A stretch of 64,000 nt of DNA from an uncultured bacterium (GTDB taxonomy: Bacteria > Patescibacteriota > Saccharimonadia > UBA4664). The notes under the pieces are model-generated. The model ran no database searches. It was not told where the DNA came from and worked only from the letters and a program-made list of their open reading frames with translations. The DNA is taken from contig CAVRET010000002.1 of NCBI GenBank assembly GCA_963720265.1, positions 1,006,069-1,070,068 on the forward strand. Direction: 5' to 3'. The position numbers and the translations under genes are program-made. Of the stretch, positions 1 to 64,000 are shown piece after piece (position 1 is the stretch's first letter; the number at the start of each line of letters is the position of its first letter).

Positions 1-576
1 AGCTACTTAGTGGTTGGCGGTACTTTCGAAGAACAGTATCTCTACTACCTCATGATCCCTGCCATAATATCGAGCGTTGTGGCCGCCTTTGACCTGTGGG
101 AGCGCATTCATTCTGGCATTCGCGACCTCGTGTTTGCCGTGAGCCTTCTTGAACTCGTTCTGGTTCTTCTGGTCTGCCTCTCTAACTATGTAGTCAACAT
201 GTCTACACCTGATGACGGGTGGACCGTTACCGCTGAATGGGTCGACACAAACATACCGGCCGGAAGCAGTATCTGTGCCTGGGAGCAAGGGGAGTTCTTG
301 CTTGTGCAAAGCCCCAACAACTACGACGTCTGCGATTGGTCAACCCAAAGTGCATTAGCCGCCCACCATGTCCAGTATGTACTCGAATCAGAAACACTGT
401 CGAACTCAGGGTATGAACCCGTGTCCCCGGACGAACTTGCAACACTCAAGAGCACCACAAAACTGGTCTTCACTTATGACTCCAGAGACACGGGCGTATT
501 TGATGTCTTTCAGCTAACTGCTCCACCTAATCCACAGGCCGTACAGGCAACGGCAGCTGCGGAGGCGACTCCGTAA
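1..576 (+). CDS. hypothetical protein; possibly the 3' part of a gene starting upstream of the window (frame open back to nt 1; track start GTG at 10)
   Basis: Frame-1 ORF with no stop from nt 1 to 576. No recognisable motif. Confidence 0.3.
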   Translation, partial: SYLVVGGTFEEQYLYYLMIPAIISSVVAAFDLWERIHSGIRDLVFAVSLLELVLVLLVCLSNYVVNMSTPDDGWTVTAEWVDTNIPAGSSICAWEQGEFLLVQSPNNYDVCDWSTQSALAAHHVQYVLESETLSNSGYEPVSPDELATLKSTTKLVFTYDSRDTGVFDVFQLTAPPNPQAVQATAAAEATP

Positions 577-635
577 ACCTAACACCAAGGTTTTGAGCAT
601 GAGGGTGGCTCACAGGACCAGACAGGAACTACCCC

Positions 636-3038
636 ATGATCACCAAGCTTATCCATCAATTCAAGAACGGCAGTCCGGTCCTTGCTGCGCTCATGACCGC
701 AAACATCCTCAACTTCGCATTTAACGCTTATCTGGCCCGGTCGCTGTCACTGAGCAGTTACGGGTTCGTCGCCCTTCTTAACACTTTTTGGACCATCCTG
801 CTGGTTGGTTCGGGCGCACTCACGCAACTCACGAGCTACCAGGTGGCAAGGTCTTCGAACGATGCGGCGGGACACACGTCGGCCTATTTAGTGTCACGTC
901 AGGTAACGCGTCTGCTCGCGACTGCGCTTATGATGGGCTGGATCATCATAAGCCCCCTGGTCCAAACTTTTTTCCACGCTCCAAGTCTGCTGCCGATTTT
1001 GATCTTTGCCCCGATGATCTGGCTAGGACTCTTGACCGGTACTCATCGCGGATATGTGCAAGGGCGTTTGCGCTTTAGCCAATTTGGCGGCCTATTTCTT
1101 CTTGAATCAGCCGCTAAACTAGTGCTGGCGGTCGCATTTGTTAAAGCCGGCTTTAGCGCCCTGGCCTATTTGTCGCTACCGCTGTCGGTCCTTATCGCCT
1201 GGGGCGCAGCTGTTATCGCGGTCAAGCGTCTTTTGCCGACAGCCGCGAAACCAATCGTGAAGCGGTCAGCTTTCCCCTGGACGTTTCTGGGCGCTAATTT
1301 GACCACTGGACTAGCTGCGATGGCTTTCCTGAGCGTCGATCTTTTGCTTGCAAAGCACTACCTGTCTAACACCGAAGCGGGCCGCTATGCGATGTTGTCG
1401 CTTATCGGCAAAATGATCTACTTTGTCGGCTCACTTCTCAATAGTTTCATCTTACCTTTGCTGGGCGCGGCAGAGGCTCAAGCTACTAGCGCACGCCGGG
1501 TTTTCTGGCGAATGTATGCATTTTCCGCGGCGCTTGCCGTGGGAGGCTTCGTCGTGTTGGGCCCGCTTGGCCACTTGTTTGTGCCGGTACTCTTTGGGGA
1601 CGGCAGCAAGCCAATCGTGTCGGATCTTGTTCCATATAGTGCCGGCATTTTGTTCTTTACGCTTAGCAACACCAACGTCATGTACCACTTGGCGAAGAAG
1701 CACTATCTCTTCCCGGCCCTCTCGCTTGCATCGGCAGCCCTCATGGCTATTCAGATCGTACTGGGCCATGGCTCAATCCCCGCCATTGCCCATGCCGTCT
1801 TCATTTCGGGACTGGTGAGCTTCATCACAATCACTGGTGTTGACCTCATCACCTCACAAGGCCGTCGCACGACAAAGCGGCTACGAGGACTGACCAAGAA
1901 ACTCTTCACTCGTTCAATCCCGGCGCCTGAAGCTGATACCTTACGCATTCTCGTCTTCAACTGGCGTGATACCCGTCATGGCCAAGCCGGCGGCGCCGAA
2001 GTATTCATCCAAGAACTGGCGAAACGGTGGCACGCCGCGGGTCATGATGTCACGCTTTTTTGTGGCAATGATGGCAACAGTAAGCGTCATGAGACTATCT
2101 CCGGTGTACACGTCATACGCAGAGGTAGCTTCTATCTAACCTATGCGTGGGCATTCGTTTACTACGCTTTTCGTTTCCGTAGTAGGTCTGATGTCATCAT
2201 CGACTGCCACAACGGCATACCATTCTTTACGCCACTGTATGCCAAGCAGCCAATTTATTGCGTGGTGCATCACGTGCACCAGGAAGTTTTTGCAAGATAC
2301 TTACCGAAACCGCTGGCGGCTGTTGCTAAGTTTCTAGAAGCCAAGGTTATGCCCTGGGTCTACCGAGACTGCTATTACGTGACTGTGTCCCAGTCATCCA
2401 AGCAGGCTATGATTGACCAACTCGGCATTCGTGCTGACCGGATCCAAATTGTCCATAACGGTATTGACCCAAATGAGCTTAAGCCTGGCAAGAAAACGGT
2501 CCGCCCCACGGTCTTATATCTCGGCAGACTAAAACCCTACAAGTCGGTTGATGTCTTAGTCAAGGCATTTGCCCAAGTAGCAACGAGACGGCCGGATGCT
2601 CAACTTGTCGTGGGCGGCACCGGTGAAGCCATGGAAGATCTAAAAGGACTCACTGCAAAGCTCAAAATTGCGAGCAAGGTCAAATTCCTCGGCTATGTAC
2701 CGGAACCACGGAAAATCCGCCTCATGCAGCAAGCCTGGGTGTTTGTGAATCCGTCATATGCCGAAGGCTGGGGTATTACCACGATTGAAGCTAACGCCTG
2801 CGGAACGCCGGTCATTGCATCTGACGTACCAGGTCTGCGAGATTCGGTAAAATCACCGGAAACCGGCCGCCTGGTGCCGTACGGAGATGTCGCAGCTTTT
2901 GCTACAAGCATCCTTCACGTGATAGACGACAACGAGCTACGGCTGACCATGTCAGTGAGCGCAAAAGCCTGGTCTGATACCTTCGACTGGCAAGCGAGTG
3001 CCGATGTGTTCCTTGAACAAATCGGAGGCATATCATGA
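636..3038 (+). CDS. fusion protein: N-terminal polytopic MOP/Wzx-like polysaccharide flippase domain plus C-terminal GT4 glycosyltransferase
   Basis: 800 aa. The first ~430 aa contain about 12-14 hydrophobic helices typical of Wzx/MurJ-type exporters. The C-terminal ~370 aa carry GT4 (Glycos_transf_1) signatures: GGAEVF, EGWGITTIEANACGTPVIASDVPG and an EX7E-like motif. An AGGAA SD lies upstream. Confidence 0.75.
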   Translation: MITKLIHQFKNGSPVLAALMTANILNFAFNAYLARSLSLSSYGFVALLNTFWTILLVGSGALTQLTSYQVARSSNDAAGHTSAYLVSRQVTRLLATALMMGWIIISPLVQTFFHAPSLLPILIFAPMIWLGLLTGTHRGYVQGRLRFSQFGGLFLLESAAKLVLAVAFVKAGFSALAYLSLPLSVLIAWGAAVIAVKRLLPTAAKPIVKRSAFPWTFLGANLTTGLAAMAFLSVDLLLAKHYLSNTEAGRYAMLSLIGKMIYFVGSLLNSFILPLLGAAEAQATSARRVFWRMYAFSAALAVGGFVVLGPLGHLFVPVLFGDGSKPIVSDLVPYSAGILFFTLSNTNVMYHLAKKHYLFPALSLASAALMAIQIVLGHGSIPAIAHAVFISGLVSFITITGVDLITSQGRRTTKRLRGLTKKLFTRSIPAPEADTLRILVFNWRDTRHGQAGGAEVFIQELAKRWHAAGHDVTLFCGNDGNSKRHETISGVHVIRRGSFYLTYAWAFVYYAFRFRSRSDVIIDCHNGIPFFTPLYAKQPIYCVVHHVHQEVFARYLPKPLAAVAKFLEAKVMPWVYRDCYYVTVSQSSKQAMIDQLGIRADRIQIVHNGIDPNELKPGKKTVRPTVLYLGRLKPYKSVDVLVKAFAQVATRRPDAQLVVGGTGEAMEDLKGLTAKLKIASKVKFLGYVPEPRKIRLMQQAWVFVNPSYAEGWGITTIEANACGTPVIASDVPGLRDSVKSPETGRLVPYGDVAAFATSILHVIDDNELRLTMSVSAKAWSDTFDWQASADVFLEQIGGIS

Positions 3039-4180
3039 CTGCTTACGATATAAAGCCAAAAATCGTTATCTCTTCCTATGATGACATTAAGAATCCGTAC
3101 TACGGCGGGGGAGGTGCTCGTTCCATTCATGAAGTCGCCAGTCGGCTTGCTCACAAGTTTGATTTCTTGATTCTAACGGCGAATTATCCGGGTGCAAAAA
3201 GCCAGGTGCTTAGTGGAGTTGAATACAAACGCATCGGGCCGGCTTTCATTGGCCCCAAATTTGGCCAGCTTCTCTTTCATGTAATGCTGCCATTTTACGT
3301 ACGTTCACTTGAGTACGATCTCTGGATCGAAAATTTGACTCCGCCGTTTTCCACTTCGTGCCTGCAGCTCTATACCAAGAAACCAGTAGTCGGCCTCGTA
3401 CATATGCTTGCAGCGGAGGACATGGAGCGCAAATACAAGTTACCGTTTCACCTTATTGAGAACCTCGGACTCCGCACCTATCGCTACTTCATCACGCCGG
3501 CAGAGATAACTGCTGCCAAATTGGCACACCTGAGTCACCAACCCCGTACTTTTACCATTCCCAACGGGCCCATCGGCGTCGACCAGCCATTAGCTAGCCT
3601 CAAGTCTCCTGTTAAAAAAGACTATATCCTGTATCTTGGCCGCTTGGAGGTAAATCAAAAAGGACTGGATCTCCTCCTGACATCCTTTAAGAAATGCGTT
3701 GAGACATCCCCTTGTCGGCTTGTCATCGCCGGTTCCGGCACGCCTAAGGAAGAGCAGAAAGTGCGGACGCTTATCAAAGAGCTTGGCCTGATCCGGAAAG
3801 TGAAACTCATTGGCCAGGTCGAGGGTCGGCGCAAACAGCAGCTGTTAGGAAGCTGCCAGGCGATGGCCGTACCGTCTCGACTTGAAACGTTTGGCATGGT
3901 TGCTCTTGAAGCCATGCATTACGGTAAGCCGGTTGTAACATTCGATATCCCAGGCTTTCAGTGGATTCCAGAAGGCTGTGCTCTTAAGGCAACCGCTTTT
4001 GACACTGACGCCTATGCCGCTGCCATGACCAGAGTCTTAACGGATAAAGGTTTGAAAAAATCGGTTGCAGTAGCCGCAAGACAGTCGATGCCCAACTATT
4101 CCTGGGATAGGATCGCGACGCGGTACTCACGCACGATTATCCAATTACTCAAAACTCCGGAGGCAGAGTATGGAAAATGA
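3035..4180 (+). CDS. glycosyltransferase family 4
   Basis: 381 aa. Glycine-rich N-terminal motif YYGGGGARS and C-terminal ETFGMVALEAMHYGKPVV (EX7E). The ATGA start/stop overlaps the upstream gene, indicating an operon. Confidence 0.8.
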   Translation: MTAYDIKPKIVISSYDDIKNPYYGGGGARSIHEVASRLAHKFDFLILTANYPGAKSQVLSGVEYKRIGPAFIGPKFGQLLFHVMLPFYVRSLEYDLWIENLTPPFSTSCLQLYTKKPVVGLVHMLAAEDMERKYKLPFHLIENLGLRTYRYFITPAEITAAKLAHLSHQPRTFTIPNGPIGVDQPLASLKSPVKKDYILYLGRLEVNQKGLDLLLTSFKKCVETSPCRLVIAGSGTPKEEQKVRTLIKELGLIRKVKLIGQVEGRRKQQLLGSCQAMAVPSRLETFGMVALEAMHYGKPVVTFDIPGFQWIPEGCALKATAFDTDAYAAAMTRVLTDKGLKKSVAVAARQSMPNYSWDRIATRYSRTIIQLLKTPEAEYGK

Positions 4181-4931
4181 CATGCTTGAACGTATTCGCA
4201 CATCGAAGCGCACCTGCTACTTTGTTTCGCCCCATCTTGATGACATGGTCTTTTCGGCCAGCGCACTTGCTACTGAGCTTGCGAAAACCAACCGCATTGT
4301 AGTCGTAAATGTTTTCACCGACACTCCGACGGGCCCCAATACCCGTTCTGCCGCGGCATATTTAAAACAATGCGGCTACAACGATGCTGAGGCACTATAT
4401 CAGAATCGCCGAGATGAGGATGTACGAGCACTTGCAGGGCTTGCGGATGAAATCATAAACCTGGCTATGACTGAGGCGTTATGGCGCCGCAAACCTGGTA
4501 GGCTCGCAAGCCTTATAGCTAGGCTGCTCCCCGAGCTGGCCGCCCTCTATCCAACCTACCGCTGGCACATCATAAAGGCCAAGCTGTCACGGCATGATAG
4601 ACAAACCGTTGACCTGATCAGGCAAAAACTAGGAGAGGTCATTGGGTCGGACGCCTTTGTTTTTTGTCCGCTTGGCGTAGGCAACCATATTGATCATGTG
4701 ATTACGAGTGCCGCGTGCGACGCGATGTTCGATAGCCCCATCCACTGGGTTGATTTCCCGTACTCAGCACGAGGTGACAGCAAGTCTACCACCGGCCTCG
4801 AAGGGTTCTCATTCAATGGCGACAGTCAGGAGAAGCTTTCCCGGATGCAAAAGTACGAAACTCAATACAGTACCATCTTTCCGAACGGTGCCGTATTGCA
4901 ACCTGAAGAGTATTTCGTGCGCACAGCGTAG
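4170..4931 (+). CDS. PIG-L/LmbE family N-acetylglucosaminyl deacetylase
   Basis: 253 aa with VSPHLDDMVFS (PHxDD motif) and HIDH (HxDH) motifs of the LmbE-like zinc deacetylase family. Overlaps the upstream GT4 gene. Confidence 0.7.
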   Translation: MENDMLERIRTSKRTCYFVSPHLDDMVFSASALATELAKTNRIVVVNVFTDTPTGPNTRSAAAYLKQCGYNDAEALYQNRRDEDVRALAGLADEIINLAMTEALWRRKPGRLASLIARLLPELAALYPTYRWHIIKAKLSRHDRQTVDLIRQKLGEVIGSDAFVFCPLGVGNHIDHVITSAACDAMFDSPIHWVDFPYSARGDSKSTTGLEGFSFNGDSQEKLSRMQKYETQYSTIFPNGAVLQPEEYFVRTA

Positions 4932-5049
4932 TGTCAGACCTTGCCGCATTCGTGTGCTTCATGCTACAAACAATCTAGATAGTGTTGTGGGGTGAGCCGA
5001 ATTTGAGTACTGCAGGTACAAGAACGGTTCTGACTATCGCAAGGCAAGG

Positions 5050-5073
5050 CGAGCCGAAAGGCTCGTTTTTGTT
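5050..5073 (+). terminator. rho-independent terminator ending the 636-4931 operon
   Basis: GCGAGCC-GAAA-GGCTCG stem-loop followed by TTTTTGTT. Confidence 0.6.
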
Positions 5074-5323
5074 CTTACTATGTGAACAAGAAGAGCGACT
5101 CAGCAATGAGTCGCTCAGAGGCCGAGGAGTCGTCTGCCCGGTACCAGTTGAATCATAGCACCTCTTAGGCACAAAGCTACCCAGAACTGAAGATTTCGGA
5201 CTGGCTAATCGAGATCTCTCGTTGGGCAGCCACCACAAAGCACCCTGCCATGTCTCCTATTGAGATCGTGGTGAGGGTACTTTGGGTAGAATGGGCACCG
5301 ATTTTCGTTTGACCACCTGTGGC

Positions 5324-5428
5324 CTACAGGCCAATGAGCGACAGGATAAACCCGCCGGTCGTCAGCACATGGTAAACCACATAGGCGGTCAGCAAACCGG
5401 CTCCAGCCCAAGCCGCGATGCGCTTCAT
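5324..5428 (-). CDS. possible 34-aa hydrophobic peptide (MKRIAAWAGAGLLTAYVVYHVLTTGGFILSLIGL). It is not in the ORF track and starts 2 nt after the LPXTG ORF stop.
   Basis: Manual translation of the minus strand. Single TM-like peptide; coding status uncertain. Confidence 0.2.
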   Translation of the reverse strand: MKRIAAWAGAGLLTAYVVYHVLTTGGFILSLIGL

Positions 5429-5430
5429 GA

Positions 5431-5613
5431 TTAGCGCTTCTGGAATTTGTTTTGAGCGATGTAAACCACGCCCCACGCAACGAGGCCAGCGGCCACGGCG
5501 ATAGCGATGTCAACAACGTTGCTCATACCGGTTTGCGGCAAAACGGCTAGACCAGTAACGGTGGCCACAGCGCCGAGCGCGGTGGGGGTAGAGGAAGATC
5601 CTTGTCCGTACAT
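5431..5613 (-). CDS. small protein with C-terminal LPXTG-type sorting signal (LPQTG, hydrophobic stretch, basic tail)
   Basis: 60 aa. ...LPQTGMSNVVDIAIAVAAGLVAWGVVYIAQNKFQKR is a textbook sortase signal, but the protein has no obvious N-terminal signal peptide. Confidence 0.35.
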   Translation of the reverse strand: MYGQGSSSTPTALGAVATVTGLAVLPQTGMSNVVDIAIAVAAGLVAWGVVYIAQNKFQKR

Positions 5614-5628
5614 ATCGACTCCTTTAGA

Positions 5629-6729
5629 TTAATTACTTACAGCATCAGTCGCGATGCGGTATCGGCGCCCAGCCACAGTCCAGCCCGGTTTGACCGTGCG
5701 GAACTTGCGCTGGACGACGATTTCGAACCACGCCCTGAAGAAAGCAAATAGGTTAGCAAGCCGTAGAAAGTAAAACAGCGGGAAGGCACCAATGACATCT
5801 GCCCTACGGTTGAGGATGGCGGCCCACAGCGTGAGGGCGAAGAAGATCACGAAGTCATTGAGGAACATGAGTGCGAGCGGCTTGTAGTCATGCGTCAGAA
5901 TCCCGACGACCGGCAGGACGGTGAGCTCTAACAATAAGACGATTTCCTCTAGGATCATGTAGGCCATATAGGCATCGAGCTTATGCGGACGAAGCCCGAC
6001 CCGATGCCGGATCATGGCCTGCCAGGCACCGCGATACCAGCGCATAATCTGTTTGAAATAGTCGGCAAAGTCTTTGGGGTCTTGGGTAAAGGCCTTGGCC
6101 TGGGGGATGTAGGCGATGCGTCCAAGCTTCTTCCGGTGAATCTGAATGGTAATATCCATATCTTCGGTCAGCGAGTGGACAGCAAAATCGAGTTTGTCGA
6201 TGATATCAGTGCGCAAAACGCAGGTAGCACCGGGGATGACCGGAATGGTGTTAAAGAAGTTTTGCACCCGGCGCATGACTTCGAGACCGAGCGTGTATTC
6301 GTAGAGCCGGTATTTGCTGATCCACTCACCTTTTAGGCTTTGGAGGTGGCCGGTCGCCGCCACGAACTTATCGGCATCGAGGCGCTTTTTAAGCTCACTA
6401 AAATACGTCGGCGCAAACGTGCCGTCAGCGTCAGCGATGTGCACCCAAGTGTAACGTTCAGGGATTTTAAAGTATTTGAGGCCGTTAGAGATCGCCATAG
6501 CCTTGCCGGTTTGAGCTTGGTCGAGCACGTTGTATGAGCTTAGGTATTGCCAGGCAATGGCAACGGTTTGGTCAACCGAACCGTCACTGACAACATAGAT
6601 GTCACAGGCTTCTTGGCCAGCAGCTAAAGCCGAGCGAATGGTATCACCAAGAACCACCTCTTCGTTGTGGGCGGGAAGGATGAGGGCAAGTTTACGCTTG
6701 TGTTTAATTGTGATCTCGTATTGGTCCAT
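5629..6729 (-). CDS. processive GT2 glycosyltransferase (cellulose/chitin/PNAG-synthase-like) with C-terminal TM helices
   Basis: 366 aa. ILPAHNEE...VVSDGSVDQT (GT2 DXD region), TED motif and QIMRWYRG (QxxRW). C-terminal hydrophobic helices. Confidence 0.75.
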   Translation of the reverse strand: MDQYEITIKHKRKLALILPAHNEEVVLGDTIRSALAAGQEACDIYVVSDGSVDQTVAIAWQYLSSYNVLDQAQTGKAMAISNGLKYFKIPERYTWVHIADADGTFAPTYFSELKKRLDADKFVAATGHLQSLKGEWISKYRLYEYTLGLEVMRRVQNFFNTIPVIPGATCVLRTDIIDKLDFAVHSLTEDMDITIQIHRKKLGRIAYIPQAKAFTQDPKDFADYFKQIMRWYRGAWQAMIRHRVGLRPHKLDAYMAYMILEEIVLLLELTVLPVVGILTHDYKPLALMFLNDFVIFFALTLWAAILNRRADVIGAFPLFYFLRLANLFAFFRAWFEIVVQRKFRTVKPGWTVAGRRYRIATDAVSN

Positions 6730-7009
6730 CGCGCAAATTAAAACAGCGAGGGGCGAATTATCTTCGCACTACCCTCGCTGATCTTTTTACTGAATATAAG
6801 TGTATATGATTATGCTTAATTTGTCAATAGGTTGTTTAGTGTCGCTGTTTATGCCTTATTATAGGTATAATCTTCGAACTCTACGACGTTTTTTGCCTGC
6901 TTATAATTACGGTCTGAGCTCATTTTTATTAGCTCTAATGATATCAATATCTACGTGTGTCAAGACATGTGGCCGGGTACGGACTTTCCCGTACCCGGCC
7001 ACTCGTTGA

Positions 7010-8035
7010 CTACCTCTTCCACCAGGTTGAAGCCCGGATGGTCCGAACAGCCTGCTTGATGGCCCGCAATTGGCCCGGATCGTTCATGTTGTCCATATAG
7101 GAGTAGAACAACAGGTTGCGAACGCCGGCTTTCACCGCGAGCTTGGCCATCTTCACCATTTGCCGAGCGGTCGGAGGCGCTGGATCAGCCGGGAAGCCGA
7201 GGGCGGCCCCTTCCGGGTGCATGACTCGATTCCAAGCGAATGCCTGGACTACGAACCAAGTATTTTTGCCTGCCGCAGCGCGGAGTGCCCGGCCAATCGT
7301 GGTGATGGCGCTGACGGGACCGTAGGTCGCACTGGCCGGTATCGGGTAGTAGTCGATGCCTAGTTGGTCCGTTGCCTGCGCTATTTGCTGGTAGTAATCC
7401 GTGCTGCCCGGCGACCAGTCGAGAACCACGAGCGTCGGCTTGTGCGTCAGTCGTTGGATCTGGCGCTGCCGCGCCTGGATGGCCGGCAGCCATTGGCTGA
7501 GATTACTTGGGTCGGTCGGCTCTTCATCTGAGGTATAGAATCCCCAGACGGCCGGGTTAGCGGCATAGGCTTTCACGATCCCGCTAACCTCTGCCGTTGT
7601 GCTGGCGCCGTATTGGCGGTGCCAGCCGGCGTCGGTCGGATCCTGGTCGGTCGGGCCGAGCAGGTCCTTTACCGAGAGAATCACCTTCATGTGCAGGCTC
7701 TGGGCCAATGCAAGGTAAGCTATGACCGCTTGCGGCGTGGCGTTGACGCTGGAGTAGTTGAGCAGGAGGTTGAAGCCTGCCTGACTCGCATACTCCAGCT
7801 CGGCCTGGGCGGTAGGCGTTCCCGGCACGGCCGAGCCGTAGATGCCAAGCAGCCGTGAAGACCCAGCTTGAATCTTGGGCGCGGCCACCGGCGCCGAGTG
7901 CGTGGGCGAAGCGGCAGCGGTACGCATGATCGTTGGCGGTGAGCTGGGAACTGAAGTCCCGCCGCAACCACTGATCAGCGCAGCACCTACCAACAGCGTT
8001 ACGCCCGTTAGTGTGAGGCTCGTGACGCGAGGCAT
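7010..8035 (-). CDS. secreted lipoprotein, putative TIM-barrel glycoside hydrolase-like (paralog A)
   Basis: 341 aa. Lipobox LISGC after a signal peptide. Shares NPAVWGF..DE.P....L..W, LDYYP and LLxYSY motifs with the divergent neighbour at 8180-9289. Confidence 0.5.
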   Translation of the reverse strand: MPRVTSLTLTGVTLLVGAALISGCGGTSVPSSPPTIMRTAAASPTHSAPVAAPKIQAGSSRLLGIYGSAVPGTPTAQAELEYASQAGFNLLLNYSSVNATPQAVIAYLALAQSLHMKVILSVKDLLGPTDQDPTDAGWHRQYGASTTAEVSGIVKAYAANPAVWGFYTSDEEPTDPSNLSQWLPAIQARQRQIQRLTHKPTLVVLDWSPGSTDYYQQIAQATDQLGIDYYPIPASATYGPVSAITTIGRALRAAAGKNTWFVVQAFAWNRVMHPEGAALGFPADPAPPTARQMVKMAKLAVKAGVRNLLFYSYMDNMNDPGQLRAIKQAVRTIRASTWWKR

Positions 8036-8075
8036 GAAACACCTTCGGTATCTGGTAGGGTTGGGTTGTTAAACC

Positions 8076-8104
8076 TTATTATTATATTATATTATATTAT
8101 TATG
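8076..8104. repeat. AT microsatellite (TTATA/ATTAT)n in a divergent promoter region
   Basis: ttattattatattatattatattattatg, seen directly in the sequence. Confidence 0.8.
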
Positions 8105-8109
8105 CTATT

Positions 8110-8129
8110 TGTCAACTTTTAGGTTGACA
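8110..8129. promoter_or_regulatory. perfect 7-bp inverted repeat TGTCAAC-N6-GTTGACA. It can equally be read as two divergent -35 hexamers (TTGACA on each strand) serving the paralogous genes 7010-8035(-) and 8180-9289(+).
   Basis: Palindrome seen directly. TATAAT-like -10 elements lie 17-18 nt away on both sides (inside the microsatellite for the minus gene; TATGCT at 8148 for the plus gene). Confidence 0.45.
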
Positions 8130-8179
8130 CGTCATCTGGGGCCAGCCTATGCTGGGTTGGCTACTAGCGGGGGAAATGG

Positions 8180-9289
8180 ATGCACATACCAACAAGCGGG
8201 CGGGGTTTCGGGATATGGCTTGCCGTAATTGCAGTCATTTCAGCCGGTTGCGGTGTCGCCAGTGCCGAGGTCGTTGCCGGCATTAGTAAGCAGTACAAAA
8301 CGGCAGTTGCGATAAAAGCTACTACCGCAAACTCGCGCACCCGGGTTATAGCCATTGCTAAGGCATCGCCTGCTGCATCCGGTCAGGTTTTGGGGGCCAG
8401 TACACAAGCTACCAAGGTAAATACAGGAGCAACCTCAACGCCAATGCCTAATACGATCACTCCGCAATACATCGGTATGTTTGTCACAAGCTCACCGAAC
8501 GATCCGGCAAGCCGTACAGTGATTGATGCCGTGGCTGCCACCGGCTGCAATTTGGTCTACAACTACACGGCTTTTGACGGTACACCGGCCCAGGTTGAGG
8601 CGTATTTGAACTATGCCGGTTCCAAAGGGATTAAGGTGATTATTGGGCTGCAAGATCTGTACGACCAGTTGCCGAATGGCGCACAGACAGCCCAAACGTA
8701 TGCCCAGTACGGCAGCACGAATGACGCGATTGCTACAACTGTCGTACGGGATTTTCAGGCGAACCCAGCAGTGTGGGGGTTTTCGATTACGGATGAACGC
8801 CCGGAATCAGCGACCGATCTTGGTACATGGCAGCCGATTCTCGCGTCCCGCTACGCTGCGATCAAGCAGCTTACGGCCAAACCAGTCATGGCCGTTCTCG
8901 AGGGATGGAGCGACGGCAACGCCAGTGGGCGTCAGGAGTTGTTTCAGGGTGTGGCCGGTAGTGCCGACGCCCTGGCGCTTGATTACTATCCAGTGCCGTT
9001 TATGCCGCTTGCACGTATTGGAACGATTATGAATGAAGCCGCACCCTACAAAGGCGGATGGTTTATTGAGCAGGTCTTTAGCTGGTCGTCATATCCCGAC
9101 GTTATCCAGGGCCTGGGCTATAACCCGTCAGAGGCCAGACCGCCGAGTGCAGCTGAGATGGTTGCCATGGGCCGGGACGCCCTGGCCGGTGGGGCGAGGA
9201 ATTTGCTCTTGTATTCGTATTTCGATATCGCTAGCAATCCCGGCCAGTTGGACCTCGTGCGGCAGGCCGTGCAGGAGCTCAAAAACTAG
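8180..9289 (+). CDS. secreted putative TIM-barrel glycoside hydrolase-like protein (paralog B)
   Basis: 369 aa. N-terminal signal/TM and S/T-rich linker. Motifs shared with 7010-8035 (QANPAVWGFSITDERP, LDYYPVPF, LLLYSYFD). Confidence 0.5.
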   Translation: MHIPTSGRGFGIWLAVIAVISAGCGVASAEVVAGISKQYKTAVAIKATTANSRTRVIAIAKASPAASGQVLGASTQATKVNTGATSTPMPNTITPQYIGMFVTSSPNDPASRTVIDAVAATGCNLVYNYTAFDGTPAQVEAYLNYAGSKGIKVIIGLQDLYDQLPNGAQTAQTYAQYGSTNDAIATTVVRDFQANPAVWGFSITDERPESATDLGTWQPILASRYAAIKQLTAKPVMAVLEGWSDGNASGRQELFQGVAGSADALALDYYPVPFMPLARIGTIMNEAAPYKGGWFIEQVFSWSSYPDVIQGLGYNPSEARPPSAAEMVAMGRDALAGGARNLLLYSYFDIASNPGQLDLVRQAVQELKN

Positions 9290-9300
9290 GGTTTTAAGGC

Positions 9301-12129
9301 TTATTGGCTAACTTGGGGTGTGAGTTCGGCAAGCGCTTGCTGCATGGTTTCAACCGTGACGCCACTCGCTTTGATGGCCGCCAACTGGTCGTTTAGCTGG
9401 TCGGGGGTGACGTTGTAGATGCCGCCGTCGATGGTTGAGTTCACGTCCGGGTCCACCGAGTGGTAGACGAGGATCAGCCAGGTGTTGGTGGCCTGGGCCT
9501 GAGCTACCCAGTCGGCGATTTGGGCTGTGGTCGTGGTGTTGTAAACGTTTTGGACCTTGAGGTCATAGACGTTGAAGTTGTCTTTGCTGTTGTAGCCGTC
9601 TTCGACACCACGCGCCGCCGTGTAGTCGGCCTTGGCCGCACTGATAACCGAGGTATTGTAGAGACCATACGGGTAGGCAATGTCGGTCACTGGGTGGCCA
9701 GTAATGGATTCGAGGGTAGACTGTGATCCGGACATTTCCGTCTTGAGCTGCTTGGCGGTTTCTTGCGTAAGGTCGTCGTGGGTAACCGTGTGGGAGGCAA
9801 TTTCGTTACCTGATGTATAGAGATCTTCAACCTCAGCGTTGGTCAGGTAGCCGGTCTGGCCAAGCAGGTCGGTGATAATAAACTGGGTCGAGGTGAAGCC
9901 GTACTGCTCGAGCAGCGGCAGAGTCTCAGTGTATTGGTTGACGTAGCCGTCGTCGAAGGTCAGGGTAACGAGCGGACGGTTGAAGCCTACCGGGGTATAC
10001 GGGGTGAGGCTGAAGTTACTCGTTGTCAGTGAACCGACGCTTTGGATCAGGTGATAGATCGTCATAGTCTGCGCACCTTCAGGAACCGCGAATTCGGTGG
10101 TGAAATTGGTCCAGGTCGTAGCGGGTTCGGGCTGGCCGATGATGTCGTAGATGATAGAGCCGTCCGACATGTTGAAAACAGCTTCAACTTCGGTCTGGAC
10201 ATTTGATTCGTAGTACTCGGAGAACTTGTACTGTTGGTCGACGGTCACGGGAATGGCATCGAAGGCCCACTTGCTATCGCCACTCGTGTAAGCCGTGGTT
10301 TTGACATTTAAGGCCTTAGAGCCGCTGTACCCACTGGTTTGGTAGGTGAAGGTGGTGGTGTTGGTGCCCCAGGTGTCAGTTGACCAGTTTTCGGGGAGTT
10401 TTGCATTGGCCGGGTTTGCCGTCTGGACGAGCGGGTTAGGGACCAGGTTGCCGCCTGATGTGGCAGCATTATTTACGTCGACGCTGACGGCCGCTGAAGT
10501 TGCGGTTTTCCCGTTGGTGTCCGTCGCGATAGCGGTTAACGTGTGCGTGCCGTTGGCAGTTGTCGTCGAGTTCCAGGTGTATTGGTAGGGTGCGGCCGTC
10601 ACGGGCGAGCCCAGATTTACCCCGTCGAGCTGGAATTGGACGCTTTTAATGCCGGTGTTGTCGGTGGCGGTGGCCGTAATGGTTTGCGTGCCGGTGACGT
10701 CTTGGCCTCCGGTCGGTGCGGTTAGGGTAACCGAGGGCAGGCTGCTGGCCGCTAGCGAGTAGTCATCGGTGGTTAAGCTTCCGACAGACTCAATGAGGTG
10801 ATAGACCGTCGCACTTGTGGCGCCGGTTGGGGCCACAAAGTTAGCGCTAAATTGCTTCCAGCTGGTGCTCGCGGCCGGTGCGCCGAGGTAGAGATACTGA
10901 GTCGATCCGTCCGACATAGTGAAGGCAACATCGACTTCAGTCGCGACATTTGATTCGTAGTAGTCGCTAAAGGTATAAGTGAGGCCGCCTGTGACCGAAA
11001 CGGGATTGAAGATCCATTTAGCGTCACCGGACGTATAGCTCGTCATCTGCACCTCGACACTATGCGTGCCGGTGTGTCCGGTCTTTAAGTAGGAGAAGGC
11101 CGTGGTATTGGTTCCCCAGCCGCCGGTTTGCCAATACTCGGGGGTCGTGGGGCTCGTGGGGCTTGCGGTCTCAACCGATGAGTTAGCGATGAGGTTCGTG
11201 CCGATCGCAACTGGATTATTTACGGTAATAGTGAGAGCAGCTGAAGTCGTGTTCAGGCCGTTGGTGTCAGTCGCCACAGCCGTTAGACTATGGGCGCCGT
11301 TTGTTGCCGCCAGCGTATTCCAGCTGTACTGGTAAGGGGTAGTAGTAACTGGGGAACCCAGGTTTGCTCCGTCCAATTGGAATTGGACGCTTGCAATACT
11401 ACCATTGCCGCTGGTGTCGGCCGCGGTGGCCGAAAGCGTGGTCGTGCCACTAACTGAGGCGCTCGCGGCCGGGCTCGAAATGCTCACGGTGGGAGCAGTT
11501 GCCGCGGCTTGGGCGGTTAAGGAAAAATCATCGGTGGTCAATGAACCAACGCTACCTAAGAGGTGAAAGACGGTAACATTTTTGGCGGTCGAAGGAGCCG
11601 TGAAGGTGGCAGTGGCCTCAGCCCAGCCGGCACTGGCAGCTTCGGCACCAAGGTCTTGATAGGTATAGTTGCCGTTACCATCATCAAACTGGGCTACCAA
11701 TTCGGTTGCAACGGTTGATTCGTAATAATCACTAAACGCGTACTGGCCACCACTTGTAATGGCAACGGGCGTAAAGTACCATTTGGCGTCTCCGCTGGTG
11801 TAGCTTGTCATCTGCACTTCAACGCTGCGGGTGCCAGTGTGGCCGGTGTTTAAGTATGAGAACGTGGTCGAGTTCGTGCCCCAATTTCCTTCGAGCCAGC
11901 CTGCGGGCACGGCACTATTGGAAGAGTCAGCGGTTTCGACTGAAGGGTTAGCGATGAGGTTGGTGGGCGTCGTTGTGGCGGCCGCCTGAGTCAACGACAG
12001 CATACTGCTGAGCATTACAAGAACGCTTGCCAAGATGAGAAAGAATTTTTTCATAACTGGTTTTGCCCTTTCCGGAGCCCATTCGCTAACCCACCTAGCA
12101 GTTGATTGAATTGGTATATTACTATACAC
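9301..12129 (-). CDS. large secreted modular protein: 3x (CBM-like beta-sandwich + Ig-like) repeats plus C-terminal CE4 polysaccharide deacetylase (NodB) domain
   Basis: 942 aa. Signal peptide. Three ~300-aa diverged repeats, each with NWGTN...SYTSGD(A/S)KW...(S/D)(E/D)YYES...SVGSLTT then VQFQLDG.NLGSPVT..PYQY.WN. The C-terminus has LTFDDGY and SHTVTHDDL (NodB motifs 1 and 2). Confidence 0.75.
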   Translation of the reverse strand: MYSNIPIQSTARWVSEWAPERAKPVMKKFFLILASVLVMLSSMLSLTQAAATTTPTNLIANPSVETADSSNSAVPAGWLEGNWGTNSTTFSYLNTGHTGTRSVEVQMTSYTSGDAKWYFTPVAITSGGQYAFSDYYESTVATELVAQFDDGNGNYTYQDLGAEAASAGWAEATATFTAPSTAKNVTVFHLLGSVGSLTTDDFSLTAQAAATAPTVSISSPAASASVSGTTTLSATAADTSGNGSIASVQFQLDGANLGSPVTTTPYQYSWNTLAATNGAHSLTAVATDTNGLNTTSAALTITVNNPVAIGTNLIANSSVETASPTSPTTPEYWQTGGWGTNTTAFSYLKTGHTGTHSVEVQMTSYTSGDAKWIFNPVSVTGGLTYTFSDYYESNVATEVDVAFTMSDGSTQYLYLGAPAASTSWKQFSANFVAPTGATSATVYHLIESVGSLTTDDYSLAASSLPSVTLTAPTGGQDVTGTQTITATATDNTGIKSVQFQLDGVNLGSPVTAAPYQYTWNSTTTANGTHTLTAIATDTNGKTATSAAVSVDVNNAATSGGNLVPNPLVQTANPANAKLPENWSTDTWGTNTTTFTYQTSGYSGSKALNVKTTAYTSGDSKWAFDAIPVTVDQQYKFSEYYESNVQTEVEAVFNMSDGSIIYDIIGQPEPATTWTNFTTEFAVPEGAQTMTIYHLIQSVGSLTTSNFSLTPYTPVGFNRPLVTLTFDDGYVNQYTETLPLLEQYGFTSTQFIITDLLGQTGYLTNAEVEDLYTSGNEIASHTVTHDDLTQETAKQLKTEMSGSQSTLESITGHPVTDIAYPYGLYNTSVISAAKADYTAARGVEDGYNSKDNFNVYDLKVQNVYNTTTTAQIADWVAQAQATNTWLILVYHSVDPDVNSTIDGGIYNVTPDQLNDQLAAIKASGVTVETMQQALAELTPQVSQ

Positions 12130-12311
12130 AAGTTGAAATATTTGTCAAGTATTTTGTGGTGAAGAGCTATATTGTGGTGAAGAGCCAAGACAACTAGCTG
12201 CGTGCGATGGTCGTTTGCTTGCATAATCACTATTATTGTTGTAGTGTTCTCTACCGTGCACGCCAGATGAGGTGAGATAGCGGCCAGCCGGGCTGCGGAT
12301 ATTGAACTGGC

Positions 12312-12503
12312 GTGCCACGCTACGCCATGTTTTTTCTTACGCAGCCGAACTCTTCCAGCCCCTATTTGATCTTGTTCCGCATTTTTGTGGCATTTGTTGC
12401 AATCGTTTTGGCGGTCAATGTGGTCGCGTTATTGTTGACCGGACTTTACCGCTTTCGGATTCGGCGGCTTACCCGTAAATATAATCACGAGATGCCTAGA
12501 TGA
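12312..12503 (+). CDS. small membrane protein, first gene of a 4-gene operon
   Basis: 63 aa with one TM helix and a basic tail. Its stop overlaps the next start (ATGA). Confidence 0.35.
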   Translation: MPRYAMFFLTQPNSSSPYLILFRIFVAFVAIVLAVNVVALLLTGLYRFRIRRLTRKYNHEMPR

Positions 12504-13141
12504 GGCTGCTTCGTTTTCTGGGGACGGCCGTGATGATGACATGGCGTGGCATGGTAATGACCGCCTGCGCGCTTATCAGTGTGTTTGTGCTGGCCTCGGC
12601 CTATGAGTCGGTGTTTGATAAGCCGGTGGCGTTTGTGGACACGATCCAGGCCGTGAACATGTCAGCGTTTGAGCAGTCGTTTAACCTCGTCCAATCTGCA
12701 AACGATAGCTCGAGCGAATTCGGAGCCTTTGGGCAACCGGTGGTACTGAAATTGCCGTCGAGCAGCGTGCGGCTTAATGTTGTACCCGCGATCGTTAGCG
12801 GTAATTCGTTTTTGGCGCAAACCTCGACCCTGCAACTTGTGGTGACCGCGCCGCCTAACGCCGGCAATATCGGTACAGCATTTTTGTATTGCCGGTCGAG
12901 TTTTCGGACGATTTCAGACCAGAATGTGCCGAGTGCCGGCCAGAACATATTCATGGACACTAAATCCGGGTGGCGCTATATCTATAAGATTACGAGCGTG
13001 GGGTTATATCCGCAGACGCGGCCGTTCGTACCGGCCGACCCTGGTGGCAGCAGCGTTGTCATTGATGCCAATGACGCCAAGGCCGGGACAAACTTGATCA
13101 TTACCGGTACATTGCTTTCGGTGCAGGGGACAAACCAATGA
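12500..13141 (+). CDS. signal-anchored extracytoplasmic hypothetical protein
   Basis: 213 aa. N-terminal TM. Overlaps both flanking genes, indicating an operon. Confidence 0.45.
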   Translation: MRLLRFLGTAVMMTWRGMVMTACALISVFVLASAYESVFDKPVAFVDTIQAVNMSAFEQSFNLVQSANDSSSEFGAFGQPVVLKLPSSSVRLNVVPAIVSGNSFLAQTSTLQLVVTAPPNAGNIGTAFLYCRSSFRTISDQNVPSAGQNIFMDTKSGWRYIYKITSVGLYPQTRPFVPADPGGSSVVIDANDAKAGTNLIITGTLLSVQGTNQ

Positions 13142-14424
13142 CCAATGCCGACCTATTCGAGTTCTTTCGCAATGCGACGATCTTTTTTGCCACGCTGATG
13201 CTTACTAAGTATTTTTTGTTTCTCAATTTGGCGGCTTGGTTCCCGGTGCGGGAGCAGCGCCGGCGTTTCAAATTGCTCAAGCGCCAAACAAGGGCCGTGG
13301 GGCGGATCCCGGTGTACCGGCCGCTTGTTTCGGTAATCGTTCCGGCTTGGGACGAAGAGGTTGGCATTTTGCGCACAATGCTTTCGGTGCTGGCCAATGA
13401 TTACCCATATATTGAGCTCATTGTGGTAAATGATGGCTCGACTGACGGATCGCGCGCGAAAGTGGACCGTTTTATCGAGTCGAACGCGGGGTATCTAGGA
13501 CTGAGTGGTAGCCTGATGCGTCAATATTATGTGTCGCGGGGCGGCAAAGGCCGGGCCCTTAATTATGGCGTGCGACACAGCCAGGGCAAGATTGTACTGA
13601 CGCTCGATGGGGATTCGGCCCTGGCGGCGGATGCGATCTCCAAGTTGGTCGAGTATTTTCGCGATCCGGGTGTGTCGGCCGTGGTGGGCCAGGTGCGAAT
13701 TGCGAAAACGCACGGCCGGTTGATCGGGGTGATGCAGCGGCTCGAATACTTGTTTGGCTTTTACTTTAAGCGGGCTCATTGCGTGCTGGGTGCTGAGTAT
13801 ATCTATGGCGGTGCGTGCGCGGCCTTTAGGCGCAGCGACATATTTGATGCCATTGGTTTGTTTGATGAGGCCAACAAAACCGAGGATATTGAGATGTCGA
13901 TGCGGACGAAGTTTTTTGGCTTGAAGTCAGTGTATGCCGAAGATGTAATATGCTACACCGAGGGCGCGTCCACGTACGCGGGCTTGATCGCGCAACGGCT
14001 GCGGTGGAAGAAGGGGCGGTTTGATACCTTCATAAACTACCGGCGGATGTTTTTCTCGCTCGCGCGGCATCATAATAAGCCGCTGGCTTGGATGGTTTTG
14101 CCGCTGGCGCTCATCTCAGAGCTGCAGCTGTTGCTTGAACCGATCGGCGCGACGCTACTCGTGACGTATAGCATTATCGCAGGCGAATACGTTTCCTTGG
14201 CCTTGAGCATGCTGTTTATTGGTATTTCGTATTTGGCCGTGGCATTGTTCGCCAGGAATTTGCGGCTAAGCGAGCGGCTTAGGGTCATGTTCTTGTGGCC
14301 GCTGACGTGGCCGCTGTTTTACGTGCTCGTGTGGGTGGAATTTCATGCGTTACTCCGCAGCATCCATATGGGTTTACGGGGCGAGCCGATCACCTGGCAA
14401 AACTGGGGGCGCGAGGGCATATAA
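13138..14424 (+). CDS. processive GT2 synthase (QxxRW type) with C-terminal TM helices
   Basis: 428 aa. VIVPAWDEE...VVNDGSTDGS, DGDSAL (DXD), TED and QRLRWKKG (QxxRW). C-terminal hydrophobic helices. Confidence 0.75.
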   Translation: MTNADLFEFFRNATIFFATLMLTKYFLFLNLAAWFPVREQRRRFKLLKRQTRAVGRIPVYRPLVSVIVPAWDEEVGILRTMLSVLANDYPYIELIVVNDGSTDGSRAKVDRFIESNAGYLGLSGSLMRQYYVSRGGKGRALNYGVRHSQGKIVLTLDGDSALAADAISKLVEYFRDPGVSAVVGQVRIAKTHGRLIGVMQRLEYLFGFYFKRAHCVLGAEYIYGGACAAFRRSDIFDAIGLFDEANKTEDIEMSMRTKFFGLKSVYAEDVICYTEGASTYAGLIAQRLRWKKGRFDTFINYRRMFFSLARHHNKPLAWMVLPLALISELQLLLEPIGATLLVTYSIIAGEYVSLALSMLFIGISYLAVALFARNLRLSERLRVMFLWPLTWPLFYVLVWVEFHALLRSIHMGLRGEPITWQNWGREGI

Positions 14425-15603
14425 ATGAAGTTTCGGCAGATCCTTATTATTAATCTGATCTTTTGTGGGCTGGCACTGTTTTCAGTGGGGACTGTTTATG
14501 AATACCTCACCGGACAAAAGCCACTGGCCATACTATCAGCTATCGCGCCGCAGGCGGCGGCCATAAGTGTAACAACGAGCAAATGCAGCAATCAGGCGCC
14601 GCTTGATCTTGCCGGCGTCAAGGCGCCTGAGCTTCAGAAGCTGGCGGTTTACCAGCAGGCGTGCAGCAATTCGTATGTGACCGGTACGATGATGACGTTT
14701 GAGGGCATGCCGACGTCAAATGCCGAGGCTGATTCGACCGCGACCCAGATGGCTATCAAACTCAAAGAATTCGCGGCCCATGGGGTGCGGCCGCTCGTGA
14801 TGGTGGAGCCGACCGATTACACTACTAATGCCCAGCTTGATTTCGCGCAGGTGGCGTCAGGCGCCTATACGCCATATATTGACCGGTATTTCTCCGACCT
14901 GAAAGCTGCCGGCGTAACCGATGCGCAAATGGGCATTTGGAACCCGTTCCCCGAGGCTAACCTCCCCTATTGGAACAACAACCAGCCGCAGTACTTCGCG
15001 CCGGATGTGAATCTGTTTGTGTCTACGATGCGCAAGTATTTCCCGACGGCGCAGGCCTCAATCATGCTCAATTCGGCGACGTATCAGACCACGGATTTTA
15101 ACTGGCAGAACGGCGATTACGAGAGTTTATTGCCCTATGTGAAAGGTATTACGCCACAATCGATCCAGTACGCCGGTCTTGAGGGCTTCCCGTGGCTGCC
15201 GCCGGCCGGGGGTAGTGGGCCGATTTTGAACGCGGCCGAGTTCCTCAACCCGTCGATCATCAGCGAGACGGCCGATTATCTCGGCACGAAGAACATTTGG
15301 TTTAATACGGGCACGTTTAGCGAAAAGTACGCGCTTGATCCGAGCCAGATCGCATATATGACGCCTTCGGTACGCAAAGAAGTGTTGGAAACGGTGGATA
15401 CACAGGCGCAAATTTTGCAGCGCGAGGGTTATAGTGTAGCGGTGAATTTGTTTGCCCAGGATAAGAGTAAAGATTCCGAAGAGACTAATTGGTCGTATTG
15501 GCCGGGCAATGATCCGCAGGGCTCACTTTCGACCGTGGTGCTTGGGGATTTCGTACAGCAGCTGGCGCAGCAAAGGATTGGATTTTGGCTGTTTGACGAA
15601 TAA
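14425..15603 (+). CDS. membrane-anchored extracytoplasmic protein, possible polysaccharide-processing partner of the GT2 synthase
   Basis: 392 aa. N-terminal TM. The stop of the GT2 gene abuts the ATG (TAAATG). No confident domain. Confidence 0.45.
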   Translation: MKFRQILIINLIFCGLALFSVGTVYEYLTGQKPLAILSAIAPQAAAISVTTSKCSNQAPLDLAGVKAPELQKLAVYQQACSNSYVTGTMMTFEGMPTSNAEADSTATQMAIKLKEFAAHGVRPLVMVEPTDYTTNAQLDFAQVASGAYTPYIDRYFSDLKAAGVTDAQMGIWNPFPEANLPYWNNNQPQYFAPDVNLFVSTMRKYFPTAQASIMLNSATYQTTDFNWQNGDYESLLPYVKGITPQSIQYAGLEGFPWLPPAGGSGPILNAAEFLNPSIISETADYLGTKNIWFNTGTFSEKYALDPSQIAYMTPSVRKEVLETVDTQAQILQREGYSVAVNLFAQDKSKDSEETNWSYWPGNDPQGSLSTVVLGDFVQQLAQQRIGFWLFDE

Positions 15604-15683
15604 CTCGTATGGTCCAATTTTTTGTTAATGTGATGAATGCACGGACTACGTGATTCGGCTATTGTTTAAAAAAGGAATAAATT

Positions 15684-15857
15684 ATGCGATCAATTTCTTG
15701 GGGCGGTGTCATTTATTTGCTCATCGGGCTGTATATTGCCAACGTTAACGGCTACTTTGTCGATATTGCCAGCTTGAACGGGCTGTTTTCGGCAGTGCTG
15801 GCGGTGCTGTTGTGGCCGCTCGTGTTTTTGGGTGCCAATTTGCATGTGGTGATTTAA
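15684..15857 (+). CDS. small membrane protein (57 aa; below the ORF-track cutoff)
   Basis: ATG with an AAGGA SD 8 nt upstream. Two hydrophobic helices (MRSISWGGVIYLLIGLYIANV...LAVLLWPLVFLGANLHVVI). The opposite-strand track ORF 15690-15980 looks spurious. Confidence 0.3.
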   Translation: MRSISWGGVIYLLIGLYIANVNGYFVDIASLNGLFSAVLAVLLWPLVFLGANLHVVI

Positions 15858-15907
15858 ACAAAGGTTTGCGTCCAGGCCGACAATTAGGTAATTGATCTTA
15901 GCATAAA

Positions 15908-15941
15908 ATGAGGCACCCTCCTTGACGGCAGGGTGCCTCAT
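15908..15941 (-). terminator. rho-independent terminator of the sigma-factor gene (12-bp perfect stem ATGAGGCACCCT/AGGGTGCCTCAT; U-run TTTTATGC on the minus strand)
   Basis: Seen directly in the sequence. Overlaps the stop codon of 15938-17008(-). Confidence 0.5.
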
Positions 15942-17008
15942 ACGTTGCCTCCTTCTTGGAAGTTGAGCGCACTGATCCACAGATCTGGCAGTGAGACTGG
16001 AATTTCGGCCTGCCTGAGTTCAGCTATGGCGCCGGCCGCTGTGCGCCTAGCCTCGGCATTCGTTGCTAGGAGCTGAGTCAGACCGCGAATTGCGCTACCA
16101 AGGGTGGCTTGGCTGATCTCAAGGTATTCGGCCAACCCTGCGAGCAGCGGTTGCGCGAACGACCTGCCGCCGTCGCTTGCAGTCACAGCTGCTGCCAGTC
16201 CAAACCTGATCCGGTTTCTTTCCGACGCAGTCAGACGAACAACGCCGGGCGGTGCACGGTAACGGTCGACGGCCGCGATGGCGGCATCGGCCCAGCGACC
16301 AAGAGGCTTTGGCCAGGTTGCGGCCGCAGGCTCGCAGGCCGGCTGCTCGGTCTTTGCCGCGGGTCGATGTGCCTGTGGTAGTGATCTCGTTCGCCTTCGC
16401 GGCTTCATGGGAGCCGGCTGTGGTCTTCTGCGAGCTGGGGTCGGGGGCCTGCGCACGGCAGGCGCTGGCGGGCTCACCGGTGGGTTTGGCTCCTGCATGG
16501 CGGTTTGCCAAGCCGCTCTGAGTTTGCGCCTAGCCTTCCACAAGTGACTTTTGACCGTGTGCTCAGATATCCTAAGTCTATCCGCCGTTGTCTTCGAATC
16601 CAGACCGAGGAAAACGCGAAGCTGAAGCACCTCACGCTGCCTCGGGGGCAGCTTACGAATGAGCGGTGCCAGTCTGGCCAGCGCTTCATCTGTGTCCAGA
16701 CCGTCAATCGTATCGCCGTCGCCCGACAGATCGGCTACAGCCAGAATGAAATAGTCGGCGTAGCGTTCGGTCTCTTTGGCGCGGCCGCGTATCAGGTCGA
16801 CACACAGTCTCCGGGTAGTCGTGTATAGCCACGCCCTGCGCTTAGGGTCTGTGATCATGCCGGTAAATACGTCATCCCCAAGCGCCCTGACAAAGGCTTC
16901 TTGCACACAATCTTCGAGATCCTCTGTGCTCAAGCCTCGGAACCTGTGCCGCAGGTGGCGCAGCAGCGGGACGGACATCTGCGCAAACAGCTCGTTTTCA
17001 TCCATCAT
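15938..17008 (-). CDS. ECF-type sigma-70 factor with a ~180-aa C-terminal extension (Pro-rich linker plus an uncharacterised domain)
   Basis: 356 aa. Region 2 (DLEDCVQEAFVRAL...WLYTTTRRLCVDLIR) and region 4 (QREVLQLRVFLGLDSKTTADRLRISEHTVKSHLWKARRKL) in the first ~170 aa, then PPVSPPAPAVRRPPTPARRRPQPAP... and a further ~130 aa. GC-rich. Confidence 0.7.
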   Translation of the reverse strand: MMDENELFAQMSVPLLRHLRHRFRGLSTEDLEDCVQEAFVRALGDDVFTGMITDPKRRAWLYTTTRRLCVDLIRGRAKETERYADYFILAVADLSGDGDTIDGLDTDEALARLAPLIRKLPPRQREVLQLRVFLGLDSKTTADRLRISEHTVKSHLWKARRKLRAAWQTAMQEPNPPVSPPAPAVRRPPTPARRRPQPAPMKPRRRTRSLPQAHRPAAKTEQPACEPAAATWPKPLGRWADAAIAAVDRYRAPPGVVRLTASERNRIRFGLAAAVTASDGGRSFAQPLLAGLAEYLEISQATLGSAIRGLTQLLATNAEARRTAAGAIAELRQAEIPVSLPDLWISALNFQEGGNV

Positions 17009-17122
17009 TGGCTCTTCAATCTAGAAAGGTGCCTACGGGTGCACGAACGGATTGTGACAGTAAGTTCTCGGCTGATCAAGCGTAGCGGCAGCAGTTGATG
17101 GTAACGCCACGTTTTGGTATAA

Positions 17123-17980
17123 ATGGCGCACTCGCTTGTTGCGACCCAACAATCCGGATGGGAGTTCTTCATGACAGAGCCGCAGTGGGCTGCAGGTAGC
17201 AGGGACCATTCCGAGGGCGACCAAGTGGACGAACTGGTACGTACGCTTCAAGGTGACATTGAGGCTATATCAGACTTTCAGGACGAGGTCTGGGCGCTGA
17301 TCGCGAAGCTTCGGGGGCCACGGGCCGGAATGGGGAAGGGTCAGGCGGAGGCGTTTGTCCTCCGGCTGATGGCTGTTACCCGCATATCAGTCAAGTCAGA
17401 TGCCGCCGCTATTAAACTGGTGGTTCGAGCCTGGCTTGAGGCGGCGCAACGACCCGCCGGCCACGAGTCTGCCGACGCCCCTAAGGATTACTCAAGGCTG
17501 TGGGCACCGCCACAGGGGTCCGGATTTGTGCGTAACCCGGCAGGAGTCTGGCTACACCGCGTGCAGGGCTTGTCACGTGTCCGGCGGGAAGAGGCCAAGC
17601 TCTCGATTAATGCCGAGATGGCGAGGATAACCCGTGCGCCTGAGTTCCCGCGCGAACACGTTGGGGCACTCGTGCTACACGTGTTCGAAACGCCGCTCGT
17701 GCCGAGTGACGGCTACCGCAGGATGTCTGACAAGCTGGCCGCGATTCACTGGACACTCGCCTATATGGAAGGCGGCCAGCGGCCGGACTGGGAGCCGTGC
17801 ATTCTGTGGCACGGTTCGAAGAGTTTACAAGAAACAGGGTGGAGCGGCACGCACAGGCTGCTCCACCCTGAGGTTTTTTGGATCCCGTATAAGAGTCTTG
17901 TATGCAATAATTCGTCGGGCTTTAAGGGTACCACTGGTTGGCGCGGGGCCTTGCGCAGTCCCTGTGGGCTAAAGACTTAG
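17123..17980 (+). CDS. hypothetical protein (GC-rich block), divergent from the sigma-factor gene
   Basis: 285-aa ORF with no recognisable motif. Confidence 0.35.
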   Translation: MAHSLVATQQSGWEFFMTEPQWAAGSRDHSEGDQVDELVRTLQGDIEAISDFQDEVWALIAKLRGPRAGMGKGQAEAFVLRLMAVTRISVKSDAAAIKLVVRAWLEAAQRPAGHESADAPKDYSRLWAPPQGSGFVRNPAGVWLHRVQGLSRVRREEAKLSINAEMARITRAPEFPREHVGALVLHVFETPLVPSDGYRRMSDKLAAIHWTLAYMEGGQRPDWEPCILWHGSKSLQETGWSGTHRLLHPEVFWIPYKSLVCNNSSGFKGTTGWRGALRSPCGLKT

Positions 17981-18580
17981 GCCTCGTTCGAGTTCTTCGA
18001 GTGCCGCATCAAAGGCGGCGATGGAATCTAGCCGTTTGGGGCGGCCGCTGTCTGCGATGAGGGCGGCAATGCCTGCACCAATAATGGCGCCGGCGAGGTT
18101 TCTGACTCTTAGATCGGTGGGGTCTTTTTTTGACCTGTGGGCGATAAGGGCAGCAAAGAGGTCGATGGATCTGGCCATTTCGTCGAGGACCCTGGCCCTT
18201 AGTTCCGGAATGGTGCGGATAAGGGCGAACCGCTGCATTTCCTGTTCGTACTGACTTGGCTCCAGACTGGCAAACGATTGCCGGATTGCACCCCTTAAGG
18301 CCGGGATGATATCAAGGTTTGCCGGTTGGTTACGAAAGGCTTCAATGATGATCGGGTCGAGCGAATCATACATGACAATGGATTCTTTGGTCTCAAAGTA
18401 GCGAAAGAACGTGGAGGGAGAGACTTCTGACTGTTTTGCGATCTCATCAACCGTGGTTTTGGCATAGCCCTCACTTGCAAACAGCCTAAGAGCAGTTTGC
18501 TGGATGTGTCGCTTGGTCCTTAGCTTCTTAGCTTCTCTTAGTCCTGACATGGGTGTTAGGCAAGAATAGCACTGCGACAA
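17969..18580 (-). CDS. TetR family transcriptional regulator
   Basis: 203 aa. N-terminal HTH RHIQQTALRLFASEGYAKTTVDEIAKQSEVSPSTFFRYFETKE. Overlaps the 3' end of the MFS gene, indicating an operon. Confidence 0.8.
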   Translation of the reverse strand: MSQCYSCLTPMSGLREAKKLRTKRHIQQTALRLFASEGYAKTTVDEIAKQSEVSPSTFFRYFETKESIVMYDSLDPIIIEAFRNQPANLDIIPALRGAIRQSFASLEPSQYEQEMQRFALIRTIPELRARVLDEMARSIDLFAALIAHRSKKDPTDLRVRNLAGAIIGAGIAALIADSGRPKRLDSIAAFDAALEELERGLSL

Positions 18581-20048
18581 CGGCCGCGACCAGTGCGATT
18601 AGACTGCAGACGACGAGCATGTCGGTCAGGCCTTGGACAAAAGCAGTTCTTACCGCCGTGAGCAGGGCCGGCAAATGGCTAGCTTTGGCCACAGTGACAC
18701 CGGCTATGACGCTTTGGCCAATGTCGGTTTGGAGCCGTGCGGGCAGATAGCCGATATCCAGGTGACGGCGATAACTTGAGCCAAGCAATGTACCTAAAAG
18801 GGCGATGCCAAGCGTGCCGCCGACTTGCCGGACGGCTGATATGAGCGCCGTACCGGAGGCCGCACGATCCCCGTTTAAGGGTGAGATGGCAGCAGCGGCA
18901 ACAGTAGGCATGGCGACACCCAGGCCAAGGCCAATGACGGCTGACCAGGCGACAATAAACTGGCCGGACGAGGCGAGCGTGGTCTTGGTGCCCCAATAGA
19001 GACCGAGCGACATGAACAGAAAGCCGGCCGGCACGATGATTTTGGTTGGAATGCCGGCCGCAAACTTACCGGCGATGACCGAGCCGATGATGAGACCTCC
19101 AATCATGGGCAAGAGAAAGTAACCGGCGTGGAGGGCGTTATCCGCCCTTACCCCCTGGAGGTATTGCGGCAGGCCAAACAACAGGCCAAAGAGGGCAAAG
19201 TTGACCGAGGTCATGAGAATGGTGCCCCAGGTGAAGGCGCCGTACGTAAAGAGCTTGAGGTCCACGAGCGGTGAGCCCTTTAACCGGGTTATCCGTTTTT
19301 CCCAGGCAACGAACGCCAGCAAAAGGATAGCTCCCAGGACGAGTGAGGCAATCACGGCGCGATCTGACCAGCCACTTGACTCAGCCTGAATGGCGCCGTA
19401 GGTAATGCCGGTAAGACCGACGCTCGATAGCAGAATGCCTGTTTTGTCGATAGCGCGCTTGGCCTTGGATTTGGACTCCGGCAAAAGCATAGCAATCGCT
19501 ATAAAGGCAAAGGCGCAGACCGGCAGGTTGATGAGAAAGACCGATCCCCACCAGAACCTGGTTAGCAGCCAACCGCCCAGGATTGGGCCCAAAGGGTAGG
19601 CTAAAAAGACGCCGCCCATTAAGATGGCCAGCGCTTTCGTGCGTTCGGCGGGCTTGAAATAAAGAGGCATGACGGACATGCCAAGCGGCAGGATGAAAGC
19701 AGCGCCGGCACCGAGCAGAACTCTGGCTGATATAAGCATGCTGACCGAGGTGGAATAGGCGCAGGCAGCGGAGGCCAGGCCGAACAGCGCAATCGCAAAC
19801 AAGAGGAGTTTCTTGCGGCCATAGCGGTCGCCAAGCAGGCCGGCCGGGAGCGTTAATACGGCCAGGGCTAGCGCATAGACATCGGCAATCCACTCCAGTT
19901 GGCCGGCGGTGGCATGCAAGTCTTTGGCCAGGGTCGGCAGGGCAAGGTTTAAAACGGTGAGATCAAGGCTGAAAGCAATGGCGGCGAGCGAAATGGCTGC
20001 GACAGCCCACCATTTACGCGGTCCAATATCTTTGATCTGGCTCGCCAT
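18528..20048 (-). CDS. MFS transporter, DHA2 (EmrB/QacA-like, 14-TMS) drug:H+ antiporter family
   Basis: 506 aa. About 14 hydrophobic segments. Motif A-like GLLGDRYGRKKLLL. Confidence 0.8.
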   Translation of the reverse strand: MASQIKDIGPRKWWAVAAISLAAIAFSLDLTVLNLALPTLAKDLHATAGQLEWIADVYALALAVLTLPAGLLGDRYGRKKLLLFAIALFGLASAACAYSTSVSMLISARVLLGAGAAFILPLGMSVMPLYFKPAERTKALAILMGGVFLAYPLGPILGGWLLTRFWWGSVFLINLPVCAFAFIAIAMLLPESKSKAKRAIDKTGILLSSVGLTGITYGAIQAESSGWSDRAVIASLVLGAILLLAFVAWEKRITRLKGSPLVDLKLFTYGAFTWGTILMTSVNFALFGLLFGLPQYLQGVRADNALHAGYFLLPMIGGLIIGSVIAGKFAAGIPTKIIVPAGFLFMSLGLYWGTKTTLASSGQFIVAWSAVIGLGLGVAMPTVAAAAISPLNGDRAASGTALISAVRQVGGTLGIALLGTLLGSSYRRHLDIGYLPARLQTDIGQSVIAGVTVAKASHLPALLTAVRTAFVQGLTDMLVVCSLIALVAAVVAVLFLPNTHVRTKRS

Positions 20049-20083
20049 GTTTTACTCTCTTTTATGCTTATGCTTAATCTTAC

Positions 20084-20115
20084 TGACAGTTAATCGTAAA
20101 TGACAGTTACTGTCA
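20084..20115. promoter_or_regulatory. candidate TetR operator: perfect palindrome TGACAGT-T-ACTGTCA (20101-20115) plus an upstream half-site TGACAGTTA (20084-20092), 36-70 nt upstream of the MFS start
   Basis: Seen directly in the sequence. Position matches the typical autoregulated TetR/efflux operator. Confidence 0.45.
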
Positions 20116-20250
20116 AATTGTAGATGAGCGGCTAACACGGCAGTTAGAGAGGAGATTAATCTGATGACCTTCAGGCATGCAGACAAGCAAACGCCCCGTC
20201 GGTCAAGCAACACCGGCGTTGACGTTGCTTGCCCGATGGGGGGCATAGGG

Positions 20251-20973
20251 CTACTGAGGCTTGCCCTTGATGTGGGCGCGTGCCCGCTGCGCGGTCCAGC
20301 CGACCGGGATGCTCGCGCGTCCGAGTTCGTCGACCTGGATTCTTAGGCTTGAGCCGATTTCCGGACAGGGGTTGAACTCGACGATGGCGAGCCGCCCATT
20401 GCCCGTCCATCGACACTTGGGTGCAAGCGCGGTGGGCATCTGATAGCTGTCTGAGGCCGGGATGCCGATGTGTTGGAAGGCTATGGCCTTGGCTTCGTCG
20501 AGTGTTACGGTGTCAGGGATATCGCCTTGACTGCGCGGAGTGGTCGCAAAACGCGCCCACCCGATGGTCTGACCCGATCCGTCATCGCCCCGGCCGATGA
20601 GGAAGACGTCGTAGTACCAGCCGGAGAGCAGATCAATCTGTGTAGGCCTGCCGCATGCGACAAGCGTTGGCAGCTCTCCCAGGATGACCGGCGTGCCGTT
20701 CCAGCTTGCGACTTCGCGTTCGAGACCTGCGAAGGTCGCAACATCGGTCCTAAAGATCAGGACAGCGACATTTGCCGGCACGTTCGGGCCGGTGGGCCAG
20801 CGACTGGGGTCTTGGACATGTACGGCCAGACGTGAGCCTTCGATATGGGCGGTCCGGAAGGGCCGCGGAAGGCCGCCGACCGTAATTGTGGCGAACCGAC
20901 CCGGGTCAATACGGGTCATATGACCCGGCGTGTCACCTGAACGCGCGGTTCCGGCGGGTTGTTGACTGCTCAC
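20251..20973 (-). CDS. hypothetical protein (GC-rich)
   Basis: 240-aa ORF with no recognisable motif. Confidence 0.35.
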   Translation of the reverse strand: MSSQQPAGTARSGDTPGHMTRIDPGRFATITVGGLPRPFRTAHIEGSRLAVHVQDPSRWPTGPNVPANVAVLIFRTDVATFAGLEREVASWNGTPVILGELPTLVACGRPTQIDLLSGWYYDVFLIGRGDDGSGQTIGWARFATTPRSQGDIPDTVTLDEAKAIAFQHIGIPASDSYQMPTALAPKCRWTGNGRLAIVEFNPCPEIGSSLRIQVDELGRASIPVGWTAQRARAHIKGKPQ

Positions 20974-21117
20974 GATGCCTCCTGGGGCTCGTTTGCGAAT
21001 GAGTCATTACGACTCACATATATTACAATGTTTCTTTATAATTGCAAGGCATTGCCAATGGACCGGCCGCCTGTCTCGGGCGGCCGGTCCATTGGTTTTT
21101 CTACAAGCGGGTGGGGC

Positions 21118-21978
21118 TCAGCGGCGGTGCCACGTCTGTAGGAACCCCTGGTTCTTGTCGTTGAATGGTCGTATGGAGGTGGGCGAAAGGTTGAGGTCAG
21201 GGGCCGTTAGCACCGGCGGAATTACCGGACCATTCTTTTGTGGCGGAGCCGGGCGTTCCAGAGCCGACATGGCCTGGCCGTTCCGCCATACCCAGACATA
21301 CTTACGGCAATCCCCAAGGCGCACCTGCTTGCCGCTGTAGGCCAGGCAGACCCTAGGGTCCTTTACCCAGTAGATGACTACGAGCGGGTCGCCGTTATGC
21401 GCATCGAGCCAGGACTGGGGCACGTTGAGCACGTTGGGATGCTTGGCATCTACTGTGTCGTATTCCACCACCCGCCACTGGCCGGCTCGGCCGACGTCGT
21501 TGTAGTTACGTTGTACGACGACAGGCGAATTGCCTCCCGGATGAGGAGACGTGACCGTTAGGCAGTACTCCTGGTTGGGTGTCGGGTCCGGTTCGAGCGT
21601 AGCGGGGGTACAGATTCGTGTAATGACCGAAGATATCGCCTTCGCGTTCTCCGGCAGGATCACGTATGGACCGGAGGTTCCGGATTCGCCCGAGAGCAGA
21701 GACGCTAGGCTGACGCCGCTACCTGCTGTCACCGCAGTCGACGCGCCGACGAAAGGAAGCCCGGCTGCCAGCTGCTCAGACAGGCTACCGTCACTGACTG
21801 CCGTTGCGGCGCCCGATACGCCGGTAGCCAGCTGGGATTGCGGCGCGGGCTGAGGCGAAGTCCCGGCATAGGCAGGGGCTGTCATGCCGCTGGCGAGGAC
21901 GGTGGTGGCGCTTAGCCCCGCCAGCCAGCGCAGGAGTCTGAATCTGCCCGGTGGGCGGGGTCTGCGCGATGTGCGCAT
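21118..21978 (-). CDS. secreted hypothetical protein (Arg-rich n-region signal peptide ending AYAGT)
   Basis: 286 aa. N-terminal RRPRPPGRFRLLRWLAGLSATTVLASGMTAPAYA. Confidence 0.4.
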   Translation of the reverse strand: MRTSRRPRPPGRFRLLRWLAGLSATTVLASGMTAPAYAGTSPQPAPQSQLATGVSGAATAVSDGSLSEQLAAGLPFVGASTAVTAGSGVSLASLLSGESGTSGPYVILPENAKAISSVITRICTPATLEPDPTPNQEYCLTVTSPHPGGNSPVVVQRNYNDVGRAGQWRVVEYDTVDAKHPNVLNVPQSWLDAHNGDPLVVIYWVKDPRVCLAYSGKQVRLGDCRKYVWVWRNGQAMSALERPAPPQKNGPVIPPVLTAPDLNLSPTSIRPFNDKNQGFLQTWHRR

Positions 21979-22060
21979 CTTCCACCTTCCCTTGTCCGTA
22001 GGAACTGGTCATGTTTGACCATGCGCTTAAGTTTATCACGGTGGGTAGGCTTTTTACCTA

Positions 22061-22246
22061 GTGGCAGCTATAAAAGGATTCGGTGTTGGTAAAAACGGAG
22101 TGAGCTCCAAAGAGATTGAACGGCGTCTAGGAGTCACCTACAAGGCCACTTGGCGTATGACTAAGCAGATCCGCCTTATGATGCACGAAAGCGGCAATAT
22201 GCTGACAGGTATTGACTGGGGCTATGGTCGGATTTCAGAACTTTAA
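22061..22246 (+). pseudogene. IS1595-family transposase fragment (central segment only)
   Basis: 61 aa. GVTYKATWRMTKQIRLMMHE is similar to GMTYKCAWRIARQIRKVMTDE of the intact IS1595-like transposase at 37142-37975. Confidence 0.5.
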
Positions 22247-22379
22247 GCCTTGTTATCGTCCCTTCGTCGATGGCAAGAGTGAAGGCTCTGTTAGCTTAGT
22301 TAGCCATTTAGTTCAGCGTTAAACACTGTCTAGAGAGCTTCAATCAAACTAACGGCTACACCACTGGTATAATGTAAAT

Positions 22380-22649
22380 ATGGATGACGAGCAGACCGAA
22401 CAGGTGATTCAACAGATTAAAAAACATGGCAAACTCCATGAAATTTTGAAGGTTCTGACATTTACTGGCTTGACGGAAAATAATACAAGGGTAAGAGTCA
22501 AGATTTTTGATATAGGACCTTCCGGTGGCTCTAACAGGTACAAAGTTAAAGCTTCTACCGTAGGGAAAATAAAGCAAGTTGCAACCGGAGACGCGGCTGA
22601 AAGTATTGATGCCGCACTATCCAAAGTTCATTGGGAAGACTTAAATTAA
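22380..22649 (+). CDS. small hypothetical protein in an AT-rich segment
   Basis: 89-aa ORF. Local composition differs from the flanking sequence. Confidence 0.3.
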   Translation: MDDEQTEQVIQQIKKHGKLHEILKVLTFTGLTENNTRVRVKIFDIGPSGGSNRYKVKASTVGKIKQVATGDAAESIDAALSKVHWEDLN

Positions 22650-22726
22650 ATATCTACTAGCATGGCTTAGCATGTCGGTCTAAAACCTTTTCAGTCTTTG
22701 TTCTATTTCGTCTTAAAGCATACAAT

Positions 22727-22939
22727 ATGATCATGAATAAAACGAAAAAATATCCGTATTGGATTTATATAGCAGGTATTTTGGTGGTTTGGGCAATAGT
22801 ACTATTGGCTGCATGGAGGTTAATCAGCCCCCATAGATTCCACGGCTTAGTTATTTTCTGTGGCGGTTTCCTATTCGGTGTTCTGATTATAAGTATTGTT
22901 AGGAGTAAGTATTTCGAGAAGCCATTCAATAGAGATTAA
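22727..22939 (+). CDS. small membrane protein (2 TM)
   Basis: 70 aa with two hydrophobic helices. Confidence 0.3.
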   Translation: MIMNKTKKYPYWIYIAGILVVWAIVLLAAWRLISPHRFHGLVIFCGGFLFGVLIISIVRSKYFEKPFNRD

Positions 22940-23051
22940 ACCTAAGACCTTATGGCTGAGTATGCAGGTTATGAACAATAACAGTTGACCAGACTATATT
23001 TTTGACTAAGTTCGAATTTTTAGCTTGGCTGGGGCGATAGCATTCGAACTG

Positions 23052-23441
23052 TTATTTTTTGTCGGCTATAGAATGTCGCTGAATCCACCCCGCTACTTCG
23101 GCTAAGTCTGGGTGACTCGTAGCCAGATTGAGTGTATATTCTTCAAGCTCTTGATTGGTGGCCGTTAGATCATAGCCATTTATAACGAGGAAGCGGTACA
23201 TGGAGACGACTGCAGTGCGCTTATTGCCGTCGAGGAAGACGTGATAATTACAAAGGGCCTCATATAGCGCCGCCGCTTTTGCAAATATATTGGGATATAA
23301 GTCTTGACCGCCGAAGCTGGCCTTGGGCTTCTGTGCAATAGATTTGAGCAGCTCAGGCTCGCGGACACCAAGAGAGCCACCGGTGGCCTCAATGATCTGG
23401 TCGTGTATGGCCGCGATGTCGGTGGTTTCAAGGTGCCGCAT
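23052..23441 (-). CDS. doc: Doc/Fic family toxin
   Basis: 129 aa. Fic motif HVFLDGNKRTAV (HxFx(D/N)GNKR). Confidence 0.85.
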   Translation of the reverse strand: MRHLETTDIAAIHDQIIEATGGSLGVREPELLKSIAQKPKASFGGQDLYPNIFAKAAALYEALCNYHVFLDGNKRTAVVSMYRFLVINGYDLTATNQELEEYTLNLATSHPDLAEVAGWIQRHSIADKK

Positions 23442-23668
23442 TACTTGTCAGCTAAAGCTTTAAGCGCGGGTCGATAGCGGTCAATGGCTTGGGCTGTCCA
23501 AGCAGTGAGTTCTTCGTCGACCGAGACAGAATCGGTGACCGGTACGAGACGAAAGATCGGCTTGGAGCGCTTAACAACTATAAAAGTTTCGCCGAGACCA
23601 GCGCGCTCTGCGACAGCCTCGGTGTTTTCTCGCAGTTCTTTGAGCCCGATAATAGTAGTCATAATCAT
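23441..23668 (-). CDS. phd: Phd/YefM-type antitoxin
   Basis: 75 aa. Overlaps the doc start by 1 nt. Typical small antitoxin fold signature (IGLKELRENTEAV...IVVKRSKPIFRLVP). Confidence 0.7.
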   Translation of the reverse strand: MIMTTIIGLKELRENTEAVAERAGLGETFIVVKRSKPIFRLVPVTDSVSVDEELTAWTAQAIDRYRPALKALADK

Positions 23669-23894
23669 ATTCTCGTTATGTTTACGTAAAGTTTATCTTA
23701 AAAGTCACTTTATGTCAAGAAAGGTGTACGGAATACTCCTTGGCTGGGAGTCTGGTCGGATTTCCGCACTATTGACATAGCCGTTAGCGAATCATCAATA
23801 CTACGCATCAAGAGCCCGACGATATTGAGGTCAATGTGGAGCAAATCCGCGAGTTGCTCGATGAAGATGATCAGGCCAGGGAGGAGGGCTCGAC

Positions 23895-24380
23895 ATGCTA
23901 AGTCAACTCCTCCGTCGATCTCAGGCTCCCTCGCCCGAGCTGGTAACTTCAAAGCTGTTTAACGAGAGTTCATTTTACGATACTTTTCTTAAGGGTTTAG
24001 AGAAGTGTCACAGTGAGATGATAATCGAGTGCCCGTTCATAGTTTACCGACGAGTGGCAACGTTATTGCCGGTCATGCGGAAGCTGAAGGCTCTACGCGT
24101 GAGGATCGTTGTCAACACCCGAGACCCGCAGGAACATGACGCGGACCGCCGGGAAGATGCGCACGCGGCCCTAGCTTACCTGCAGCACATCGGAGTCCAC
24201 CTTGTATATACCGCCGTGCATCATCGTGAGCTCGCGGTACTAGATCGAAAAATACTGTACGAAGGCAGTTTGAATATTCTCTCGCAAAATAACAGCAGCG
24301 AAATAATGCAAAGCATTGAATCTGTGGGGCTCGCGTGGCAGATGGTACGGTTTGTAGAGCTTGATAGACTGATCAGGTAG
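23895..24380 (+). CDS. PLD-superfamily (HKD-like) small protein, possible nuclease, with a variant motif
   Basis: 161 aa. HHRELAVLDRKILYEGSLN reads as H-x-R-x5-D-x6-G-S-x-N, i.e. the HKD motif with K replaced by R and one extra residue. Confidence 0.45.
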   Translation: MLSQLLRRSQAPSPELVTSKLFNESSFYDTFLKGLEKCHSEMIIECPFIVYRRVATLLPVMRKLKALRVRIVVNTRDPQEHDADRREDAHAALAYLQHIGVHLVYTAVHHRELAVLDRKILYEGSLNILSQNNSSEIMQSIESVGLAWQMVRFVELDRLIR

Positions 24381-24563
24381 ATTAGGCCGGAAGTGTTCTG
24401 CTTTAAATGTCCACGCATTGCCCTGGGAAGTCATAGCTGGTACTATGCACGCCTACCGTCGCTAGTTTAAACGGAGGGTGCCAAGAGGAGTAGCAGGTGC
24501 CCGCATGCGACTTTCGCTAACTTTAGAAAAGATATTCGGTACCTCGCCCCTTTGATTCGAAGA

Positions 24564-24941
24564 CTAAGAAGTTCCTACAACAGTTATGCCATACTGCTCA
24601 AGAAATATGTCGCTTGTAAGTAGTGCACTTCTTTCTACGCTGGCCTGGGCGACAAGCATTCGATCAAATGGGTCGTGGTGAAGCATTGGTAATGATTCGA
24701 AGGCGCGCAAATAGCTGTCGGCTAGCGAAAGTCGACGAAATCCAAGGTTGCGTACCGTTTCAAGCAATTCAGGGATTGGAGCGAGCTTAGAAGTAGAGAT
24801 CTTGATAGATATTTCCCACAGTGAAGCTTCCGAGATTGCAATTTCCTGAGCGCCTTCAATCGCTCGTCGCGCAGCCACCCCAAGTCGTTCGTCATCGTCT
24901 AGTATCCACAGCAGAGCGTTGGTATCTAGGATTAGCTTCAT
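24564..24941 (-). CDS. vapC: PIN-domain toxin VapC
   Basis: 125 aa. LILDTNALL N-terminal Asp plus further acidic residues typical of PIN. Confidence 0.85.
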   Translation of the reverse strand: MKLILDTNALLWILDDDERLGVAARRAIEGAQEIAISEASLWEISIKISTSKLAPIPELLETVRNLGFRRLSLADSYLRAFESLPMLHHDPFDRMLVAQASVERSALLTSDIFLEQYGITVVGTS

Positions 24942-25192
24942 TACGGTTTGTTGGTGCTTTCCTGAAACAGCTGCAAGATCTCCACGTCCGCTTTATCGTA
25001 GTCGTCAGAGTATTTGATTTTGCCCTTCAGCGCCCCGAACAATTTGATTTTACTTGGCTCCTCAAGCGGCTGGAGCTTGAAGCGCGTCACCTTGCCCCCA
25101 CGACGAGTAATGATTACCTCATCACCCTCAGCGGCTGCGTTCAGAAGCTGGCTAAGATTCGTTTTTGCCTGATGTACGTTTGCGGTAGTCAT
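24941..25192 (-). CDS. vapB: type II antitoxin (Phd/YefM-like) paired with VapC
   Basis: 83 aa. MTTANVHQAKTNLSQLL...EVIITRRGG. Stop/start overlap with vapC. Confidence 0.7.
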   Translation of the reverse strand: MTTANVHQAKTNLSQLLNAAAEGDEVIITRRGGKVTRFKLQPLEEPSKIKLFGALKGKIKYSDDYDKADVEILQLFQESTNKP

Positions 25193-25441
25193 GCTTAAAT
25201 ACTAGCTAGATTAGCTAGTTAAGTCAACTCACGTGTGGCGATAAGTTCTTTGGCTGGGGACATCGTTCTTGATTCAAACTCCACGGTCTCGCCCAAAGAA
25301 GCGGGCGCGATGGGACGCCCAGCTCGCGATAGGTGTGCGACACAATGCCAAGACGAATCATTAACCCGTCTTATAAACAGATAAGGTGGGGTGTTGACCC
25401 CCACCTTATCTGTTTATATTGGATTTTACTTACTTTCTCAC

Positions 25442-25987
25442 TTAGTCTGTCTCGCTCGGATCGTAAATCCCGAAACAGTATTCCCCGGAGTGATTTAGGT
25501 AGAACGAGGTACCGTTTGAAAATCCACCAGGTGCCAGGTATCCTCCCCAGTGGATATTTTTGAACGCAACTCCTTCACCACTACTGCAGGTCGATATCTT
25601 GAAGTTGGTTCCCCAGCCCCCACTGTTACTATTCGTCGGACACTGGTCGAGCCCGGTGTCGGCGTTGCCGGAGTTATTATTGAAGTCACCTACGCAAAAG
25701 CCATTGTAATTACCGCCACCAACAAACTCTAAGTAGCCGTTGCCATTGCTTAAGGTGTTTTGGCTGAACTCGTCGTTGGGTACCGCCCCCATGTTTGTGA
25801 AGACATTCACCTCGGGCCCACCATACCACGCGTTTAGGCATGCATTAGTGGTGCCATTATTCACGCAATACTGCAGGGCAGAGTTCGTCGCCAATGCGGG
25901 ACTCGCTCCCAGGGCTATTAATGTACCCATTGGCAGAACAATAGCAGTAGCGATTACCGCAAATTTAGTTCTTATTCTATGAAACAT
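25442..25987 (-). CDS. small secreted Cys-containing protein, possible beta-trefoil/lectin-like
   Basis: 181 aa. Signal peptide. Gly/Asn-rich with paired Cys. Confidence 0.4.
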   Translation of the reverse strand: MFHRIRTKFAVIATAIVLPMGTLIALGASPALATNSALQYCVNNGTTNACLNAWYGGPEVNVFTNMGAVPNDEFSQNTLSNGNGYLEFVGGGNYNGFCVGDFNNNSGNADTGLDQCPTNSNSGGWGTNFKISTCSSGEGVAFKNIHWGGYLAPGGFSNGTSFYLNHSGEYCFGIYDPSETD

Positions 25988-26207
25988 AGACTCCTCCTTG
26001 TTTACTCTACCCTTCCTGTCACTCGAACTTAGTCGCTAGTATTCTGAGAAATTCCTTGGCTTCGGGCTATGGTTCTTATTACAAATCTTTGACAATGTAT
26101 TCGAGCTGGACGGCAGGGTTCGGACACGCGTAGCATGGGGCTGAACGCTTGACATCCATCAACCAAAAACTGTATAGTTTCGAATAAACATAAGAGTTAT
26201 AAAACAA

Positions 26208-27059
26208 ATGCCCAGAAAAACCACCGCCCGCAGTTCCAGGTCGAGACCATCCACTCGCAAAGTGTTTAATAAAGCGTTACTCGCCAGGTTTCGTGGCCGT
26301 TTGTTTACGAGGACTTCGCTGGCGATTTTTTTGGGTCTTTTCGTCGTTATTGGCGCCTACCTCGTGTATAGCGTTAGCCGCGCCTCGTCGGAGCAGCTTG
26401 AATCCGGGGTCAATGGCAATCAAAGTCCTTCATACTGCCTGGATGACACCGGTGGCGGTACTGTGCGCACTGCGGCGTGCAACGGTATGTACGGCCAACA
26501 ATATAGTCTCGTCGGTGATGTCATCCACCTAGGCGGCTATTGCCTCGGGGTATCTGGTGCCAACTCTACTTCAATAGGTAGGTTTCTTGTGGCGGACGGT
26601 TGCTCGCCAACGCCGTGGGGCGCCGTATGGACCCCAAGCGGCAATCGGTTGTTAGATAATCACGCCGATGCTCTCGGCCATGGAACACAATATTGTCTCG
26701 ACGTGTCCGGAAATGTCGCCGGGCACAATGTAGATATTTGGCCTTGCAACGGCGGTTCAAACCAGAACTGGTACGAACAGGCCGTTGGCGGCGGAAGCGG
26801 CGGTAACACACCCCCCGTTACGCCCAAGCCGACCACGCCTGGTCCATGCACGATAGACTGGTATGGAGTGCAATTACCTTGCCAAAGTAGTTTCAATCTC
26901 TCAAGCTATAGCAGTTCAACATCATACAACAGTACTCTCTGTGTTGATCTTCGGGCCTACGAATTTGCTAGCAATAACGCGATCACGCTTCTTGGTCTAA
27001 CGTACGACTCGGCCATATCGCGATACCCAAACTGCTTTAACGCAAATTCATTCCGATAA
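26208..27059 (+). CDS. secreted ricin-B (beta-trefoil, CBM13-like) lectin domain protein
   Basis: 283 aa. N-terminal TM/signal. Repeated C-L-D-x-sn-G...IW.C-NGG-x-NQ-x-W subrepeats (YCLDDTGG..., YCLGVSG..., YCLDVSGNVAGHNVDIWPCNGGSNQNW). Confidence 0.6.
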   Translation: MPRKTTARSSRSRPSTRKVFNKALLARFRGRLFTRTSLAIFLGLFVVIGAYLVYSVSRASSEQLESGVNGNQSPSYCLDDTGGGTVRTAACNGMYGQQYSLVGDVIHLGGYCLGVSGANSTSIGRFLVADGCSPTPWGAVWTPSGNRLLDNHADALGHGTQYCLDVSGNVAGHNVDIWPCNGGSNQNWYEQAVGGGSGGNTPPVTPKPTTPGPCTIDWYGVQLPCQSSFNLSSYSSSTSYNSTLCVDLRAYEFASNNAITLLGLTYDSAISRYPNCFNANSFR

Positions 27060-27564
27060 AGATACATCTTCAAGCGGTTAGGTATCTTGAGGGTTCGCTA
27101 AAAGATTGAAGCCAGTTCGTTTGCATGCCTAAGACCGATGAAAGAGGGCTTGTCAGCCCTAAGGGCAGAAAAAGGTTCAACCGCTAGATTTACAGATGGG
27201 AAATCGTGAACTTGAACCCATTCGTACCATGAGGCTGGGGCTACGGGACGTTATCCGAACCTCGCCCTTTTAGGGCATTCGCTCGTCAGCCCATTCAAAA
27301 GTGGTTTTAAAATCATCCACGGAACGATATGTCATTCGCGAAATGGCCTCCCACTCGGGTCGCGTGAATAAGGGAACATAAACTATTACTTCTTCATGGG
27401 TGTCATGATGATGCGCGAGCCAATAAGTCAATAAAGTAGTTCCGGATGCTCTTTGTGCCGGTAAACTCCGGGTTTCATTTCACTAGTATATCAAGCCAAA
27501 AACTAGCGGAGGTGTGCTGTCCCCGGGGTGGCGTGGCAGCCGGGCCCCGGGGTCAGCGACTAAC

Positions 27565-28218
27565 TCAGTGCTGGTGATCGTGATTGGTGGCCTCGCAAAC
27601 CCCCCTAATCACGGGAACACCGTCCCTGAAGAGCCAGCAGGCGGCGGTGCGCTCCGCTCCGGCCATCAGCTCGGCGCTGCGCGGAACGATCGTCACCAGC
27701 TGCCGCCGGCGCCCCTCATCCGTCTGCTCGTAGGTGAGCTGGGTGTCGGGGTCGGCCGGCATGCGCGCGGCCGAGAGGTTGAGCTCGAGGTATTCGTGCC
27801 AGCCCGCGGCCGCTATGGCCTGGGCGTAGCCGGCGAGCTCGGTCTGGAAGCCGGGGGCGGTGACATCGATACCGCAGCCCTCATGCATTGAGGCGGCGGC
27901 ATAGCGCACCGGAACGGCTTCGCCATTGCTGCCGATGGCCCAGCAGGAGGGCAGCCCCATCTGGACCGCGTAGTCCAGCTCGACGGGGTACATGGCGAAC
28001 CGGCCCGGCCCGAGCGGTTCTTCGAACAGCACCTGGCCCGGCGGCACGTCGTAGTGCTGGTGCCGGAGGTAGACGCACAGGCCTGAGTCCTTCAGGACCT
28101 GGCAGCCCCCAGATAGCGCCTTCACGAAGGCCGCGTCAGACGGATTGGCCCGCGAGATGTGCGGTGCTGCGGTTAGGGTCATGACACCCTGTCCTCTCTC
28201 GATTGCGAGGGTTCGCAA
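27565..28218 (-). CDS. hypothetical protein (very GC-rich)
   Basis: 217-aa ORF. Plus-strand overlapping ORFs have antisense-artefact composition. Confidence 0.35.
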   Translation of the reverse strand: MRTLAIERGQGVMTLTAAPHISRANPSDAAFVKALSGGCQVLKDSGLCVYLRHQHYDVPPGQVLFEEPLGPGRFAMYPVELDYAVQMGLPSCWAIGSNGEAVPVRYAAASMHEGCGIDVTAPGFQTELAGYAQAIAAAGWHEYLELNLSAARMPADPDTQLTYEQTDEGRRRQLVTIVPRSAELMAGAERTAACWLFRDGVPVIRGVCEATNHDHQH

Positions 28219-28671
28219 GGTTTGTGACTATGGTGCGCTAGACTAGCGCATGCCACGACACTGCGACGCACGGACATGGTTCCGGGCCGCTCTTGCAGCG
28301 AATAGTATGGCATAGGCTGTGACCTATCGGCAATAGTGAAGGCGTAGATCAGTGCAGATAGCAGTCCGGCCACCAACATCTGAATTGTTTGATCAAGAAA
28401 CTTCTGTAGTGTTTCCCCAAAAATTAAATGGATCAGAGGATTTTGCATCAAATAAGCATATGTACTTCGGCTGGGGCGCTATCCCTCAGATGGAACCAGA
28501 TTTATCCAAGTTTGTCGGCTTTGGCTCAAAAATTCGAGGATTTAGGCTTTCACTTTGTGAATGGCGAGGTTCGGTATGATGGCTGAATTCGTGCCAAAGG
28601 AAACCCGCCCCCACGGGTTTCCGGTTGCAGGGGCGGGTGTAGTCATGATCGCAGGCATGCGATCGTGATCA

Positions 28672-29058
28672 TTACTCGAGGGCTGACAGCTGTGCTAGAA
28701 GTTCTGGTGGCAGTTGTGCTTCTGGGGGCGCCCAGTCGACGAAGCCTTTTCGGCTGCGAAAACTGTAGTAGCCGACCCAGCGTCCCAGAAGATGAACAGG
28801 TGAATCAGGTGCGAACGCCAGTTCCACGCCGAGGACCCAAGCGCTGTTCAGCGATGCGGGCCACCGCATGCCGTTCACCAGGAACTTTGCCCCTGACACA
28901 TGCCCGACGCCGTCATCTTCTGAGATGTTGCATCGAAGCGTCAGAGGTTGACCGGTGTCGGCGAATCCGTTTCGCCAACGGAAGGCCGCCCATAGAGCAT
29001 CGGACGGCTGGCCGCGGTATAGGTCGAGGTGAGTGATATCGGGAGCCAAAAGGCTCAC
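28672..29058 (-). CDS. hypothetical protein
   Basis: 128-aa ORF. A GGAAACCCG/CGGGTTTCC hairpin lies downstream. Confidence 0.3.
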   Translation of the reverse strand: MSLLAPDITHLDLYRGQPSDALWAAFRWRNGFADTGQPLTLRCNISEDDGVGHVSGAKFLVNGMRWPASLNSAWVLGVELAFAPDSPVHLLGRWVGYYSFRSRKGFVDWAPPEAQLPPELLAQLSALE

Positions 29059-29243
29059 CTCCTAGCAGGAACTACCCGGAAAGACGCCGAGCACGTCACT
29101 CCCTCCACGAGAAAGTAAGCGAAATAATAACATCCAGACTATGAAAAGTCCAGAATATAAATACTAAAAGTTCGACAGGCCTGGAAGGGTTAGAACCCAA
29201 ATTAACAGATTGGAAGCTATGGGAAGTGGATGAAATGCAAAGT

Positions 29244-29317
29244 AATTAATACATTCTGGAAATACTCCATCTGGAAAAATGTTCCAGAGATACTGGCTGG
29301 GGCGGCAGTTCTGGAAC
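29244..29317. promoter_or_regulatory. cluster of four TCTGGAA heptamers, including the inverted pair CTGGAA-N5-TTCCAG, about 60-130 nt upstream of the T4SS-like operon
   Basis: ttctggaaa (29244), tctggaaaaa (29260), ttccaga (29272, inverted), ttctggaac (29309). Seen directly in the sequence. Confidence 0.3.
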
Positions 29318-29374
29318 CCAGGTTTTTAGAATGCTGATGGTGGAGCAGTAATTTGTCCATGAAAGCCCTCGTGC

Positions 29375-29776
29375 TTGGTTTTTGCCTTGCTTGTGCTATT
29401 GTCTTGCCTATTAGCTTCGAGTGAGGACTATCTCGTGAAACGAATTCTCAGTCTGCCGTATCTGTCCGTGTTGGCCGCGTTTGCTGCGCCCTTGTTTACG
29501 GCGCACGGGGCGCTTGCGTCGGATGGTAATGTGACACAAGTCGAGACCTTTATCCGCAGTCTGATCAACGTGGTCACGGGGCTAGCCGCCTTAATTGCAG
29601 CCGGCTTCTTTGTGGTAGGAGGGCTTGGTTATATCACGAGTTCCGGCAACCCCGAGCATCTGGAGCGTTCAAAGCGGACGCTACAATATGCAGCCATAGG
29701 CCTTGCCATTACTCTCGGGGCATTTGTTCTTACCGGTATTGTCGCAGGCCTCGCTACAAGCGCGTTCGGAAGCTAG
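29375..29776 (+). CDS. VirB2/TrbC-like T4SS pilin (likely true start GTG at 29435, giving a signal peptide MKRILSLPYLSVLAAFAAPLFTAHGALA)
   Basis: Signal peptide plus two TM helices. Central motif GLGYITSSGNPEHLERSKRTLQYAAIGL resembles the TrbC/VirB2 family. First gene of the T4SS-like cluster. Confidence 0.6.
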   Translation: MVFALLVLLSCLLASSEDYLVKRILSLPYLSVLAAFAAPLFTAHGALASDGNVTQVETFIRSLINVVTGLAALIAAGFFVVGGLGYITSSGNPEHLERSKRTLQYAAIGLAITLGAFVLTGIVAGLATSAFGS

Positions 29777-29781
29777 CTTTT

Positions 29782-31182
29782 ATGGCCTTTTTCGCATCCG
29801 GCCCGGTGCTTGCAAGTATGGCCGGGGCGACACGGGTCATCGGCGCGTATGTAACACCGGTTATGACGGTGCTTGGTGGCTTTGCTGCGGTGGCGGCAGC
29901 GCTGCTTTTGGCTTACGGCGGCATCCGATATATGACGAGTTCCGGCAGCCCGGAGCGGCTTGATGAGGCGAAGCGCGTTATCCGTAATGCCTTAATTGGC
30001 CTCGGAGTTGTGATAGCGGCCGGGACGCTGGTTGCCGTTCTTGCGCACGCCTATGGCAGTCCCGCTGCGAGCGGCGGGGCGAAGCTGCCGGCTCTTGTTT
30101 CGGTGCAACCTGCACCAACTACGAACGGCCTGGTGAATGCCCTGATTGATGCAGTCACGGGGTTGTTTCGCGTTTTGATCGACCAGGCGGCACAGCCGTT
30201 TTTGTCAGCTCTGGCCTACTTCACGGATGGGACGCCGCTCATGGCTTCTAATGGAAGCGTGTTTTCGCTGTGGCTGGCTACGGTTGCCATCGCGGACGGC
30301 TTGTTTGTACTGGTTACGGCGTGCTTGGGATTTCATATCATGAGCTACGAAATGTTTGGGACGACTGAGCTTGAGTTTAAGCACATGCTGCCTCGGCTGG
30401 CCCTCGTATTCGCGGCGGTGAACACATCGATCTTTGCGATTGATGCGGTTATCGGGTTGTCCAACGTTATGATTTCGGCCGTCAGACAAGCTTTTCCAGG
30501 GGTGTCGGTGTGGCAGTCGCTTAGTACGGTTGTGAGCGCAAAAGGTGATGTGAGTCTGGCCGCCCTTTTGATTATGGTGGCGTTTTTGGTGCTTTCCGTC
30601 ATGCTCATGGTGTATTACGTCATGCGGCTCGTAGCACTGTTTATCGGGGCGGTCCTTGCGCCGATTGTTATTTTGCTGTGGCTTGTGCCGGGATTTAAAA
30701 GTTTTGCTGAAGCGGCCGCAAAGGTCTACGCCTCGACCATCTTTGTTTTGTTTGTACACGTCGTAATATTAGAGCTCGCGGCATCATTGTTAAGCGGTAT
30801 GGCGGCAAGTAGTCCAGATCATACCTTAAATCCCCTTATGTCGATGATCGTGGGCGTAGCAACGGTCCTGGCACTACTCAAAACTCAAGGTTTTATGAAC
30901 CAATTGTCGTATGTGAGTCTGGGCCCGCAAACGGCGGCGAAGCTGGGCGGTTTATTTATGAATGCGTTTAGCTACTATGCCGGCAAGTCGGCCGGTGCGA
31001 CTTCTAATCCGGCTTCAGAGCGCACCTCGCGGCGGGGCGTATGGCCGGATTTCGGATTTGAGCCGAGTCCGGCACCGACACTGGCACTGGTACCGGTGCC
31101 GCAGACTACCCGGCCGGGTACGGCACGCAGCGGGCGACCTAGTTCCGGGGGAAACGTACCAGAAGAAGGAGAAACAGCGTGA
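29782..31182 (+). CDS. VirB6/TrbL-like polytopic membrane protein with an N-terminal VirB2-like pilin domain
   Basis: 466 aa. The first ~100 aa repeat the pilin architecture (GGIRYMTSSGSPERLDEAKRVIRNALIGLG is similar to the upstream pilin motif). At least 6 further TM helices and a hydrophilic C-tail. Confidence 0.6.
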   Translation: MAFFASGPVLASMAGATRVIGAYVTPVMTVLGGFAAVAAALLLAYGGIRYMTSSGSPERLDEAKRVIRNALIGLGVVIAAGTLVAVLAHAYGSPAASGGAKLPALVSVQPAPTTNGLVNALIDAVTGLFRVLIDQAAQPFLSALAYFTDGTPLMASNGSVFSLWLATVAIADGLFVLVTACLGFHIMSYEMFGTTELEFKHMLPRLALVFAAVNTSIFAIDAVIGLSNVMISAVRQAFPGVSVWQSLSTVVSAKGDVSLAALLIMVAFLVLSVMLMVYYVMRLVALFIGAVLAPIVILLWLVPGFKSFAEAAAKVYASTIFVLFVHVVILELAASLLSGMAASSPDHTLNPLMSMIVGVATVLALLKTQGFMNQLSYVSLGPQTAAKLGGLFMNAFSYYAGKSAGATSNPASERTSRRGVWPDFGFEPSPAPTLALVPVPQTTRPGTARSGRPSSGGNVPEEGETA

Positions 31183-31658
31183 GATCGTCGATTGTTCCGG
31201 CCCAGATTACCACGGTTGAAGATAAGGTGGCGGGGGCTTTAAGCTTTTCGCAGCTGGGACTCCTTGGTGCTCCAGTATTTCTGGCCGGTGTCATGTATGC
31301 CTTGCTGCCACCATTTTTCGCCGCGTCACCATATAAGCTGGCCGGTTTTTTCGCTGCTGCCGTTATATGCGGTGTGCTTGCGATCCGGGTGCGCGGACAA
31401 CTTGTGCTTACGCAAGCCGTCCGATTTGGGCGGTATAGTCTCAGGCCGCGTTTTGTCTTGTATGACAAGAACGACCTGTATCTCAGGCCCGAGCCGGTAC
31501 CGGATGCGCGCCCAGAAGTTACCCAGTGGTTATCCGAAGCGGATGAAGAGCATGCGGCTGCTCAGCGTCAAGCGGTCGTGTTCTATGAGCGGCCGACTCG
31601 CGGCCGCACTGACCACATCAGTCAAGGAGGACGGCGTGTCCGCACTACCCAAAAATAA
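31179..31658 (+). CDS. VirB3/PrgI-like small membrane protein
   Basis: 159 aa with two TM helices. Immediately upstream of, and overlapping, the VirB4 N-fragment, as is typical for VirB3 ahead of VirB4. Confidence 0.4.
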   Translation: MRSSIVPAQITTVEDKVAGALSFSQLGLLGAPVFLAGVMYALLPPFFAASPYKLAGFFAAAVICGVLAIRVRGQLVLTQAVRFGRYSLRPRFVLYDKNDLYLRPEPVPDARPEVTQWLSEADEEHAAAQRQAVVFYERPTRGRTDHISQGGRRVRTTQK

Positions 31659-32244
31659 CCGCTCATCGAGGCGGCAGATCCGGATCCAGGATGTGCGCGA
31701 CGGGATCCTTATGCTGCCGGATAACAACTACCGGGTAATCCTTGCGGCTTCGTCGCTTAACTTTGAACTTAAAAGCGAAGACGAGCAGGACGCTATTATC
31801 GATGCGTTTAAGAGCTTCTTAAACTCGCTGCCGTGCCCGGTGCAGTTGCTCGTACGCACGCGCGAGCTTGATGTTGCCCGGTACCTGGACGGGTTTCGTG
31901 AACTTGAGGGCGCAGAGAGTGAAGGCGTCTACCGGGCGCAGATTGCCGGATACCGGGCGTTCGTACAAAGCCTGGTTTCAAACAACAAGATCCTTGCGCG
32001 GCGGTTTTACGTGGTAGTCGGCCGGACGGCCACCGACAAGGAATCGTTTGAAGCGGCTGGCGAGCAGCTTATAACCGACGCCGATATCGTAGCAAAGGGC
32101 TTAAGCCGGCTAGGCATTCAGACGCACCGCCTGACAAGCCTTGAGGTACTCAATTTGTTTTATAGCTTTTACAGTCCCGATGGCGCCAAGCGACAACCGC
32201 TGACGCCTCTTATCATGCAGACGCTTCGAGATGGGTACTTGTAA
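31636..32244 (+). CDS. VirB4-like ATPase, N-terminal fragment. Start inferred at GTG 31636 with AGGAGG 5 nt upstream; the track ORF 31264-32244 starts too early.
   Basis: RQIRIQDVRDGILMLPDNNYRVILAASSLNFELKSEDEQDAIIDAFKSFLNSL matches the VirB4/CagE N-domain. Ends at TAA 32242-32244, in the same frame as the downstream ATPase ORF. Confidence 0.55.
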   Translation: MSALPKNNRSSRRQIRIQDVRDGILMLPDNNYRVILAASSLNFELKSEDEQDAIIDAFKSFLNSLPCPVQLLVRTRELDVARYLDGFRELEGAESEGVYRAQIAGYRAFVQSLVSNNKILARRFYVVVGRTATDKESFEAAGEQLITDADIVAKGLSRLGIQTHRLTSLEVLNLFYSFYSPDGAKRQPLTPLIMQTLRDGYL

Positions 32245-32250
32245 GGGGAA

Positions 32251-33990
32251 ATGATGGAACGGTTTTACGAAAGATTTACGTTTAAAAAGAGACCTACTTC
32301 CACCGTAGGGCGCCGGCAGGCGCTCGCTAACGGCGAGCAGGACGTCATGGATATCATCTCCTATGCCGGGATGGAGGAGCGGGCTGGCTATCTTGTCATT
32401 GACGGGCGGTATGTGCGGACGCTGTTTATCTCCGGTTATCCTTATGTCGCGACATCGGGATGGCTTGGTAGTCTCGTCTCGTTTAACCACAACGCCGATA
32501 TCACGTATCACATGACGGCTGTTGCGGCAGCGCAGGCGTTGCCCAAGCTGCACCGCAAAATTACGGAAATGGAATCAACCAGACGGGCCATGATTCGGGC
32601 CGGTAAGATCGTGGGGGCGGAACTAACGGACCCGCTCGAGTCGGCCATGGAACTTAGGGACAAGATTATGCGCGGGCAGGAGAAGTTGTTTCAGGTGTCG
32701 ATTTATGTGGCGCTGTCCGAGGCCAGTTTGTCCGAGCTTGATAGGGTGACGAGACTGCTTGAAACAGAGCTCGGGGCGCGGCTGTTTTACACGAAGGTGG
32801 CGAGGTATCAGCAGGCTGAAGGGCTGCAGTCGGTGCTGCCTAGAAGCGAAAACGTGCTGGCCCAGCGCAGGAATTTGGATAGCTCAACGGCGGCTTTGAC
32901 ATTTCCGCTCGTGTCATCTGAGCTCGTACAGGAATCAGGCATTTTATACGGGGTCAACAAGTCCAACAACTCGCTTGTCATTCTTGATAGGTTTAGTTTG
33001 CACAATGCCAACAGTATTGTATTTGCACAGTCCGGCAGCGGTAAGAGCTACGCCACTAAGGTGGAGATTTTACGGCAGCTTATGCAAGGCGTGCGGGTGA
33101 TCGTGATTGACCCGGAACGGGAATATAAGCTGCTCGCCGATTCGGTCGAAGGATCATATATCAAGCTGTCGGCCAGATCCAGCGCCAAGATTAACCCGTT
33201 TGATCTTGCAACAACTGTCACTTTGGCTGATCATGTGACGGAACACATTCAGGAACTGACTGCAGTCATCTCGCTGATGGCGGACGGTCTTAACGCGCGG
33301 GAGAAAGCCGCGGTGGATAAGGCCTTGGTGCGGGTGTATAAAGCCTGCGGCAAGCTGACTCCCCTGTTGGGTGATTTGTATGACGAGTTTAAGCGGCAGG
33401 GGCAAGAGGCGTTATGCGAGCGGCTCGACAAATACCTTACAGGGTCTTTGGCCGGTATCTTTAATGAGCAAACTAACATCAGCCTCGATAACCGGCTGGT
33501 GGTATTTGATATCAAGGACCTGCCGGAATCAATACGCCAGATCATGATGATGATCGTGGCAAATTTCGTGCAAAACGAGGTTAAAGCCAGACCTGCGAAG
33601 CGGATGCTTGTGATTGATGAGGGCTGGTTGCTTTTGGAACATGAAGAGAGTGCTCGGTTTGTGACGGGTCTTGTCAGGCGCGCCAGGAAGTATTACCTCG
33701 GCGTTTCGATTATTTCGCAGCAGGCCAGCGACTTTTTGCGCAGTGACTGGGGCCGCGCGATTGCTTCTCAAAGTGCGCTTAGGATTTTAATGCGGCAGGA
33801 TACGACAACGATTCGGCAAGTGGCTCACGAGTTTAACTTAAGCGAGTGGGAGCAGAGTTTTCTTTTAACCTGCGAGCGCGGGGATGCGCTTATGATCGCC
33901 GACCAGAACCATGTAGCGGTGAGGGTCGTTGCGTCGGATAAAGAACATCCGCTTATTACGACGAATCCGGCCGAGGTATACCGGCATTGA
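32251..33990 (+). CDS. virB4: VirB4/TrbE-like T4SS ATPase, C-terminal (NTPase) portion
   Basis: 579 aa. Walker A AQSGSGKS. Walker B-like hhhhDE (RMLVIDEGW). AAGGGGAA SD 5 nt before the ATG. Confidence 0.85.
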   Translation: MMERFYERFTFKKRPTSTVGRRQALANGEQDVMDIISYAGMEERAGYLVIDGRYVRTLFISGYPYVATSGWLGSLVSFNHNADITYHMTAVAAAQALPKLHRKITEMESTRRAMIRAGKIVGAELTDPLESAMELRDKIMRGQEKLFQVSIYVALSEASLSELDRVTRLLETELGARLFYTKVARYQQAEGLQSVLPRSENVLAQRRNLDSSTAALTFPLVSSELVQESGILYGVNKSNNSLVILDRFSLHNANSIVFAQSGSGKSYATKVEILRQLMQGVRVIVIDPEREYKLLADSVEGSYIKLSARSSAKINPFDLATTVTLADHVTEHIQELTAVISLMADGLNAREKAAVDKALVRVYKACGKLTPLLGDLYDEFKRQGQEALCERLDKYLTGSLAGIFNEQTNISLDNRLVVFDIKDLPESIRQIMMMIVANFVQNEVKARPAKRMLVIDEGWLLLEHEESARFVTGLVRRARKYYLGVSIISQQASDFLRSDWGRAIASQSALRILMRQDTTTIRQVAHEFNLSEWEQSFLLTCERGDALMIADQNHVAVRVVASDKEHPLITTNPAEVYRH

Positions 33991-34480
33991 CGCCCAAGTC
34001 ATCATTGCCGCGGTCTCATTTAAACGCGAGATCCGGGTTGTTCTCATAACGCTTGGCGTACTGATGGCACTTCCTATTATTGTGCTTTCAGCCGCGACCA
34101 ATATTGTGGCGCTGGCAAGCCCAGGTGTTAGTTTGTATACGGGACCGGTATCCACGACCGACACCTATGCGTTCGGCAACTGCACATACTGGGTGGCATT
34201 GAGGCGCGAGCAGACCGGGCATCCGATTCCAAATACCTGGGGTAATGCCAACACCTGGGCGATTCGGGCTCAAGCAGACGGATACACGGTAGATCATACG
34301 CCTTCTATGGGTGCGATTATGCAAACCACGGCTGGACAGTTCGGGCACGTGGCCTTTGTTGAAAGCGTGGGTGCAGACGGCAGCTGGACGATTTCAGAAA
34401 TGAATTATGACGGGTGGGACGAGGTGGACAGCCGGACGCTTACAGCAGTCGCAGCTTCCCAGTTTTCTTTTATCCACTAA
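33929..34480 (+). CDS. CHAP-domain peptidoglycan hydrolase (T4SS-associated cell-wall hydrolase); N-terminal TM; start uncertain
   Basis: FGNCTYWVALRR (catalytic Cys) ... GHVAFVESV (His) ... EMNYDGWD. Overlaps the end of virB4. Confidence 0.8.
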   Translation: MRRIKNIRLLRRIRPRYTGIDAQVIIAAVSFKREIRVVLITLGVLMALPIIVLSAATNIVALASPGVSLYTGPVSTTDTYAFGNCTYWVALRREQTGHPIPNTWGNANTWAIRAQADGYTVDHTPSMGAIMQTTAGQFGHVAFVESVGADGSWTISEMNYDGWDEVDSRTLTAVAASQFSFIH

Positions 34481-34674
34481 GGTGCGAAGCGTTTTTGGCG
34501 TGTACGCGTGCGAGTCGGGAGATGGAGTTTGTACTGATCAATAGCCAACTTTAAGTTGACTCAATTTGGCTAACAGGTTGTAATCGGCTATTTGTGCACG
34601 TAAACTGATTTGGTGCAGCTTACAAGGGGCTGCATGCGCTAGCCACACTCAGGCATAACGAACGGAAGACAGGT

Positions 34675-35439
34675 ATGCGCGACCGCGATAGTCATCTGAT
34701 GTCTATTTGCACGCCGATATATGATCCCGATCCGCAGTTTCTTAGGGAAAGCCTCGCATCGATCCAGACACAAGAGCTCCCTGACCTGTGGGCCCTCGAG
34801 TGGCTCCTCGAGGAAGACAGCCCAACCGGACAGCTTAGTCCCTTCCTGCCCACGCTTCCCTGGGTCTTGCCGGAGCTTGGGACGATGCGGAGCATCGCGG
34901 AGGCTCGCAGTAAGGCGCTGCGCCGGTCGCGAGGGATTCTCGCCAAGCACTTCGACTACGACAATGTACTCGGGCCGGGGGCTCTCCGACGGGACATATT
35001 GGCGTTTGAGAAGTACCCCCAGATCGGATGGACAGCGTCATATGCCCTTGATCTCACACCCGATGGCTTGGAAGAGCCGCATATTCCGCCACCCACCGGT
35101 CTGATCCCGCCGGGATTCATCCTCGAATACTGGCTCGAGCATGGCTACCGGTTCCCGATCCACCCGACGACGGCCTGCTACCGGTACGAAGCACTTGCGC
35201 TGCGCGGAGGATGGCCCGCCATTGGACCATCTGATGATACCGGCGCGTTCCTCGCGATTACGACCCTGTTTCCTGGTTATATACACAAGGAAGTGGGACT
35301 ACACTACCGCCGGTGGTCTGGTCAAATCACCCAGTCACCCGCATACACCCGGCCCGGGGAGCTCGAAGAACGTTACGAGTTCCTGGCAGACATGGGTCGC
35401 GCGATGCTTGCGCTTCAGAGCGGCAACCGGCCATGGTAG
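34675..35439 (+). CDS. hypothetical protein whose N-terminus is GT2-like (SICTPIYDPDPQFLRESLASIQTQ) but that lacks downstream GT2 motifs; possibly degenerate
   Basis: 254-aa ORF. Confidence 0.35.
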   Translation: MRDRDSHLMSICTPIYDPDPQFLRESLASIQTQELPDLWALEWLLEEDSPTGQLSPFLPTLPWVLPELGTMRSIAEARSKALRRSRGILAKHFDYDNVLGPGALRRDILAFEKYPQIGWTASYALDLTPDGLEEPHIPPPTGLIPPGFILEYWLEHGYRFPIHPTTACYRYEALALRGGWPAIGPSDDTGAFLAITTLFPGYIHKEVGLHYRRWSGQITQSPAYTRPGELEERYEFLADMGRAMLALQSGNRPW

Positions 35440-35757
35440 CTTAGGGAGACGATACATCGGCCGTAGCTGACACACGAACGGCGCATTCCTGGGCCGCGCC
35501 TGCCGCGCTGACTATGCATCGACTAGCTAGACGGCAGGACGCCCCAAGTCCAGTCCCCGGTCCGGCGCCTTTATGCGGCCGGACCGGGATCGTCCCAAGT
35601 GTTTAAGGGCGAGCTTGAACATTTAGGAAGAGCGGGAGCTGTATCATTTGAACAATTCTCAAGTGTTTAAGCCTAAAAACGCCCATAAAAGCAAGGTGCC
35701 CCGCCGCATAACGCGCGGCGGGGCTGACCTTGATACTTCTAGTTGTGGGCCCAGGGG

Positions 35758-36141
35758 TTAGAGGTGGCCCGTGAGCCGAACGACCTCGTAGATCGTCCAG
35801 GCGTAGGAAGCGGCGAGCACCAGTCCGACCAGGCTCAGCAGCACGTTGCCCGTGAGGGACTTGCGCGGCCTTGTCAGGTTCGAGACGATGTTGGCCGCCA
35901 GGGTACCGATCATCACCAGGCCCGCGAGGGCGCCGATGACCACGTGCACGAGGATGGTCTGTACCGGGCTGGTCGAGTACGGGCCGCTCGAGGACCAGGC
36001 GTAGACCTTGAGCACCGTGCCGATCATGAGGATGCCGAAGGCAATCACGGCCGACAGCGCCGACTGCCTGAGCTCCGCGCCCGAGGGGCGGTTGGACTGG
36101 GCGTGGCGTCCGCGGCGTGCGGTGGGCTGGGTGGCGTTCAT
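35758..36141 (-). CDS. small 4-TM membrane protein in a GC-rich patch
   Basis: 127 aa with four hydrophobic helices. The overlapping ORFs 35603-36178(-) and 35743-36171(+) are Arg/Pro/Gly-rich and probably artefacts. Confidence 0.35.
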   Translation of the reverse strand: MNATQPTARRGRHAQSNRPSGAELRQSALSAVIAFGILMIGTVLKVYAWSSSGPYSTSPVQTILVHVVIGALAGLVMIGTLAANIVSNLTRPRKSLTGNVLLSLVGLVLAASYAWTIYEVVRLTGHL

Positions 36142-36483
36142 GGAGGGCCTTCCTGTGGGAGCCAGAACTAGATATCAAGGTTACATATACTATTATAACG
36201 CTTGTGCTTCATTTTGTCAAGGCTTGCGCCCTGAACAACCCTCACTTTCAGGCTAATACATAGAATTTCCCGAGGGCAACTTCTACCAATGTTACCTGAA
36301 GGCTCTTTTCTGCGACTAGTTCCCGGGTCAATGACGTGTACAAATTGGAAGATCGCGAAACAGGGTAGGGCGTAAGGATTACGGGGATATTTATAAAATA
36401 ACAATGGCGGAGGTGGCGGCTGCAGGGCCGAACCGATGTAGTAATGGGTCCGGCCCTGCATGGATTGGAATGGCCGGAGGCGC

Positions 36484-37050
36484 TTAGGCGACCGGGCGCT
36501 CGAAGTACTTGTAGCCCCCACGTTGGATGGTGTAGATCGGGCCTCCTTTGGCTTCAACCCCAAGTAGGTCCCGTAGCGTCGCCAGGCCCGTCCTGATGCC
36601 ATCATTAGGGTTGGGGTGACCAGGCCAGAGGATGCAGGCGATTTCCTCTTTGGTTAGGACGCGGCCGGCGTTGCCGGCCAGAAGCGCCAGGAGCTTGAAC
36701 TGGATGGGCGGGAGGTGTACTGGCTGCCCGTCGAATACGCAGGCGTGTCCTGGGATGTCGAGCGTGAGCCGGTTGGTTTCAATGAGACCCGGGATCTCGG
36801 TCAGGTCGAGCGGGACGACCCCAAATACCTTCAGCAGGCGCCGGCGTATGAGTTCGTCAACGCTTGTTTGCTGTGCGGCTGCTTGCTGAACCAGTGGCGC
36901 TCCGTGCCTCCTTAGAAGTTGAATGAACATGGCTTGGAGTGTCAGCTCGCGGCTCGTTATGTCTTGGGGCTCGGCGGTAAGGGCTGTGGATGCCATACCG
37001 TGTTGTATCCCTTCTAGGGTTGGAACATGGATAAAACGTCCGTTACACAC
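36484..37050 (-). CDS. OmpR/PhoB-type winged-helix DNA-binding protein with no receiver domain
   Basis: C-terminal LTKEEIACILWPGHP...GIRTGLATLRDLL...YTIQRGGYKYF (trans_reg_C-like). Confidence 0.5.
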   Translation of the reverse strand: MCNGRFIHVPTLEGIQHGMASTALTAEPQDITSRELTLQAMFIQLLRRHGAPLVQQAAAQQTSVDELIRRRLLKVFGVVPLDLTEIPGLIETNRLTLDIPGHACVFDGQPVHLPPIQFKLLALLAGNAGRVLTKEEIACILWPGHPNPNDGIRTGLATLRDLLGVEAKGGPIYTIQRGGYKYFERPVA

Positions 37051-37141
37051 TATATCAGAGTTTTTGTAAAGTTTCTATTCGGATGAGTGACCAAGGTAAT
37101 TATACCTTGACATCAAGTAATATCTGGATTAGTATTAAAGT

Positions 37142-37975
37142 ATGACTATTCGAGATTTTGAACGCGAGTTCCCCGACGACAATGCTTGCTTAGAGTATAT
37201 GTTCAAATTGAAGTTTGCGGATAAGCCTTGCCCGAAGTGTGGTAAGGTTAACGGCTTCTATCGCGTTCGTGCTCGCAAATGCTATGCCTGCTCAGTTTGC
37301 GGCAAGCAAGTTTCCCCAACTGCTGGAACTATCTTTCACAAGTCCGAGACACCGCTTCGGACATGGTTTTACTGCATCTTGCTCATGACCAACGCTAAGA
37401 ACGGTGTAGCGGCCCTGGAGCTGCAACGGCACTTCGGAATGACATATAAGTGCGCGTGGAGAATTGCCCGCCAAATCCGCAAGGTAATGACCGACGAGGG
37501 CGGCGTGTTATCCGGAATTGTCGAGGCTGATGAAACCTACATCGGCGGCAAGCACAAGTTTGACGAGCGTTTTAACTCTAAGACTCCGGTGCTCGGCTTG
37601 GTCGAGCGCGGCGGTTCCGTGAAAGCTAACGCCGTAAACACGGCCAGCGTCAGTAACGCTCGCAATTTCATTAACGCCAACGTAGCGGCCGAAGCCGAGC
37701 TTCATACCGATACCTCACGAATTTACGACCATGTCTCGCGGCTCAGACTGCATCAATCAGTTAACCACGCTGCCCGCGAGTATGCGCGTGGCAATGTCAC
37801 CACAAATACTATTGAGGGTTTTTGGGGTCAGTTGAAGCGCTCTCTGTCGGGGACGTACCATCATGTGAGTCCACAGCATCTACAGCATTACGTTGATGAG
37901 TTCGCGTTTCGCTACTCTCATCGTCACGATGTCCGTCCTCTGTTTTACGCTGTGGTTGATCGGACGCTAGAATAG
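37142..37975 (+). mobile_element. IS1595-family (ISXO2-like) transposase gene
   Basis: 277 aa. N-terminal zinc ribbon CPKCG...CYACSVCGKQ and an ISXO2-like DDE region. A fragment of a related copy lies at 22061-22246. Confidence 0.8.
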
Positions 37976-38074
37976 CGCGGTCAAGCGTCGTCCGAAAGCG
38001 GCGTTCGTCGATTGGCGCGTCTTTATCGTCATTCATTGCAAGGCTCCTTGATTCTACAGTGATAATACCAGGCA

Positions 38075-38638
38075 TTACTGATTAAGCTGCTTTATTTCCG
38101 CCGCCACGGCCTCTATAGCCGTGGTGCCCTGCTGCATTTCGCTTCCGCCTTGCGTAATTAGGCCAGTATCCATACCGGCTACGCCCGATACACAATCTTG
38201 GGCACCCGACTCCCATGAGGCCAGACCCGTGCTCCAGTTCTTCTCCATGGAACTATCTGGAATTGCCGGGTCCGACTGGGCGATTGTGACTTCAGTCTCA
38301 ACTTGCTGGCAGTCATTGGACGAAGCAGCCATGTTTTCGTTGTTGGCATCCGACCGTAGCTTGCCCAGATCAGTGGCAAGAATGCTACTTACTGGTTCAC
38401 CGTACTTGGTAAACCAAGCATCTACCTGTTGGGTCGTCGAACTTACAGCCGGGGCCGGGGTTGGTGTTGGAGTTGACGACGAGGCCGTGTTGGTACTTTG
38501 CGAGTTGTTACTGGCAGCTCCCACGATCATAAATACGGCCAGGAGTGCCAAAACGACAGTCCATACCGGATGGCGCTGAAACCAGTTTTTCTCTTTAGGC
38601 TGCGGGCTCTCCACGAAGTATCTCCTTGGTAGAGGCAT
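38075..38638 (-). CDS. membrane-anchored extracytoplasmic hypothetical protein (N-in TM, S/T/P-rich linker)
   Basis: 187-aa ORF. Confidence 0.45.
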   Translation of the reverse strand: MPLPRRYFVESPQPKEKNWFQRHPVWTVVLALLAVFMIVGAASNNSQSTNTASSSTPTPTPAPAVSSTTQQVDAWFTKYGEPVSSILATDLGKLRSDANNENMAASSNDCQQVETEVTIAQSDPAIPDSSMEKNWSTGLASWESGAQDCVSGVAGMDTGLITQGGSEMQQGTTAIEAVAAEIKQLNQ

Positions 38639-38671
38639 TATAGCGCAGAAATGAGCGTTTTGGAGCTATGG

Positions 38672-39439
38672 CTAATCGGATTGGATAGGAATTACGTCCA
38701 GCTCCGTTGTTGGTACTTCGGTAATGCCGGACTTGCTGATATGCCAGGCGAATATTTGGCCGCCGATAGTTTGTGGGTAGCCGTCCAGCCTTTGCTTTGT
38801 TACAGATTCTTTCATTGCTCTTTGGATTATCCTAAGAGCCGATTTCGGTGTCAGTCTAACGTCCCTTATTCGTTGGTCGAGAAAATCATCAGCTTGTTTG
38901 TTGTTACCTATGCTGCAGAAGTTCCCCTCGACCAGAGTTACCTTGTAGCCGTTTGCCTCGTCATCAATATGGTATATTTCAACTTCGCCATCTACGCCCA
39001 CTCCTGCTATCAGAAGCTGCATTGATGCCTGGCGGTCGCCTGCGGCTTTCGTCTCATCCACAAGGCGTTTTGTAACACGGGCGGCCTTTCTTGCCACGTC
39101 TTCAACTGAAGCCATCGGATTGCCCTCGCAATAGCCCTGCAAGAACGCATTTATGTTATCAGCTCGCTCCTCGCGCATATAAACCATGGTTCGGCTGAGC
39201 ATTATGCGCTCTGAGACGATGAAAGCTTTGGGGTGCGTATCAAGATATGATAATTCGCCGGTCTCATCGCTGATCCTTTTTGCCAAACCATCGGAGGCAA
39301 CAGTTACGCCGTGACACTGTTTGATGTTTGTTGCCAGTGTCATTGTATCGAGTCGTCCTTTAGGCGCAAGTATTATATCAACATTATCACTTGACGTCAT
39401 GGTACAATCGCCGTGACCAACTATTGCTTGATCGGCCAT
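38672..39439 (-). CDS. hypothetical cytoplasmic protein
   Basis: 255-aa ORF with coding-like composition and no confident motif. Confidence 0.45.
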   Translation of the reverse strand: MADQAIVGHGDCTMTSSDNVDIILAPKGRLDTMTLATNIKQCHGVTVASDGLAKRISDETGELSYLDTHPKAFIVSERIMLSRTMVYMREERADNINAFLQGYCEGNPMASVEDVARKAARVTKRLVDETKAAGDRQASMQLLIAGVGVDGEVEIYHIDDEANGYKVTLVEGNFCSIGNNKQADDFLDQRIRDVRLTPKSALRIIQRAMKESVTKQRLDGYPQTIGGQIFAWHISKSGITEVPTTELDVIPIQSD

Positions 39440-40132
39440 AATATGCTATAAAGATAACAAGTGTTGCAGCACTCGCGCTATTGAGAGACGATTGGATATG
39501 GACCTGTGCTATCTGAAAGCATGGCACATGACCTTGCTTTTGCAATAGCTGTATTCCATCTTTCTACATGGATCCCGTGTGTCCCTGGGCTAGACGTATT
39601 GTACTGCCCACGTCTTGCCAACCGGATTGGCTGCCACCTAAAAAGACGCTGTATACGGCTGCTGATAGCATGGGTAGCGGTATTTGTTGTGTCCGACGGA
39701 ATATTTGTTAGTTGTCCTGTGTCGATTCTTTCGCAGGCAATCTACAGGCTGCACTATAGCAGCCAGACCATGAGCCCATCGTTGTTCACGCGGCCTATAC
39801 CAGGGCATCCGCAACTTTGGTGGACGCATCTGTCCCCGTTGACCCTGGTAACATTGACCACGCTTGACTTGACGAGCGCGATTATTTGCCTCGTTGTATC
39901 AACGGTCTGGCCGATCATCACTTCAAGGCGACACCCAGTGAAGGGAGGCGGGGCAGAGTAGACGCGCGGTTCTGCTCGCCCAAGCGGCTCAAGCTACGGC
40001 TTGGACCGCTTTTTGCTTTAGTGGTCACACCTTACGAACATCAAACCCTTTGCCCATCTCGAATTCGAATGATAAAATCACGAAATAATACCTTAACAAA
40101 AGGATAAGATAAGCATAACTATTTTGGTACAC

Positions 40133-40170
40133 CACGGTGTGAGATGTTCGAACCAAAATCCGGGAGACAA
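40133..40170. repeat. left copy of a ~35-nt imperfect direct repeat (CACGGTGTGAGATGTTCGAACC-N6-CGGGAGAC) flanking the relBE-like cassette
   Basis: Seen directly in the sequence. Partner at 40724-40762. Confidence 0.6.
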
Positions 40171-40179
40171 CTCGACCGG

Positions 40180-40431
40180 CTATCGATAAACGTCCCGTCG
40201 ATGGCCAATACGAATAACTTCAACTACTAATTGCTTATCCTCAATCGTGTAGATTACACGATAATCACCTAGGCGAATTCGCCAAGCGTTTACGCCTGAC
40301 ATCTTCTTTATACGGTTCGGCCGCGGCAATTCCGCCAAGGAGTCAATGACACTCGATACTTGTTTTAGGCTAGCAGCGGGCAATTTTCGCAACTCTTTGG
40401 CAGCACTCGAACGGAATGTGATTTGATACAT
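40180..40431 (-). CDS. relE: RelE/ParE family toxin
   Basis: 83 aa. ...WRIRLGDYRVIYTIEDKQLVVEVIRIGHRRDVY, a typical RelE/ParE C-terminus. Confidence 0.8.
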   Translation of the reverse strand: MYQITFRSSAAKELRKLPAASLKQVSSVIDSLAELPRPNRIKKMSGVNAWRIRLGDYRVIYTIEDKQLVVEVIRIGHRRDVYR

Positions 40432-40437
40432 CCTGCG

Positions 40438-40668
40438 CTAAAGCAGGCCATCTCTAATGAGATCTGCCTTGACCTTGTCCCAAGCAACTAGTGATTCAGA
40501 CTTACGTTCTTCAATCGTCGCAATATCCTGGGCGTCTTCTAATAGCTCAGCCAACTGGTCATTAATTAGCTCTGAGATGGATTTGCCTTGCTCGACTGCC
40601 TCATGTTGTAAATACTTTTTGACATAGGGGTTTAAATATACAGTTGTTCGCTCACTTAGAGACGCCAT
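40438..40668 (-). CDS. ribbon-helix-helix antitoxin paired with RelE
   Basis: 76-aa ORF located 6 nt upstream of the toxin gene. Confidence 0.65.
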   Translation of the reverse strand: MASLSERTTVYLNPYVKKYLQHEAVEQGKSISELINDQLAELLEDAQDIATIEERKSESLVAWDKVKADLIRDGLL

Positions 40669-40723
40669 GATAATGTCCTCGTTTGGGTTGATAATAACGT
40701 TCTAACGTTATAGCGTCAAGACG

Positions 40724-40762
40724 CCACAGTGTCAGATGTTCGAACCGTCCTTCGGGAGCCAA
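40724..40762. repeat. right copy of the direct repeat (CACAGTGTCAGATGTTCGAACC-N6-CGGGAGCC)
   Basis: Seen directly in the sequence. Confidence 0.6.
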
Positions 40763-40854
40763 AGGACTTATGCTTAGATAGCGGCTTGGTGGAGCCGTTA
40801 TTTTTTGTTGCGTTTGTTACCCCAGTCTGGACGCTCGAACCGTACCATTTGAAC

Positions 40855-41115
40855 TTACTGGGCCTGGAGAATAGCCAGTGTAGCCTTTACAGAAGGGTTA
40901 TCGCTCGGAAGATAGATGATATGCTCACCATACAATTCTTTGAGTGCCCTAAAGAACTCATCTGCCCAAGAAGGCGAGAGCGAGAGCACACCGGTAAAGT
41001 CAATTTGGATTTCTTTTGTGCCTGGATCTAACGTGGGTCGAATCGCTGCAAATGCCTCCCTCCCGGCTGGCCGGGAAGTTAATACATCTCCGAATTTCTT
41101 TAGTTCAATTCTCAT
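40855..41115 (-). CDS. DUF4325/STAS-like small protein (anti-sigma-antagonist-like)
   Basis: 86-aa ORF located 2 nt downstream of the GHKL gene. Its profile resembles STAS-like DUF4325. Confidence 0.5.
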   Translation of the reverse strand: MRIELKKFGDVLTSRPAGREAFAAIRPTLDPGTKEIQIDFTGVLSLSPSWADEFFRALKELYGEHIIYLPSDNPSVKATLAILQAQ

Positions 41116-41117
41116 GG

Positions 41118-41849
41118 TTAATACTCAATTCTAGCTAATACCCCGCGAACATTGCGATCTGCGAGGGTTACTTTTAGTTTCTTGGAATTATTCTTTTCAA
41201 TTGTGGCGATTGCTATGCCCGATTGTAAAGCGATTCCGATTGGATTTTGGATGGCAACCGTACGCACAAACTTAAGCCCATTCCCTCGCTGCTCGGGTGT
41301 CCTACCTGATACAAACTCAGTCATGGCGACGGTCAAAGCTTCGATGTCATCTTTAAGCCCTGGGCGTACTCTCAATAACGTTGATTTAATACCCACCCCT
41401 CGGTCCGCCAACACAATTACTCGCTTATTCAAATCATACCCGAAGAATAGGCCTGGAATATCGGGCCAGTTCCCAAGATTATGATCGAATGAGTTGTTGC
41501 CAATCTCTCCGGCCACGGCAGTTACAAGAGGTGCTGAGCCAGAAGTTCCAGGATCTCGATCTATAAGGCCTGCCATTCGATCGAGTCTGGCCCTGAACCG
41601 ATCCTGCGTATCGGAATAGTCGGCATCAGCGATAGCTGGCGCAACTTCGCTTGCGGCCCAGACTTGAGCCAGGCTAAAGAGTTCGGCATTATAGCGTTCA
41701 AGCATATCTCGGTGATAGTATCTGTGGCCTCCCGGACTTTTTAGTGCGGGCAATTTGCCCGATACATCCCAGCGACGCAGAGTCATCACTGTGACACCCA
41801 GGTACTTGGCGGCTTCACCTATTGAGATGAGGTTGTTATTTTTCGTCAT
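41118..41849 (-). CDS. MerR/excisionase-type HTH fused to a GHKL (HATPase_c, RsbW/SpoIIAB-like) domain
   Basis: N-terminal ISIGEAAKYLGVTVMTLRRWDVSGKLPA (HTH_17/MerR). C-terminal N-box EIGNNSFDHN, G1 DRGVGI and G2 GNGLKFV. Confidence 0.6.
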   Translation of the reverse strand: MTKNNNLISIGEAAKYLGVTVMTLRRWDVSGKLPALKSPGGHRYYHRDMLERYNAELFSLAQVWAASEVAPAIADADYSDTQDRFRARLDRMAGLIDRDPGTSGSAPLVTAVAGEIGNNSFDHNLGNWPDIPGLFFGYDLNKRVIVLADRGVGIKSTLLRVRPGLKDDIEALTVAMTEFVSGRTPEQRGNGLKFVRTVAIQNPIGIALQSGIAIATIEKNNSKKLKVTLADRNVRGVLARIEY

Positions 41850-42134
41850 GTATAGAAATTACCTCAAAACTATACAATTTGTCAAATATCTATACATTCT
41901 TTATTGATTCCTCGGTATTTGTATACTTTTGGAGAATCTTAGTGCCCCTTTGCTATCTTGCCCTTGAGCAAATAAGTTCTAACGTCGTCCGCTATGCGGA
42001 TCACACGGCGCCAATAGGAGAGGGCGCCCGGGCACAGAGATTTGCATAATGGCAACGTCACTCCATGAGGCTGGTTTAGAGGCGCTACTTTTACTCCAAC
42101 GCCGGCGAGTTCCGGGGATAATACAATCATTGGC

Positions 42135-44024
42135 CTAGCGGGTGAGGAGTCCGCCCCATTCGACGACGGTGAAGCCAGTACGGGCGGGCTTGGTGAAGGT
42201 CTGAGGTTGCATTGAGATGGGGGCAGAGAGGCCCTTGGCGTCGAGGAAGACCCTGATGAGTGTTTGCGGCTGGGGCGAAATGCTAAGCGGTGCCAGCTCA
42301 TTCATTTGAGCAGTGTTCAGCCAGGATAGACGCACATAGGGGGTGGATGGCAAGCGCGGTCCCCAGTACGCTATGAAGTCACTGGCCTCCTTTTGGTTTA
42401 TTCCTTGGGCGGCGAGCTGGGTAAGGATCGTGGATATAGCCTTATTCGTCGGAACGACCGAACCTTGGGTAATGAGCGGATAGGTGCCGTAGCCGGTGCC
42501 CTCCCAATATAGCGATGGGTAGTTTTGGCCCTGGTAGGTGAGATCGCCATTCGGGCGGGCTAACACATTACGCCAGCCGGAGATAGGATAGGCGGGATCT
42601 GAATTTGTTACGTTCGCACCAACGGCCACATTGACGTTTTCGGTATGGGCCGGATACAGGTAGATGACCGGCTTACCGCAGCCACCGTAAGAATACAAAT
42701 CGGAACGCTCATAGAGCACATACTCTCCGAGGCTATTTTTGGCAACGATGACGGCATGATCGGTGTTAATTTGCGACGGTGTGAGGGCGTTGCCAAGCAG
42801 ATTCTGCCCGTTGATCGTGGCAAAGAGTGGGCTGTTTTGGGGCAATTCGTAGATGGTTTCATTGCCCGGGCCAAATCCAGCGTATTCGAGCGAACTCGGA
42901 GAGACGTCCGCTAGTGTCACATACCCATCTGAGCCGCAACCAAACGTCCCGCTCAAGTAGGTCTTGAGATTATCCCCGTCTGTAAACTCAATGGACGGAG
43001 AGTTGGTGGCTGTGAGAGGGTCGGTGGGAAGATATTCGGCTGCAAAGACTCCGCCGACAACCGCGTATATTTCTTTGACGCTGTATGCTGATTTAGATTG
43101 GACAGTTACTTCGTAGTAGGTGGTATCGCCGATGGTACCGAGCTTGGCGATTTGCGAGGAGGGGGTTGACTGGTAGTAGGCGCCACGCAGGCCGGTCAAG
43201 CTCGCAATGAAATAGCCGTCAGGACCAGCGTAGTCGTCCGCCAGGTGTATGGCCAGACCTGAGACGATCGCGTTTTGAGGCAAATCGAGGGCCGCAATGG
43301 TATCCCATGTATTAAGGGTGACGTTTGTCTCAAGCGAATCTTCGGTCTGGTTGATTTGGCCCTTATTGGAGGGGATGCCTGGATTTAATGCGTCGTTGTA
43401 CAGACCTAGAATTTCGTAGCGAGCCGGGGTGGTTTCAATCGCGATATACCAGAACGTCTGCATCGGATGGTCGTAGTTGTAGGCGACAATAACGGGCTGG
43501 TTTTCGGCCGTGAGGCCAATTTGGACATAATGGATTTGGCTAGAGGTTATGGTAGGCGGACAGTCGGCCGTCTCGCTTATGCCGCTGCAATTTGTACCAA
43601 ACATCGCCTCTACACTCGAAGGTTTAAAGAAGTTAAGGTTTGTAAGAGGCACGGCAGCATTATATGTCTGGGCGCTGATCTCATTTGCGGGGGTTGGCGA
43701 ACTGCTTGGTGAAGGCGTGGGTGTTGGGCTCATGGTGGAGCTGGAGGACGGTTGGGGCGTATGGCTGGCCTTATGAGCAGAGGCCAGGTGATACTGCCAG
43801 AGGCCTACCACCAGTAAGAGGACGATCGCAAGCACGCTTATGCTGAGTTCGATCGTCCGATGAATTCGAGATCCTGATGGCTTCGGCGAGGCGGACTTGG
43901 GTGCAACTGCCGGTGGTAATGCCTCGGGCGCAGAGTTTGCTACGACTGGAACATTCACTTTTTTGGCTATTCGTGATTTTGCTGCCTTAGTGGCCTTAGG
44001 GTCGCCTGGTGCATTTGCGCTCAT
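42135..44024 (-). CDS. bitopic membrane protein: disordered basic N-tail, one TM, S/T/P linker, large extracytoplasmic domain
   Basis: 629-aa ORF with no confident domain. Confidence 0.5.
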   Translation of the reverse strand: MSANAPGDPKATKAAKSRIAKKVNVPVVANSAPEALPPAVAPKSASPKPSGSRIHRTIELSISVLAIVLLLVVGLWQYHLASAHKASHTPQPSSSSTMSPTPTPSPSSSPTPANEISAQTYNAAVPLTNLNFFKPSSVEAMFGTNCSGISETADCPPTITSSQIHYVQIGLTAENQPVIVAYNYDHPMQTFWYIAIETTPARYEILGLYNDALNPGIPSNKGQINQTEDSLETNVTLNTWDTIAALDLPQNAIVSGLAIHLADDYAGPDGYFIASLTGLRGAYYQSTPSSQIAKLGTIGDTTYYEVTVQSKSAYSVKEIYAVVGGVFAAEYLPTDPLTATNSPSIEFTDGDNLKTYLSGTFGCGSDGYVTLADVSPSSLEYAGFGPGNETIYELPQNSPLFATINGQNLLGNALTPSQINTDHAVIVAKNSLGEYVLYERSDLYSYGGCGKPVIYLYPAHTENVNVAVGANVTNSDPAYPISGWRNVLARPNGDLTYQGQNYPSLYWEGTGYGTYPLITQGSVVPTNKAISTILTQLAAQGINQKEASDFIAYWGPRLPSTPYVRLSWLNTAQMNELAPLSISPQPQTLIRVFLDAKGLSAPISMQPQTFTKPARTGFTVVEWGGLLTR

Positions 44025-44367
44025 GCTTTAAGCATAAGTTGTATGGGACGTGTTCTGCAAATGCACCCCAGCTATCTTTGACACGCCCTTGCCCATACAT
44101 GGTAAGCCTAAGATTGTAGTCCTCTAAGCTGGCGTATTGCTTTCATCCATAATGCATTGCCCGCCAGAGATACGCTGGATGGACGAGGTACCTAAGGTAG
44201 TCGGATTTAGTGAGCCATTTCATACGCGAGTATTATAGGAGCGGCTGCGCGCCGGCTGATCGTGGCTATTTTCCCTTACCATTTGGGTTCAACACGCTTG
44301 TGCTCGCTAATTAGTGCCGGATTTTTGTAAAATTGTCTAAAGGTGGGCCGCAGCTAAAAAGGAAGAT

Positions 44368-44712
44368 ATGGCTCCGCCACAGGAACATGAAACAGAATAT
44401 GTTAGCTTACTCGGTACTGGGGAGGATCGGGTGGTTACTCGCTTCCGCAGGCTGGGCAAGGTGGCGATCGAATTTTCAGTTGTATACGAAGCTCTAATTG
44501 GCGGTAAGTGGCGCAAAGTTACCGCTTTCGATAACGCCCATGACTCGGAACCGCATCAGCGTATTTGCCGTATTTCGAGCCCAGAATATAAAGTACTATT
44601 CCCGTGGTTGGATTCGAACCAGGCGCTGACCGAATCCAAACGAATCATCCGCGTCAACTACCAGAAAATGCGCGCAAACTATCTATATACTAAGCATAAG
44701 AGGTTACAATGA
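44368..44712 (+). CDS. hypothetical protein, upstream member of an overlapping gene pair
   Basis: 114 aa. Overlaps the next ORF (ATGATGG). Confidence 0.4.
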   Translation: MAPPQEHETEYVSLLGTGEDRVVTRFRRLGKVAIEFSVVYEALIGGKWRKVTAFDNAHDSEPHQRICRISSPEYKVLFPWLDSNQALTESKRIIRVNYQKMRANYLYTKHKRLQ

Positions 44713-44966
44713 TGGCAATGGACAAAGCATTCATAGACAAGAACGTCGAGCTTTCCCTCGAGTTAGACAGTTACCTGGCTGAACATTTTGACTTGTATGA
44801 GCACATTCCTAACGGTGCGCTTGTGATAATTACCGTCAAAGCAGATGACGATTTCAACTCTAAGAGCCTGAGCCTTGTACGCAAGTCTCGCTCGAAGCGC
44901 CCCGTGGTTGAGGCTGAGAAGTCCGGTAGCGTTTGGACGTTGCGCCCTTTGGCGGCTGCCGCTTAG
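44709..44966 (+). CDS. hypothetical small protein, downstream member of the pair
   Basis: 85-aa ORF followed by a terminator. Confidence 0.4.
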   Translation: MMAMDKAFIDKNVELSLELDSYLAEHFDLYEHIPNGALVIITVKADDDFNSKSLSLVRKSRSKRPVVEAEKSGSVWTLRPLAAAA

Positions 44967-44994
44967 CGCGGATTCACTGATATAGACGTATAAC

Positions 44995-45024
44995 GAGCTC
45001 CCCCGAAAGCGGGGCTCTTTTTTT
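44995..45024 (+). terminator. rho-independent terminator (GAGCTCCCC-GAAAG-CGGGGCTC + T7)
   Basis: Seen directly in the sequence. Confidence 0.55.
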
Positions 45025-45389
45025 GAAGCCATTCGTATCTTCCAAGCGCCAGACTAGATTCCAATGCTCGTCAGTGACTGCGGTGGCGTAGCATTAAATA
45101 GGCCCCTCCGGTCGCAGGAGTTAAGGTCAGCAGTTTGGCACAGCATTGTCTACGAACGGCGTCCCGTGCAGAGATCCCGAGGTCTGTCCGTCGTTATAGA
45201 AGGCGTCGGCAGAGACATAGAACCCATTGCATATCTTTCACCCTTGCGGCACGTCCTGGGCTAGCGCATAGTTTAGCCATAATGAGGGTTCGCAAGGGCG
45301 GCGATGATTAGGTTTGAACCGAGTTCTTGAGTTCCAATAATTTCAGCGGGTAGTATTCCTCTTAAGGAAAACAAAAGGAAAAACTACCC

Positions 45390-46199
45390 ATGTCAAAGCG
45401 TACCTTCTACTTGGTACCGCAACAATACCAATGGCTATCCCAGGCACTACCTGCGCCCGTAGCCAAGACCAAGCCGCCGGTGGCAAACGAAGAGCTACTC
45501 GGTGGTATTTTGTTTGTGCTCAAAACTGGCAGCCGGTGGCAGGATATCCCAACTACCATCTGTCCGCATGACCCCAGCACCTGCTGGCGCCGACTCAGCT
45601 TTTGGCGTGGCCGAGGAGCGCTGGTCGGGACTTGGCGTGAGGTTCTCGGACTGCTCGACCGGCAAGGCAAAGTCGACCTGTCACTCGGCGCGTTAGATGG
45701 TTCGCTCGTCCAGTCACCGGCTTTTAAGGATGGCACTGGTTACTCCGGCAAACACCACCGGACTGGCACCAATATTTCGCTTGTGACTGACAAACAAGGC
45801 TTGCCACTGGCCAACGTCCTGGCTAAAGGCAACCGTCATGACCCGACCAATGCCGAGGCCACTATCCGGAAGATTCGCGTGGGTGCTAAGCGGCGGGTTA
45901 AACAACTCAACGCCGACAAAGGGTACGACTCTCGTACCTTCCGGACTGCCTTACGTAAGCGCGGCATTAAGGCCAATATCCCTGAGCGCATATTCAAGAA
46001 GCGGCGCAAACGCGGCCGCAAGCCCAGTTACGACAAAGCAACGGCCAAATTCCGGGCCTTTGTCGAGCGCACTAATGCCTGGCTAAAATACTTCCGTAAG
46101 TTACGTTACCGGTGGGAACGAAAGAAAAGCATGTTTCAGGCCTTTGTTGATCTGGCCTGTCTGCTTATCTGTTTGCGGCGGGTTGGAGATATGCAATGA
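45390..46199 (+). mobile_element. IS5-family (DDE_Tnp_1) transposase gene
   Basis: 269 aa. GAGGAA SD upstream. Conserved IS5 blocks LDGS..., LVTDKQGLPL and NADKGYDS. Confidence 0.8.
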
Positions 46200-46658
46200 G
46201 TTCGTAGTCAAAAGAGGCTCAGTTGGGCCTCGATTAGTCTGTGGAAGAAGATCGAACCATTCTATTGGATCGAGTGAAGCGCCTGATGTCTTTCTTATGA
46301 GCAGCCCTTAACCCCCATGCGGGTGTCTTTCCCTAGAAGGAGCTTGCCATCCTTATGCGACAACAACAGCGACTCCAACGCTCGGCCTATCATTCATCTC
46401 AACTCCTTTCGGCTTTCCAGTAACATACTATGACCAGCCCAAATCCGCTCGACCAGTTCTTGATATAGACCGGCACGATTCACCATAGAATAATTTAAAT
46501 AGTCAAATGCAAAGCTAAAATAATTCATTGCGGGGAACCGCAGCTCTCACCGCCGTGAGAGCTGCGGTTCCGCCAGTCGCCGACGAGCACGATCGTCAGC
46601 GATCTATGTTATGCGCGCCTGATGGAACCCCCCGTTGGGTGGGGTCCGCGCGGAGATG

Positions 46659-47849
46659 TCAGAGAACCTGACTGGAAGTGTAGGGCTGGACGCAGCCCTT
46701 CTTGCAGTTGTTGTGTACCGGTCGTTGGTTGCGGGGCCTGACCTGCCTGTGTGCCACCTGGGGGCGGCACTGGGACCGGCAGGTGTTGGAGCAGCAGACC
46801 CGCTTGGACTTAGGCGGCGGGCAGTAGCTGCACTTGTTGTTGACCCACTTGTAGTACTTGGTCGTGCAGGGCGCGGGCTTCAGCTTGTGCACGACCACGA
46901 CCGTCGTGACCACGTGCTTCACCGGCGGGCAGTAGGTGCACACGTTGTTGACCCACTTGTAGTACTTGGCCGTGCAGGGCGCGGGCTTCGGCTTGCACAG
47001 GACGCACTTGCCGTTCACCTTGACGGTTCCCTTGACGCACTTCAGCGGCGTGTTGTGATGCACGACCACCTTCGTGCACGTGCAGCGGACCACGGGAGTG
47101 ACAACACGCTTCGTGTGGTACACGACGACCACCGGCGTGGACGGCCCGGTGCAGAACCCGTTGACCAGCTTCCATCCCTTGATGGTACAGGGGTTGTGGC
47201 CTATCTTGTGGACGGCCACAGGCTTCGGCGGGCACTTCACGCACTGGCCGTTCACGAACTGGTATCCGTAGTGGTTGCCCGAGCAGTTCGGGTTGTGAGA
47301 CACGACCGGGCGGCAGTTGTTGTCGCCGTAGCCGTTCGGCGGGCCGCGGCTCCCGTAGGGGCTATTGCAGCTCACGGGCGGCCGGTTCACCGGGCACTTC
47401 GGCTGTATCCACCCCATCTGCTGCGGCGGGCTGGACCCGTTGTTCGGCGGTCCCGTGGACACGCCGCCGTACTGGCCACCTCCCTGAGCGGCCGTGACGT
47501 TGGAATCGGTCGAGTAACCCTTGTGAGGGTTTCCCTGCTGGTCGTTGAGGCCGGGGCAGTCGCCGCCGTTCGGCTGGGCCGGGGTGCTGATGCCGGTGTT
47601 GTCGCCGGTCAGGGCGAAGTTCCCGATGCCAGAGTGGCTCCCGAAAGCGCCGAGAAGGAGCATGGCGCCGCCGGCCGCGATGGCGACAGGCAGAACAAAG
47701 CGGGCAAGTAGCCAGCGCGCGTAGGCGGGCATCCCGCTGCCACGCGGCGGCCTAGCCACCAACGTACGGATCTTATGCATGGAACAACAGCCTTCCTGAA
47801 TCGGTTCCTGCGGTTTTTTCGATGAACTACGAACAACGAACTCGAACAC
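46659..47849 (-). CDS. secreted/membrane-anchored cysteine-rich repeat protein (very GC-rich)
   Basis: 396 aa. N-terminal TM. Tandem modules CxxKPKPAPCT(A/T)KYYKWVNN(V/K)C(T/S)YCPP. The plus-strand ORF 46635-47711 has antisense-artefact composition. Confidence 0.5.
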   Translation of the reverse strand: MFEFVVRSSSKKPQEPIQEGCCSMHKIRTLVARPPRGSGMPAYARWLLARFVLPVAIAAGGAMLLLGAFGSHSGIGNFALTGDNTGISTPAQPNGGDCPGLNDQQGNPHKGYSTDSNVTAAQGGGQYGGVSTGPPNNGSSPPQQMGWIQPKCPVNRPPVSCNSPYGSRGPPNGYGDNNCRPVVSHNPNCSGNHYGYQFVNGQCVKCPPKPVAVHKIGHNPCTIKGWKLVNGFCTGPSTPVVVVYHTKRVVTPVVRCTCTKVVVHHNTPLKCVKGTVKVNGKCVLCKPKPAPCTAKYYKWVNNVCTYCPPVKHVVTTVVVVHKLKPAPCTTKYYKWVNNKCSYCPPPKSKRVCCSNTCRSQCRPQVAHRQVRPRNQRPVHNNCKKGCVQPYTSSQVL

Positions 47850-48263
47850 ATGCTGTCATTACCCTGTATAAACACAACAACGACCGCTGGGTGCGATCTT
47901 GAAGGTCTCAGTGTCTCCTGTCCTGCAATGGCTTTGCAGCGACCTTGGAGAACTACTAATTTTCAGAGTAACCGGCAACCACGGCACTCTACATGAGATG
48001 GAGCACAAAAGCAATAGTTATTATGCACAAAAATCGCCCACGCAATCCCGTTACATTGCCCGAACTGCACAGCTGCCACACATTACAGTGCCCGCGGTCC
48101 CGCCCGACGACGATCGCGACCGAGGACTCGAGGGTGCGAGCCCCTCATTGCTCACCAGGGATTTATTGGCTTGATAGAGCCGCACAATTCTTAGTCATAA
48201 ATCCATGATGAAAGCCCCGGGGTTGATTTGCATGGGTGTATATGACTCATATATACAATTATC

Positions 48264-48572
48264 ATGCAGATACTTCCTGAATTTGAAGGCTTCATTTGGG
48301 ATTGGGCCGATCTTGAAAAGAACCTAATAAAGCATAAAGTTACCGCGCAGGAAGCCGAGGAACTGTTTGCGAATGAGCCGTTTGTCATTCGTCGCGATGA
48401 CCACCACTCGAACCAGCACGAAGTGCGTTTGCAAGCCCTGGGTAAAACCAAAGCTGGCCTGAAACTATTCACTGCCTTTACCATGAGGGATCATAAATTG
48501 AGGGTCATTTCTGTGAGAGATATGACTCCGAGAGAGGAGCAAGCTTATGCGAGAATTGAAAGAACTTCCTGA
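48264..48572 (+). CDS. brnT: BrnT (DUF497) toxin
   Basis: 102-aa ORF. FIWDWADLEKNLIKHKVTAQEAEELF. Confidence 0.8.
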   Translation: MQILPEFEGFIWDWADLEKNLIKHKVTAQEAEELFANEPFVIRRDDHHSNQHEVRLQALGKTKAGLKLFTAFTMRDHKLRVISVRDMTPREEQAYARIERTS

Positions 48573-48828
48573 ATTCAAAAGCCCTGAAGAAGAGTCTGAG
48601 TTTTGGTACACCCGTGACTCAACCGAGTATGTAGATTGGTCCAACGCCGAGAGAGCCGTCTTTCCGAACCTGAAATTCGCTACTGAATCCATTTCAATTC
48701 GCCTGCCTGCGCCGCTTTTAGCACGCATTAAAGAATTGGCAAATGAAAAAGACGTTCCGTACCAATCACTCATGAAGGTGTATCTTAGCGAGCAGGTCGA
48801 TAAGGAACTAGCTGCCAAGACCAAATGA
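48547..48828 (+). CDS. brnA: BrnA antitoxin (CopG/RHH-like)
   Basis: 93 aa. Overlaps brnT. ISIRLPAPLLARIKELANEKDVPYQSLMKVYLSE. Confidence 0.75.
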   Translation: MRELKELPEFKSPEEESEFWYTRDSTEYVDWSNAERAVFPNLKFATESISIRLPAPLLARIKELANEKDVPYQSLMKVYLSEQVDKELAAKTK

Positions 48829-48913
48829 GGTTCACTCACCTCCAACGCGTTAATGCTTGCCAAGATAAAACCATAAGCATTATACTCGTGCTAATTAAAC
48901 GTCAAATACAAAC

Positions 48914-49639
48914 ATGGCTCGAAAACAGGCCGCATCTTCGACCCGCAAGAATAGATCAAACAAAAAAAATGCCACAGTTCGTAGCCGCGCGTTGCCGTCC
49001 CGGCGGTTTTCGCTGTCATTGGTGGCAATATTCGCTGCCGTTTGTGTGGTGGTGGGTATTAAGTACACGTTTTACAGCCAGGCCGACGGTGGTTACTCTC
49101 AGATGTGCGACTACAACTATTCGGCCGTGCAGTGTTTTCACGTACCGAGCGGCAGTGGCATAAGCAAACCTGTTACCACCACGAGCATTAATAACGACAC
49201 GCTGAAAGAAGATTTTGAGCAGGAATCAATGTACCGCTGCAACGGCGGCGACCGCGTCACTTCGACCTGCCCATTTACGGTCGGATCCGGACTTAATAAC
49301 CGCTACCTTAATGACCTCATCGTTCAATACGCCTACGTCGGAGACGGATCAGGCGGGAAATACTGTCTAGGTGATGAATACAATGAGTCGACCATTGCTG
49401 GGCTCCAAGGCTGCAATAGCTACTATGGTACCGGCGGCGGACCGGGCACGATATTTGTAGTGAACATCGGCGGCGGTGGCGGCACGGCCGGCTTTGTGGA
49501 AAGCAACTATTGGTCGAATCAAAATTACAAAAACGGCTTCTACAACGACCCCGGCTGGTTGTGCGCCGAAAACGGCAACAATCTTGGCCTCAACGACAGC
49601 AACGGCAACGGCGACTTGTGCCAGTGGCACCAGCTCTAG
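48914..49639 (+). CDS. secreted Cys-containing hypothetical protein (basic N-tail, TM/signal)
   Basis: 241-aa ORF. Confidence 0.45.
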   Translation: MARKQAASSTRKNRSNKKNATVRSRALPSRRFSLSLVAIFAAVCVVVGIKYTFYSQADGGYSQMCDYNYSAVQCFHVPSGSGISKPVTTTSINNDTLKEDFEQESMYRCNGGDRVTSTCPFTVGSGLNNRYLNDLIVQYAYVGDGSGGKYCLGDEYNESTIAGLQGCNSYYGTGGGPGTIFVVNIGGGGGTAGFVESNYWSNQNYKNGFYNDPGWLCAENGNNLGLNDSNGNGDLCQWHQL

Positions 49640-49650
49640 CGGCTATTTTA

Positions 49651-50148
49651 CTAGCGCGTCACCCGGCCGCTCTCAGCATCAAGCGCCTGATCAAGCAGTT
49701 TCACCAGCCTGGCGTTGGCAGCGGTCAGCTGCTGCCGCGCCTGTACCAGGTCAGTTATATCAATATTGACTGACATCAGGCCATTGATGTTATCGGCATC
49801 GTCGTACGTTGGCTCAATGCTCAGGTCAAAGGTACGCGCTTTGTGGCCGTTCAGCGGCAGTGACACGGTTTCATGATAGGGCCGACCGGTTGCAAGGACC
49901 GTGCGCTTCACAGCGGTAAGTCGCTGCACTTCGGGCTGGTCGTGCACAATATCCTCAAGCCGTTTACCAAGGATATCCATGCCGAGATCCGGACTGGGAT
50001 TGGATACGTGAATATATTTGAGGTCGAGATCTTCCAGGGCGACACTCACACGCGGATGGGAGAACGTCTCCAGATTCTTGGCCGCCCGCGTCAACATCCG
50101 TTTAACTTCTCTCATCTCGCCTCCAATTGTCTTTATCAAGCATATCAC
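49651..50148 (-). CDS. stand-alone PAS-domain protein
   Basis: 165-aa ORF with a PAS-like core (...VALEDLDLKYIHVSNP...ILGKRLEDIV...). Confidence 0.45.
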   Translation of the reverse strand: MICLIKTIGGEMREVKRMLTRAAKNLETFSHPRVSVALEDLDLKYIHVSNPSPDLGMDILGKRLEDIVHDQPEVQRLTAVKRTVLATGRPYHETVSLPLNGHKARTFDLSIEPTYDDADNINGLMSVNIDITDLVQARQQLTAANARLVKLLDQALDAESGRVTR

Positions 50149-50553
50149 GCTGGTAACACGCCCATAATGCTTATGTTTATTGGCTTAGGAAAGCAAAAAA
50201 CCCTTGACGCGCTGCGAGGCTGGCGCTACATTAAAGGTACCTCTACTTTGTGCAGAGGTACCTACCGAAAAAGGAGATGAGGAGGCAACTTCGAGTCACA
50301 CCGTTCGGGTCTGATAGGAGCAGTGAGTGAGGTTGGTGGGGAGGTCGCAAGGCCAAACGAGTAGCCACACGACAGCCACTGAAGCAGCTGGTGAAAACTA
50401 GGCCGACCATCGGTAAATGGCTGTCCGTTTGAGGGGGCGAGCAATCGCATCGGAGGATGAAACTGCAAGATGGGCAAGACGCCGCTGGGAAACCGGTGGC
50501 GTTTTTGTGTTGAGTGCGACCAAGTGTTTCCGCTTGTGCTAAACTAACAGGTA

Positions 50554-52494
50554 ATGAGCGCGCGCGTTGTGAGGGGCTTAACCCCTGTTGGAAAACCGCA
50601 TCCTGCCGCCAAGTGGAGTCTGCTCATGGCACTATTGGCGGTGGTTGTGCTTGGTGTACCGGGCATTGCTTCGGCCGGCCAGCCTACGGTGCATGCGCCC
50701 ACCGGCCCGGAGTCGGGCGGGGTTTTTACCGGACCCTACACCTTTGATACCTATATAAACTGCAGCGGCGGGGCCAGCTTTAACAGCTCCTACACCAACT
50801 CCCTTGACGGCACTCATGCATTTGCGTTTTATGGTGCGGCCGACGGTTCGCTACTTGTTACCATCGACGGCGGCGGACTGCTGCTCATTACTTCCTGCGG
50901 CAATCCGCTCACCGGCCCGATGACTAATGTGGCCGACTACACGGTCACGAAAGGCAACCCACCCAGCCCCACGCCGACGCCGTCAGCCACGCCCTCACCC
51001 ACGCCACGGCCCAGCGCCACACCGACGCCGCCGGCCGGATCGGGCAGCAGCAAGGGCAGTGGAAGCAATGGGGGAGGCAACGCCGCCGCGGCCTCTGGCG
51101 GCACGGCGGACACTCCAACGCCGCAGACGAATCCCGGCCAGCCGACCCCGGTTGCAACCACGCCGACCGCGGCCGGCACCCCGGTCCCAACCGGCGCGCA
51201 CAACAAAACGCCGGCGGTCCAGTTGCCCTTTAGGGTTTCAGGCCAGCCGGAAGGTAAGCAGTTCCCGCTCACCTTGGCCATGATCCTGCTTGGCCTGGCG
51301 TTACTCGGAATATTAATAGTTGTCCTGAGCCGCTCACGGCATGCCCGCGAACGACTCCACTCCGCGATCATGCCGCTAAAATTACGGTTCGAACCGCACT
51401 GGCTGCGCTTCCGTCATGCTGTTAGGACACACTTGCCCACGCCGCACGGCCTCAACGAACCGAAGAAAAAAGGCCTGAGCGCGCACCATCACTCCGGCCG
51501 CCTGCTTGCGCACCATCACACGTCGTATCCAGCGCTGGCCTTCTTACTCCTGGTCTCAGCCATACTGGCCGCTGCAGCTTCATATGCCACACAAGCTGAC
51601 AGCTCGGACAGCTCAGTGGTGTCGCTGACCGTTAATGGACCGCCGCCGTCAACCGCGCCCACAATTGACGACCCCACCACCGGCGACCACGTATCAACGA
51701 ATAGCATTACGGTCCGCGGTACCTGCCAAAGCGGGCTATTGGTTGAAGTTGACCGCAATACCGACTTTGCCGGCGATACCATGTGCGACGCGAGCGGCCT
51801 GTACTCCGTGCTCATCACCCTGGTGCCAAATGAGAACGACCTTGTGGCTCGCCACGCCGACGCGCTTGGGCAGTACGGGCCGGATTCAAATGTCGTGATC
51901 GTTTTCTACGACGTGCCCCCGCCCCCGCCGTCTCCATCGCCGTCGGCTTCACCAACCCCGCTCCCGTCCGGCTCATCCGGATCCAGCTCGGGTACTAAGC
52001 ACACTGCCCAAACCGCTACCCCCACGCCTGCACCCCCAGCCCAGCCCGCGCCGTTGCTTATCAGTGCCGGTAATCAGTTGTATCGCGGCGGCGAGGTCCA
52101 AGAAACTATCCAGTGGCCGGTCACCATCACCGGCGGCCGCGGACCCTACGTCGTCACCTGGGAATGGGGCGACGGCAGCGCAACCGATTCGCTCGTGGCG
52201 CCGGCCGCCGGCCCGGTACAAATGGCCCATGCGTACGCGAATCCCGGATCGTACCAGGTGACGATTCGGGCTACGGACGCCAGTGGTAACCAAGCCGTAC
52301 TGCAAGTCGTGACTGTTATTAATGGCACGGCGACAGCCGCCTCGGCCATCGGCAATTCCAAGCCGGATGCCGGTGTCTTGATAGCAATCTGGCCGACACT
52401 GAGCCTATGCGGCCTTCTCGTGCTTTGCTTCTGGTTGGGAGAACGACACAAGCAAGCTATCGTTGACAGGCTGCGCAATACCGGTTACGCTTGA
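50554..52494 (+). CDS. large surface protein: signal peptide, beta-rich domains separated by P/T/S linkers, C-terminal TM anchor
   Basis: 646 aa. PSPTPTPSATPSPTPRPSATPTPP linkers. C-terminal hydrophobic helix followed by a basic tail. Confidence 0.6.
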   Translation: MSARVVRGLTPVGKPHPAAKWSLLMALLAVVVLGVPGIASAGQPTVHAPTGPESGGVFTGPYTFDTYINCSGGASFNSSYTNSLDGTHAFAFYGAADGSLLVTIDGGGLLLITSCGNPLTGPMTNVADYTVTKGNPPSPTPTPSATPSPTPRPSATPTPPAGSGSSKGSGSNGGGNAAAASGGTADTPTPQTNPGQPTPVATTPTAAGTPVPTGAHNKTPAVQLPFRVSGQPEGKQFPLTLAMILLGLALLGILIVVLSRSRHARERLHSAIMPLKLRFEPHWLRFRHAVRTHLPTPHGLNEPKKKGLSAHHHSGRLLAHHHTSYPALAFLLLVSAILAAAASYATQADSSDSSVVSLTVNGPPPSTAPTIDDPTTGDHVSTNSITVRGTCQSGLLVEVDRNTDFAGDTMCDASGLYSVLITLVPNENDLVARHADALGQYGPDSNVVIVFYDVPPPPPSPSPSASPTPLPSGSSGSSSGTKHTAQTATPTPAPPAQPAPLLISAGNQLYRGGEVQETIQWPVTITGGRGPYVVTWEWGDGSATDSLVAPAAGPVQMAHAYANPGSYQVTIRATDASGNQAVLQVVTVINGTATAASAIGNSKPDAGVLIAIWPTLSLCGLLVLCFWLGERHKQAIVDRLRNTGYA

Positions 52495-53666
52495 TTCAGG
52501 CCTGTTGTAGGCTTAACACTAAATCAAACGTTCGAAGCAAAACCAAACAAACAAAAGTGCCAAGAATTTCAGGATCATACCAATCGTCCAAGCGCCCGTC
52601 ACGTCACCCCGTGCTCTACCGCCGGATCTGGCTTGTGGTAGCTTTTGTTGTTACGGTCATTGCTGCAACGAGTGCGCCTATACATGCCGCCACTTTGTCG
52701 ACCGCTTCAGTGGCAATGTCTGATCCCAGGCCCAATTCCACGGCTGTTAACTATACCGTCACCGCCTCGAGCGTATCGTCCATTGCGCTGCGCTGCATTG
52801 AGGAAACCTACGTCACCACCCCCGGCGGTGCAACGGCTGTGCCTGGCTTCAGCTCCGCTGCCGCCACCGTCAGCGCCGGCTCAACCTTACTGAACGGCTC
52901 GACCGGCACCTGGAATGTCACCGACACTGCCAACAGCATTAAGTACGCCAACACCACCAACGCCACCGCGCCCAGTACTACCACCGGCGCCACGTTTATT
53001 GCCCAAAACATTACCAACGGCAGCACCGGTAACACCAGCTACTGGATTACGTTCCAGACTTTCAGCGACTCGGCTTGCTCAGTACCGGTTGACAACGCCA
53101 CCGTCGGCTTCATCTACAATCAGGGCTCCACACTCTCGCTGACGGTTAACGACACGCTCAGCTTCACAGTCAACGCCGTAGCAGCCAGCCAAGCTTGTGA
53201 TGGCACTACCACCACGGGTGCATCGACTGCCACCACCATTCCGTTTGGCACGGTCACGAGTGCCGCCAATGCAATTGTCTGCCAAGACCTCACTGCCGCT
53301 ACCAACGCGACTAACGGCTACACCATTTACGCGCGCTACACTGCGAAACCCACCAACGCGCTGAACCAAACCATTGCCGACTGGACCGGCACTAATGCCG
53401 CGCCCACGCCGTTCGCGGCCGCCGGCACAGAAGCCTACGGCTACACCACCAACGATGCGACGCTCGGCACCGGCACGGTCAACCGCTTTACTAACCCAGT
53501 CCAAAACTGGGCCGCCATGACCACCAGTAACGCCGAAGTCGCCTATGAGCCTAACGGTGTCACCAGCACCACCTACCGCATCGGCCACCAGGTCGGCGTC
53601 TCGCTCACCACCCGGCCTGGTACCTACACCACGACCGTCATCTACACCTGCACACCGATTTATTAG
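52491..53666 (+). CDS. secreted paralog 1 of a three-member family (variable N-half, conserved C-terminal ~180-aa domain ending YTTTVIYTCTPIY); WxL-protein-like architecture
   Basis: 391 aa. Signal peptide. The C-half is ~85% identical to the 56271-57401 product, with synonymous DNA divergence. Confidence 0.65.
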   Translation: MIQACCRLNTKSNVRSKTKQTKVPRISGSYQSSKRPSRHPVLYRRIWLVVAFVVTVIAATSAPIHAATLSTASVAMSDPRPNSTAVNYTVTASSVSSIALRCIEETYVTTPGGATAVPGFSSAAATVSAGSTLLNGSTGTWNVTDTANSIKYANTTNATAPSTTTGATFIAQNITNGSTGNTSYWITFQTFSDSACSVPVDNATVGFIYNQGSTLSLTVNDTLSFTVNAVAASQACDGTTTTGASTATTIPFGTVTSAANAIVCQDLTAATNATNGYTIYARYTAKPTNALNQTIADWTGTNAAPTPFAAAGTEAYGYTTNDATLGTGTVNRFTNPVQNWAAMTTSNAEVAYEPNGVTSTTYRIGHQVGVSLTTRPGTYTTTVIYTCTPIY

Positions 53667-53767
53667 ATAAAAGTAATCTTTGGCTGCGGCTTTTACGCAC
53701 TGTCACGGTTGACTCTAAAAAACGTCCACGCTAACATTGCCTTGCTCATTTACACCAAGACAGGGAA

Positions 53768-54181
53768 GTGATAAACGTGGACAAACCGAGGTGGCGAGCC
53801 ATCCAAGTCGTCCTGTTTTGCGTATTCCTTCCGTTCTACCTCGGCGGCTGGATGCTGATAGCCTTCGAAATTGTGCTGATCCCTGAAACCTTTGGGCTCG
53901 TCAAACACGCCCATCATCTGTCCGCGACTTGGGCACTAATCTTGGCGGTCGTGTGTCTTTTGGTAACGGCGAACAGTTTTCGGTTTTGGAAAACCGGAAA
54001 CAGCAAGCTCCTGTTTGAAATCCTGTCAGACACCAGCGCCCCTGAGGACCAAGCGCTCAAAATGAGCGAGAGTGGCACCGAGCCGCTTCCACCTACCGGC
54101 CAAGACGTCCCCGGTTGGATAGTTGCAGTCGCACTCATACTCTTGGTGGGTCGAGCACTGTGGACAAATAGGTCACAGTGA
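53768..54181 (+). CDS. small membrane protein with a C-terminal LPXTG-type sorting signal (LPPTG-QDVPG-WIVAVALILLVG-R), CscD-like
   Basis: 137 aa located between paralogs 1 and 2. Confidence 0.45.
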   Translation: MINVDKPRWRAIQVVLFCVFLPFYLGGWMLIAFEIVLIPETFGLVKHAHHLSATWALILAVVCLLVTANSFRFWKTGNSKLLFEILSDTSAPEDQALKMSESGTEPLPPTGQDVPGWIVAVALILLVGRALWTNRSQ

Positions 54182-54311
54182 CCGTTCAATATCGCTAGCG
54201 GGGTCACAACGACGATGGTTCCGCTACACCGAGCGCCGCGCGAAAAATCCGCGGCGTTTGATTGCAAACATAAGCACAATCCGCTACACTCCAATCAACT
54301 CTTGATGGAGT

Positions 54312-55436
54312 TTGTCATTGCAGCGCCTAATTCGCGCCGCCCGGGTTTTGGGTATTTCGTTACCTACACACCCGCGCCGGCCGCTACAATATTTTTTGAT
54401 CGTAATCCTGGGGCTCATGCTGTTGCCGGCCGCCCCAGTCGCGGCGGCAACGCTAAACACCGCCTCGGTTGCTCTATCTGACCCGCAGCCTGCCGCCACT
54501 GGTGTAACGTATGATTTCACCGGCTCCGGCGTTACATCCACGGCTATTAATTGTGTGCAGGTGACTATTGCAACTACTGCCACCGGCACCACCGCGCCCA
54601 GCGGTTTTGACGGCAGTAGCGCCAGCGTTTCGGCCGGGCAATCATCGCTCATTAACTCCAGCGGCGCAGGCTGGGGTCTCGTTGTTTCCGGCTCGGGCAA
54701 CAACGTTTTCAGCTACACCAATTCGTCCGGTGTCACGCCAAGTACGCTATCCGGCGCCACCTTCGTGCTTGCCAATATTACCAATTCTAATACTGCCGAC
54801 ACCGGCTACTTCTTTCAGCTCAACACCTACGCTAATACCAATTGCACGAGCTCGCCGGTCGACAATGTGGTCACGCAATTCATTAACACCAACGGCTCGA
54901 CCCTCTCGCTCACCGTTACGCCCACACTTAGCTTTACCGTGAACGGCATAAGTTCCAGCGCCAGCTGCGACGGCACCACCACCACCGGTACGTCCACTGC
55001 CACCACGATTCCGTTCGGCACGGTCACAAGTGCTGCCAATGCCGTGGTTTGCCAGGACCTGCAAGCCGCTACCAATGCCACGAATGGCTACACGATATAT
55101 TTACGCGACACCGGCCAGCCCACGAGCGGCAGCAATACTATCGCCAACGCTCCGGGCTCCAATGCCTCACCGGCCGCTTTTCCGTCGGCCGGCACCGAGG
55201 CCTATGGCTACACCACCAACGATCAAACTCTGGGCACCGGTACTCCAAACCGCTTCTATAATGGCTCGACCTACAAGTGGGCGGCTGCCACCACATCAGA
55301 CGAGGAGGTTGCCTACGAGTCCGCCGGCGTGGCCACCACCGATTACGACATTGCCCACCAAGTTGGCATTGCCTCAACAACTTTCTCGGGCACCTACACC
55401 ACGACCATTATTTACACCTGCACGCCGGTGTATTAA
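54312..55436 (+). CDS. secreted paralog 2 (same family as paralog 1)
   Basis: 374 aa. Same conserved Cys pair (CDGTTTTG...VCQD) and C-terminal ...TYTTTIIYTCTPVY. N-terminal extended-signal motif RLIRAARVLGI. Confidence 0.65.
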   Translation: MSLQRLIRAARVLGISLPTHPRRPLQYFLIVILGLMLLPAAPVAAATLNTASVALSDPQPAATGVTYDFTGSGVTSTAINCVQVTIATTATGTTAPSGFDGSSASVSAGQSSLINSSGAGWGLVVSGSGNNVFSYTNSSGVTPSTLSGATFVLANITNSNTADTGYFFQLNTYANTNCTSSPVDNVVTQFINTNGSTLSLTVTPTLSFTVNGISSSASCDGTTTTGTSTATTIPFGTVTSAANAVVCQDLQAATNATNGYTIYLRDTGQPTSGSNTIANAPGSNASPAAFPSAGTEAYGYTTNDQTLGTGTPNRFYNGSTYKWAAATTSDEEVAYESAGVATTDYDIAHQVGIASTTFSGTYTTTIIYTCTPVY

Positions 55437-55495
55437 CCTCTTACAATAGTTCTTCACATCCGAGCGCAAGTTGCGCCGACCGAAATGGAGCCGCC

Positions 55496-56095
55496 ATGGA
55501 CGATCCGGTACTGGACGATTTGGCAGTCAATCTGCTGGCGGCTATGCCGCCGGCACCGGGAATGCTGCTTGGAAAAATTTGGTCTGACCACACCGCGCAG
55601 CACGGCGTCCCATCACCCGAGACGTCCGAAGCCCAAGTCACCCCTGCTATGAGCCTCCTGCGGGCGGGCCTGGTTACGGTCAACGGTGCAGGTCCGCTAT
55701 GGGCCGTGACCGAAGCCGGTGGGCTTTTCTGCCTGGTTCTCAGCCGACCGTGGGTCGCGGTGCGCAGCCTCGAGCCGCAGCCACTGAGCAAAAAGCGGAA
55801 AGCCATCCATAGATGGATCGGGGTGATTGACCGACTCGTCGCAAACGGCAGCCAACTCATACTCACTATTAGGTGGGTGCTCAAGAACGATCAGCCCGCG
55901 CCCGACGTCATCGAAGAGATACGTGTAGTTGAGCTGACTCAGCGCAAGGTTTCCGCGGTCGCAGGCGACGACCACGCAATGAATCTGCCGCTGGGCGCAA
56001 CCGGCAACGATTTTGAAGTATCCGCGCCGGGAGGCGAGGTCGCCGCTCTGCTGACCGAAGCCGGCTTTGACCTCAGGTCGGCCGGCGCTAGATGA
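55496..56095 (+). CDS. hypothetical cytoplasmic protein embedded in the surface-protein locus. Start corrected to ATG 55496 with GGAG SD; the track ORF starts at 55277 inside paralog 2.
   Basis: ~200 aa with no TM. Confidence 0.4.
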   Translation: MDDPVLDDLAVNLLAAMPPAPGMLLGKIWSDHTAQHGVPSPETSEAQVTPAMSLLRAGLVTVNGAGPLWAVTEAGGLFCLVLSRPWVAVRSLEPQPLSKKRKAIHRWIGVIDRLVANGSQLILTIRWVLKNDQPAPDVIEEIRVVELTQRKVSAVAGDDHAMNLPLGATGNDFEVSAPGGEVAALLTEAGFDLRSAGAR

Positions 56096-56270
56096 AGGCG
56101 AGCACGCATGCGTTCGCAATGGCGGCCGGGACAAGCGAAACCCGGCCGCCTGGGGCCGGGGATTATCCCCCGGTTCCAAACCTGGAATTATTACTCACAT
56201 AGGTGTTGTAAAAACTGCTTGACGCCGGTTTATATAGCGGTTACGCTTAAAAAGACCTCATTAAAAAGTT

Positions 56271-57401
56271 GTGGAGAGAAGAGTGAAGAGAATTAGCCGT
56301 GCGGCTGAAGCCCTTGGGGTACCAACAGCCAGACAGTTCCGGGGGACGCTAGCGAAAATCCTAGCGTTTGTGCTTGCGTTTGTAAGTATTGGTTTGGCGC
56401 CTGGCCTGGCCAGTGCTGCGACGCTAAATACTGCTTCGGTCGCGCTCAGCGACCCGACGCCTAGTCAAACCGGTGTAAGTTACACCTTCACTGGCTCTGG
56501 TGTCACAACCAGCACGCCTATTAAATGCATTACCGTCCAATTCACCACCACTGCCGGTGGTTCAACCCTGCCCGGCAGCATGGGGATTACGGCTACCTCG
56601 CTCGATGCGTCGAGTAACTTTGTTCCGACCCCGAGCGGATTTGGCTCAGCCTCAAACCCCAACGGTTACACCGTGCAGTTCACCGACAGCTCCGGTGAGA
56701 CTCCGGCATCGAGCTCGGCCAGAACTTTGGAGCTTGACGGCATCACCAACGGCAGTACCGGTAACGTCGGCTACTACGAAACTGTATCCACGTTTTCAGA
56801 CACCGGCTGTTCCACCCCGATCGACAACGCTATGGTCCAGTTCATCTATAACCAGGGCTCGACCCTCTCGCTGACAGTCAACAATACACTGAGCTTCTCG
56901 GTCAATGCCGTGGCGGCTAGCCAAGGTTGCGATGGAACCACGACCACCCAAGCGTCCACAGCGACCACCATCCCGTTCGGCACCGTGACAGCCGCCGCCA
57001 ACGGTGTCGTCTGCCAGGATCTCACCGCTGCGAGCAATGCCACGAATGGATATACGATTTACACTCGTTACACCGCGCCACCAACTAACGCCCTGAACCA
57101 AACTATCCTACCTTGGACCGGCACCAACACAACGCCAACCACCTTCTCGGCACCCGGCACCGAGGCCTATGGCTACTCAACCAATGACGCAACGCTTGGC
57201 ACCGGCACCGCCAACCGGTTCGACAACAGCGGTAACTTCTACTGGGCCGCAGAAACCACCTCCAATGCTGAAGTTGCGTACGAGCCAAACGGCGTCACGA
57301 GCACCACATACCGCATCGGTCACCAGGTAGGCATCTCTCTCACCACGCACCCGGGCACCTACACGACGACCGTGATCTACACTTGCACCCCGATCTACTA
57401 A
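56271..57401 (+). CDS. secreted paralog 3
   Basis: 376 aa. N-terminal motif RVKRISRAAEALGV. C-terminus identical to paralog 1 (YTTTVIYTCTPIY). Confidence 0.65.
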   Translation: MERRVKRISRAAEALGVPTARQFRGTLAKILAFVLAFVSIGLAPGLASAATLNTASVALSDPTPSQTGVSYTFTGSGVTTSTPIKCITVQFTTTAGGSTLPGSMGITATSLDASSNFVPTPSGFGSASNPNGYTVQFTDSSGETPASSSARTLELDGITNGSTGNVGYYETVSTFSDTGCSTPIDNAMVQFIYNQGSTLSLTVNNTLSFSVNAVAASQGCDGTTTTQASTATTIPFGTVTAAANGVVCQDLTAASNATNGYTIYTRYTAPPTNALNQTILPWTGTNTTPTTFSAPGTEAYGYSTNDATLGTGTANRFDNSGNFYWAAETTSNAEVAYEPNGVTSTTYRIGHQVGISLTTHPGTYTTTVIYTCTPIY

Positions 57402-57422
57402 TCCGGTAAGCTAAACTACATC

Positions 57423-58397
57423 ATGATACGCGCAGCCATTTACCGCCGCTTGCCCCTCGTCGCAGGCGGCGTAATGGTGCTTACAAGCCTCCTGGTACCA
57501 ATGTTCGCCGCCGCTGCCAATACAGCCCAAGCTCCATCGAGCAGTGCCGCCACTCAAGGTTTCCAAATCTCGCCGCCCATCACCACGCTCAATATGAACC
57601 GCGGTACCAGCACCCAGGGCAACATGAAGGTGACGAACCTCACTGCCGGGACCCTCACGCTGGCGGTCTCCAAGGAGAATTTCGTTGCCCAAGGTGAAGA
57701 GGGCCAGGTCGCTCTTACCGACAACGCCGATCCACTTTATTCCTTGGCGCCGTACTTCACGCTTAGTACGAGCCAAGTAACGGTCGCACCAACCGCCACC
57801 GCCCAGGTAAACTACACCATTAGTGTGCCGCTCAACGCCGAGCCCGGCGGCCGCTACGGCTCGATCACGTTTACGTCTATCCCGGCGGCTCTGCCCAGCG
57901 GCCAGTCCGGCGCGGCCGTACGCCAACAATTGGCTGGGCTCATATTGCTGCGCATCAACGGCCCCACCCACGAGCAATTATCGATCGCCACATTCAAGAC
58001 CGACAAATCGTTTTACGAATACGGGCCGGTTACCTTTACCACCCGCGTGCAAAACGAGGGCAATGTGCACGAAAAGCCGTCAGGCCAAATCGTGGTAAAA
58101 AACATCCTTGGCGTGACCACTGACAAACTCGCCCTTGAGCAGCAATATGTGCTGCCCGGTGCGGTCCGTCGCCTCACCACCAAGCTTAACCGCCACTTCA
58201 TGTTTGGTCCCTATACCGCCACACTCACGCTGCACAATGGCACGATTCAAACCATCACCGCCAAGGCCAGCTTTACCGTCCTGCCCTACAAGCTGATCAT
58301 CCTGGTGGTGATCATTCTGCTCATCCTATTCCTGATCTTCTGGAAAGGCCGCCACCGCCTGGGCCGCGCCTTCAGGATCTTAAGCGGCCGCGAATAG
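57423..58397 (+). CDS. DUF916/CscA-like bitopic surface protein (signal peptide, ~270-aa ectodomain, C-terminal TM, short basic tail)
   Basis: Architecture and locus context only. Its ectodomain is homologous to the N-domain of 59759-61393. Confidence 0.5.
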   Translation: MIRAAIYRRLPLVAGGVMVLTSLLVPMFAAAANTAQAPSSSAATQGFQISPPITTLNMNRGTSTQGNMKVTNLTAGTLTLAVSKENFVAQGEEGQVALTDNADPLYSLAPYFTLSTSQVTVAPTATAQVNYTISVPLNAEPGGRYGSITFTSIPAALPSGQSGAAVRQQLAGLILLRINGPTHEQLSIATFKTDKSFYEYGPVTFTTRVQNEGNVHEKPSGQIVVKNILGVTTDKLALEQQYVLPGAVRRLTTKLNRHFMFGPYTATLTLHNGTIQTITAKASFTVLPYKLIILVVIILLILFLIFWKGRHRLGRAFRILSGRE

Positions 58398-58415
58398 CCT
58401 GCTATAATTACGCTA

Positions 58416-59762
58416 ATGGTTGTGAGTATACGTCAGCTCGGGTTGGCTTTGGCCGTTGTCGTGGTATTGTTGCCGTCGGCTGCGGCCGCTGATTTACTCC
58501 AAAGTACCCACTATCGTCTTGACCCCGATGTGGCCGATAATTTCGGCGGCACCGGCAGCTCGACTGATTATGGCCTCACCGATGCCGGCGGCGAGGCGGT
58601 CGTGAGCGCCGGCGCAAGCCAAAGCTACATGCTTTCCCAAGGTTACGTAGCATCGCTGCCGCAAAGCATTTCGCTCACGGTCCTACCCTCCGGCACCGAG
58701 GCCTATTATCCGCTCGACACCGGCACCGGCGACCGGGCCTACGACATGAGTGCCAATTCCAACGATGGCGCACTTACCGGTAACCCCAGCTGGATCACCG
58801 GCCAGGTCGGCGACGCACTGAGTTTTAACGGTTCCAGCCAGTACGTCACCATCCCCGATAACTCCAGTCTCGACCAAACCGGCGATCTTACCATCGAAGC
58901 TTGGGTTAATCTCGCAAATTACACCAACACCAACGAAATCGTAGCCAAAACCGTAGGCTCCGGCAGCACCAATACCACATACGACTTGCGTACCCAAGCC
59001 GGCACCGGCGATCTGCAATTTCTTGGCTATGATTCGGCACTACGCACGGTCACCTCCACCGTACCGGTCGGCACCGGCGGCTGGCACCAGGTGGCCGTTA
59101 CCAAAACCGGCGGCACCGCTACGCTCTACATCGACGGCCTAGTGGAAGGACAGGGGAGCGTCGGCACCACCACCACCAATACCAGTAATCTAAAACTCGG
59201 TGCTCGCGACGACCTTAATGCCTCGAACTTCTTAAACGGCGACATTGACGAAGTGCGGATCTACGACCGAGCGCTGTCAGCAGCCGAAATCTCAGGCGAT
59301 TATGCCGCAGGCGTTGCCGGCCTCGAGTTCGCGCAAACCATGCCGAACGTCAACCCCGGTACGTCGTCCACCTATGGCACCGACTGCGTCGTGCGGACCG
59401 ACGCCGGTGGCTACGACCTCTACATTCAAGAGCCCAATTTGCTTACCCACACTGACGGCCACACCACCATTCCGGCCATCTCATCAACCATTGCCTCTCC
59501 CGCAGCCTGGGTGCAAGGCACCACTCAAGGCTTTGGCTTCACGGTCGTAAACGGCACCCAAGTTGAAGCCAAATGGGGAACCAACCCGAATTACGACTAT
59601 GCTGCAGTACCCGCAACCTCCACCGATTTCCACTCTCGTGACGGCTTCACCGGCGGCACGCCCGAAACCACCAGTCTGCAGTTCCGGGCCGATACCTCCA
59701 CCAGCCAAAAATCCGGCACCTACTCAGCCACTATCATCTACACGGCGACGCTCAAACCGTGA
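58416..59762 (+). CDS. secreted LamG (concanavalin-A-like lectin/glucanase) domain protein with a family-type C-terminal domain
   Basis: 448 aa. ...LKLGARDDLNASNFLNGDIDEVRIYDRALSAAEI is a LamG_3 signature. C-terminus ...SGTYSATIIYTATLKP resembles the paralog family. Confidence 0.65.
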   Translation: MVVSIRQLGLALAVVVVLLPSAAAADLLQSTHYRLDPDVADNFGGTGSSTDYGLTDAGGEAVVSAGASQSYMLSQGYVASLPQSISLTVLPSGTEAYYPLDTGTGDRAYDMSANSNDGALTGNPSWITGQVGDALSFNGSSQYVTIPDNSSLDQTGDLTIEAWVNLANYTNTNEIVAKTVGSGSTNTTYDLRTQAGTGDLQFLGYDSALRTVTSTVPVGTGGWHQVAVTKTGGTATLYIDGLVEGQGSVGTTTTNTSNLKLGARDDLNASNFLNGDIDEVRIYDRALSAAEISGDYAAGVAGLEFAQTMPNVNPGTSSTYGTDCVVRTDAGGYDLYIQEPNLLTHTDGHTTIPAISSTIASPAAWVQGTTQGFGFTVVNGTQVEAKWGTNPNYDYAAVPATSTDFHSRDGFTGGTPETTSLQFRADTSTSQKSGTYSATIIYTATLKP

Positions 59763-61393
59763 CCACGCGGCATGTGCTCATGGGTCTCGGCATTACGGCC
59801 GGCTTAGGGCTAAGTCTGGCCGTTGCTCCTGCCGCCAGGGCCAGCACACCCGGCTTGCAGGTTAACCCGCTTGAGTACCAGAGCACACTCAAAGGCACTG
59901 ACATCGAAAGCGGCTTCATCGACGTCGCCAATCCCGGCGACACCAGCATCAACGTGGTCTCAAACGTTGAAGGGTTCCGCCAGGCTGACCTCGCCGGCGA
60001 TCTCGCCTTCTTTAATAGCACCCCGCTAAATCAGGGCATCGTGGTTGGCTTGCCGCAATTTAGCCTCGGCCCTCGTCAGGCCATACGCGTCAGCTTTTCC
60101 GTTGACCCTAGTCGGCTGCCCAAGGGCGGCGTCTATGCCGTGATTTTCTTCCGCACCGTACCACCGAACCAATCCAGCTCCAGCTCATTCATTGCCGAAT
60201 CGGCCAATGTCGGCACGCTGCTGTTGCTCCAAAACGGGCCGGCCCAAAAAACCGGCCGCATCAAACAGCTGAATCTTGGCTTTTGGCAGCTCGGGAGTGG
60301 CATTTCAGGCTCCGGTGAGTACGGGAACACCGGCGGAGATACAGCAGCGGCCGTGAAACCCGTTATTACCAGCCACGTTTGGCCGTGGGGCCGCGCCACC
60401 CGTTTCACCGGGCCCTTGGTATTGCCGGGATCCACGCGCGCGTTTAGCTTCAGTCGGCCAGGCTCGTACGCAGGTCTCTTGCCCGTCACCCTCATTGACC
60501 CCACCACCGGCGCCGCTACCACGCGCTGGGTCGTCGCCTGCACCGGCGGGTACGCCTTTGCCCTGCTTATCGCTGTAATCCTCGCACTGTTCTGGCTCGT
60601 CTACCACCTCACGCGCCGGGCCAAAACCGGCACCACCGCTGCAAAGCCCGTGGTGGGGTTCGCAGTCGGGCACGTCTACAAGCAAGCCTTGCGCCGCCAA
60701 AAGGCGCTTGGTTACCGCCTCAGTCTCAAAGACAGCCCGCCCGGCTGGATCGACACGCTCATGCTAGCTGACATGACGAAAACCTTCCGGGCTGCTAGCC
60801 TGCCGGTCTCAGGCCTCAACTACTTTACACTCGGCTCAGTCGAATATGGCCACTCCGCCCGCTTCAACCCCGACAACCCGCACTATCAGGCCTGGCTCGG
60901 CGGTTACCTTGTGCATTTTGACCAAAAACCAGATTGGACCCCGCAAGACTACTTCAAATTGCCCGAGGCCGACCAAATCAAATGGCTGCACCACTTTGGG
61001 GACCCCAACCCGGTCATGCAATTCGAGCACATTGGCGACCCTGAGCTCATCAAAAATGGCGACTTTACCGGCCGCCTGCACCTCTGGACCGGCACCACGC
61101 ATGCTGATATCGGCCCGGGCAACCGTAGCTTCCACACCCGCACCTACATGGAGGGCATGGCGCACGTCATGAACCAAACCCACCCCGGCCTCGGGCTCAA
61201 AGGCAAGAATTTCATCCCCGGCCCCAGCGATGCAGCCTATGAGCCGCTTAAGCTGGCCGGCTACCTGGCCATTTTCGAGCTCGAGCCAAACCTCGCCGCC
61301 GTCCTCTACGTCTGCGGCACCGGCGAGTTAGTGAAAAACTTGCGTGCGCTGGAGCAGTTGCTCAAAGACCACTTGGTGCTGGAAAAGAACTAG
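59759..61393 (+). CDS. bitopic protein: DUF916-like ectodomain, TM, and a ~260-aa cytoplasmic domain of unknown function
   Basis: 544 aa. TM AFALLIAVILALFWLVYHLTRR in mid-protein. Its start overlaps the previous gene. Confidence 0.55.
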   Translation: MTTRHVLMGLGITAGLGLSLAVAPAARASTPGLQVNPLEYQSTLKGTDIESGFIDVANPGDTSINVVSNVEGFRQADLAGDLAFFNSTPLNQGIVVGLPQFSLGPRQAIRVSFSVDPSRLPKGGVYAVIFFRTVPPNQSSSSSFIAESANVGTLLLLQNGPAQKTGRIKQLNLGFWQLGSGISGSGEYGNTGGDTAAAVKPVITSHVWPWGRATRFTGPLVLPGSTRAFSFSRPGSYAGLLPVTLIDPTTGAATTRWVVACTGGYAFALLIAVILALFWLVYHLTRRAKTGTTAAKPVVGFAVGHVYKQALRRQKALGYRLSLKDSPPGWIDTLMLADMTKTFRAASLPVSGLNYFTLGSVEYGHSARFNPDNPHYQAWLGGYLVHFDQKPDWTPQDYFKLPEADQIKWLHHFGDPNPVMQFEHIGDPELIKNGDFTGRLHLWTGTTHADIGPGNRSFHTRTYMEGMAHVMNQTHPGLGLKGKNFIPGPSDAAYEPLKLAGYLAIFELEPNLAAVLYVCGTGELVKNLRALEQLLKDHLVLEKN

Positions 61394-61489
61394 CTCTCAG
61401 CCCTCGCTCAATGTTGTAGAAATTACCGCCACAAATCTTGCCTATACCATAAGCGTAATGCTAAAATGCTTATGTAAGTCAGGTTGTGA

Positions 61490-64000
61490 ATGGGGCTAGG
61501 CCGCAAGCTTCGAGTTCAAGGCATTGTACTCGTAGCCGCCGGTCTCCAAATCCTAACAGCCCTCTTTGCCGTCTCGATTTTAGTGACGCCCACCGCCACC
61601 TCGGCGGTCAACCAAACCATCCCCTATCTCATCAATTTCCAGGGCCGCCTCACCGACAACAACGGCAACGTCCTGCCCGACGGCAGCTACAACATCAAGT
61701 TCCGCATTTTCAACGCCTCAACCGGTGGCACCAACGAATGGGAAGCCGACCGCGTCTACGGCACCTCGGACCACCGCGTCACAGTTGAAAATGGCCTCTT
61801 CAACATCCAATTCGGCGACACCTCGCAAGGGGACCCAACACTTTCGCCGAGCCTGTTTTCCGGCACCTACCCGCTCTACCTCGAGGTAGAGCTACCTACC
61901 CCAGCCTCCGCCACCTGCGCTTCAAACGGCTGCGCGGTCTGGACCGAAGGCGCCATGACTCCGCGCCAATCACTCGCAAGCAGTCCCTATGCTTTCAACG
62001 CCGACACCCTCGACGGCATTGATTCCACCGCCTTTGGCCAACTTTCCACCGCCAATTCCTGGACCGCCGCCAACTCATTTACGCCCAGCTCCGGCGTTGC
62101 CATCACACTTACCCCGGCCGCCTCCACCGACTCACTCGACGTCAAAAACTCCAGCGGTGCCACCCAAGCCTACTTCGATTCGAACGGCATCCTAAACGTC
62201 GGCCAAACCATCCAAGACACAACTACCACGGTCGACCTTGGCACCTCGGCCAACCCGTTCCGCAGCGGCTACTTTGGCACCAGCGTCCAAACCCCGGCCT
62301 TAAATGCCACGTCTTCCGGTGGCACCATCACCACCAATGCCGGCACCATCCAAAACTCGACCTCATCCACCGGCATGACCATCGACCTCAAGAGCTCGTC
62401 CAACACCACGCTCACCGTCACCAACTCCGGCACCGGCACGGCCGGAGTCAGCGTCGAAGGCGGCCTCACCATTGGCACCGGCCAAACCTACGATGTTGGC
62501 TCCAGTACGGGCGAAGGAGTCACCTGCTCGTCCGGCCAAATCCTTAACGCTATCGCCGTCACCGGCGGCGTGGTTACAAGCGGTTCCTGCGTTGCTGCCG
62601 GCGGCGGCGATCAAATGATAGGCGAGTGGAGTTCCGCAACGGCAGGTGCAACTACGAATCAACTAACCACGGTCCAGTTTACTGGCGCAGCCAATTCCAC
62701 TCCAAGCTTCAGCAACAGCCTGCACACCCTCACACTTCCATCCAACGCTTCTCGGATTGTGGTCGAAACCAAAGGGGCGGGCGGCGGTGGCGGTAGCACA
62801 GGCAGTGCCACGGCTTACTTGGGCGGCGGCGGCGGCGGCGAGGGTGGCTACTCCAAAGTCTCAATTACCAACAGCCTGGCTACAAACTACTACTTCAACA
62901 TCGGTGCGAGCGGTTCCGGCGGCGCTGGTAGTCTCGCGGCCGGCCAAAACGGTTCGCCCGGCGGCAATACTTGTTTCGGGACGAACTCATCTAATGCCTG
63001 CACCACCCCGAGCGCCGAAGCCCTCGGTGGTTCCGGTGGCGCCCTTTCTGACACTGCCGGTGCCAAGGCTGGTGGCGCGGGCGGCACTACATCCGGTGCG
63101 TCCGGCGATGTCACCACTGGTGGAGCTCCCGGCTGCAACTCTACTGGCGTGGCCAACGCCGCCCAAAGTGGTTGTGGCGGCGGTCAAGGTGGAGGCGTTG
63201 GGATTGCTTCAGTAACAGCCGTCGGCAACAATGGCGTAAACGGCGGTGGTGGTAGTGGAGCCATGGGTGAAGATGTTGCAACCACGGAGAAGGCGGGCGG
63301 CGCGGGCGGCGCCGGCTATGTTACCGTCACCGTCTACGTAACGGTTGCCGGCACCGGCAACCCGGCCACGCTACAGTCGTCGTACAGTAACGACACGGGC
63401 TCCGACGACATTACGCTCAGCTCCAGTCACCCTCTCATTGTGCGCGATAATTCCACGCCACTCGGCACGAACCTGTTCGAAGTCCAAGACAACGCTGGTG
63501 CCAACAACTACTTTGCGGTCTCAAGCTCCGGCATCTCCACCAACGGCACGGCTACGGCCGCCACCGTTAATGCCACCTCGGGCTATCAAGCCAACGGCAC
63601 GGCCGGCACCGGTGTAGCCTGCGGCGCCGGCACGGTCAACGAAGCCGCGACTTACACCGAAGGCTTACTCACTACGGCCGGCACCTGCACCGCCGTGCAA
63701 GCCGCGGGTAATTACATCGTGCAAGCGCCGGTTGGTACGGCCAACACTATTACCGCGGCCAGTGGCGCGCAAGACCTCGTATTAAAGGGTACCAACGGCA
63801 CCGGAACCGACCTGCTCGACATCTACAACACGGCTGTTTCCCCCGTGCTTACCAGTTACTTCGATAACAACGGTGCGTTCCACACGACTACTGCCATTTC
63901 AGCTCCGACATCAACGAACACCATTAATAGCCTCATTATTAATGGTGGTGCGGTGTCCGGCGTCACCGGCTACACGCAAGGCTCCGGCAGCTTCAGCGAC
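61490..64000 (+). CDS. giant secreted Gly/Thr/Ser/Ala/Asn-rich surface protein, 5' part (837 aa in window; continues beyond 64000); not in the supplied ORF track
   Basis: Frame 2 is open from ATG 61490 to the window end; I checked it codon by codon across the whole span. N-terminal TM/signal GIVLVAAGLQILTALFAVSILVTP. Long GGxG / TxT tracts suggest a beta-helix or fibre. Confidence 0.6.
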   Translation, partial: MGLGRKLRVQGIVLVAAGLQILTALFAVSILVTPTATSAVNQTIPYLINFQGRLTDNNGNVLPDGSYNIKFRIFNASTGGTNEWEADRVYGTSDHRVTVENGLFNIQFGDTSQGDPTLSPSLFSGTYPLYLEVELPTPASATCASNGCAVWTEGAMTPRQSLASSPYAFNADTLDGIDSTAFGQLSTANSWTAANSFTPSSGVAITLTPAASTDSLDVKNSSGATQAYFDSNGILNVGQTIQDTTTTVDLGTSANPFRSGYFGTSVQTPALNATSSGGTITTNAGTIQNSTSSTGMTIDLKSSSNTTLTVTNSGTGTAGVSVEGGLTIGTGQTYDVGSSTGEGVTCSSGQILNAIAVTGGVVTSGSCVAAGGGDQMIGEWSSATAGATTNQLTTVQFTGAANSTPSFSNSLHTLTLPSNASRIVVETKGAGGGGGSTGSATAYLGGGGGGEGGYSKVSITNSLATNYYFNIGASGSGGAGSLAAGQNGSPGGNTCFGTNSSNACTTPSAEALGGSGGALSDTAGAKAGGAGGTTSGASGDVTTGGAPGCNSTGVANAAQSGCGGGQGGGVGIASVTAVGNNGVNGGGGSGAMGEDVATTEKAGGAGGAGYVTVTVYVTVAGTGNPATLQSSYSNDTGSDDITLSSSHPLIVRDNSTPLGTNLFEVQDNAGANNYFAVSSSGISTNGTATAATVNATSGYQANGTAGTGVACGAGTVNEAATYTEGLLTTAGTCTAVQAAGNYIVQAPVGTANTITAASGAQDLVLKGTNGTGTDLLDIYNTAVSPVLTSYFDNNGAFHTTTAISAPTSTNTINSLIINGGAVSGVTGYTQGSGSFSD

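Follow-up and report, generated by a model that had tools for sequence, protein, structure and literature searches.

The window, a stretch of DNA of 64,000 nucleotides, contains between positions 50554 and 61393 nine open reading frames (ORFs) that are all co-directional on the plus strand (Table 1), so that the multi-gene surface-protein locus described in an earlier, sequence-only note is confirmed. All named homologs of the encoded proteins come from Saccharimonadia, Saccharibacteria or Patescibacteria metagenome-assembled genomes (MAGs), which places the locus outside Firmicutes, as had also been noted, and the host appears to belong to the CPR/Patescibacteria. A monoderm-type VirB4 is encoded in the window, where no rRNA or tRNA genes were found.

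Table 1. Features of the probable Pam-type pilus locus and its immediate flanks, in window coordinates.
Feature	Coordinates	Strand	Description
PAS-domain protein	49651..50148	-	Upstream of the operon; PAS_4, E 1e-5
G1	50554..52494	+	646 aa (gene caller start 50626); PamR-like membrane anchor, multi-TM, PKD, extra N-terminal module
G2	52491..53666	+	Pilin paralog 1; ORF 391 aa, gene caller 316 aa from 52716
G3	53768..54181	+	137-aa ORF; tail LPPTG, hydrophobic stretch, R
G4	54312..55436	+	Pilin paralog 2; 374 aa, gene caller 339 aa from 54417
199-aa ORF	55496..56095	+	Between G4 and G5; lacks a signal peptide
G5	56271..57401	+	Pilin paralog 3; 376 aa
G6	57423..58397	+	324 aa; membrane-anchored two-Ig-domain chaperone, PamC/PamD-like, distant WxLIP/DUF916-DUF3324 homolog
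G7	58416..59762	+	448 aa; subunit with LamG (concanavalin-like lectin) domain, ending in a divergent Pam-type domain
G8	59759..61393	+	544 aa; second chaperone paralog (aa 1 to ~295 including TM) fused to a ~250-aa cytoplasmic domain
Giant secreted protein, 5' part	61490..64000	+	>2392 aa; gene call on the same contig

The gene order, namely anchor, three pilins, chaperone, LamG subunit, chaperone and giant protein, is retained in three related MAG loci (L004, L005 and L006). In each of these, an equivalent of the giant protein, from >2000 to 3341 aa in length, is encoded directly downstream of the operon; the continuation of the giant protein beyond the window contains a CBM_4_9 match (E 4e-20), and this protein may be associated with the pilus system. 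PAS_4 domain genes are recurrent neighbors, being located upstream of the operon in L004 and L006 as well. The 199-aa ORF, which was absent from the earlier note, is predicted by the gene caller on the identical contig but has no Pfam match and no counterpart in L004-L006.

The other small ORF, G3, carries the sole LPXTG-type tail in the window and had been described as a small LPXTG protein. The tail is indeed present, but the N-terminus looks less like a signal peptide than like a pair of TM helices, the ORF is not called by the gene caller on the identical contig, and no counterpart was detected by tblastn in L004-L006. Its GC3 of 0.63 is compatible with coding. G3 is not a conserved component of the system, and it is doubtful that it is a real gene, unless it is a lineage-specific one. 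A sortase-dependent pilus of the Gram-positive type, or a wall-anchored adhesin locus, for which G3 or other LPXTG proteins would serve as substrates, is accordingly highly improbable: the pilins, which end in YTCTPIY, as well as G7 and G1 lack an LPXTG signal, no ORF in the window contains the TLxTC sortase motif, and the structural matches are generic Ig-like folds with high rmsd.

The three paralogous secreted proteins G2, G4 and G5 share 54-61% pairwise identity (59% between G2 and G5), with more variable N-terminal halves and a nearly identical final portion of ~180 aa, the C-terminal domain (CTD). Across 51 family members, two cysteines in the C-domain (C220/C248) and two in the N-domain (C86/C180) are invariant, as is a fifth, C372, which bears out the previously reported organization with a conserved cysteine pair in the C-terminal domain. 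Each protein consists of an N-terminal beta-sandwich, a conserved linker (STLSLTV) and a C-terminal Pam-type domain. The latter is identified by the NCBIfam model NF058581 (CPR_Pam_pilin_C), which aligns end to end (model positions 3-148 of 148; aa 230-374 of G4) with all three paralogs (G2, E 1.6e-4; G4, E 1e-7; G5, E 4e-6) and matches 38 of the 51 pilin family members as well as 70 out of a diverse set of 100 C-domain representatives (best E 2.3e-11). Homologs of G5 are numerous (n=447), the named ones originating from Saccharimonadia/Patescibacteria, and among the matches listed, comprising 1402 representative proteins of 74-3282 aa, the C-domain invariably occupies the C-terminus. In the AF2 model of G5 (pLDDT 80.6), two beta domains (approximately aa 55-192 and 207-374) are connected by a linker (aa 197-203, GSTLSLT) that is modeled with low confidence and unpaired; this segment is presumed to be the donor strand. 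Sequence searches of a PDB copy that holds no Pam structure, with G5, G6 and the family profiles, yielded no matches.

G1 matches the NCBIfam model NF058578 (CPR_pilus_PamR) with E 1.2e-69 over 278 of 297 model positions (aa 329-637 of the protein, 13-290 of the model) and additionally contains PKD_4 and PKD matches. As read from the sequence, the N-terminal part would comprise a signal peptide, a ~100-aa domain, a P/T-rich linker, a TM segment, a basic cytoplasmic loop and a second signal-anchor, followed by a donor-strand-like segment (SSVVSLTVNG), an Ig-like domain, a P-rich linker, the PKD domain and a C-terminal TM helix. The large TM-anchored surface protein of the earlier note does exist, in the form of this multi-TM PKD protein, which is a homolog of PamR, the RbmA-like anchor with an N-terminal strand and a C-terminal TM helix. 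The orthologs in L004 and L005 consist of 614 aa and 651 aa, respectively, and L006 has a 320-aa gene of PamR size. All the NCBIfam Pam scores fall below the curated cut-offs (234 versus 300 bits for G1, and 22-32 versus 55 bits for the pilins), so these proteins are homologous to the Pam components but belong to a divergent subfamily and are not equivalogs.

The LamG-lectin protein G7 (Laminin_G_3, E 4e-31) had been said to share the C-terminal family domain, and its final ~120-150 aa are indeed a divergent copy of the pilin C-domain: an HMM built from pilins only, with G7 left out, matches G7 with E 1.4e-4 and its L004 ortholog with E 7.8e-5, and hhalign gives E 3.9e-4 over 108 columns. Orthologs of G7 are located in the same position in L002, L004, L005 and L006, and the LamG domain is preceded by a QSISLTVLP strand. 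G7 is probably an adhesive or tip subunit. The CTD-only tip pilin, PamT, has no representative in the window, where the C-domain HMM finds only G2, G4, G5 and G7; a CTD-only gene is present in L005 (15382-16062, minus strand). G7 also shows a match to TafC (E 2e-12), a component of haloarchaeal Tat-fimbriae, which might point to a convergent donor-strand fiber of the TasA, archaeal bundling pilus or tafi type, unrelated to Pam. We assign this scenario a very small probability: the TafC match is confined to the LamG part, no TasA/camelysin or SipW-type matches were found, and the specific Pam models match G1 and the pilins.

Each of the two chaperones, G6 and G8, has a signal peptide followed by two beta-sandwich domains and then a TM helix (AF2 model), the layout of the PapD/FimC-like chaperones PamC and PamD and also that of WxLIP, in which DUF916 (PGBD) and DUF3324 (HBD) are followed by a C-terminal TM helix. 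The proposal that these bitopic proteins are DUF916-like holds: PF06030 (DUF916) matches 31 of the 42 chaperone family members, and in the hhalign comparison the G6 family is similar to WxLIP across both domains (96.5%, E 7e-10). The similarity of G8 alone to WxLIP is not significant, and G8 is tied to WxLIP not directly but through the match of its N-terminal 300 aa to the G6 family (hhalign, 96.8%, E 2.6e-10). By these profile comparisons, G6 and G8 qualify as true distant homologs of WxLIP. The NQIDKxxxYFDLK motif at the start of the PGBD, found in 67 of the 67 retrieved WxLIP ORFs, which had been selected by that very motif, is missing from G6, G8 and the family consensus. The G8 orthologs in L005, L006 and L002 are ~300 aa long, and among the orthologs the cytoplasmic fusion is found only in L004; the cytoplasmic domain has 14 stand-alone homologs of ~250 aa without Pfam matches, the one that is named coming from a Patescibacteria MAG. 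A search of genome contigs with G6 recovered two distant loci only. The link between the Pam chaperones and WxLIP is robust and apparently unreported, none having been found in the literature searched. A classical chaperone-usher pilus was also considered and rejected: there is no usher-like match among the locus proteins, and the chaperones are TM-anchored.

The kinship of the chaperones brings up the interpretation given in the earlier note, a divergent or new csc/WxL complex in which DUF916/DUF3324 proteins would hold C-domain proteins non-covalently at the wall. On that view the lectin and adhesin domains on display would bind polysaccharides, and no filament would be formed. Besides the homology of G6 and G8 with WxLIP, several observations are in line with this interpretation. 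The C-terminal family domain is found on small and on very large secreted proteins encoded beside a membrane-anchored two-Ig protein, like the WxL domain (PMC9772566); AF2 predicts insertion of a DUF916 strand into WxL (PMC10599100); a WxL-WxLIP complex has been solved (PDB 9i25); and when the Pam C-domain HMM was run against 1192 ORFs from Firmicute WxL loci, the top 60 of 60 were WxL ORFs, with scores above the reversed and shuffled controls and alignments that are mostly collinear, albeit weak, placing the W-x-L strands on G-Y-T-I-Y and I-Y-T-C-T. However, none of the 51 pilin family members matches Pfam WxL (PF13731) even at E<=1, the WxL HMM gives no significant match in the loci from CPR bacteria, and the solved WxL chain (9i25_A) is absent from the top structural matches. 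The Pam C-domain was compared with small and large WxL domains by hhalign, using local, global and low-mact settings and also an alignment of greater diversity (Neff 4.3); P was 0.03-0.14, with 0.14, 0.031 and 0.05 among the values, and no setting gave a significant result. We therefore refrain from classing the C-domain as WxL; by sequence it is not demonstrably a WxL domain. The reported absence of W-x-L motifs from the C-domain is correct, but the W-A-A said to stand in their place is not their positional counterpart, its tryptophan falling, in the weak alignments, on the GMGTW region of small WxL proteins. Likewise, the gene content mirrors csc clusters in the combination of family domain and two-Ig protein, but the LPXTG gene is not conserved and the gene order differs. 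Given, in addition, the lack of the WxLIP signature motif and of a sortase motif in the window, and the fact that closer relatives of these proteins, the Pam pilins, form filaments in cryo-EM, a csc/WxL complex is an improbable explanation, although the two explanations would not fully exclude each other should Pam pili and WxL clusters have a common origin.

The better label, in view of the NCBIfam PamR match of G1 (E 1e-69), is that of a Pam pilus operon. The Pam pilus has been described in Candidatus Mycosynbacter amalyticus and other CPR bacteria by Troman et al., with pilins that were seen as filaments by cryo-EM (bioRxiv 10.64898/2026.03.03.709456). The parts list includes pilins of two domains, in which cysteines are paired and the linker is conserved, two PapD/FimC-like chaperones that each have a TM helix at the C-terminus, the RbmA-like, TM-anchored PamR and the single-domain tip pilin PamT, which consists of the C-domain only, without the linker; an ATP synthase neighborhood of the operon is reported (bioRxiv 10.64898/2026.03.03.709456). 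The homology of G1 with PamR and of the pilin C-domain with the Pam pilins, the chaperone fold, the gene order and the CPR origin were computed in the present analysis. The locus, known here from its genes via the NCBIfam models, is likely a Pam-type pilus operon of Saccharimonadia (CPR/Patescibacteria), that is, one more member of an already described family and not a csc/WxL cluster.

By analogy with the Pam pilus, all components would be exported by Sec. The membrane-anchored PapD-like/WxLIP-like chaperones G6 and G8 would donate a strand into the open C-domain of the ~37-kDa pilins G2, G4 and G5, an incomplete Ig-like domain preceded by the N-terminal beta-sandwich and the linker strand, and would thus hold the pilins on the external side of the membrane. 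The pilins could then polymerize by donor-strand exchange without an usher; we infer this exchange from homology and from the unpaired, conserved linker. G7, with the same acceptor domain, would join the fiber as a carbohydrate-binding adhesive subunit, probably a distal one, and the N-terminal strand of G1 itself (VVSLTVNG) would enter the last pilin, with the C-terminal TM helix anchoring the fiber, which presumably functions in host contact. The PAS-domain protein is a possible regulator of the operon.

The Pam family is already represented in the 2026 preprint and in NCBIfam, and is abundant in Saccharimonadia metagenomes (the 1402 representative C-domain proteins among the matches listed), so the value of the locus is comparative: it places the Pam assembly chaperones in the DUF916/DUF3324 (WxLIP, CscA) family. 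This placement bears on the origin of the CPR pilus and on the role of the WxL clusters of lactobacilli, enterococci and Listeria, whose manner of attachment to the surface has been uncertain since 2006. It is conceivable, although we consider it somewhat less probable than the opposite, that the CPR Pam pili and the Firmicute Csc/WxL systems are two branches of one ancient monoderm usher-less system of chaperones and strand complementation. The WxL domain may then correspond to the Pam pilin C-domain, with the W-x-L strands equivalent to G-Y-T-x-Y and I-Y-T-x-x-P, and WxLIP may correspond to PamC/D. The chaperone half of this proposition is well supported; the subunit half is suggested by weak collinear sequence signals and the common architecture. 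If the common origin is real, WxL proteins would be held, and perhaps polymerized, by donor-strand complementation and not by direct peptidoglycan binding alone, and should the subunit domains be related as well, the Pam model derived from cryo-EM would supply a direct hypothesis for WxL proteins that can be put to the test. The LamG subunit, the PamR fusion and the chaperone with a cytoplasmic domain are variants worth recording.

Among the known systems, the Pam operon of M. amalyticus and other CPR bacteria has the following in common with the locus: the host belongs to the CPR; the pilins are Sec-exported, occur as several two-domain paralogs and have paired cysteines as well as a conserved linker; two PapD-like chaperones are anchored in the membrane; the PamR-like protein combines an N-terminal strand with a TM anchor; and the genes form a single co-directional operon adjoined by a large fiber-like protein. 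It differs in that a LamG-CTD subunit takes the place of the CTD-only tip pilin, the PamR homolog carries an additional extracellular module at its N-terminus together with two further TM segments, one chaperone (G8) is fused to a 250-aa cytoplasmic domain, and two non-conserved small ORFs are inserted. With the Csc/WxL clusters of Lactobacillales, Listeria and Enterococcus (Siezen 2006, PMC1534035; Hassan & Williamson, PMC9772566, PMC10599100), it shares a membrane-anchored protein of the DUF916+DUF3324 type, several paralogous small proteins encoded beside this two-Ig protein, a family domain invariably placed at the C-terminus of secreted proteins, both small and very large, and the prediction that the two-Ig protein inserts a strand into its partner domain. 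In contrast, the order in the canonical loci (L007-L064) is large WxL, LPXTG, small WxLs and WxLIP, the locus analyzed here encodes two chaperone paralogs instead of one and comes from a different phylum, and WxL proteins are thought to be wall-bound rather than filamentous. Unlike the classical chaperone-usher pili (Pap/Fim, CFA/I and Csu), to which no sequence similarity was detected, this system has no outer membrane and no usher, its chaperones are TM-anchored, and its pilins have an extra N-terminal domain. The haloarchaeal Tat-fimbriae (TafA/C/E) and TasA-like systems are similar in being usher-less strand-donation fibers of monoderms with a LamG-bearing minor subunit (the TafC-like match on G7), but the similarity is restricted to the LamG domain, and the system described here is distinguished by Sec rather than Tat export and by its dedicated chaperones.

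On the best-supported reading, the locus most likely encodes an usher-less, Sec-dependent pilus of the Pam type whose assembly is helped by chaperones. In the ORF scan of the window, every long ORF of the locus lies on the plus strand. The three predicted pilins (G2, G4 and G5) are paralogs with 54-61% pairwise identity, and their final ~180 residues, the C-domain, are near-invariant in the alignment. Five cysteines are invariant across all 51 family members: C86 and C180 in the N-domain, C220 and C248 in the C-domain, and C372 in the terminal YTCTP motif. The last of these, which has equivalents in G2 and G4, lacks an obvious intramolecular partner and could be either free or involved in an inter-subunit disulfide. 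In the AF2 model of the G5-type pilin, two beta domains are bridged by a low-confidence but strongly conserved GSTLSLT segment, as would be expected of a donor strand left unpaired in such a model. Similar S-L-T-V-like strands can be read in the sequences after the second signal anchor of the anchor protein G1 and before the LamG domain of G7, and are putative strand donors as well. At E<=1e-3, the Pam-type C-domain was detected in 1402 representatives, always as the C-terminal part. The carriers among those listed range from domain-only size to 3282 aa, with as much as ~3100 aa in front of the domain, and some also match models of M23 peptidoglycan endopeptidases, NHL/beta-propellers or LamG; these fusions suggest pilus-displayed enzymes and adhesins.

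G7 contains a strong Laminin_G_3 domain followed by a divergent copy of the C-domain. This copy is recognized by a pilin-only HMM built without G7 (E 1.4e-4), which also matches G7 orthologs, and by hhalign (E 3.9e-4 across 108 columns). The two predicted chaperones, G6 and G8, are paralogous (hhalign 96.8%, E 2.6e-10); in each, a signal peptide is followed by a pair of beta-sandwich domains and a TM helix (AF2 pLDDT 87). The C-terminal 247 aa of G8 form a ~250-aa cytoplasmic domain fused behind the TM helix. This domain had no match in the Pfam search; its 14 homologs are all stand-alone proteins of ~250 aa, and the single named match belongs to a Patescibacteria MAG. Only one of the related MAG loci (L004) shares the fusion, and the orthologs in L002, L005 and L006 end at ~300 aa. 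G1 is a multi-TM protein of 646 aa with a PKD domain. In its N-terminal 320 aa, an extra secreted module is joined through a P/T-rich linker to a TM helix, and a basic loop on the cytoplasmic side leads to the second signal anchor. The module had no match in the Pfam search; L005 and L006 retain its first ~133 aa upstream of the operon.

The surface-protein anatomy described in the earlier note (co-directional paralogs, a LamG protein, two bitopic proteins and a TM anchor) is thus real, with the exception of the small LPXTG protein. The latter (G3) has the sole LPPTG tail within the window and an N-terminus resembling two TM helices; it is left uncalled on the identical contig L003 and has no counterpart in the related loci L004-L006. 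Nor is the extra 199-aa ORF that separates G4 from G5 conserved.

The 'Pam pilus system' models of NCBIfam (June 2026) match the key proteins below the curated cut-offs: CPR_pilus_PamR aligns with residues 329-637 of G1 (E 1.2e-69), and CPR_Pam_pilin_C spans the whole C-domain in G2, G4 and G5 (E 1e-7 to 1.6e-4) and matches 38 of the 51 pilin relatives and 70 of 100 diverse representatives. The models go back to a 2026 preprint. In Ca. Mycosynbacter amalyticus, as reported there, filaments studied by cryo-EM are built of the two-domain pilins PamA and PamB, which assemble by donor-strand exchange via a conserved linker; PamC and PamD are a pair of PapD/FimC-like chaperones with C-terminal TM helices, PamR is an RbmA-like, TM-anchored protein proposed to be the fibre terminator and anchor, and PamT is a CTD-only tip pilin (10.64898/2026.03.03.709456). 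By analogy, G6 and G8 would cap the subunits and deliver them at the membrane, donor-strand exchange would polymerise G2, G4 and G5, G7 would supply a lectin-type adhesive subunit, and G1 would anchor the fibre.

The earlier note had proposed a divergent csc/WxL-type locus, with W-A-A replacing W-x-L, and the likeness holds for the chaperones. The Pfam family PF06030 (DUF916, now WxLIP_PGBD) weakly matches G6 and is detected in 31 of 42 family members (best E 4.9e-9). Bona fide WxL clusters (68 loci) were gathered by a metagenome scan for the WxLIP motif NQxDKxxxYFDLK, and the canonical order in the loci so retrieved is large WxL, LPXTG, small WxLs, WxLIP. The alignment of the G6 family with 13 WxLIPs by hhalign covers both Ig domains (96.5%, E 7e-10, 217 columns). 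Together with the PF06030 matches, it makes the Pam-type chaperones distant members of the WxLIP family. A DUF916 strand is predicted to insert into the WxL domain (PMC10599100), and structures are available of an E. faecium WxLIP, both by itself and bound to a WxL domain protein (PDB 9i25, 9i1y; the complex is 9i25). The Pam preprint mentions neither WxL nor DUF916 (10.64898/2026.03.03.709456), and our literature search found no paper on WxL and donor-strand systems together, or on DUF916 in Saccharibacteria.

The WxL, LPXTG and W-A-A arguments, in contrast, are not supported, and the C-domain is not demonstrated to be a WxL variant. Pfam WxL matches no member of the pilin family even at E<=1, a WxL HMM found nothing significant in the CPR loci, and hhalign gives P 0.14 against small WxL domains (0.031 with a diverse C-domain alignment) and 0.05 against large ones. 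Weak signals nevertheless favour a relationship. Among 1192 ORFs of Firmicute loci (160 of them WxL), all 60 of the best 60 matches to the Pam C-domain HMM are WxL ORFs, with low scores (maximum 10.8 bits versus 2.7 for reversed and 5.8 for shuffled). The alignments are mostly collinear, placing NGYTVY against the first of the W-x-L strands and GTYSTTVIYTAVP against the terminal YTATLTWxLxDxP, and the constant C-terminal position is common to both domains. The two domains may perhaps be homologous, which we offer as a tentative hypothesis, not as a finding.

Coordinates of the locus, its neighbours and genes in related loci
Feature	Location	Strand	Remarks
Surface-protein locus, G1-G8	window 50554-61393	plus	
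G1 N-terminal 320 aa	window 50554-51513		
C372 of G5	window 57386-57388		
G8 C-terminal 247 aa	window 60650-61393		
Giant secreted protein, >2392 aa	window 61490-64000 and L003 11420-17331		directly after operon; Gly/Ser/Thr-rich stretches, CBM_4_9 domains
Small PAS_4 protein	window 49651-50148	minus	upstream of operon
241-aa Cys-, Gly-, Asn-rich ORF	window 48914-49639		between toxin-antitoxin pair and PAS gene
BrnT toxin (E 8e-19), CopG-type BrnA antitoxin (E 7e-30)	window 48264-48828		just upstream of locus
IS4/5-family transposase	window 45390-46199		
IS1595-family transposase	window 37142-37975		
T4SS segment	window 29782-33990		
Ricin-B lectin protein	window 26208-27059		
Third chaperone-like gene and CTD-only gene	L005 14481-16062	minus	
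711-aa ORF	L001 4947-7082		

The gene order of anchor, three pilins, chaperone, LamG subunit, chaperone and giant protein is kept in L004, L005 and L006. The giant CBM-bearing protein, which may be the 'tail fibre-like protein' of the preprint's neighbourhood (10.64898/2026.03.03.709456), and the PAS gene, with PAS_4 genes also preceding the corresponding operons of L004 and L006, are recurrent operon neighbours. The 241-aa ORF starts with a TM or signal segment; the Pfam search gave no match for it. L005 has two further genes that the window lacks, one for a third chaperone-like protein (24% identity with G6) and one for a PamT-like, CTD-only protein of 213 aa. L001, from a distant low-GC MAG, has one ORF of 711 aa whose N-terminal half is chaperone-like and carries a TM helix; joined to it are a second segment resembling a signal peptide and a C-domain of the pilin type (HMM E 7e-26). 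This ORF adjoins a G6-like chaperone and genes that, on ORF inspection, are PilM/N/O-like.

G5 and G6 have hundreds of homologs each, and all organism-named matches come from MAGs assigned to Candidatus Saccharimonadia, Saccharibacteria or Patescibacteria. Proteins with 100% identity lie on a contig of 1,108,292 bp. The T4SS segment of the window is of the monoderm type, with a pilin-like conjugal protein and a CD1110-family VirB4 (E 1e-101). No tRNA or rRNA was found in the window. In 2-kb steps, those covering 22-24 kb and 40-42 kb have a lower GC content. The host is a CPR bacterium with ~55-60% GC, and the earlier placement outside the low-GC Firmicutes is correct.

Altogether, the interpretation in the earlier note finds partial support: the likeness to csc/WxL clusters is genuine and, in the case of the chaperone, due to homology. 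The locus should be classified with the Pam pili and not with the csc/WxL systems. Its parts list matches that of the Pam system, PamT excepted. It differs from that system in that the model scores are sub-threshold, the PamR-like G1 is fused to an additional N-terminal module, and the chaperone G8 is fused to a 250-aa cytoplasmic domain.

Follow-up and report, generated by a model that had tools for sequence, protein, structure and literature searches.

A predicted Sec-secreted protein with a phage tail-fibre-type domain at the end of a putative Pam-type pilus operon: a candidate modular recognition fibre of Saccharimonadia

Towards its right-hand end, the window (the whole 64,000-nucleotide stretch of DNA analysed here) carries a row of pilus-type genes on the forward strand, followed by a long open frame, here called the fibre gene, that is cut by the window end (Table 1). 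The upstream genes are read as Pam-type because of NCBIfam matches to PamR and Pam-pilin models, the architecture given in a 2026 preprint on the Pam system (Troman et al., bioRxiv 10.64898/2026.03.03.709456) and hhalign comparisons. The NCBIfam matches lie below their cut-offs, with the PamR-like protein scoring 234 bits against NF058578 (equivalog cut-off 300) and the three pilins matching CPR_Pam_pilin_C with E-values of 1e-7 to 1.6e-4 (21.8-32.1 bits, cut-off 55). The three pilins share the C-terminal motif GTYTTT(V/I)IYTCTP(I/V)Y, and their genes contain the repeat families D1, D3 and D4 from a repeat search of the window. A further gene encodes a pilin variant with a lectin-like Laminin_G_3 domain (LamG-pilin), which hhalign aligned to the pilin family with a probability of 98.8% (E 5.5e-16), or 98% (E 1.8e-12) for the C-terminal domain alone; its product is a candidate adhesive minor or tip pilin. 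The layout of chaperone 1 agrees with the Pam chaperone architecture in the preprint, and chaperone 2, whose start overlaps the stop of the LamG-pilin gene, was aligned to chaperone 1 with a probability of 100% (E 2.6e-53).

Table 1. Features of the pilus-type locus and of the fibre gene, with their positions in the window.
Feature	Position	Strand	Description
PamR-like pilus terminator/anchor	50554..52494	+	PKD-like domain, C-terminal TM; NF058578 E 1.2e-69
Three paralogous Pam-type pilin genes	52491-53666, 54312-55436, 56271-57401	+	small ORFs between
PamC/D-like chaperone 1	57423..58397	+	signal peptide, two beta domains, C-terminal TM helix
Pam-pilin variant with Laminin_G_3 (lectin-like) domain	58416..59762	+	Laminin_G_3 E 4e-31
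Chaperone 2, paralog of chaperone 1	59759..61393	+	TM aa 256-274, then extra ~270-aa cytoplasmic tail
Sigma-70-like promoter match (weak)	61438..61467	+	TTGCCT-18-TAAAAT with TG, in the 96-nt gap 5' of the fibre gene
Fibre gene: predicted Sec-type signal peptide, aa 1-39	61490..61606	+	n-region MGLGRKLRVQ, h-region ~22 aa, c-region TPTATSA
Fibre gene: family-defining N-terminal domain, aa 40-195	61607..62074	+	Ig-like beta-sandwich, ends in junction motif PYAFNADTLDGIDSTAF
Fibre gene: Thr/Ser/Gly-rich region, aa 196-372	62075..62605	+	common to closest relatives only
Fibre gene: TNF-like + polyglycine (PGII) domain, aa ~373-620	62606..63349	+	Pfam Gly_rich_2 at aa 412-615
Fibre gene: distal Thr/Ala/Gly/Asn-rich region, aa 621-837	63350..64000	+	cut by window end

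The first-pass annotation had called this locus csc-like. The Csc/WxL loci of Firmicutes likewise combine secreted surface proteins with a membrane-anchored WxLIP-type protein, but Pfam detected no WxL domain proteins at the locus, and the sole csc resemblance is a weak, sub-threshold WxLIP_PGBD match on chaperone 1 (23.8 bits, cut-off 27.3), whereas the CPR Pam models score better. The parts list upstream of the fibre gene is that of the Pam system: besides the three pilins, it has a PamR-like protein and a pair of chaperones, each with a C-terminal TM helix. 'Pam-type pilus operon of CPR bacteria' would be the more fitting description of the locus. We would like to note that the LamG-bearing pilin and the assignment of chaperone 2 as a chaperone paralog come from the present analysis and not from the Pam preprint.

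Translation of the window confirmed the earlier statement that frame 2 is free of stop codons on the + strand from the ATG at 61490 to 64000 (837 codons), and the gene was absent from the ORF list, as had been supposed, solely because it crosses the window edge. The codon just before the ATG is an in-frame TGA (61487), so the ATG at 61490 is the only possible start, and the N-termini of homologs line up with the fibre protein from residue 1. An open frame of 837 codons has a chance probability of ~1e-10 to 1e-15. With 12 long genes of the window as reference, the coding log-likelihood per codon is +0.33 in the fibre-gene frame and negative in the five other frames; the gene thus stands on codon usage, which the first-pass annotation had named as a means of refuting it. 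Its GC3 is 0.69, compared with 0.67-0.74 in the neighbouring pam genes, and more than 200 homologs of the protein were found. An exact 42-mer from the window end had no match in the genome contig or metagenome contig collections, and the 3' end of the gene was therefore sought through relatives.

The 837 visible residues include 138 Gly, 121 Thr, 97 Ala, 95 Ser and 60 Asn, with Gly runs at aa 431-435 and 445-450, in agreement with the earlier description of a Gly/Thr-rich protein of G/T/S/A/N composition with poly-Gly tracts. The second run corresponds to a (GGC)6 tract (62822-62840), and DNA tandem repetition is confined to this tract and a 24-nt run at 63293-63316 (period 9, 2.7 copies), which makes the fibre gene unique sequence and not a repeat array. 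The repeat search of the window, beyond which lies the C-terminal end of the gene as the expected place of a variable region, found no DGR template/variable pair and no repeat involving 61490-64000, and diversification of the fibre gene as a DGR-type surface protein was rejected on that ground. Sigma-70-like sites such as the weak match 5' of the gene number six in 14 kb against 4.5 expected from shuffles, which is not significant alone.

The hydrophobic segment at the N-terminus, previously noted as a TM or signal segment, is modelled by AF2 as a helix (aa 3-32) and is predicted to be a cleavable Sec signal peptide. Cleavage is predicted after Ala39, before VNQTIPY, at a site that sits immediately before the QT(I/V)PYK(I/V)NFQGR sequence invariant in 188 family members. 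Of those 188 proteins, 183 have A, V, T or S at position -3, and 173 have A at position -1; the family's signal peptides have a conserved (A/V/T)-x-A site, a basic n-region and an h-region of ~17-22 aa. The N-terminal domain that follows (N-domain) is modelled by AF2 with a pLDDT above 90 over aa 51-160, and the N-terminal strand of the mature protein packs into the domain itself. A fold search with the N-domain model retrieved only generic Ig-like matches, none significant (E at least 0.05 in PDB and at least 0.005 in BFVD).

The N-terminal region is common to all of the ~120 aligned homologs, at 31-72% identity; the HSPs of most homologs stop between aa ~180 and ~260, and past aa ~250 most show little or no similarity to the fibre protein. 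The homologs number more than 129, and all named sources are Saccharimonadia/Patescibacteria, among them the Candidatus Saccharimonadia sources of the co-linear relative P0123 and of P0128. Family members, which occur in most of the species-level Saccharibacteria genomes examined, differ in their C-terminal Pfam content (Beta_helix, CBM_4_9, Peptidase_S74, Kelch). Judged by sequence comparison, the N-domain defines a large family found almost entirely in Saccharimonadia, the remainder of each protein being made of exchangeable modules. Distant relatives of the N-domain occur in other phyla and in IMG/VR contigs, so the N-domain is not a pilus-specific module; in the IMG/VR contigs, parts of the N-domain are met again together with its junction motif (NAxxLDGxDSxxF), at 31-58% identity.

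Beyond the N-domain, aa 196-372 (T 19%, S 15%, G 15%; pLDDT 45-82) are 65-81% identical among six co-linear relatives and are probably a shaft or linker. The distal part visible in the window, aa 621-837, has a pLDDT of 40-83, and conservation with the co-linear relatives is lost after aa ~680, where identity drops from ~0.5-0.6 to ~0.2. These six relatives, 55-65% identical to the fibre protein over aa 1 to ~700, are 1543-2396 aa long, in keeping with the earlier description of a giant protein, and they extend another 700-1560 aa beyond the part visible in the window. The full fibre protein is probably longer than 1500 aa, and the window would show one third to half of a gene for ~1500-2400 aa. 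The proposal of a beta-helical fibre did not hold for the visible protein, in which Pfam and the confident parts of the AF2 model gave no beta-helix, pectate-lyase-like (Beta_helix, Pectate_lyase, NosD) or collagen-like repeats; Pfam returned only Gly_rich_2, and AF2 an Ig-like N-domain plus a TNF-like/polyglycine domain. PF13229 is found in some paralogs elsewhere, unlike in the visible fibre protein.

A large, secreted protein rich in Thr, Ser, Gly and Ala, a composition typical of many envelope proteins, with a conserved N-terminal domain of anchoring type, could also be a structural envelope, S-layer-type or generic matrix protein, in which case its adjacency to the pam genes would reflect co-regulated surface components and not host recognition. 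However, Pfam and NCBIfam found neither SLH nor other S-layer anchoring or lattice domains in the visible part, and the suggestion of an S-layer protein was accordingly not borne out. Furthermore, the C-terminal parts differ in their modules from species to species and from paralog to paralog to an extreme degree, unlike lattice-forming proteins, and the family bears modules of phage receptor-binding type as well as carbohydrate-binding modules. We consider an envelope protein of this kind quite unlikely.

The Pfam match of the glycine-rich domain, PF21722 (Gly_rich_2), scores 29.4 bits against a gathering cut-off of 24.3 and covers positions 6-225 of the 226 in the profile. In a single-sequence search of PDB, the domain matched gp33 of mycobacteriophage Bxb1 (9d93, E 2.6e-5), and profile comparison matched it to the fibre of cyanophage Pam3 (E 1.6e-14) and to gp33 (E 6.4e-13). 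The AF2 model of the domain has a pLDDT of 90-98, and Foldseek paired it with 9d93 (E 9.3e-10, TM 0.52 on target) and with the Pam3 fibre (7ypx, E 1.1e-6), with 26-30% identity to gp33 and the Pam3 fibre in the alignments. The fibre protein also matches PHROG_863 ('tail fiber assembly', E 1.3e-9). A word-indexed homology search with aa 395-837 gave only two weak matches owing to low complexity, and relatives of this part were recovered by an exhaustive HMMER search; outside CPR, the relatives of the module belong to tail-fibre proteins of phages, where they form the C-terminal tip, and nine of the ten have tail-fibre PHROG matches. By profile and model comparison, the glycine-rich domain is a homologue of the tips with which phage tail fibres recognise receptors, and recognition of host receptors has been ascribed to this type of TNF-like/glycine-rich domain (PMC9608196, PMC13243192, PMC13252515). 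Of the earlier description as low complexity with poly-Gly, the composition holds, but the poly-Gly stretches are structural elements of a phage-fibre-type domain and not disordered low complexity. With its predicted signal peptide, this domain and large relatives, the protein fits the first-pass reading as secreted and fibre- or adhesin-like.

The phage tips to which the domain can be likened are Pam3 gp24 (7ypx/7yfw) and the 'tail wing brush' gp33 of Bxb1, and Salmonella phage S16 gp38 (6F45) and Pfam PF21722 are of the same type. Several GGGGxGG-type motifs of these tips are also present in the domain of the fibre protein. Among the co-linear relatives, conservation dips inside the domain to 0.45-0.56, compared with 0.65-0.81 in the flanks, a pattern resembling the variable distal loops described for Pam3 gp24 (PMC9608196). 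In phages, however, the domain caps a short virion fibre at its C-terminal end, whereas here it is internal to a predicted Sec-secreted cellular protein, with at least 217 aa following it in the window and the further 700-1560 aa of the co-linear relatives after that. Phage fibre tips form homotrimers, often with the help of a chaperone; the present domain was modelled as a monomer, and no gp25/Tfa-type fibre chaperone adjoining the fibre gene is visible in the window. A specific kinship with gp33 was attractive since Saccharibacteria parasitise Actinobacteria; kinship with this actinobacteriophage protein in particular was rejected, as the Pam3 and gp33 profile scores are equivalent. The glycine-rich module is carried by only 3 of the 77 species-level family loci, too few for it to form the functional core of the family in general.

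The homology to phage fibres, the PHROG_863 match and the recurrence of the junction motif and N-domain parts in IMG/VR contigs would all be expected if the gene encoded the tail fibre of an integrated phage, or of what is left of a tailocin, and had come to lie beside the pilus operon by chance. This we regard as very improbable. Virion proteins have no need of a Sec signal peptide, yet one is predicted here and its cleavage site is conserved, dozens of species keep the gene in the same place behind the pam genes, the codon usage of the fibre gene is identical to that of host genes, and the neighbours are cellular, with no phage structural, integrase or lysis genes nearby. In addition, tblastn of three protein segments (aa 40-200, 395-637 and 616-837) against 50,697 phage genomes gave no match, a result that the low-complexity filter limits for the glycine-rich query.

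The LamG-pilin and chaperone 2 genes lie directly upstream of the family gene on the same strand in 53 of the 77 species-representative loci, plus three at contig edges; 69 of the 77 had at least 3.5 kb of upstream sequence and were informative for synteny. The same gene order was seen in all five loci reached by protein look-up. This conserved synteny backs the functional tie to the upstream locus that had been suggested, and the family gene appears to be an accessory component whose place at the 3' end of the pam cluster is conserved. Such a position is consistent with the statement in the Pam preprint, based on an SSN, that pam operons are consistently accompanied by 'a tail fibre-like protein' (10.64898/2026.03.03.709456). 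No accession, architecture or function is stated there for that protein, nor does the supplement mention it; it is likely the present family.

Linkage of this kind raises the question of whether the fibre is part of the pilus. The idea that it is pilus cargo fared poorly, as the protein is without the pilin C-terminal domain needed for donor-strand incorporation: an HMM of that domain built here matched none of 318 family proteins, against 90 pilin matches in the loci as a control, and no NCBIfam model, the pilin domain NF058581 included, matched the fibre protein or six relatives. Likewise, hhalign of the N-domain against every Pam component (pilins, chaperones and PamR) gave probabilities below 1%. 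On these two results, the idea of a donor-strand pilus subunit was discarded as the main interpretation, and physical attachment to the pilus is unsupported.

Nevertheless, the fibre could be the tip adhesin of the Pam pilus, placed distally by means of chaperone 2 and the LamG-pilin in the manner of FimH or PapG. In 53-56 of the 69 informative loci, the gene comes immediately after those for a lectin-bearing pilin and a chaperone paralog, the same Sec route is predicted for its secretion, and hydrophobic residues alternate along the conserved mature N-terminus, (A/V)QT(I/V)PYK(I/V)NFQGRL, in a way that could suit an interaction strand; moreover, the model in the Pam preprint names no host-binding element of the pilus (10.64898/2026.03.03.709456). 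FimH and PapG of chaperone-usher systems are likewise encoded at the distal operon end beside a chaperone gene, are secreted and share the presumed binding role, but both end in a pilin domain that donor-strand exchange completes, and no such truncated Ig domain is detectable in the visible fibre protein or in the family, while the fibre protein is 5-8 times larger than either and modular. The dissimilarity of the N-domain to Pam components also speaks against a tip adhesin, as do the AF2 model, in which the N-terminal strand is folded into the N-domain, the family paralogs that lie away from pam loci (~13 of 69 loci), and the LamG-pilin, itself already a plausible tip adhesin. We therefore hold this reading to be unlikely.

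Saccharibacteria, like other CPR bacteria, live on host bacteria to which they attach. We think it fairly probable that the gene encodes a modular, Sec-secreted host- or surface-recognition fibre of Saccharimonadia (CPR/Patescibacteria) that is functionally linked to the Pam pilus. The signal peptide would direct the fibre through Sec, leaving the conserved Ig-like N-domain at the start of the mature protein, where it may serve as the docking end and fasten the fibre to the cell envelope or to the Pam pilus machinery. Contact with the surface of the host bacterium would fall to the variable distal modules, the glycine-rich domain among them. From such docking and contact would follow a role, together with the pilus, as an adhesin or determinant of host specificity. 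The arrangement proposed for the fibre follows the logic of phage tail fibres, in which the end used for attachment is conserved and the end that binds receptors can be exchanged. What is said of the fibre's function is based on domain homology and gene order.

A bolder form of the recognition-fibre reading, which we put forward as speculative and unlikely, would make the family the host-range determinant of Saccharibacteria and a cell-borne counterpart of phage receptor-binding proteins. Here the N-domain would dock on a Pam tip complex comprising the LamG-pilin, with chaperone 2 as assembly factor, and the distal modules, including phage-derived glycine-rich tips, would be swapped by recombination among paralogs and with phages and would set host choice. 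The family is in any case a concrete candidate for a specificity determinant, given its place at the end of the pam cluster, a docking-type N-domain, exchangeable distal modules and a phage receptor-recognition fold. If the idea were true, episymbiotic bacteria and phages would share one modular receptor-binding toolkit, and there would be a sequence handle for host prediction in uncultivated CPR lineages. Even if the host-recognition role should fail, the annotation of the locus is corrected to that of a putative Pam-type pilus operon, in which a LamG-pilin and a pair of paralogous chaperones are encoded.

Lastly, the fold class of the glycine-rich domain, in which a polyglycine-II lattice rests on a TNF-like sandwich, is also that of the extracellular TG/GRD domains of ALK and LTK. 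The Foldseek matches to these are weak (E 6e-3 to 6e-2) and indicate a distant structural likeness only, the biology being unrelated.

Retranslation bore out the first-pass description of the target ORF as open in frame 2 from its ATG to the window end, with a G/T/A/S/N-rich product and real poly-Gly tracts (aa 431-435 and aa 445-450): its 837 codons contain zero stops, and the chance probability of an open frame this long is ~1e-10 to 1e-15. The start is unambiguous, since an in-frame TGA at 61487 immediately precedes the ATG, and the N-termini of homologs align with the target from residue 1. Codon-usage scoring trained on 12 long window genes gave a log-likelihood of +0.33 per codon in the target frame and negative values in all five other frames, so coding potential is present; GC3 is 0.69, in line with neighbouring genes. 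As proposed, the ORF list lacks the target solely because it runs off the window. The only tandem repeats in its DNA are a (GGC)6 tract and, at 63293-63316, a run of 24 nt (period 9, 2.7 copies). The close homologs with named sources all come from Candidatus Saccharimonadia/Saccharibacteria MAGs.

Coordinates of the target's regions (amino acids) and of features in the window (nucleotides)
Feature	Position	Strand	Description
Predicted signal peptide	aa 1-39		Basic n-region, long h-region, c-region TPTATSA
N-domain	aa 40-195		Ig-like beta-sandwich, pLDDT above 90 (AF2)
Thr/Ser/Gly-rich region	aa 196-372		Model poor (AF2); conservation limited to closest relatives
Glycine-rich domain	aa ~373-620		Pfam Gly_rich_2, score exceeds gathering threshold
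Distal region	aa 621-837		T/A/G/N-rich, model confidence low to moderate
Polysaccharide deacetylase gene	9301-12129	-	942 aa, two Big_7 Ig domains plus deacetylase domain
Type IV secretion genes	29782-33990	+	T4SS pilin/TrbL-VirB6-like protein; VirB4/TraG-type ATPase
Transposase gene	45390-46199	+	IS4/IS5-type DDE
Near-tandem repeat	46815-47003		81 nt, 90% identity, spacing 108
PamR-like gene	50554-52494	+	NCBIfam PamR, E 1.2e-69, below curated cut-off
Inter-pilin ORF	53768-54181	+	No assignment
Inter-pilin ORF	55496-56095	+	No assignment
Chaperone 1	57423-58397	+	Signal peptide, two beta domains, C-terminal TM helix
LamG-pilin	58416-59762	+	Laminin_G_3 protein
Chaperone 2	59759-61393	+	544 aa
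Target ORF	61490-64000	+	Cut by window end

AF2 places a hydrophobic helix at aa 3-32. Of 188 members of the target family (proteins sharing its N-domain), 183 have A/V/T/S at position -3 and 173 have Ala at position -1, and these cleavage-site positions directly abut a near-invariant (A/V)QT(I/V)PYK(I/V)NFQGR. The two positions make up a signal peptidase I site of the classical type, so aa 1-39, originally annotated as a TM/signal segment, are predicted from the sequence to be a cleaved Sec signal and not a membrane anchor. The N-domain is common to all ~120 aligned homologs (31-72% identity), most of which have nothing else in common with the target; searches of PDB and BFVD gave it no significant structural match, and no Pfam or NCBIfam model covers it. 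It ends in the motif PYAFNADTLDGIDSTAF. Counterparts of this motif and of the domain's first half, 31-58% identical, occur in other phyla's proteins and on IMG/VR contigs, with very long fibre-like ORFs among the matches. The IMG/VR proteins (L092 6647-15382; L095 2049-3362; others on L086, L088 and L091) carry either the junction motif NAxxLDGxDSxxF, as does a 2911-aa fibre-like ORF, or a signal peptide plus an INYQGRLTD-type first half, so the N-domain superfamily reaches beyond Saccharibacteria.

The glycine-rich domain is modelled confidently (pLDDT 90-98, AF2) and resembles phage tail fibres. Mycobacteriophage Bxb1 gp33 ('tail wing brush') matched it in a single-sequence PDB search (E 2.6e-5), a profile search retrieved the tail fibre of cyanophage Pam3 (E 1.6e-14) along with gp33 (E 6.4e-13), and Foldseek matched gp33 (E 9.3e-10) and the Pam3 fibre (E 1.1e-6), with weak matches to the glycine-rich domains of ALK/LTK. 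A specific actinobacteriophage link, appealing because Saccharibacteria parasitise Actinobacteria, is unsupported, as cyanophage and mycobacteriophage fibres score equally in the profile search. In non-CPR relatives found by exhaustive HMMER the module is placed C-terminally, and 9 of 10 tested matched tail-fibre PHROGs. Published work assigns this TNF-like plus polyglycine-II architecture to the tips with which phage fibres recognise the host receptor (PMC9608196; PMC13243192; PMC13252515).

The window is absent from the genome and metagenome collections searched, so the gene's full length was gauged from relatives instead of from its own 3' end. Exhaustive HMMER with aa 395-837 also yielded six co-linear relatives (P0123, P0124, P0125, P0127, P0129 and P0130) of 1543-2396 aa, 55-65% identical to the target over aa 1 to ~700, so that a third to half of the target gene is visible in the window. 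Past ~aa 680 the target's conservation with relatives collapses; the C-terminal halves of these six are again T/A/G/S-rich and divergent from one another, a CBM_4_9/GTA-spike-fibre domain in P0130 being the sole recognisable domain. The glycine-rich module occurs in just 3 of 77 species-representative family loci and lies ~750 aa further along in a further relative, P0126, which shows that modules are shuffled; no DGR mechanism is visible within the window. Family ORFs are between about 420 and about 2700 aa long, and some of them are tandem paralogs. The S-layer role initially suggested, or another structural role, is quite improbable, since the family is so variable and no such domain was found in the visible part of the target.

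The upstream locus, first annotated as csc-like, is not a csc locus in the narrow sense: it matches NCBIfam PamR and, on three paralogous genes, the Pam pilin C-domain, significantly but below curated cut-offs. Pam is a pilus system of CPR bacteria (preprint 10.64898/2026.03.03.709456), and the preprint gives PamC/PamD the same architecture as chaperone 1. In profile-profile comparisons (hhalign) of families built from 82 loci, LamG-pilin comes out as a variant of the Pam pilins (prob 98.8%, E 5.5e-16): the pilin C-domain aligns with its last ~150 aa (98%), and its C-terminus, GTYSATIIYTATLKP, resembles GTYTTTVIYTCTPIY of the pilins. We regard it as a candidate tip or minor pilin of the lectin type, a role absent from the preprint text consulted. 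Chaperone 2 and the PamC/D-like chaperone are paralogs (prob 100%, E 2.6e-53). The start of chaperone 2 overlaps the LamG-pilin stop, and after the TM helix at aa 256-274 the protein has an extra ~270-aa cytoplasmic tail with no Pfam match, which its orthologs (290-420 aa) lack. No PamT-like single-domain pilin was identified within the window. Weak, sub-threshold Pfam WxLIP_PGBD matches fall on chaperone 1 and on a Pam chaperone-like protein of a compared locus (L003 5912-6850); this likeness, probably what was sensed as csc-like, is a hint that CPR Pam pili and Firmicutes Csc/WxL surface loci may be distantly related in evolution. Between the pilin genes, 53768-54181 encodes 137 aa with three hydrophobic segments, and 55496-56095 is an ORF of ~200 aa that lacks a signal peptide; as listed, the latter has 272 aa and runs into the pilin gene before it, so its start is probably wrong.

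The order LamG-pilin, chaperone 2, family gene was found in all 5 loci fetched via protein look-ups. When 77 loci from species-representative genomes were surveyed for pam neighbours, both genes lay directly upstream on the same strand in 53, with 3 more cut at a contig edge; about 13 lack pam neighbours and are unlinked paralogs, at times in the same genome. The preprint places 'a tail fibre-like protein', given without analysis, centrally in the pam neighbourhood network, and this is likely the target family. A prophage origin of the target is highly improbable, as it bears a signal peptide, its synteny is cellular, its codon usage is host-like, and filtered tblastn of its N-domain, glycine-rich and distal parts against 50,697 phage genomes gave no match. 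Nor is it likely to be physically built into the Pam pilus as a tip adhesin, for which the expected pilin domain is lacking: the pilin C-domain was found in 0 of 318 family proteins (the control gave 90 matches), and hhalign related the N-domain to none of the Pam components (prob below 1%).

The family and target combine a secretion signal and a conserved N-domain with distal modules that are swapped, a recognition domain of the phage-fibre type and a fixed pam linkage. By analogy with phage tail fibres, the protein would dock through its N-domain and bind the host surface through its distal modules, the target acting alongside the Pam pilus as an adhesin or host-specificity fibre; we consider this reading reasonably probable. 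The family is of interest mainly as a candidate, open to testing, for how episymbiotic CPR bacteria recognise their hosts. Neither the domain type nor the logic of modular fibres in general is new, and one preprint mentions the co-location. Our literature search found no description of the family architecture or quantitative synteny, of the LamG-pilin and chaperone-paralog assignments, or of a CPR protein that is secreted by Sec and contains a phage fibre-tip domain, and a targeted full-text search turned up no paper that connects Saccharibacteria or Patescibacteria to tail-fibre proteins.

Directly after the family gene there is often a gene for a small membrane protein with a single TM pass (140-240 aa), which at times overlaps the family gene's stop; the protein may be a partner or assembly factor. 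For the target, this position falls beyond the window end. These proteins include a cluster of 20 (L021, L025, L026, L029 and other loci) and a cluster of 8 (L001 6115-6834, L003 12745-13179 and others), and one cluster carries a LytR_C-like domain.

Elsewhere in the window, the type IV secretion genes are typical of Saccharibacteria, the deacetylase gene contains diverged internal DNA repeats (families D2 and D5), and the near-tandem repeat adjoining the transposase gene lies inside overlapping ORFs of both strands. GC skew is negative (-0.08 to -0.18) over 50000-64000, despite all large genes there being on the + strand. Second-codon-position GC is very high (0.57-0.60) in the PamR-like gene, the three pilins and the target, against 0.46-0.52 in the other three, because the encoded proteins are Thr/Ala/Ser/Pro-rich; the skew coincides with it and so reflects composition, not replication.
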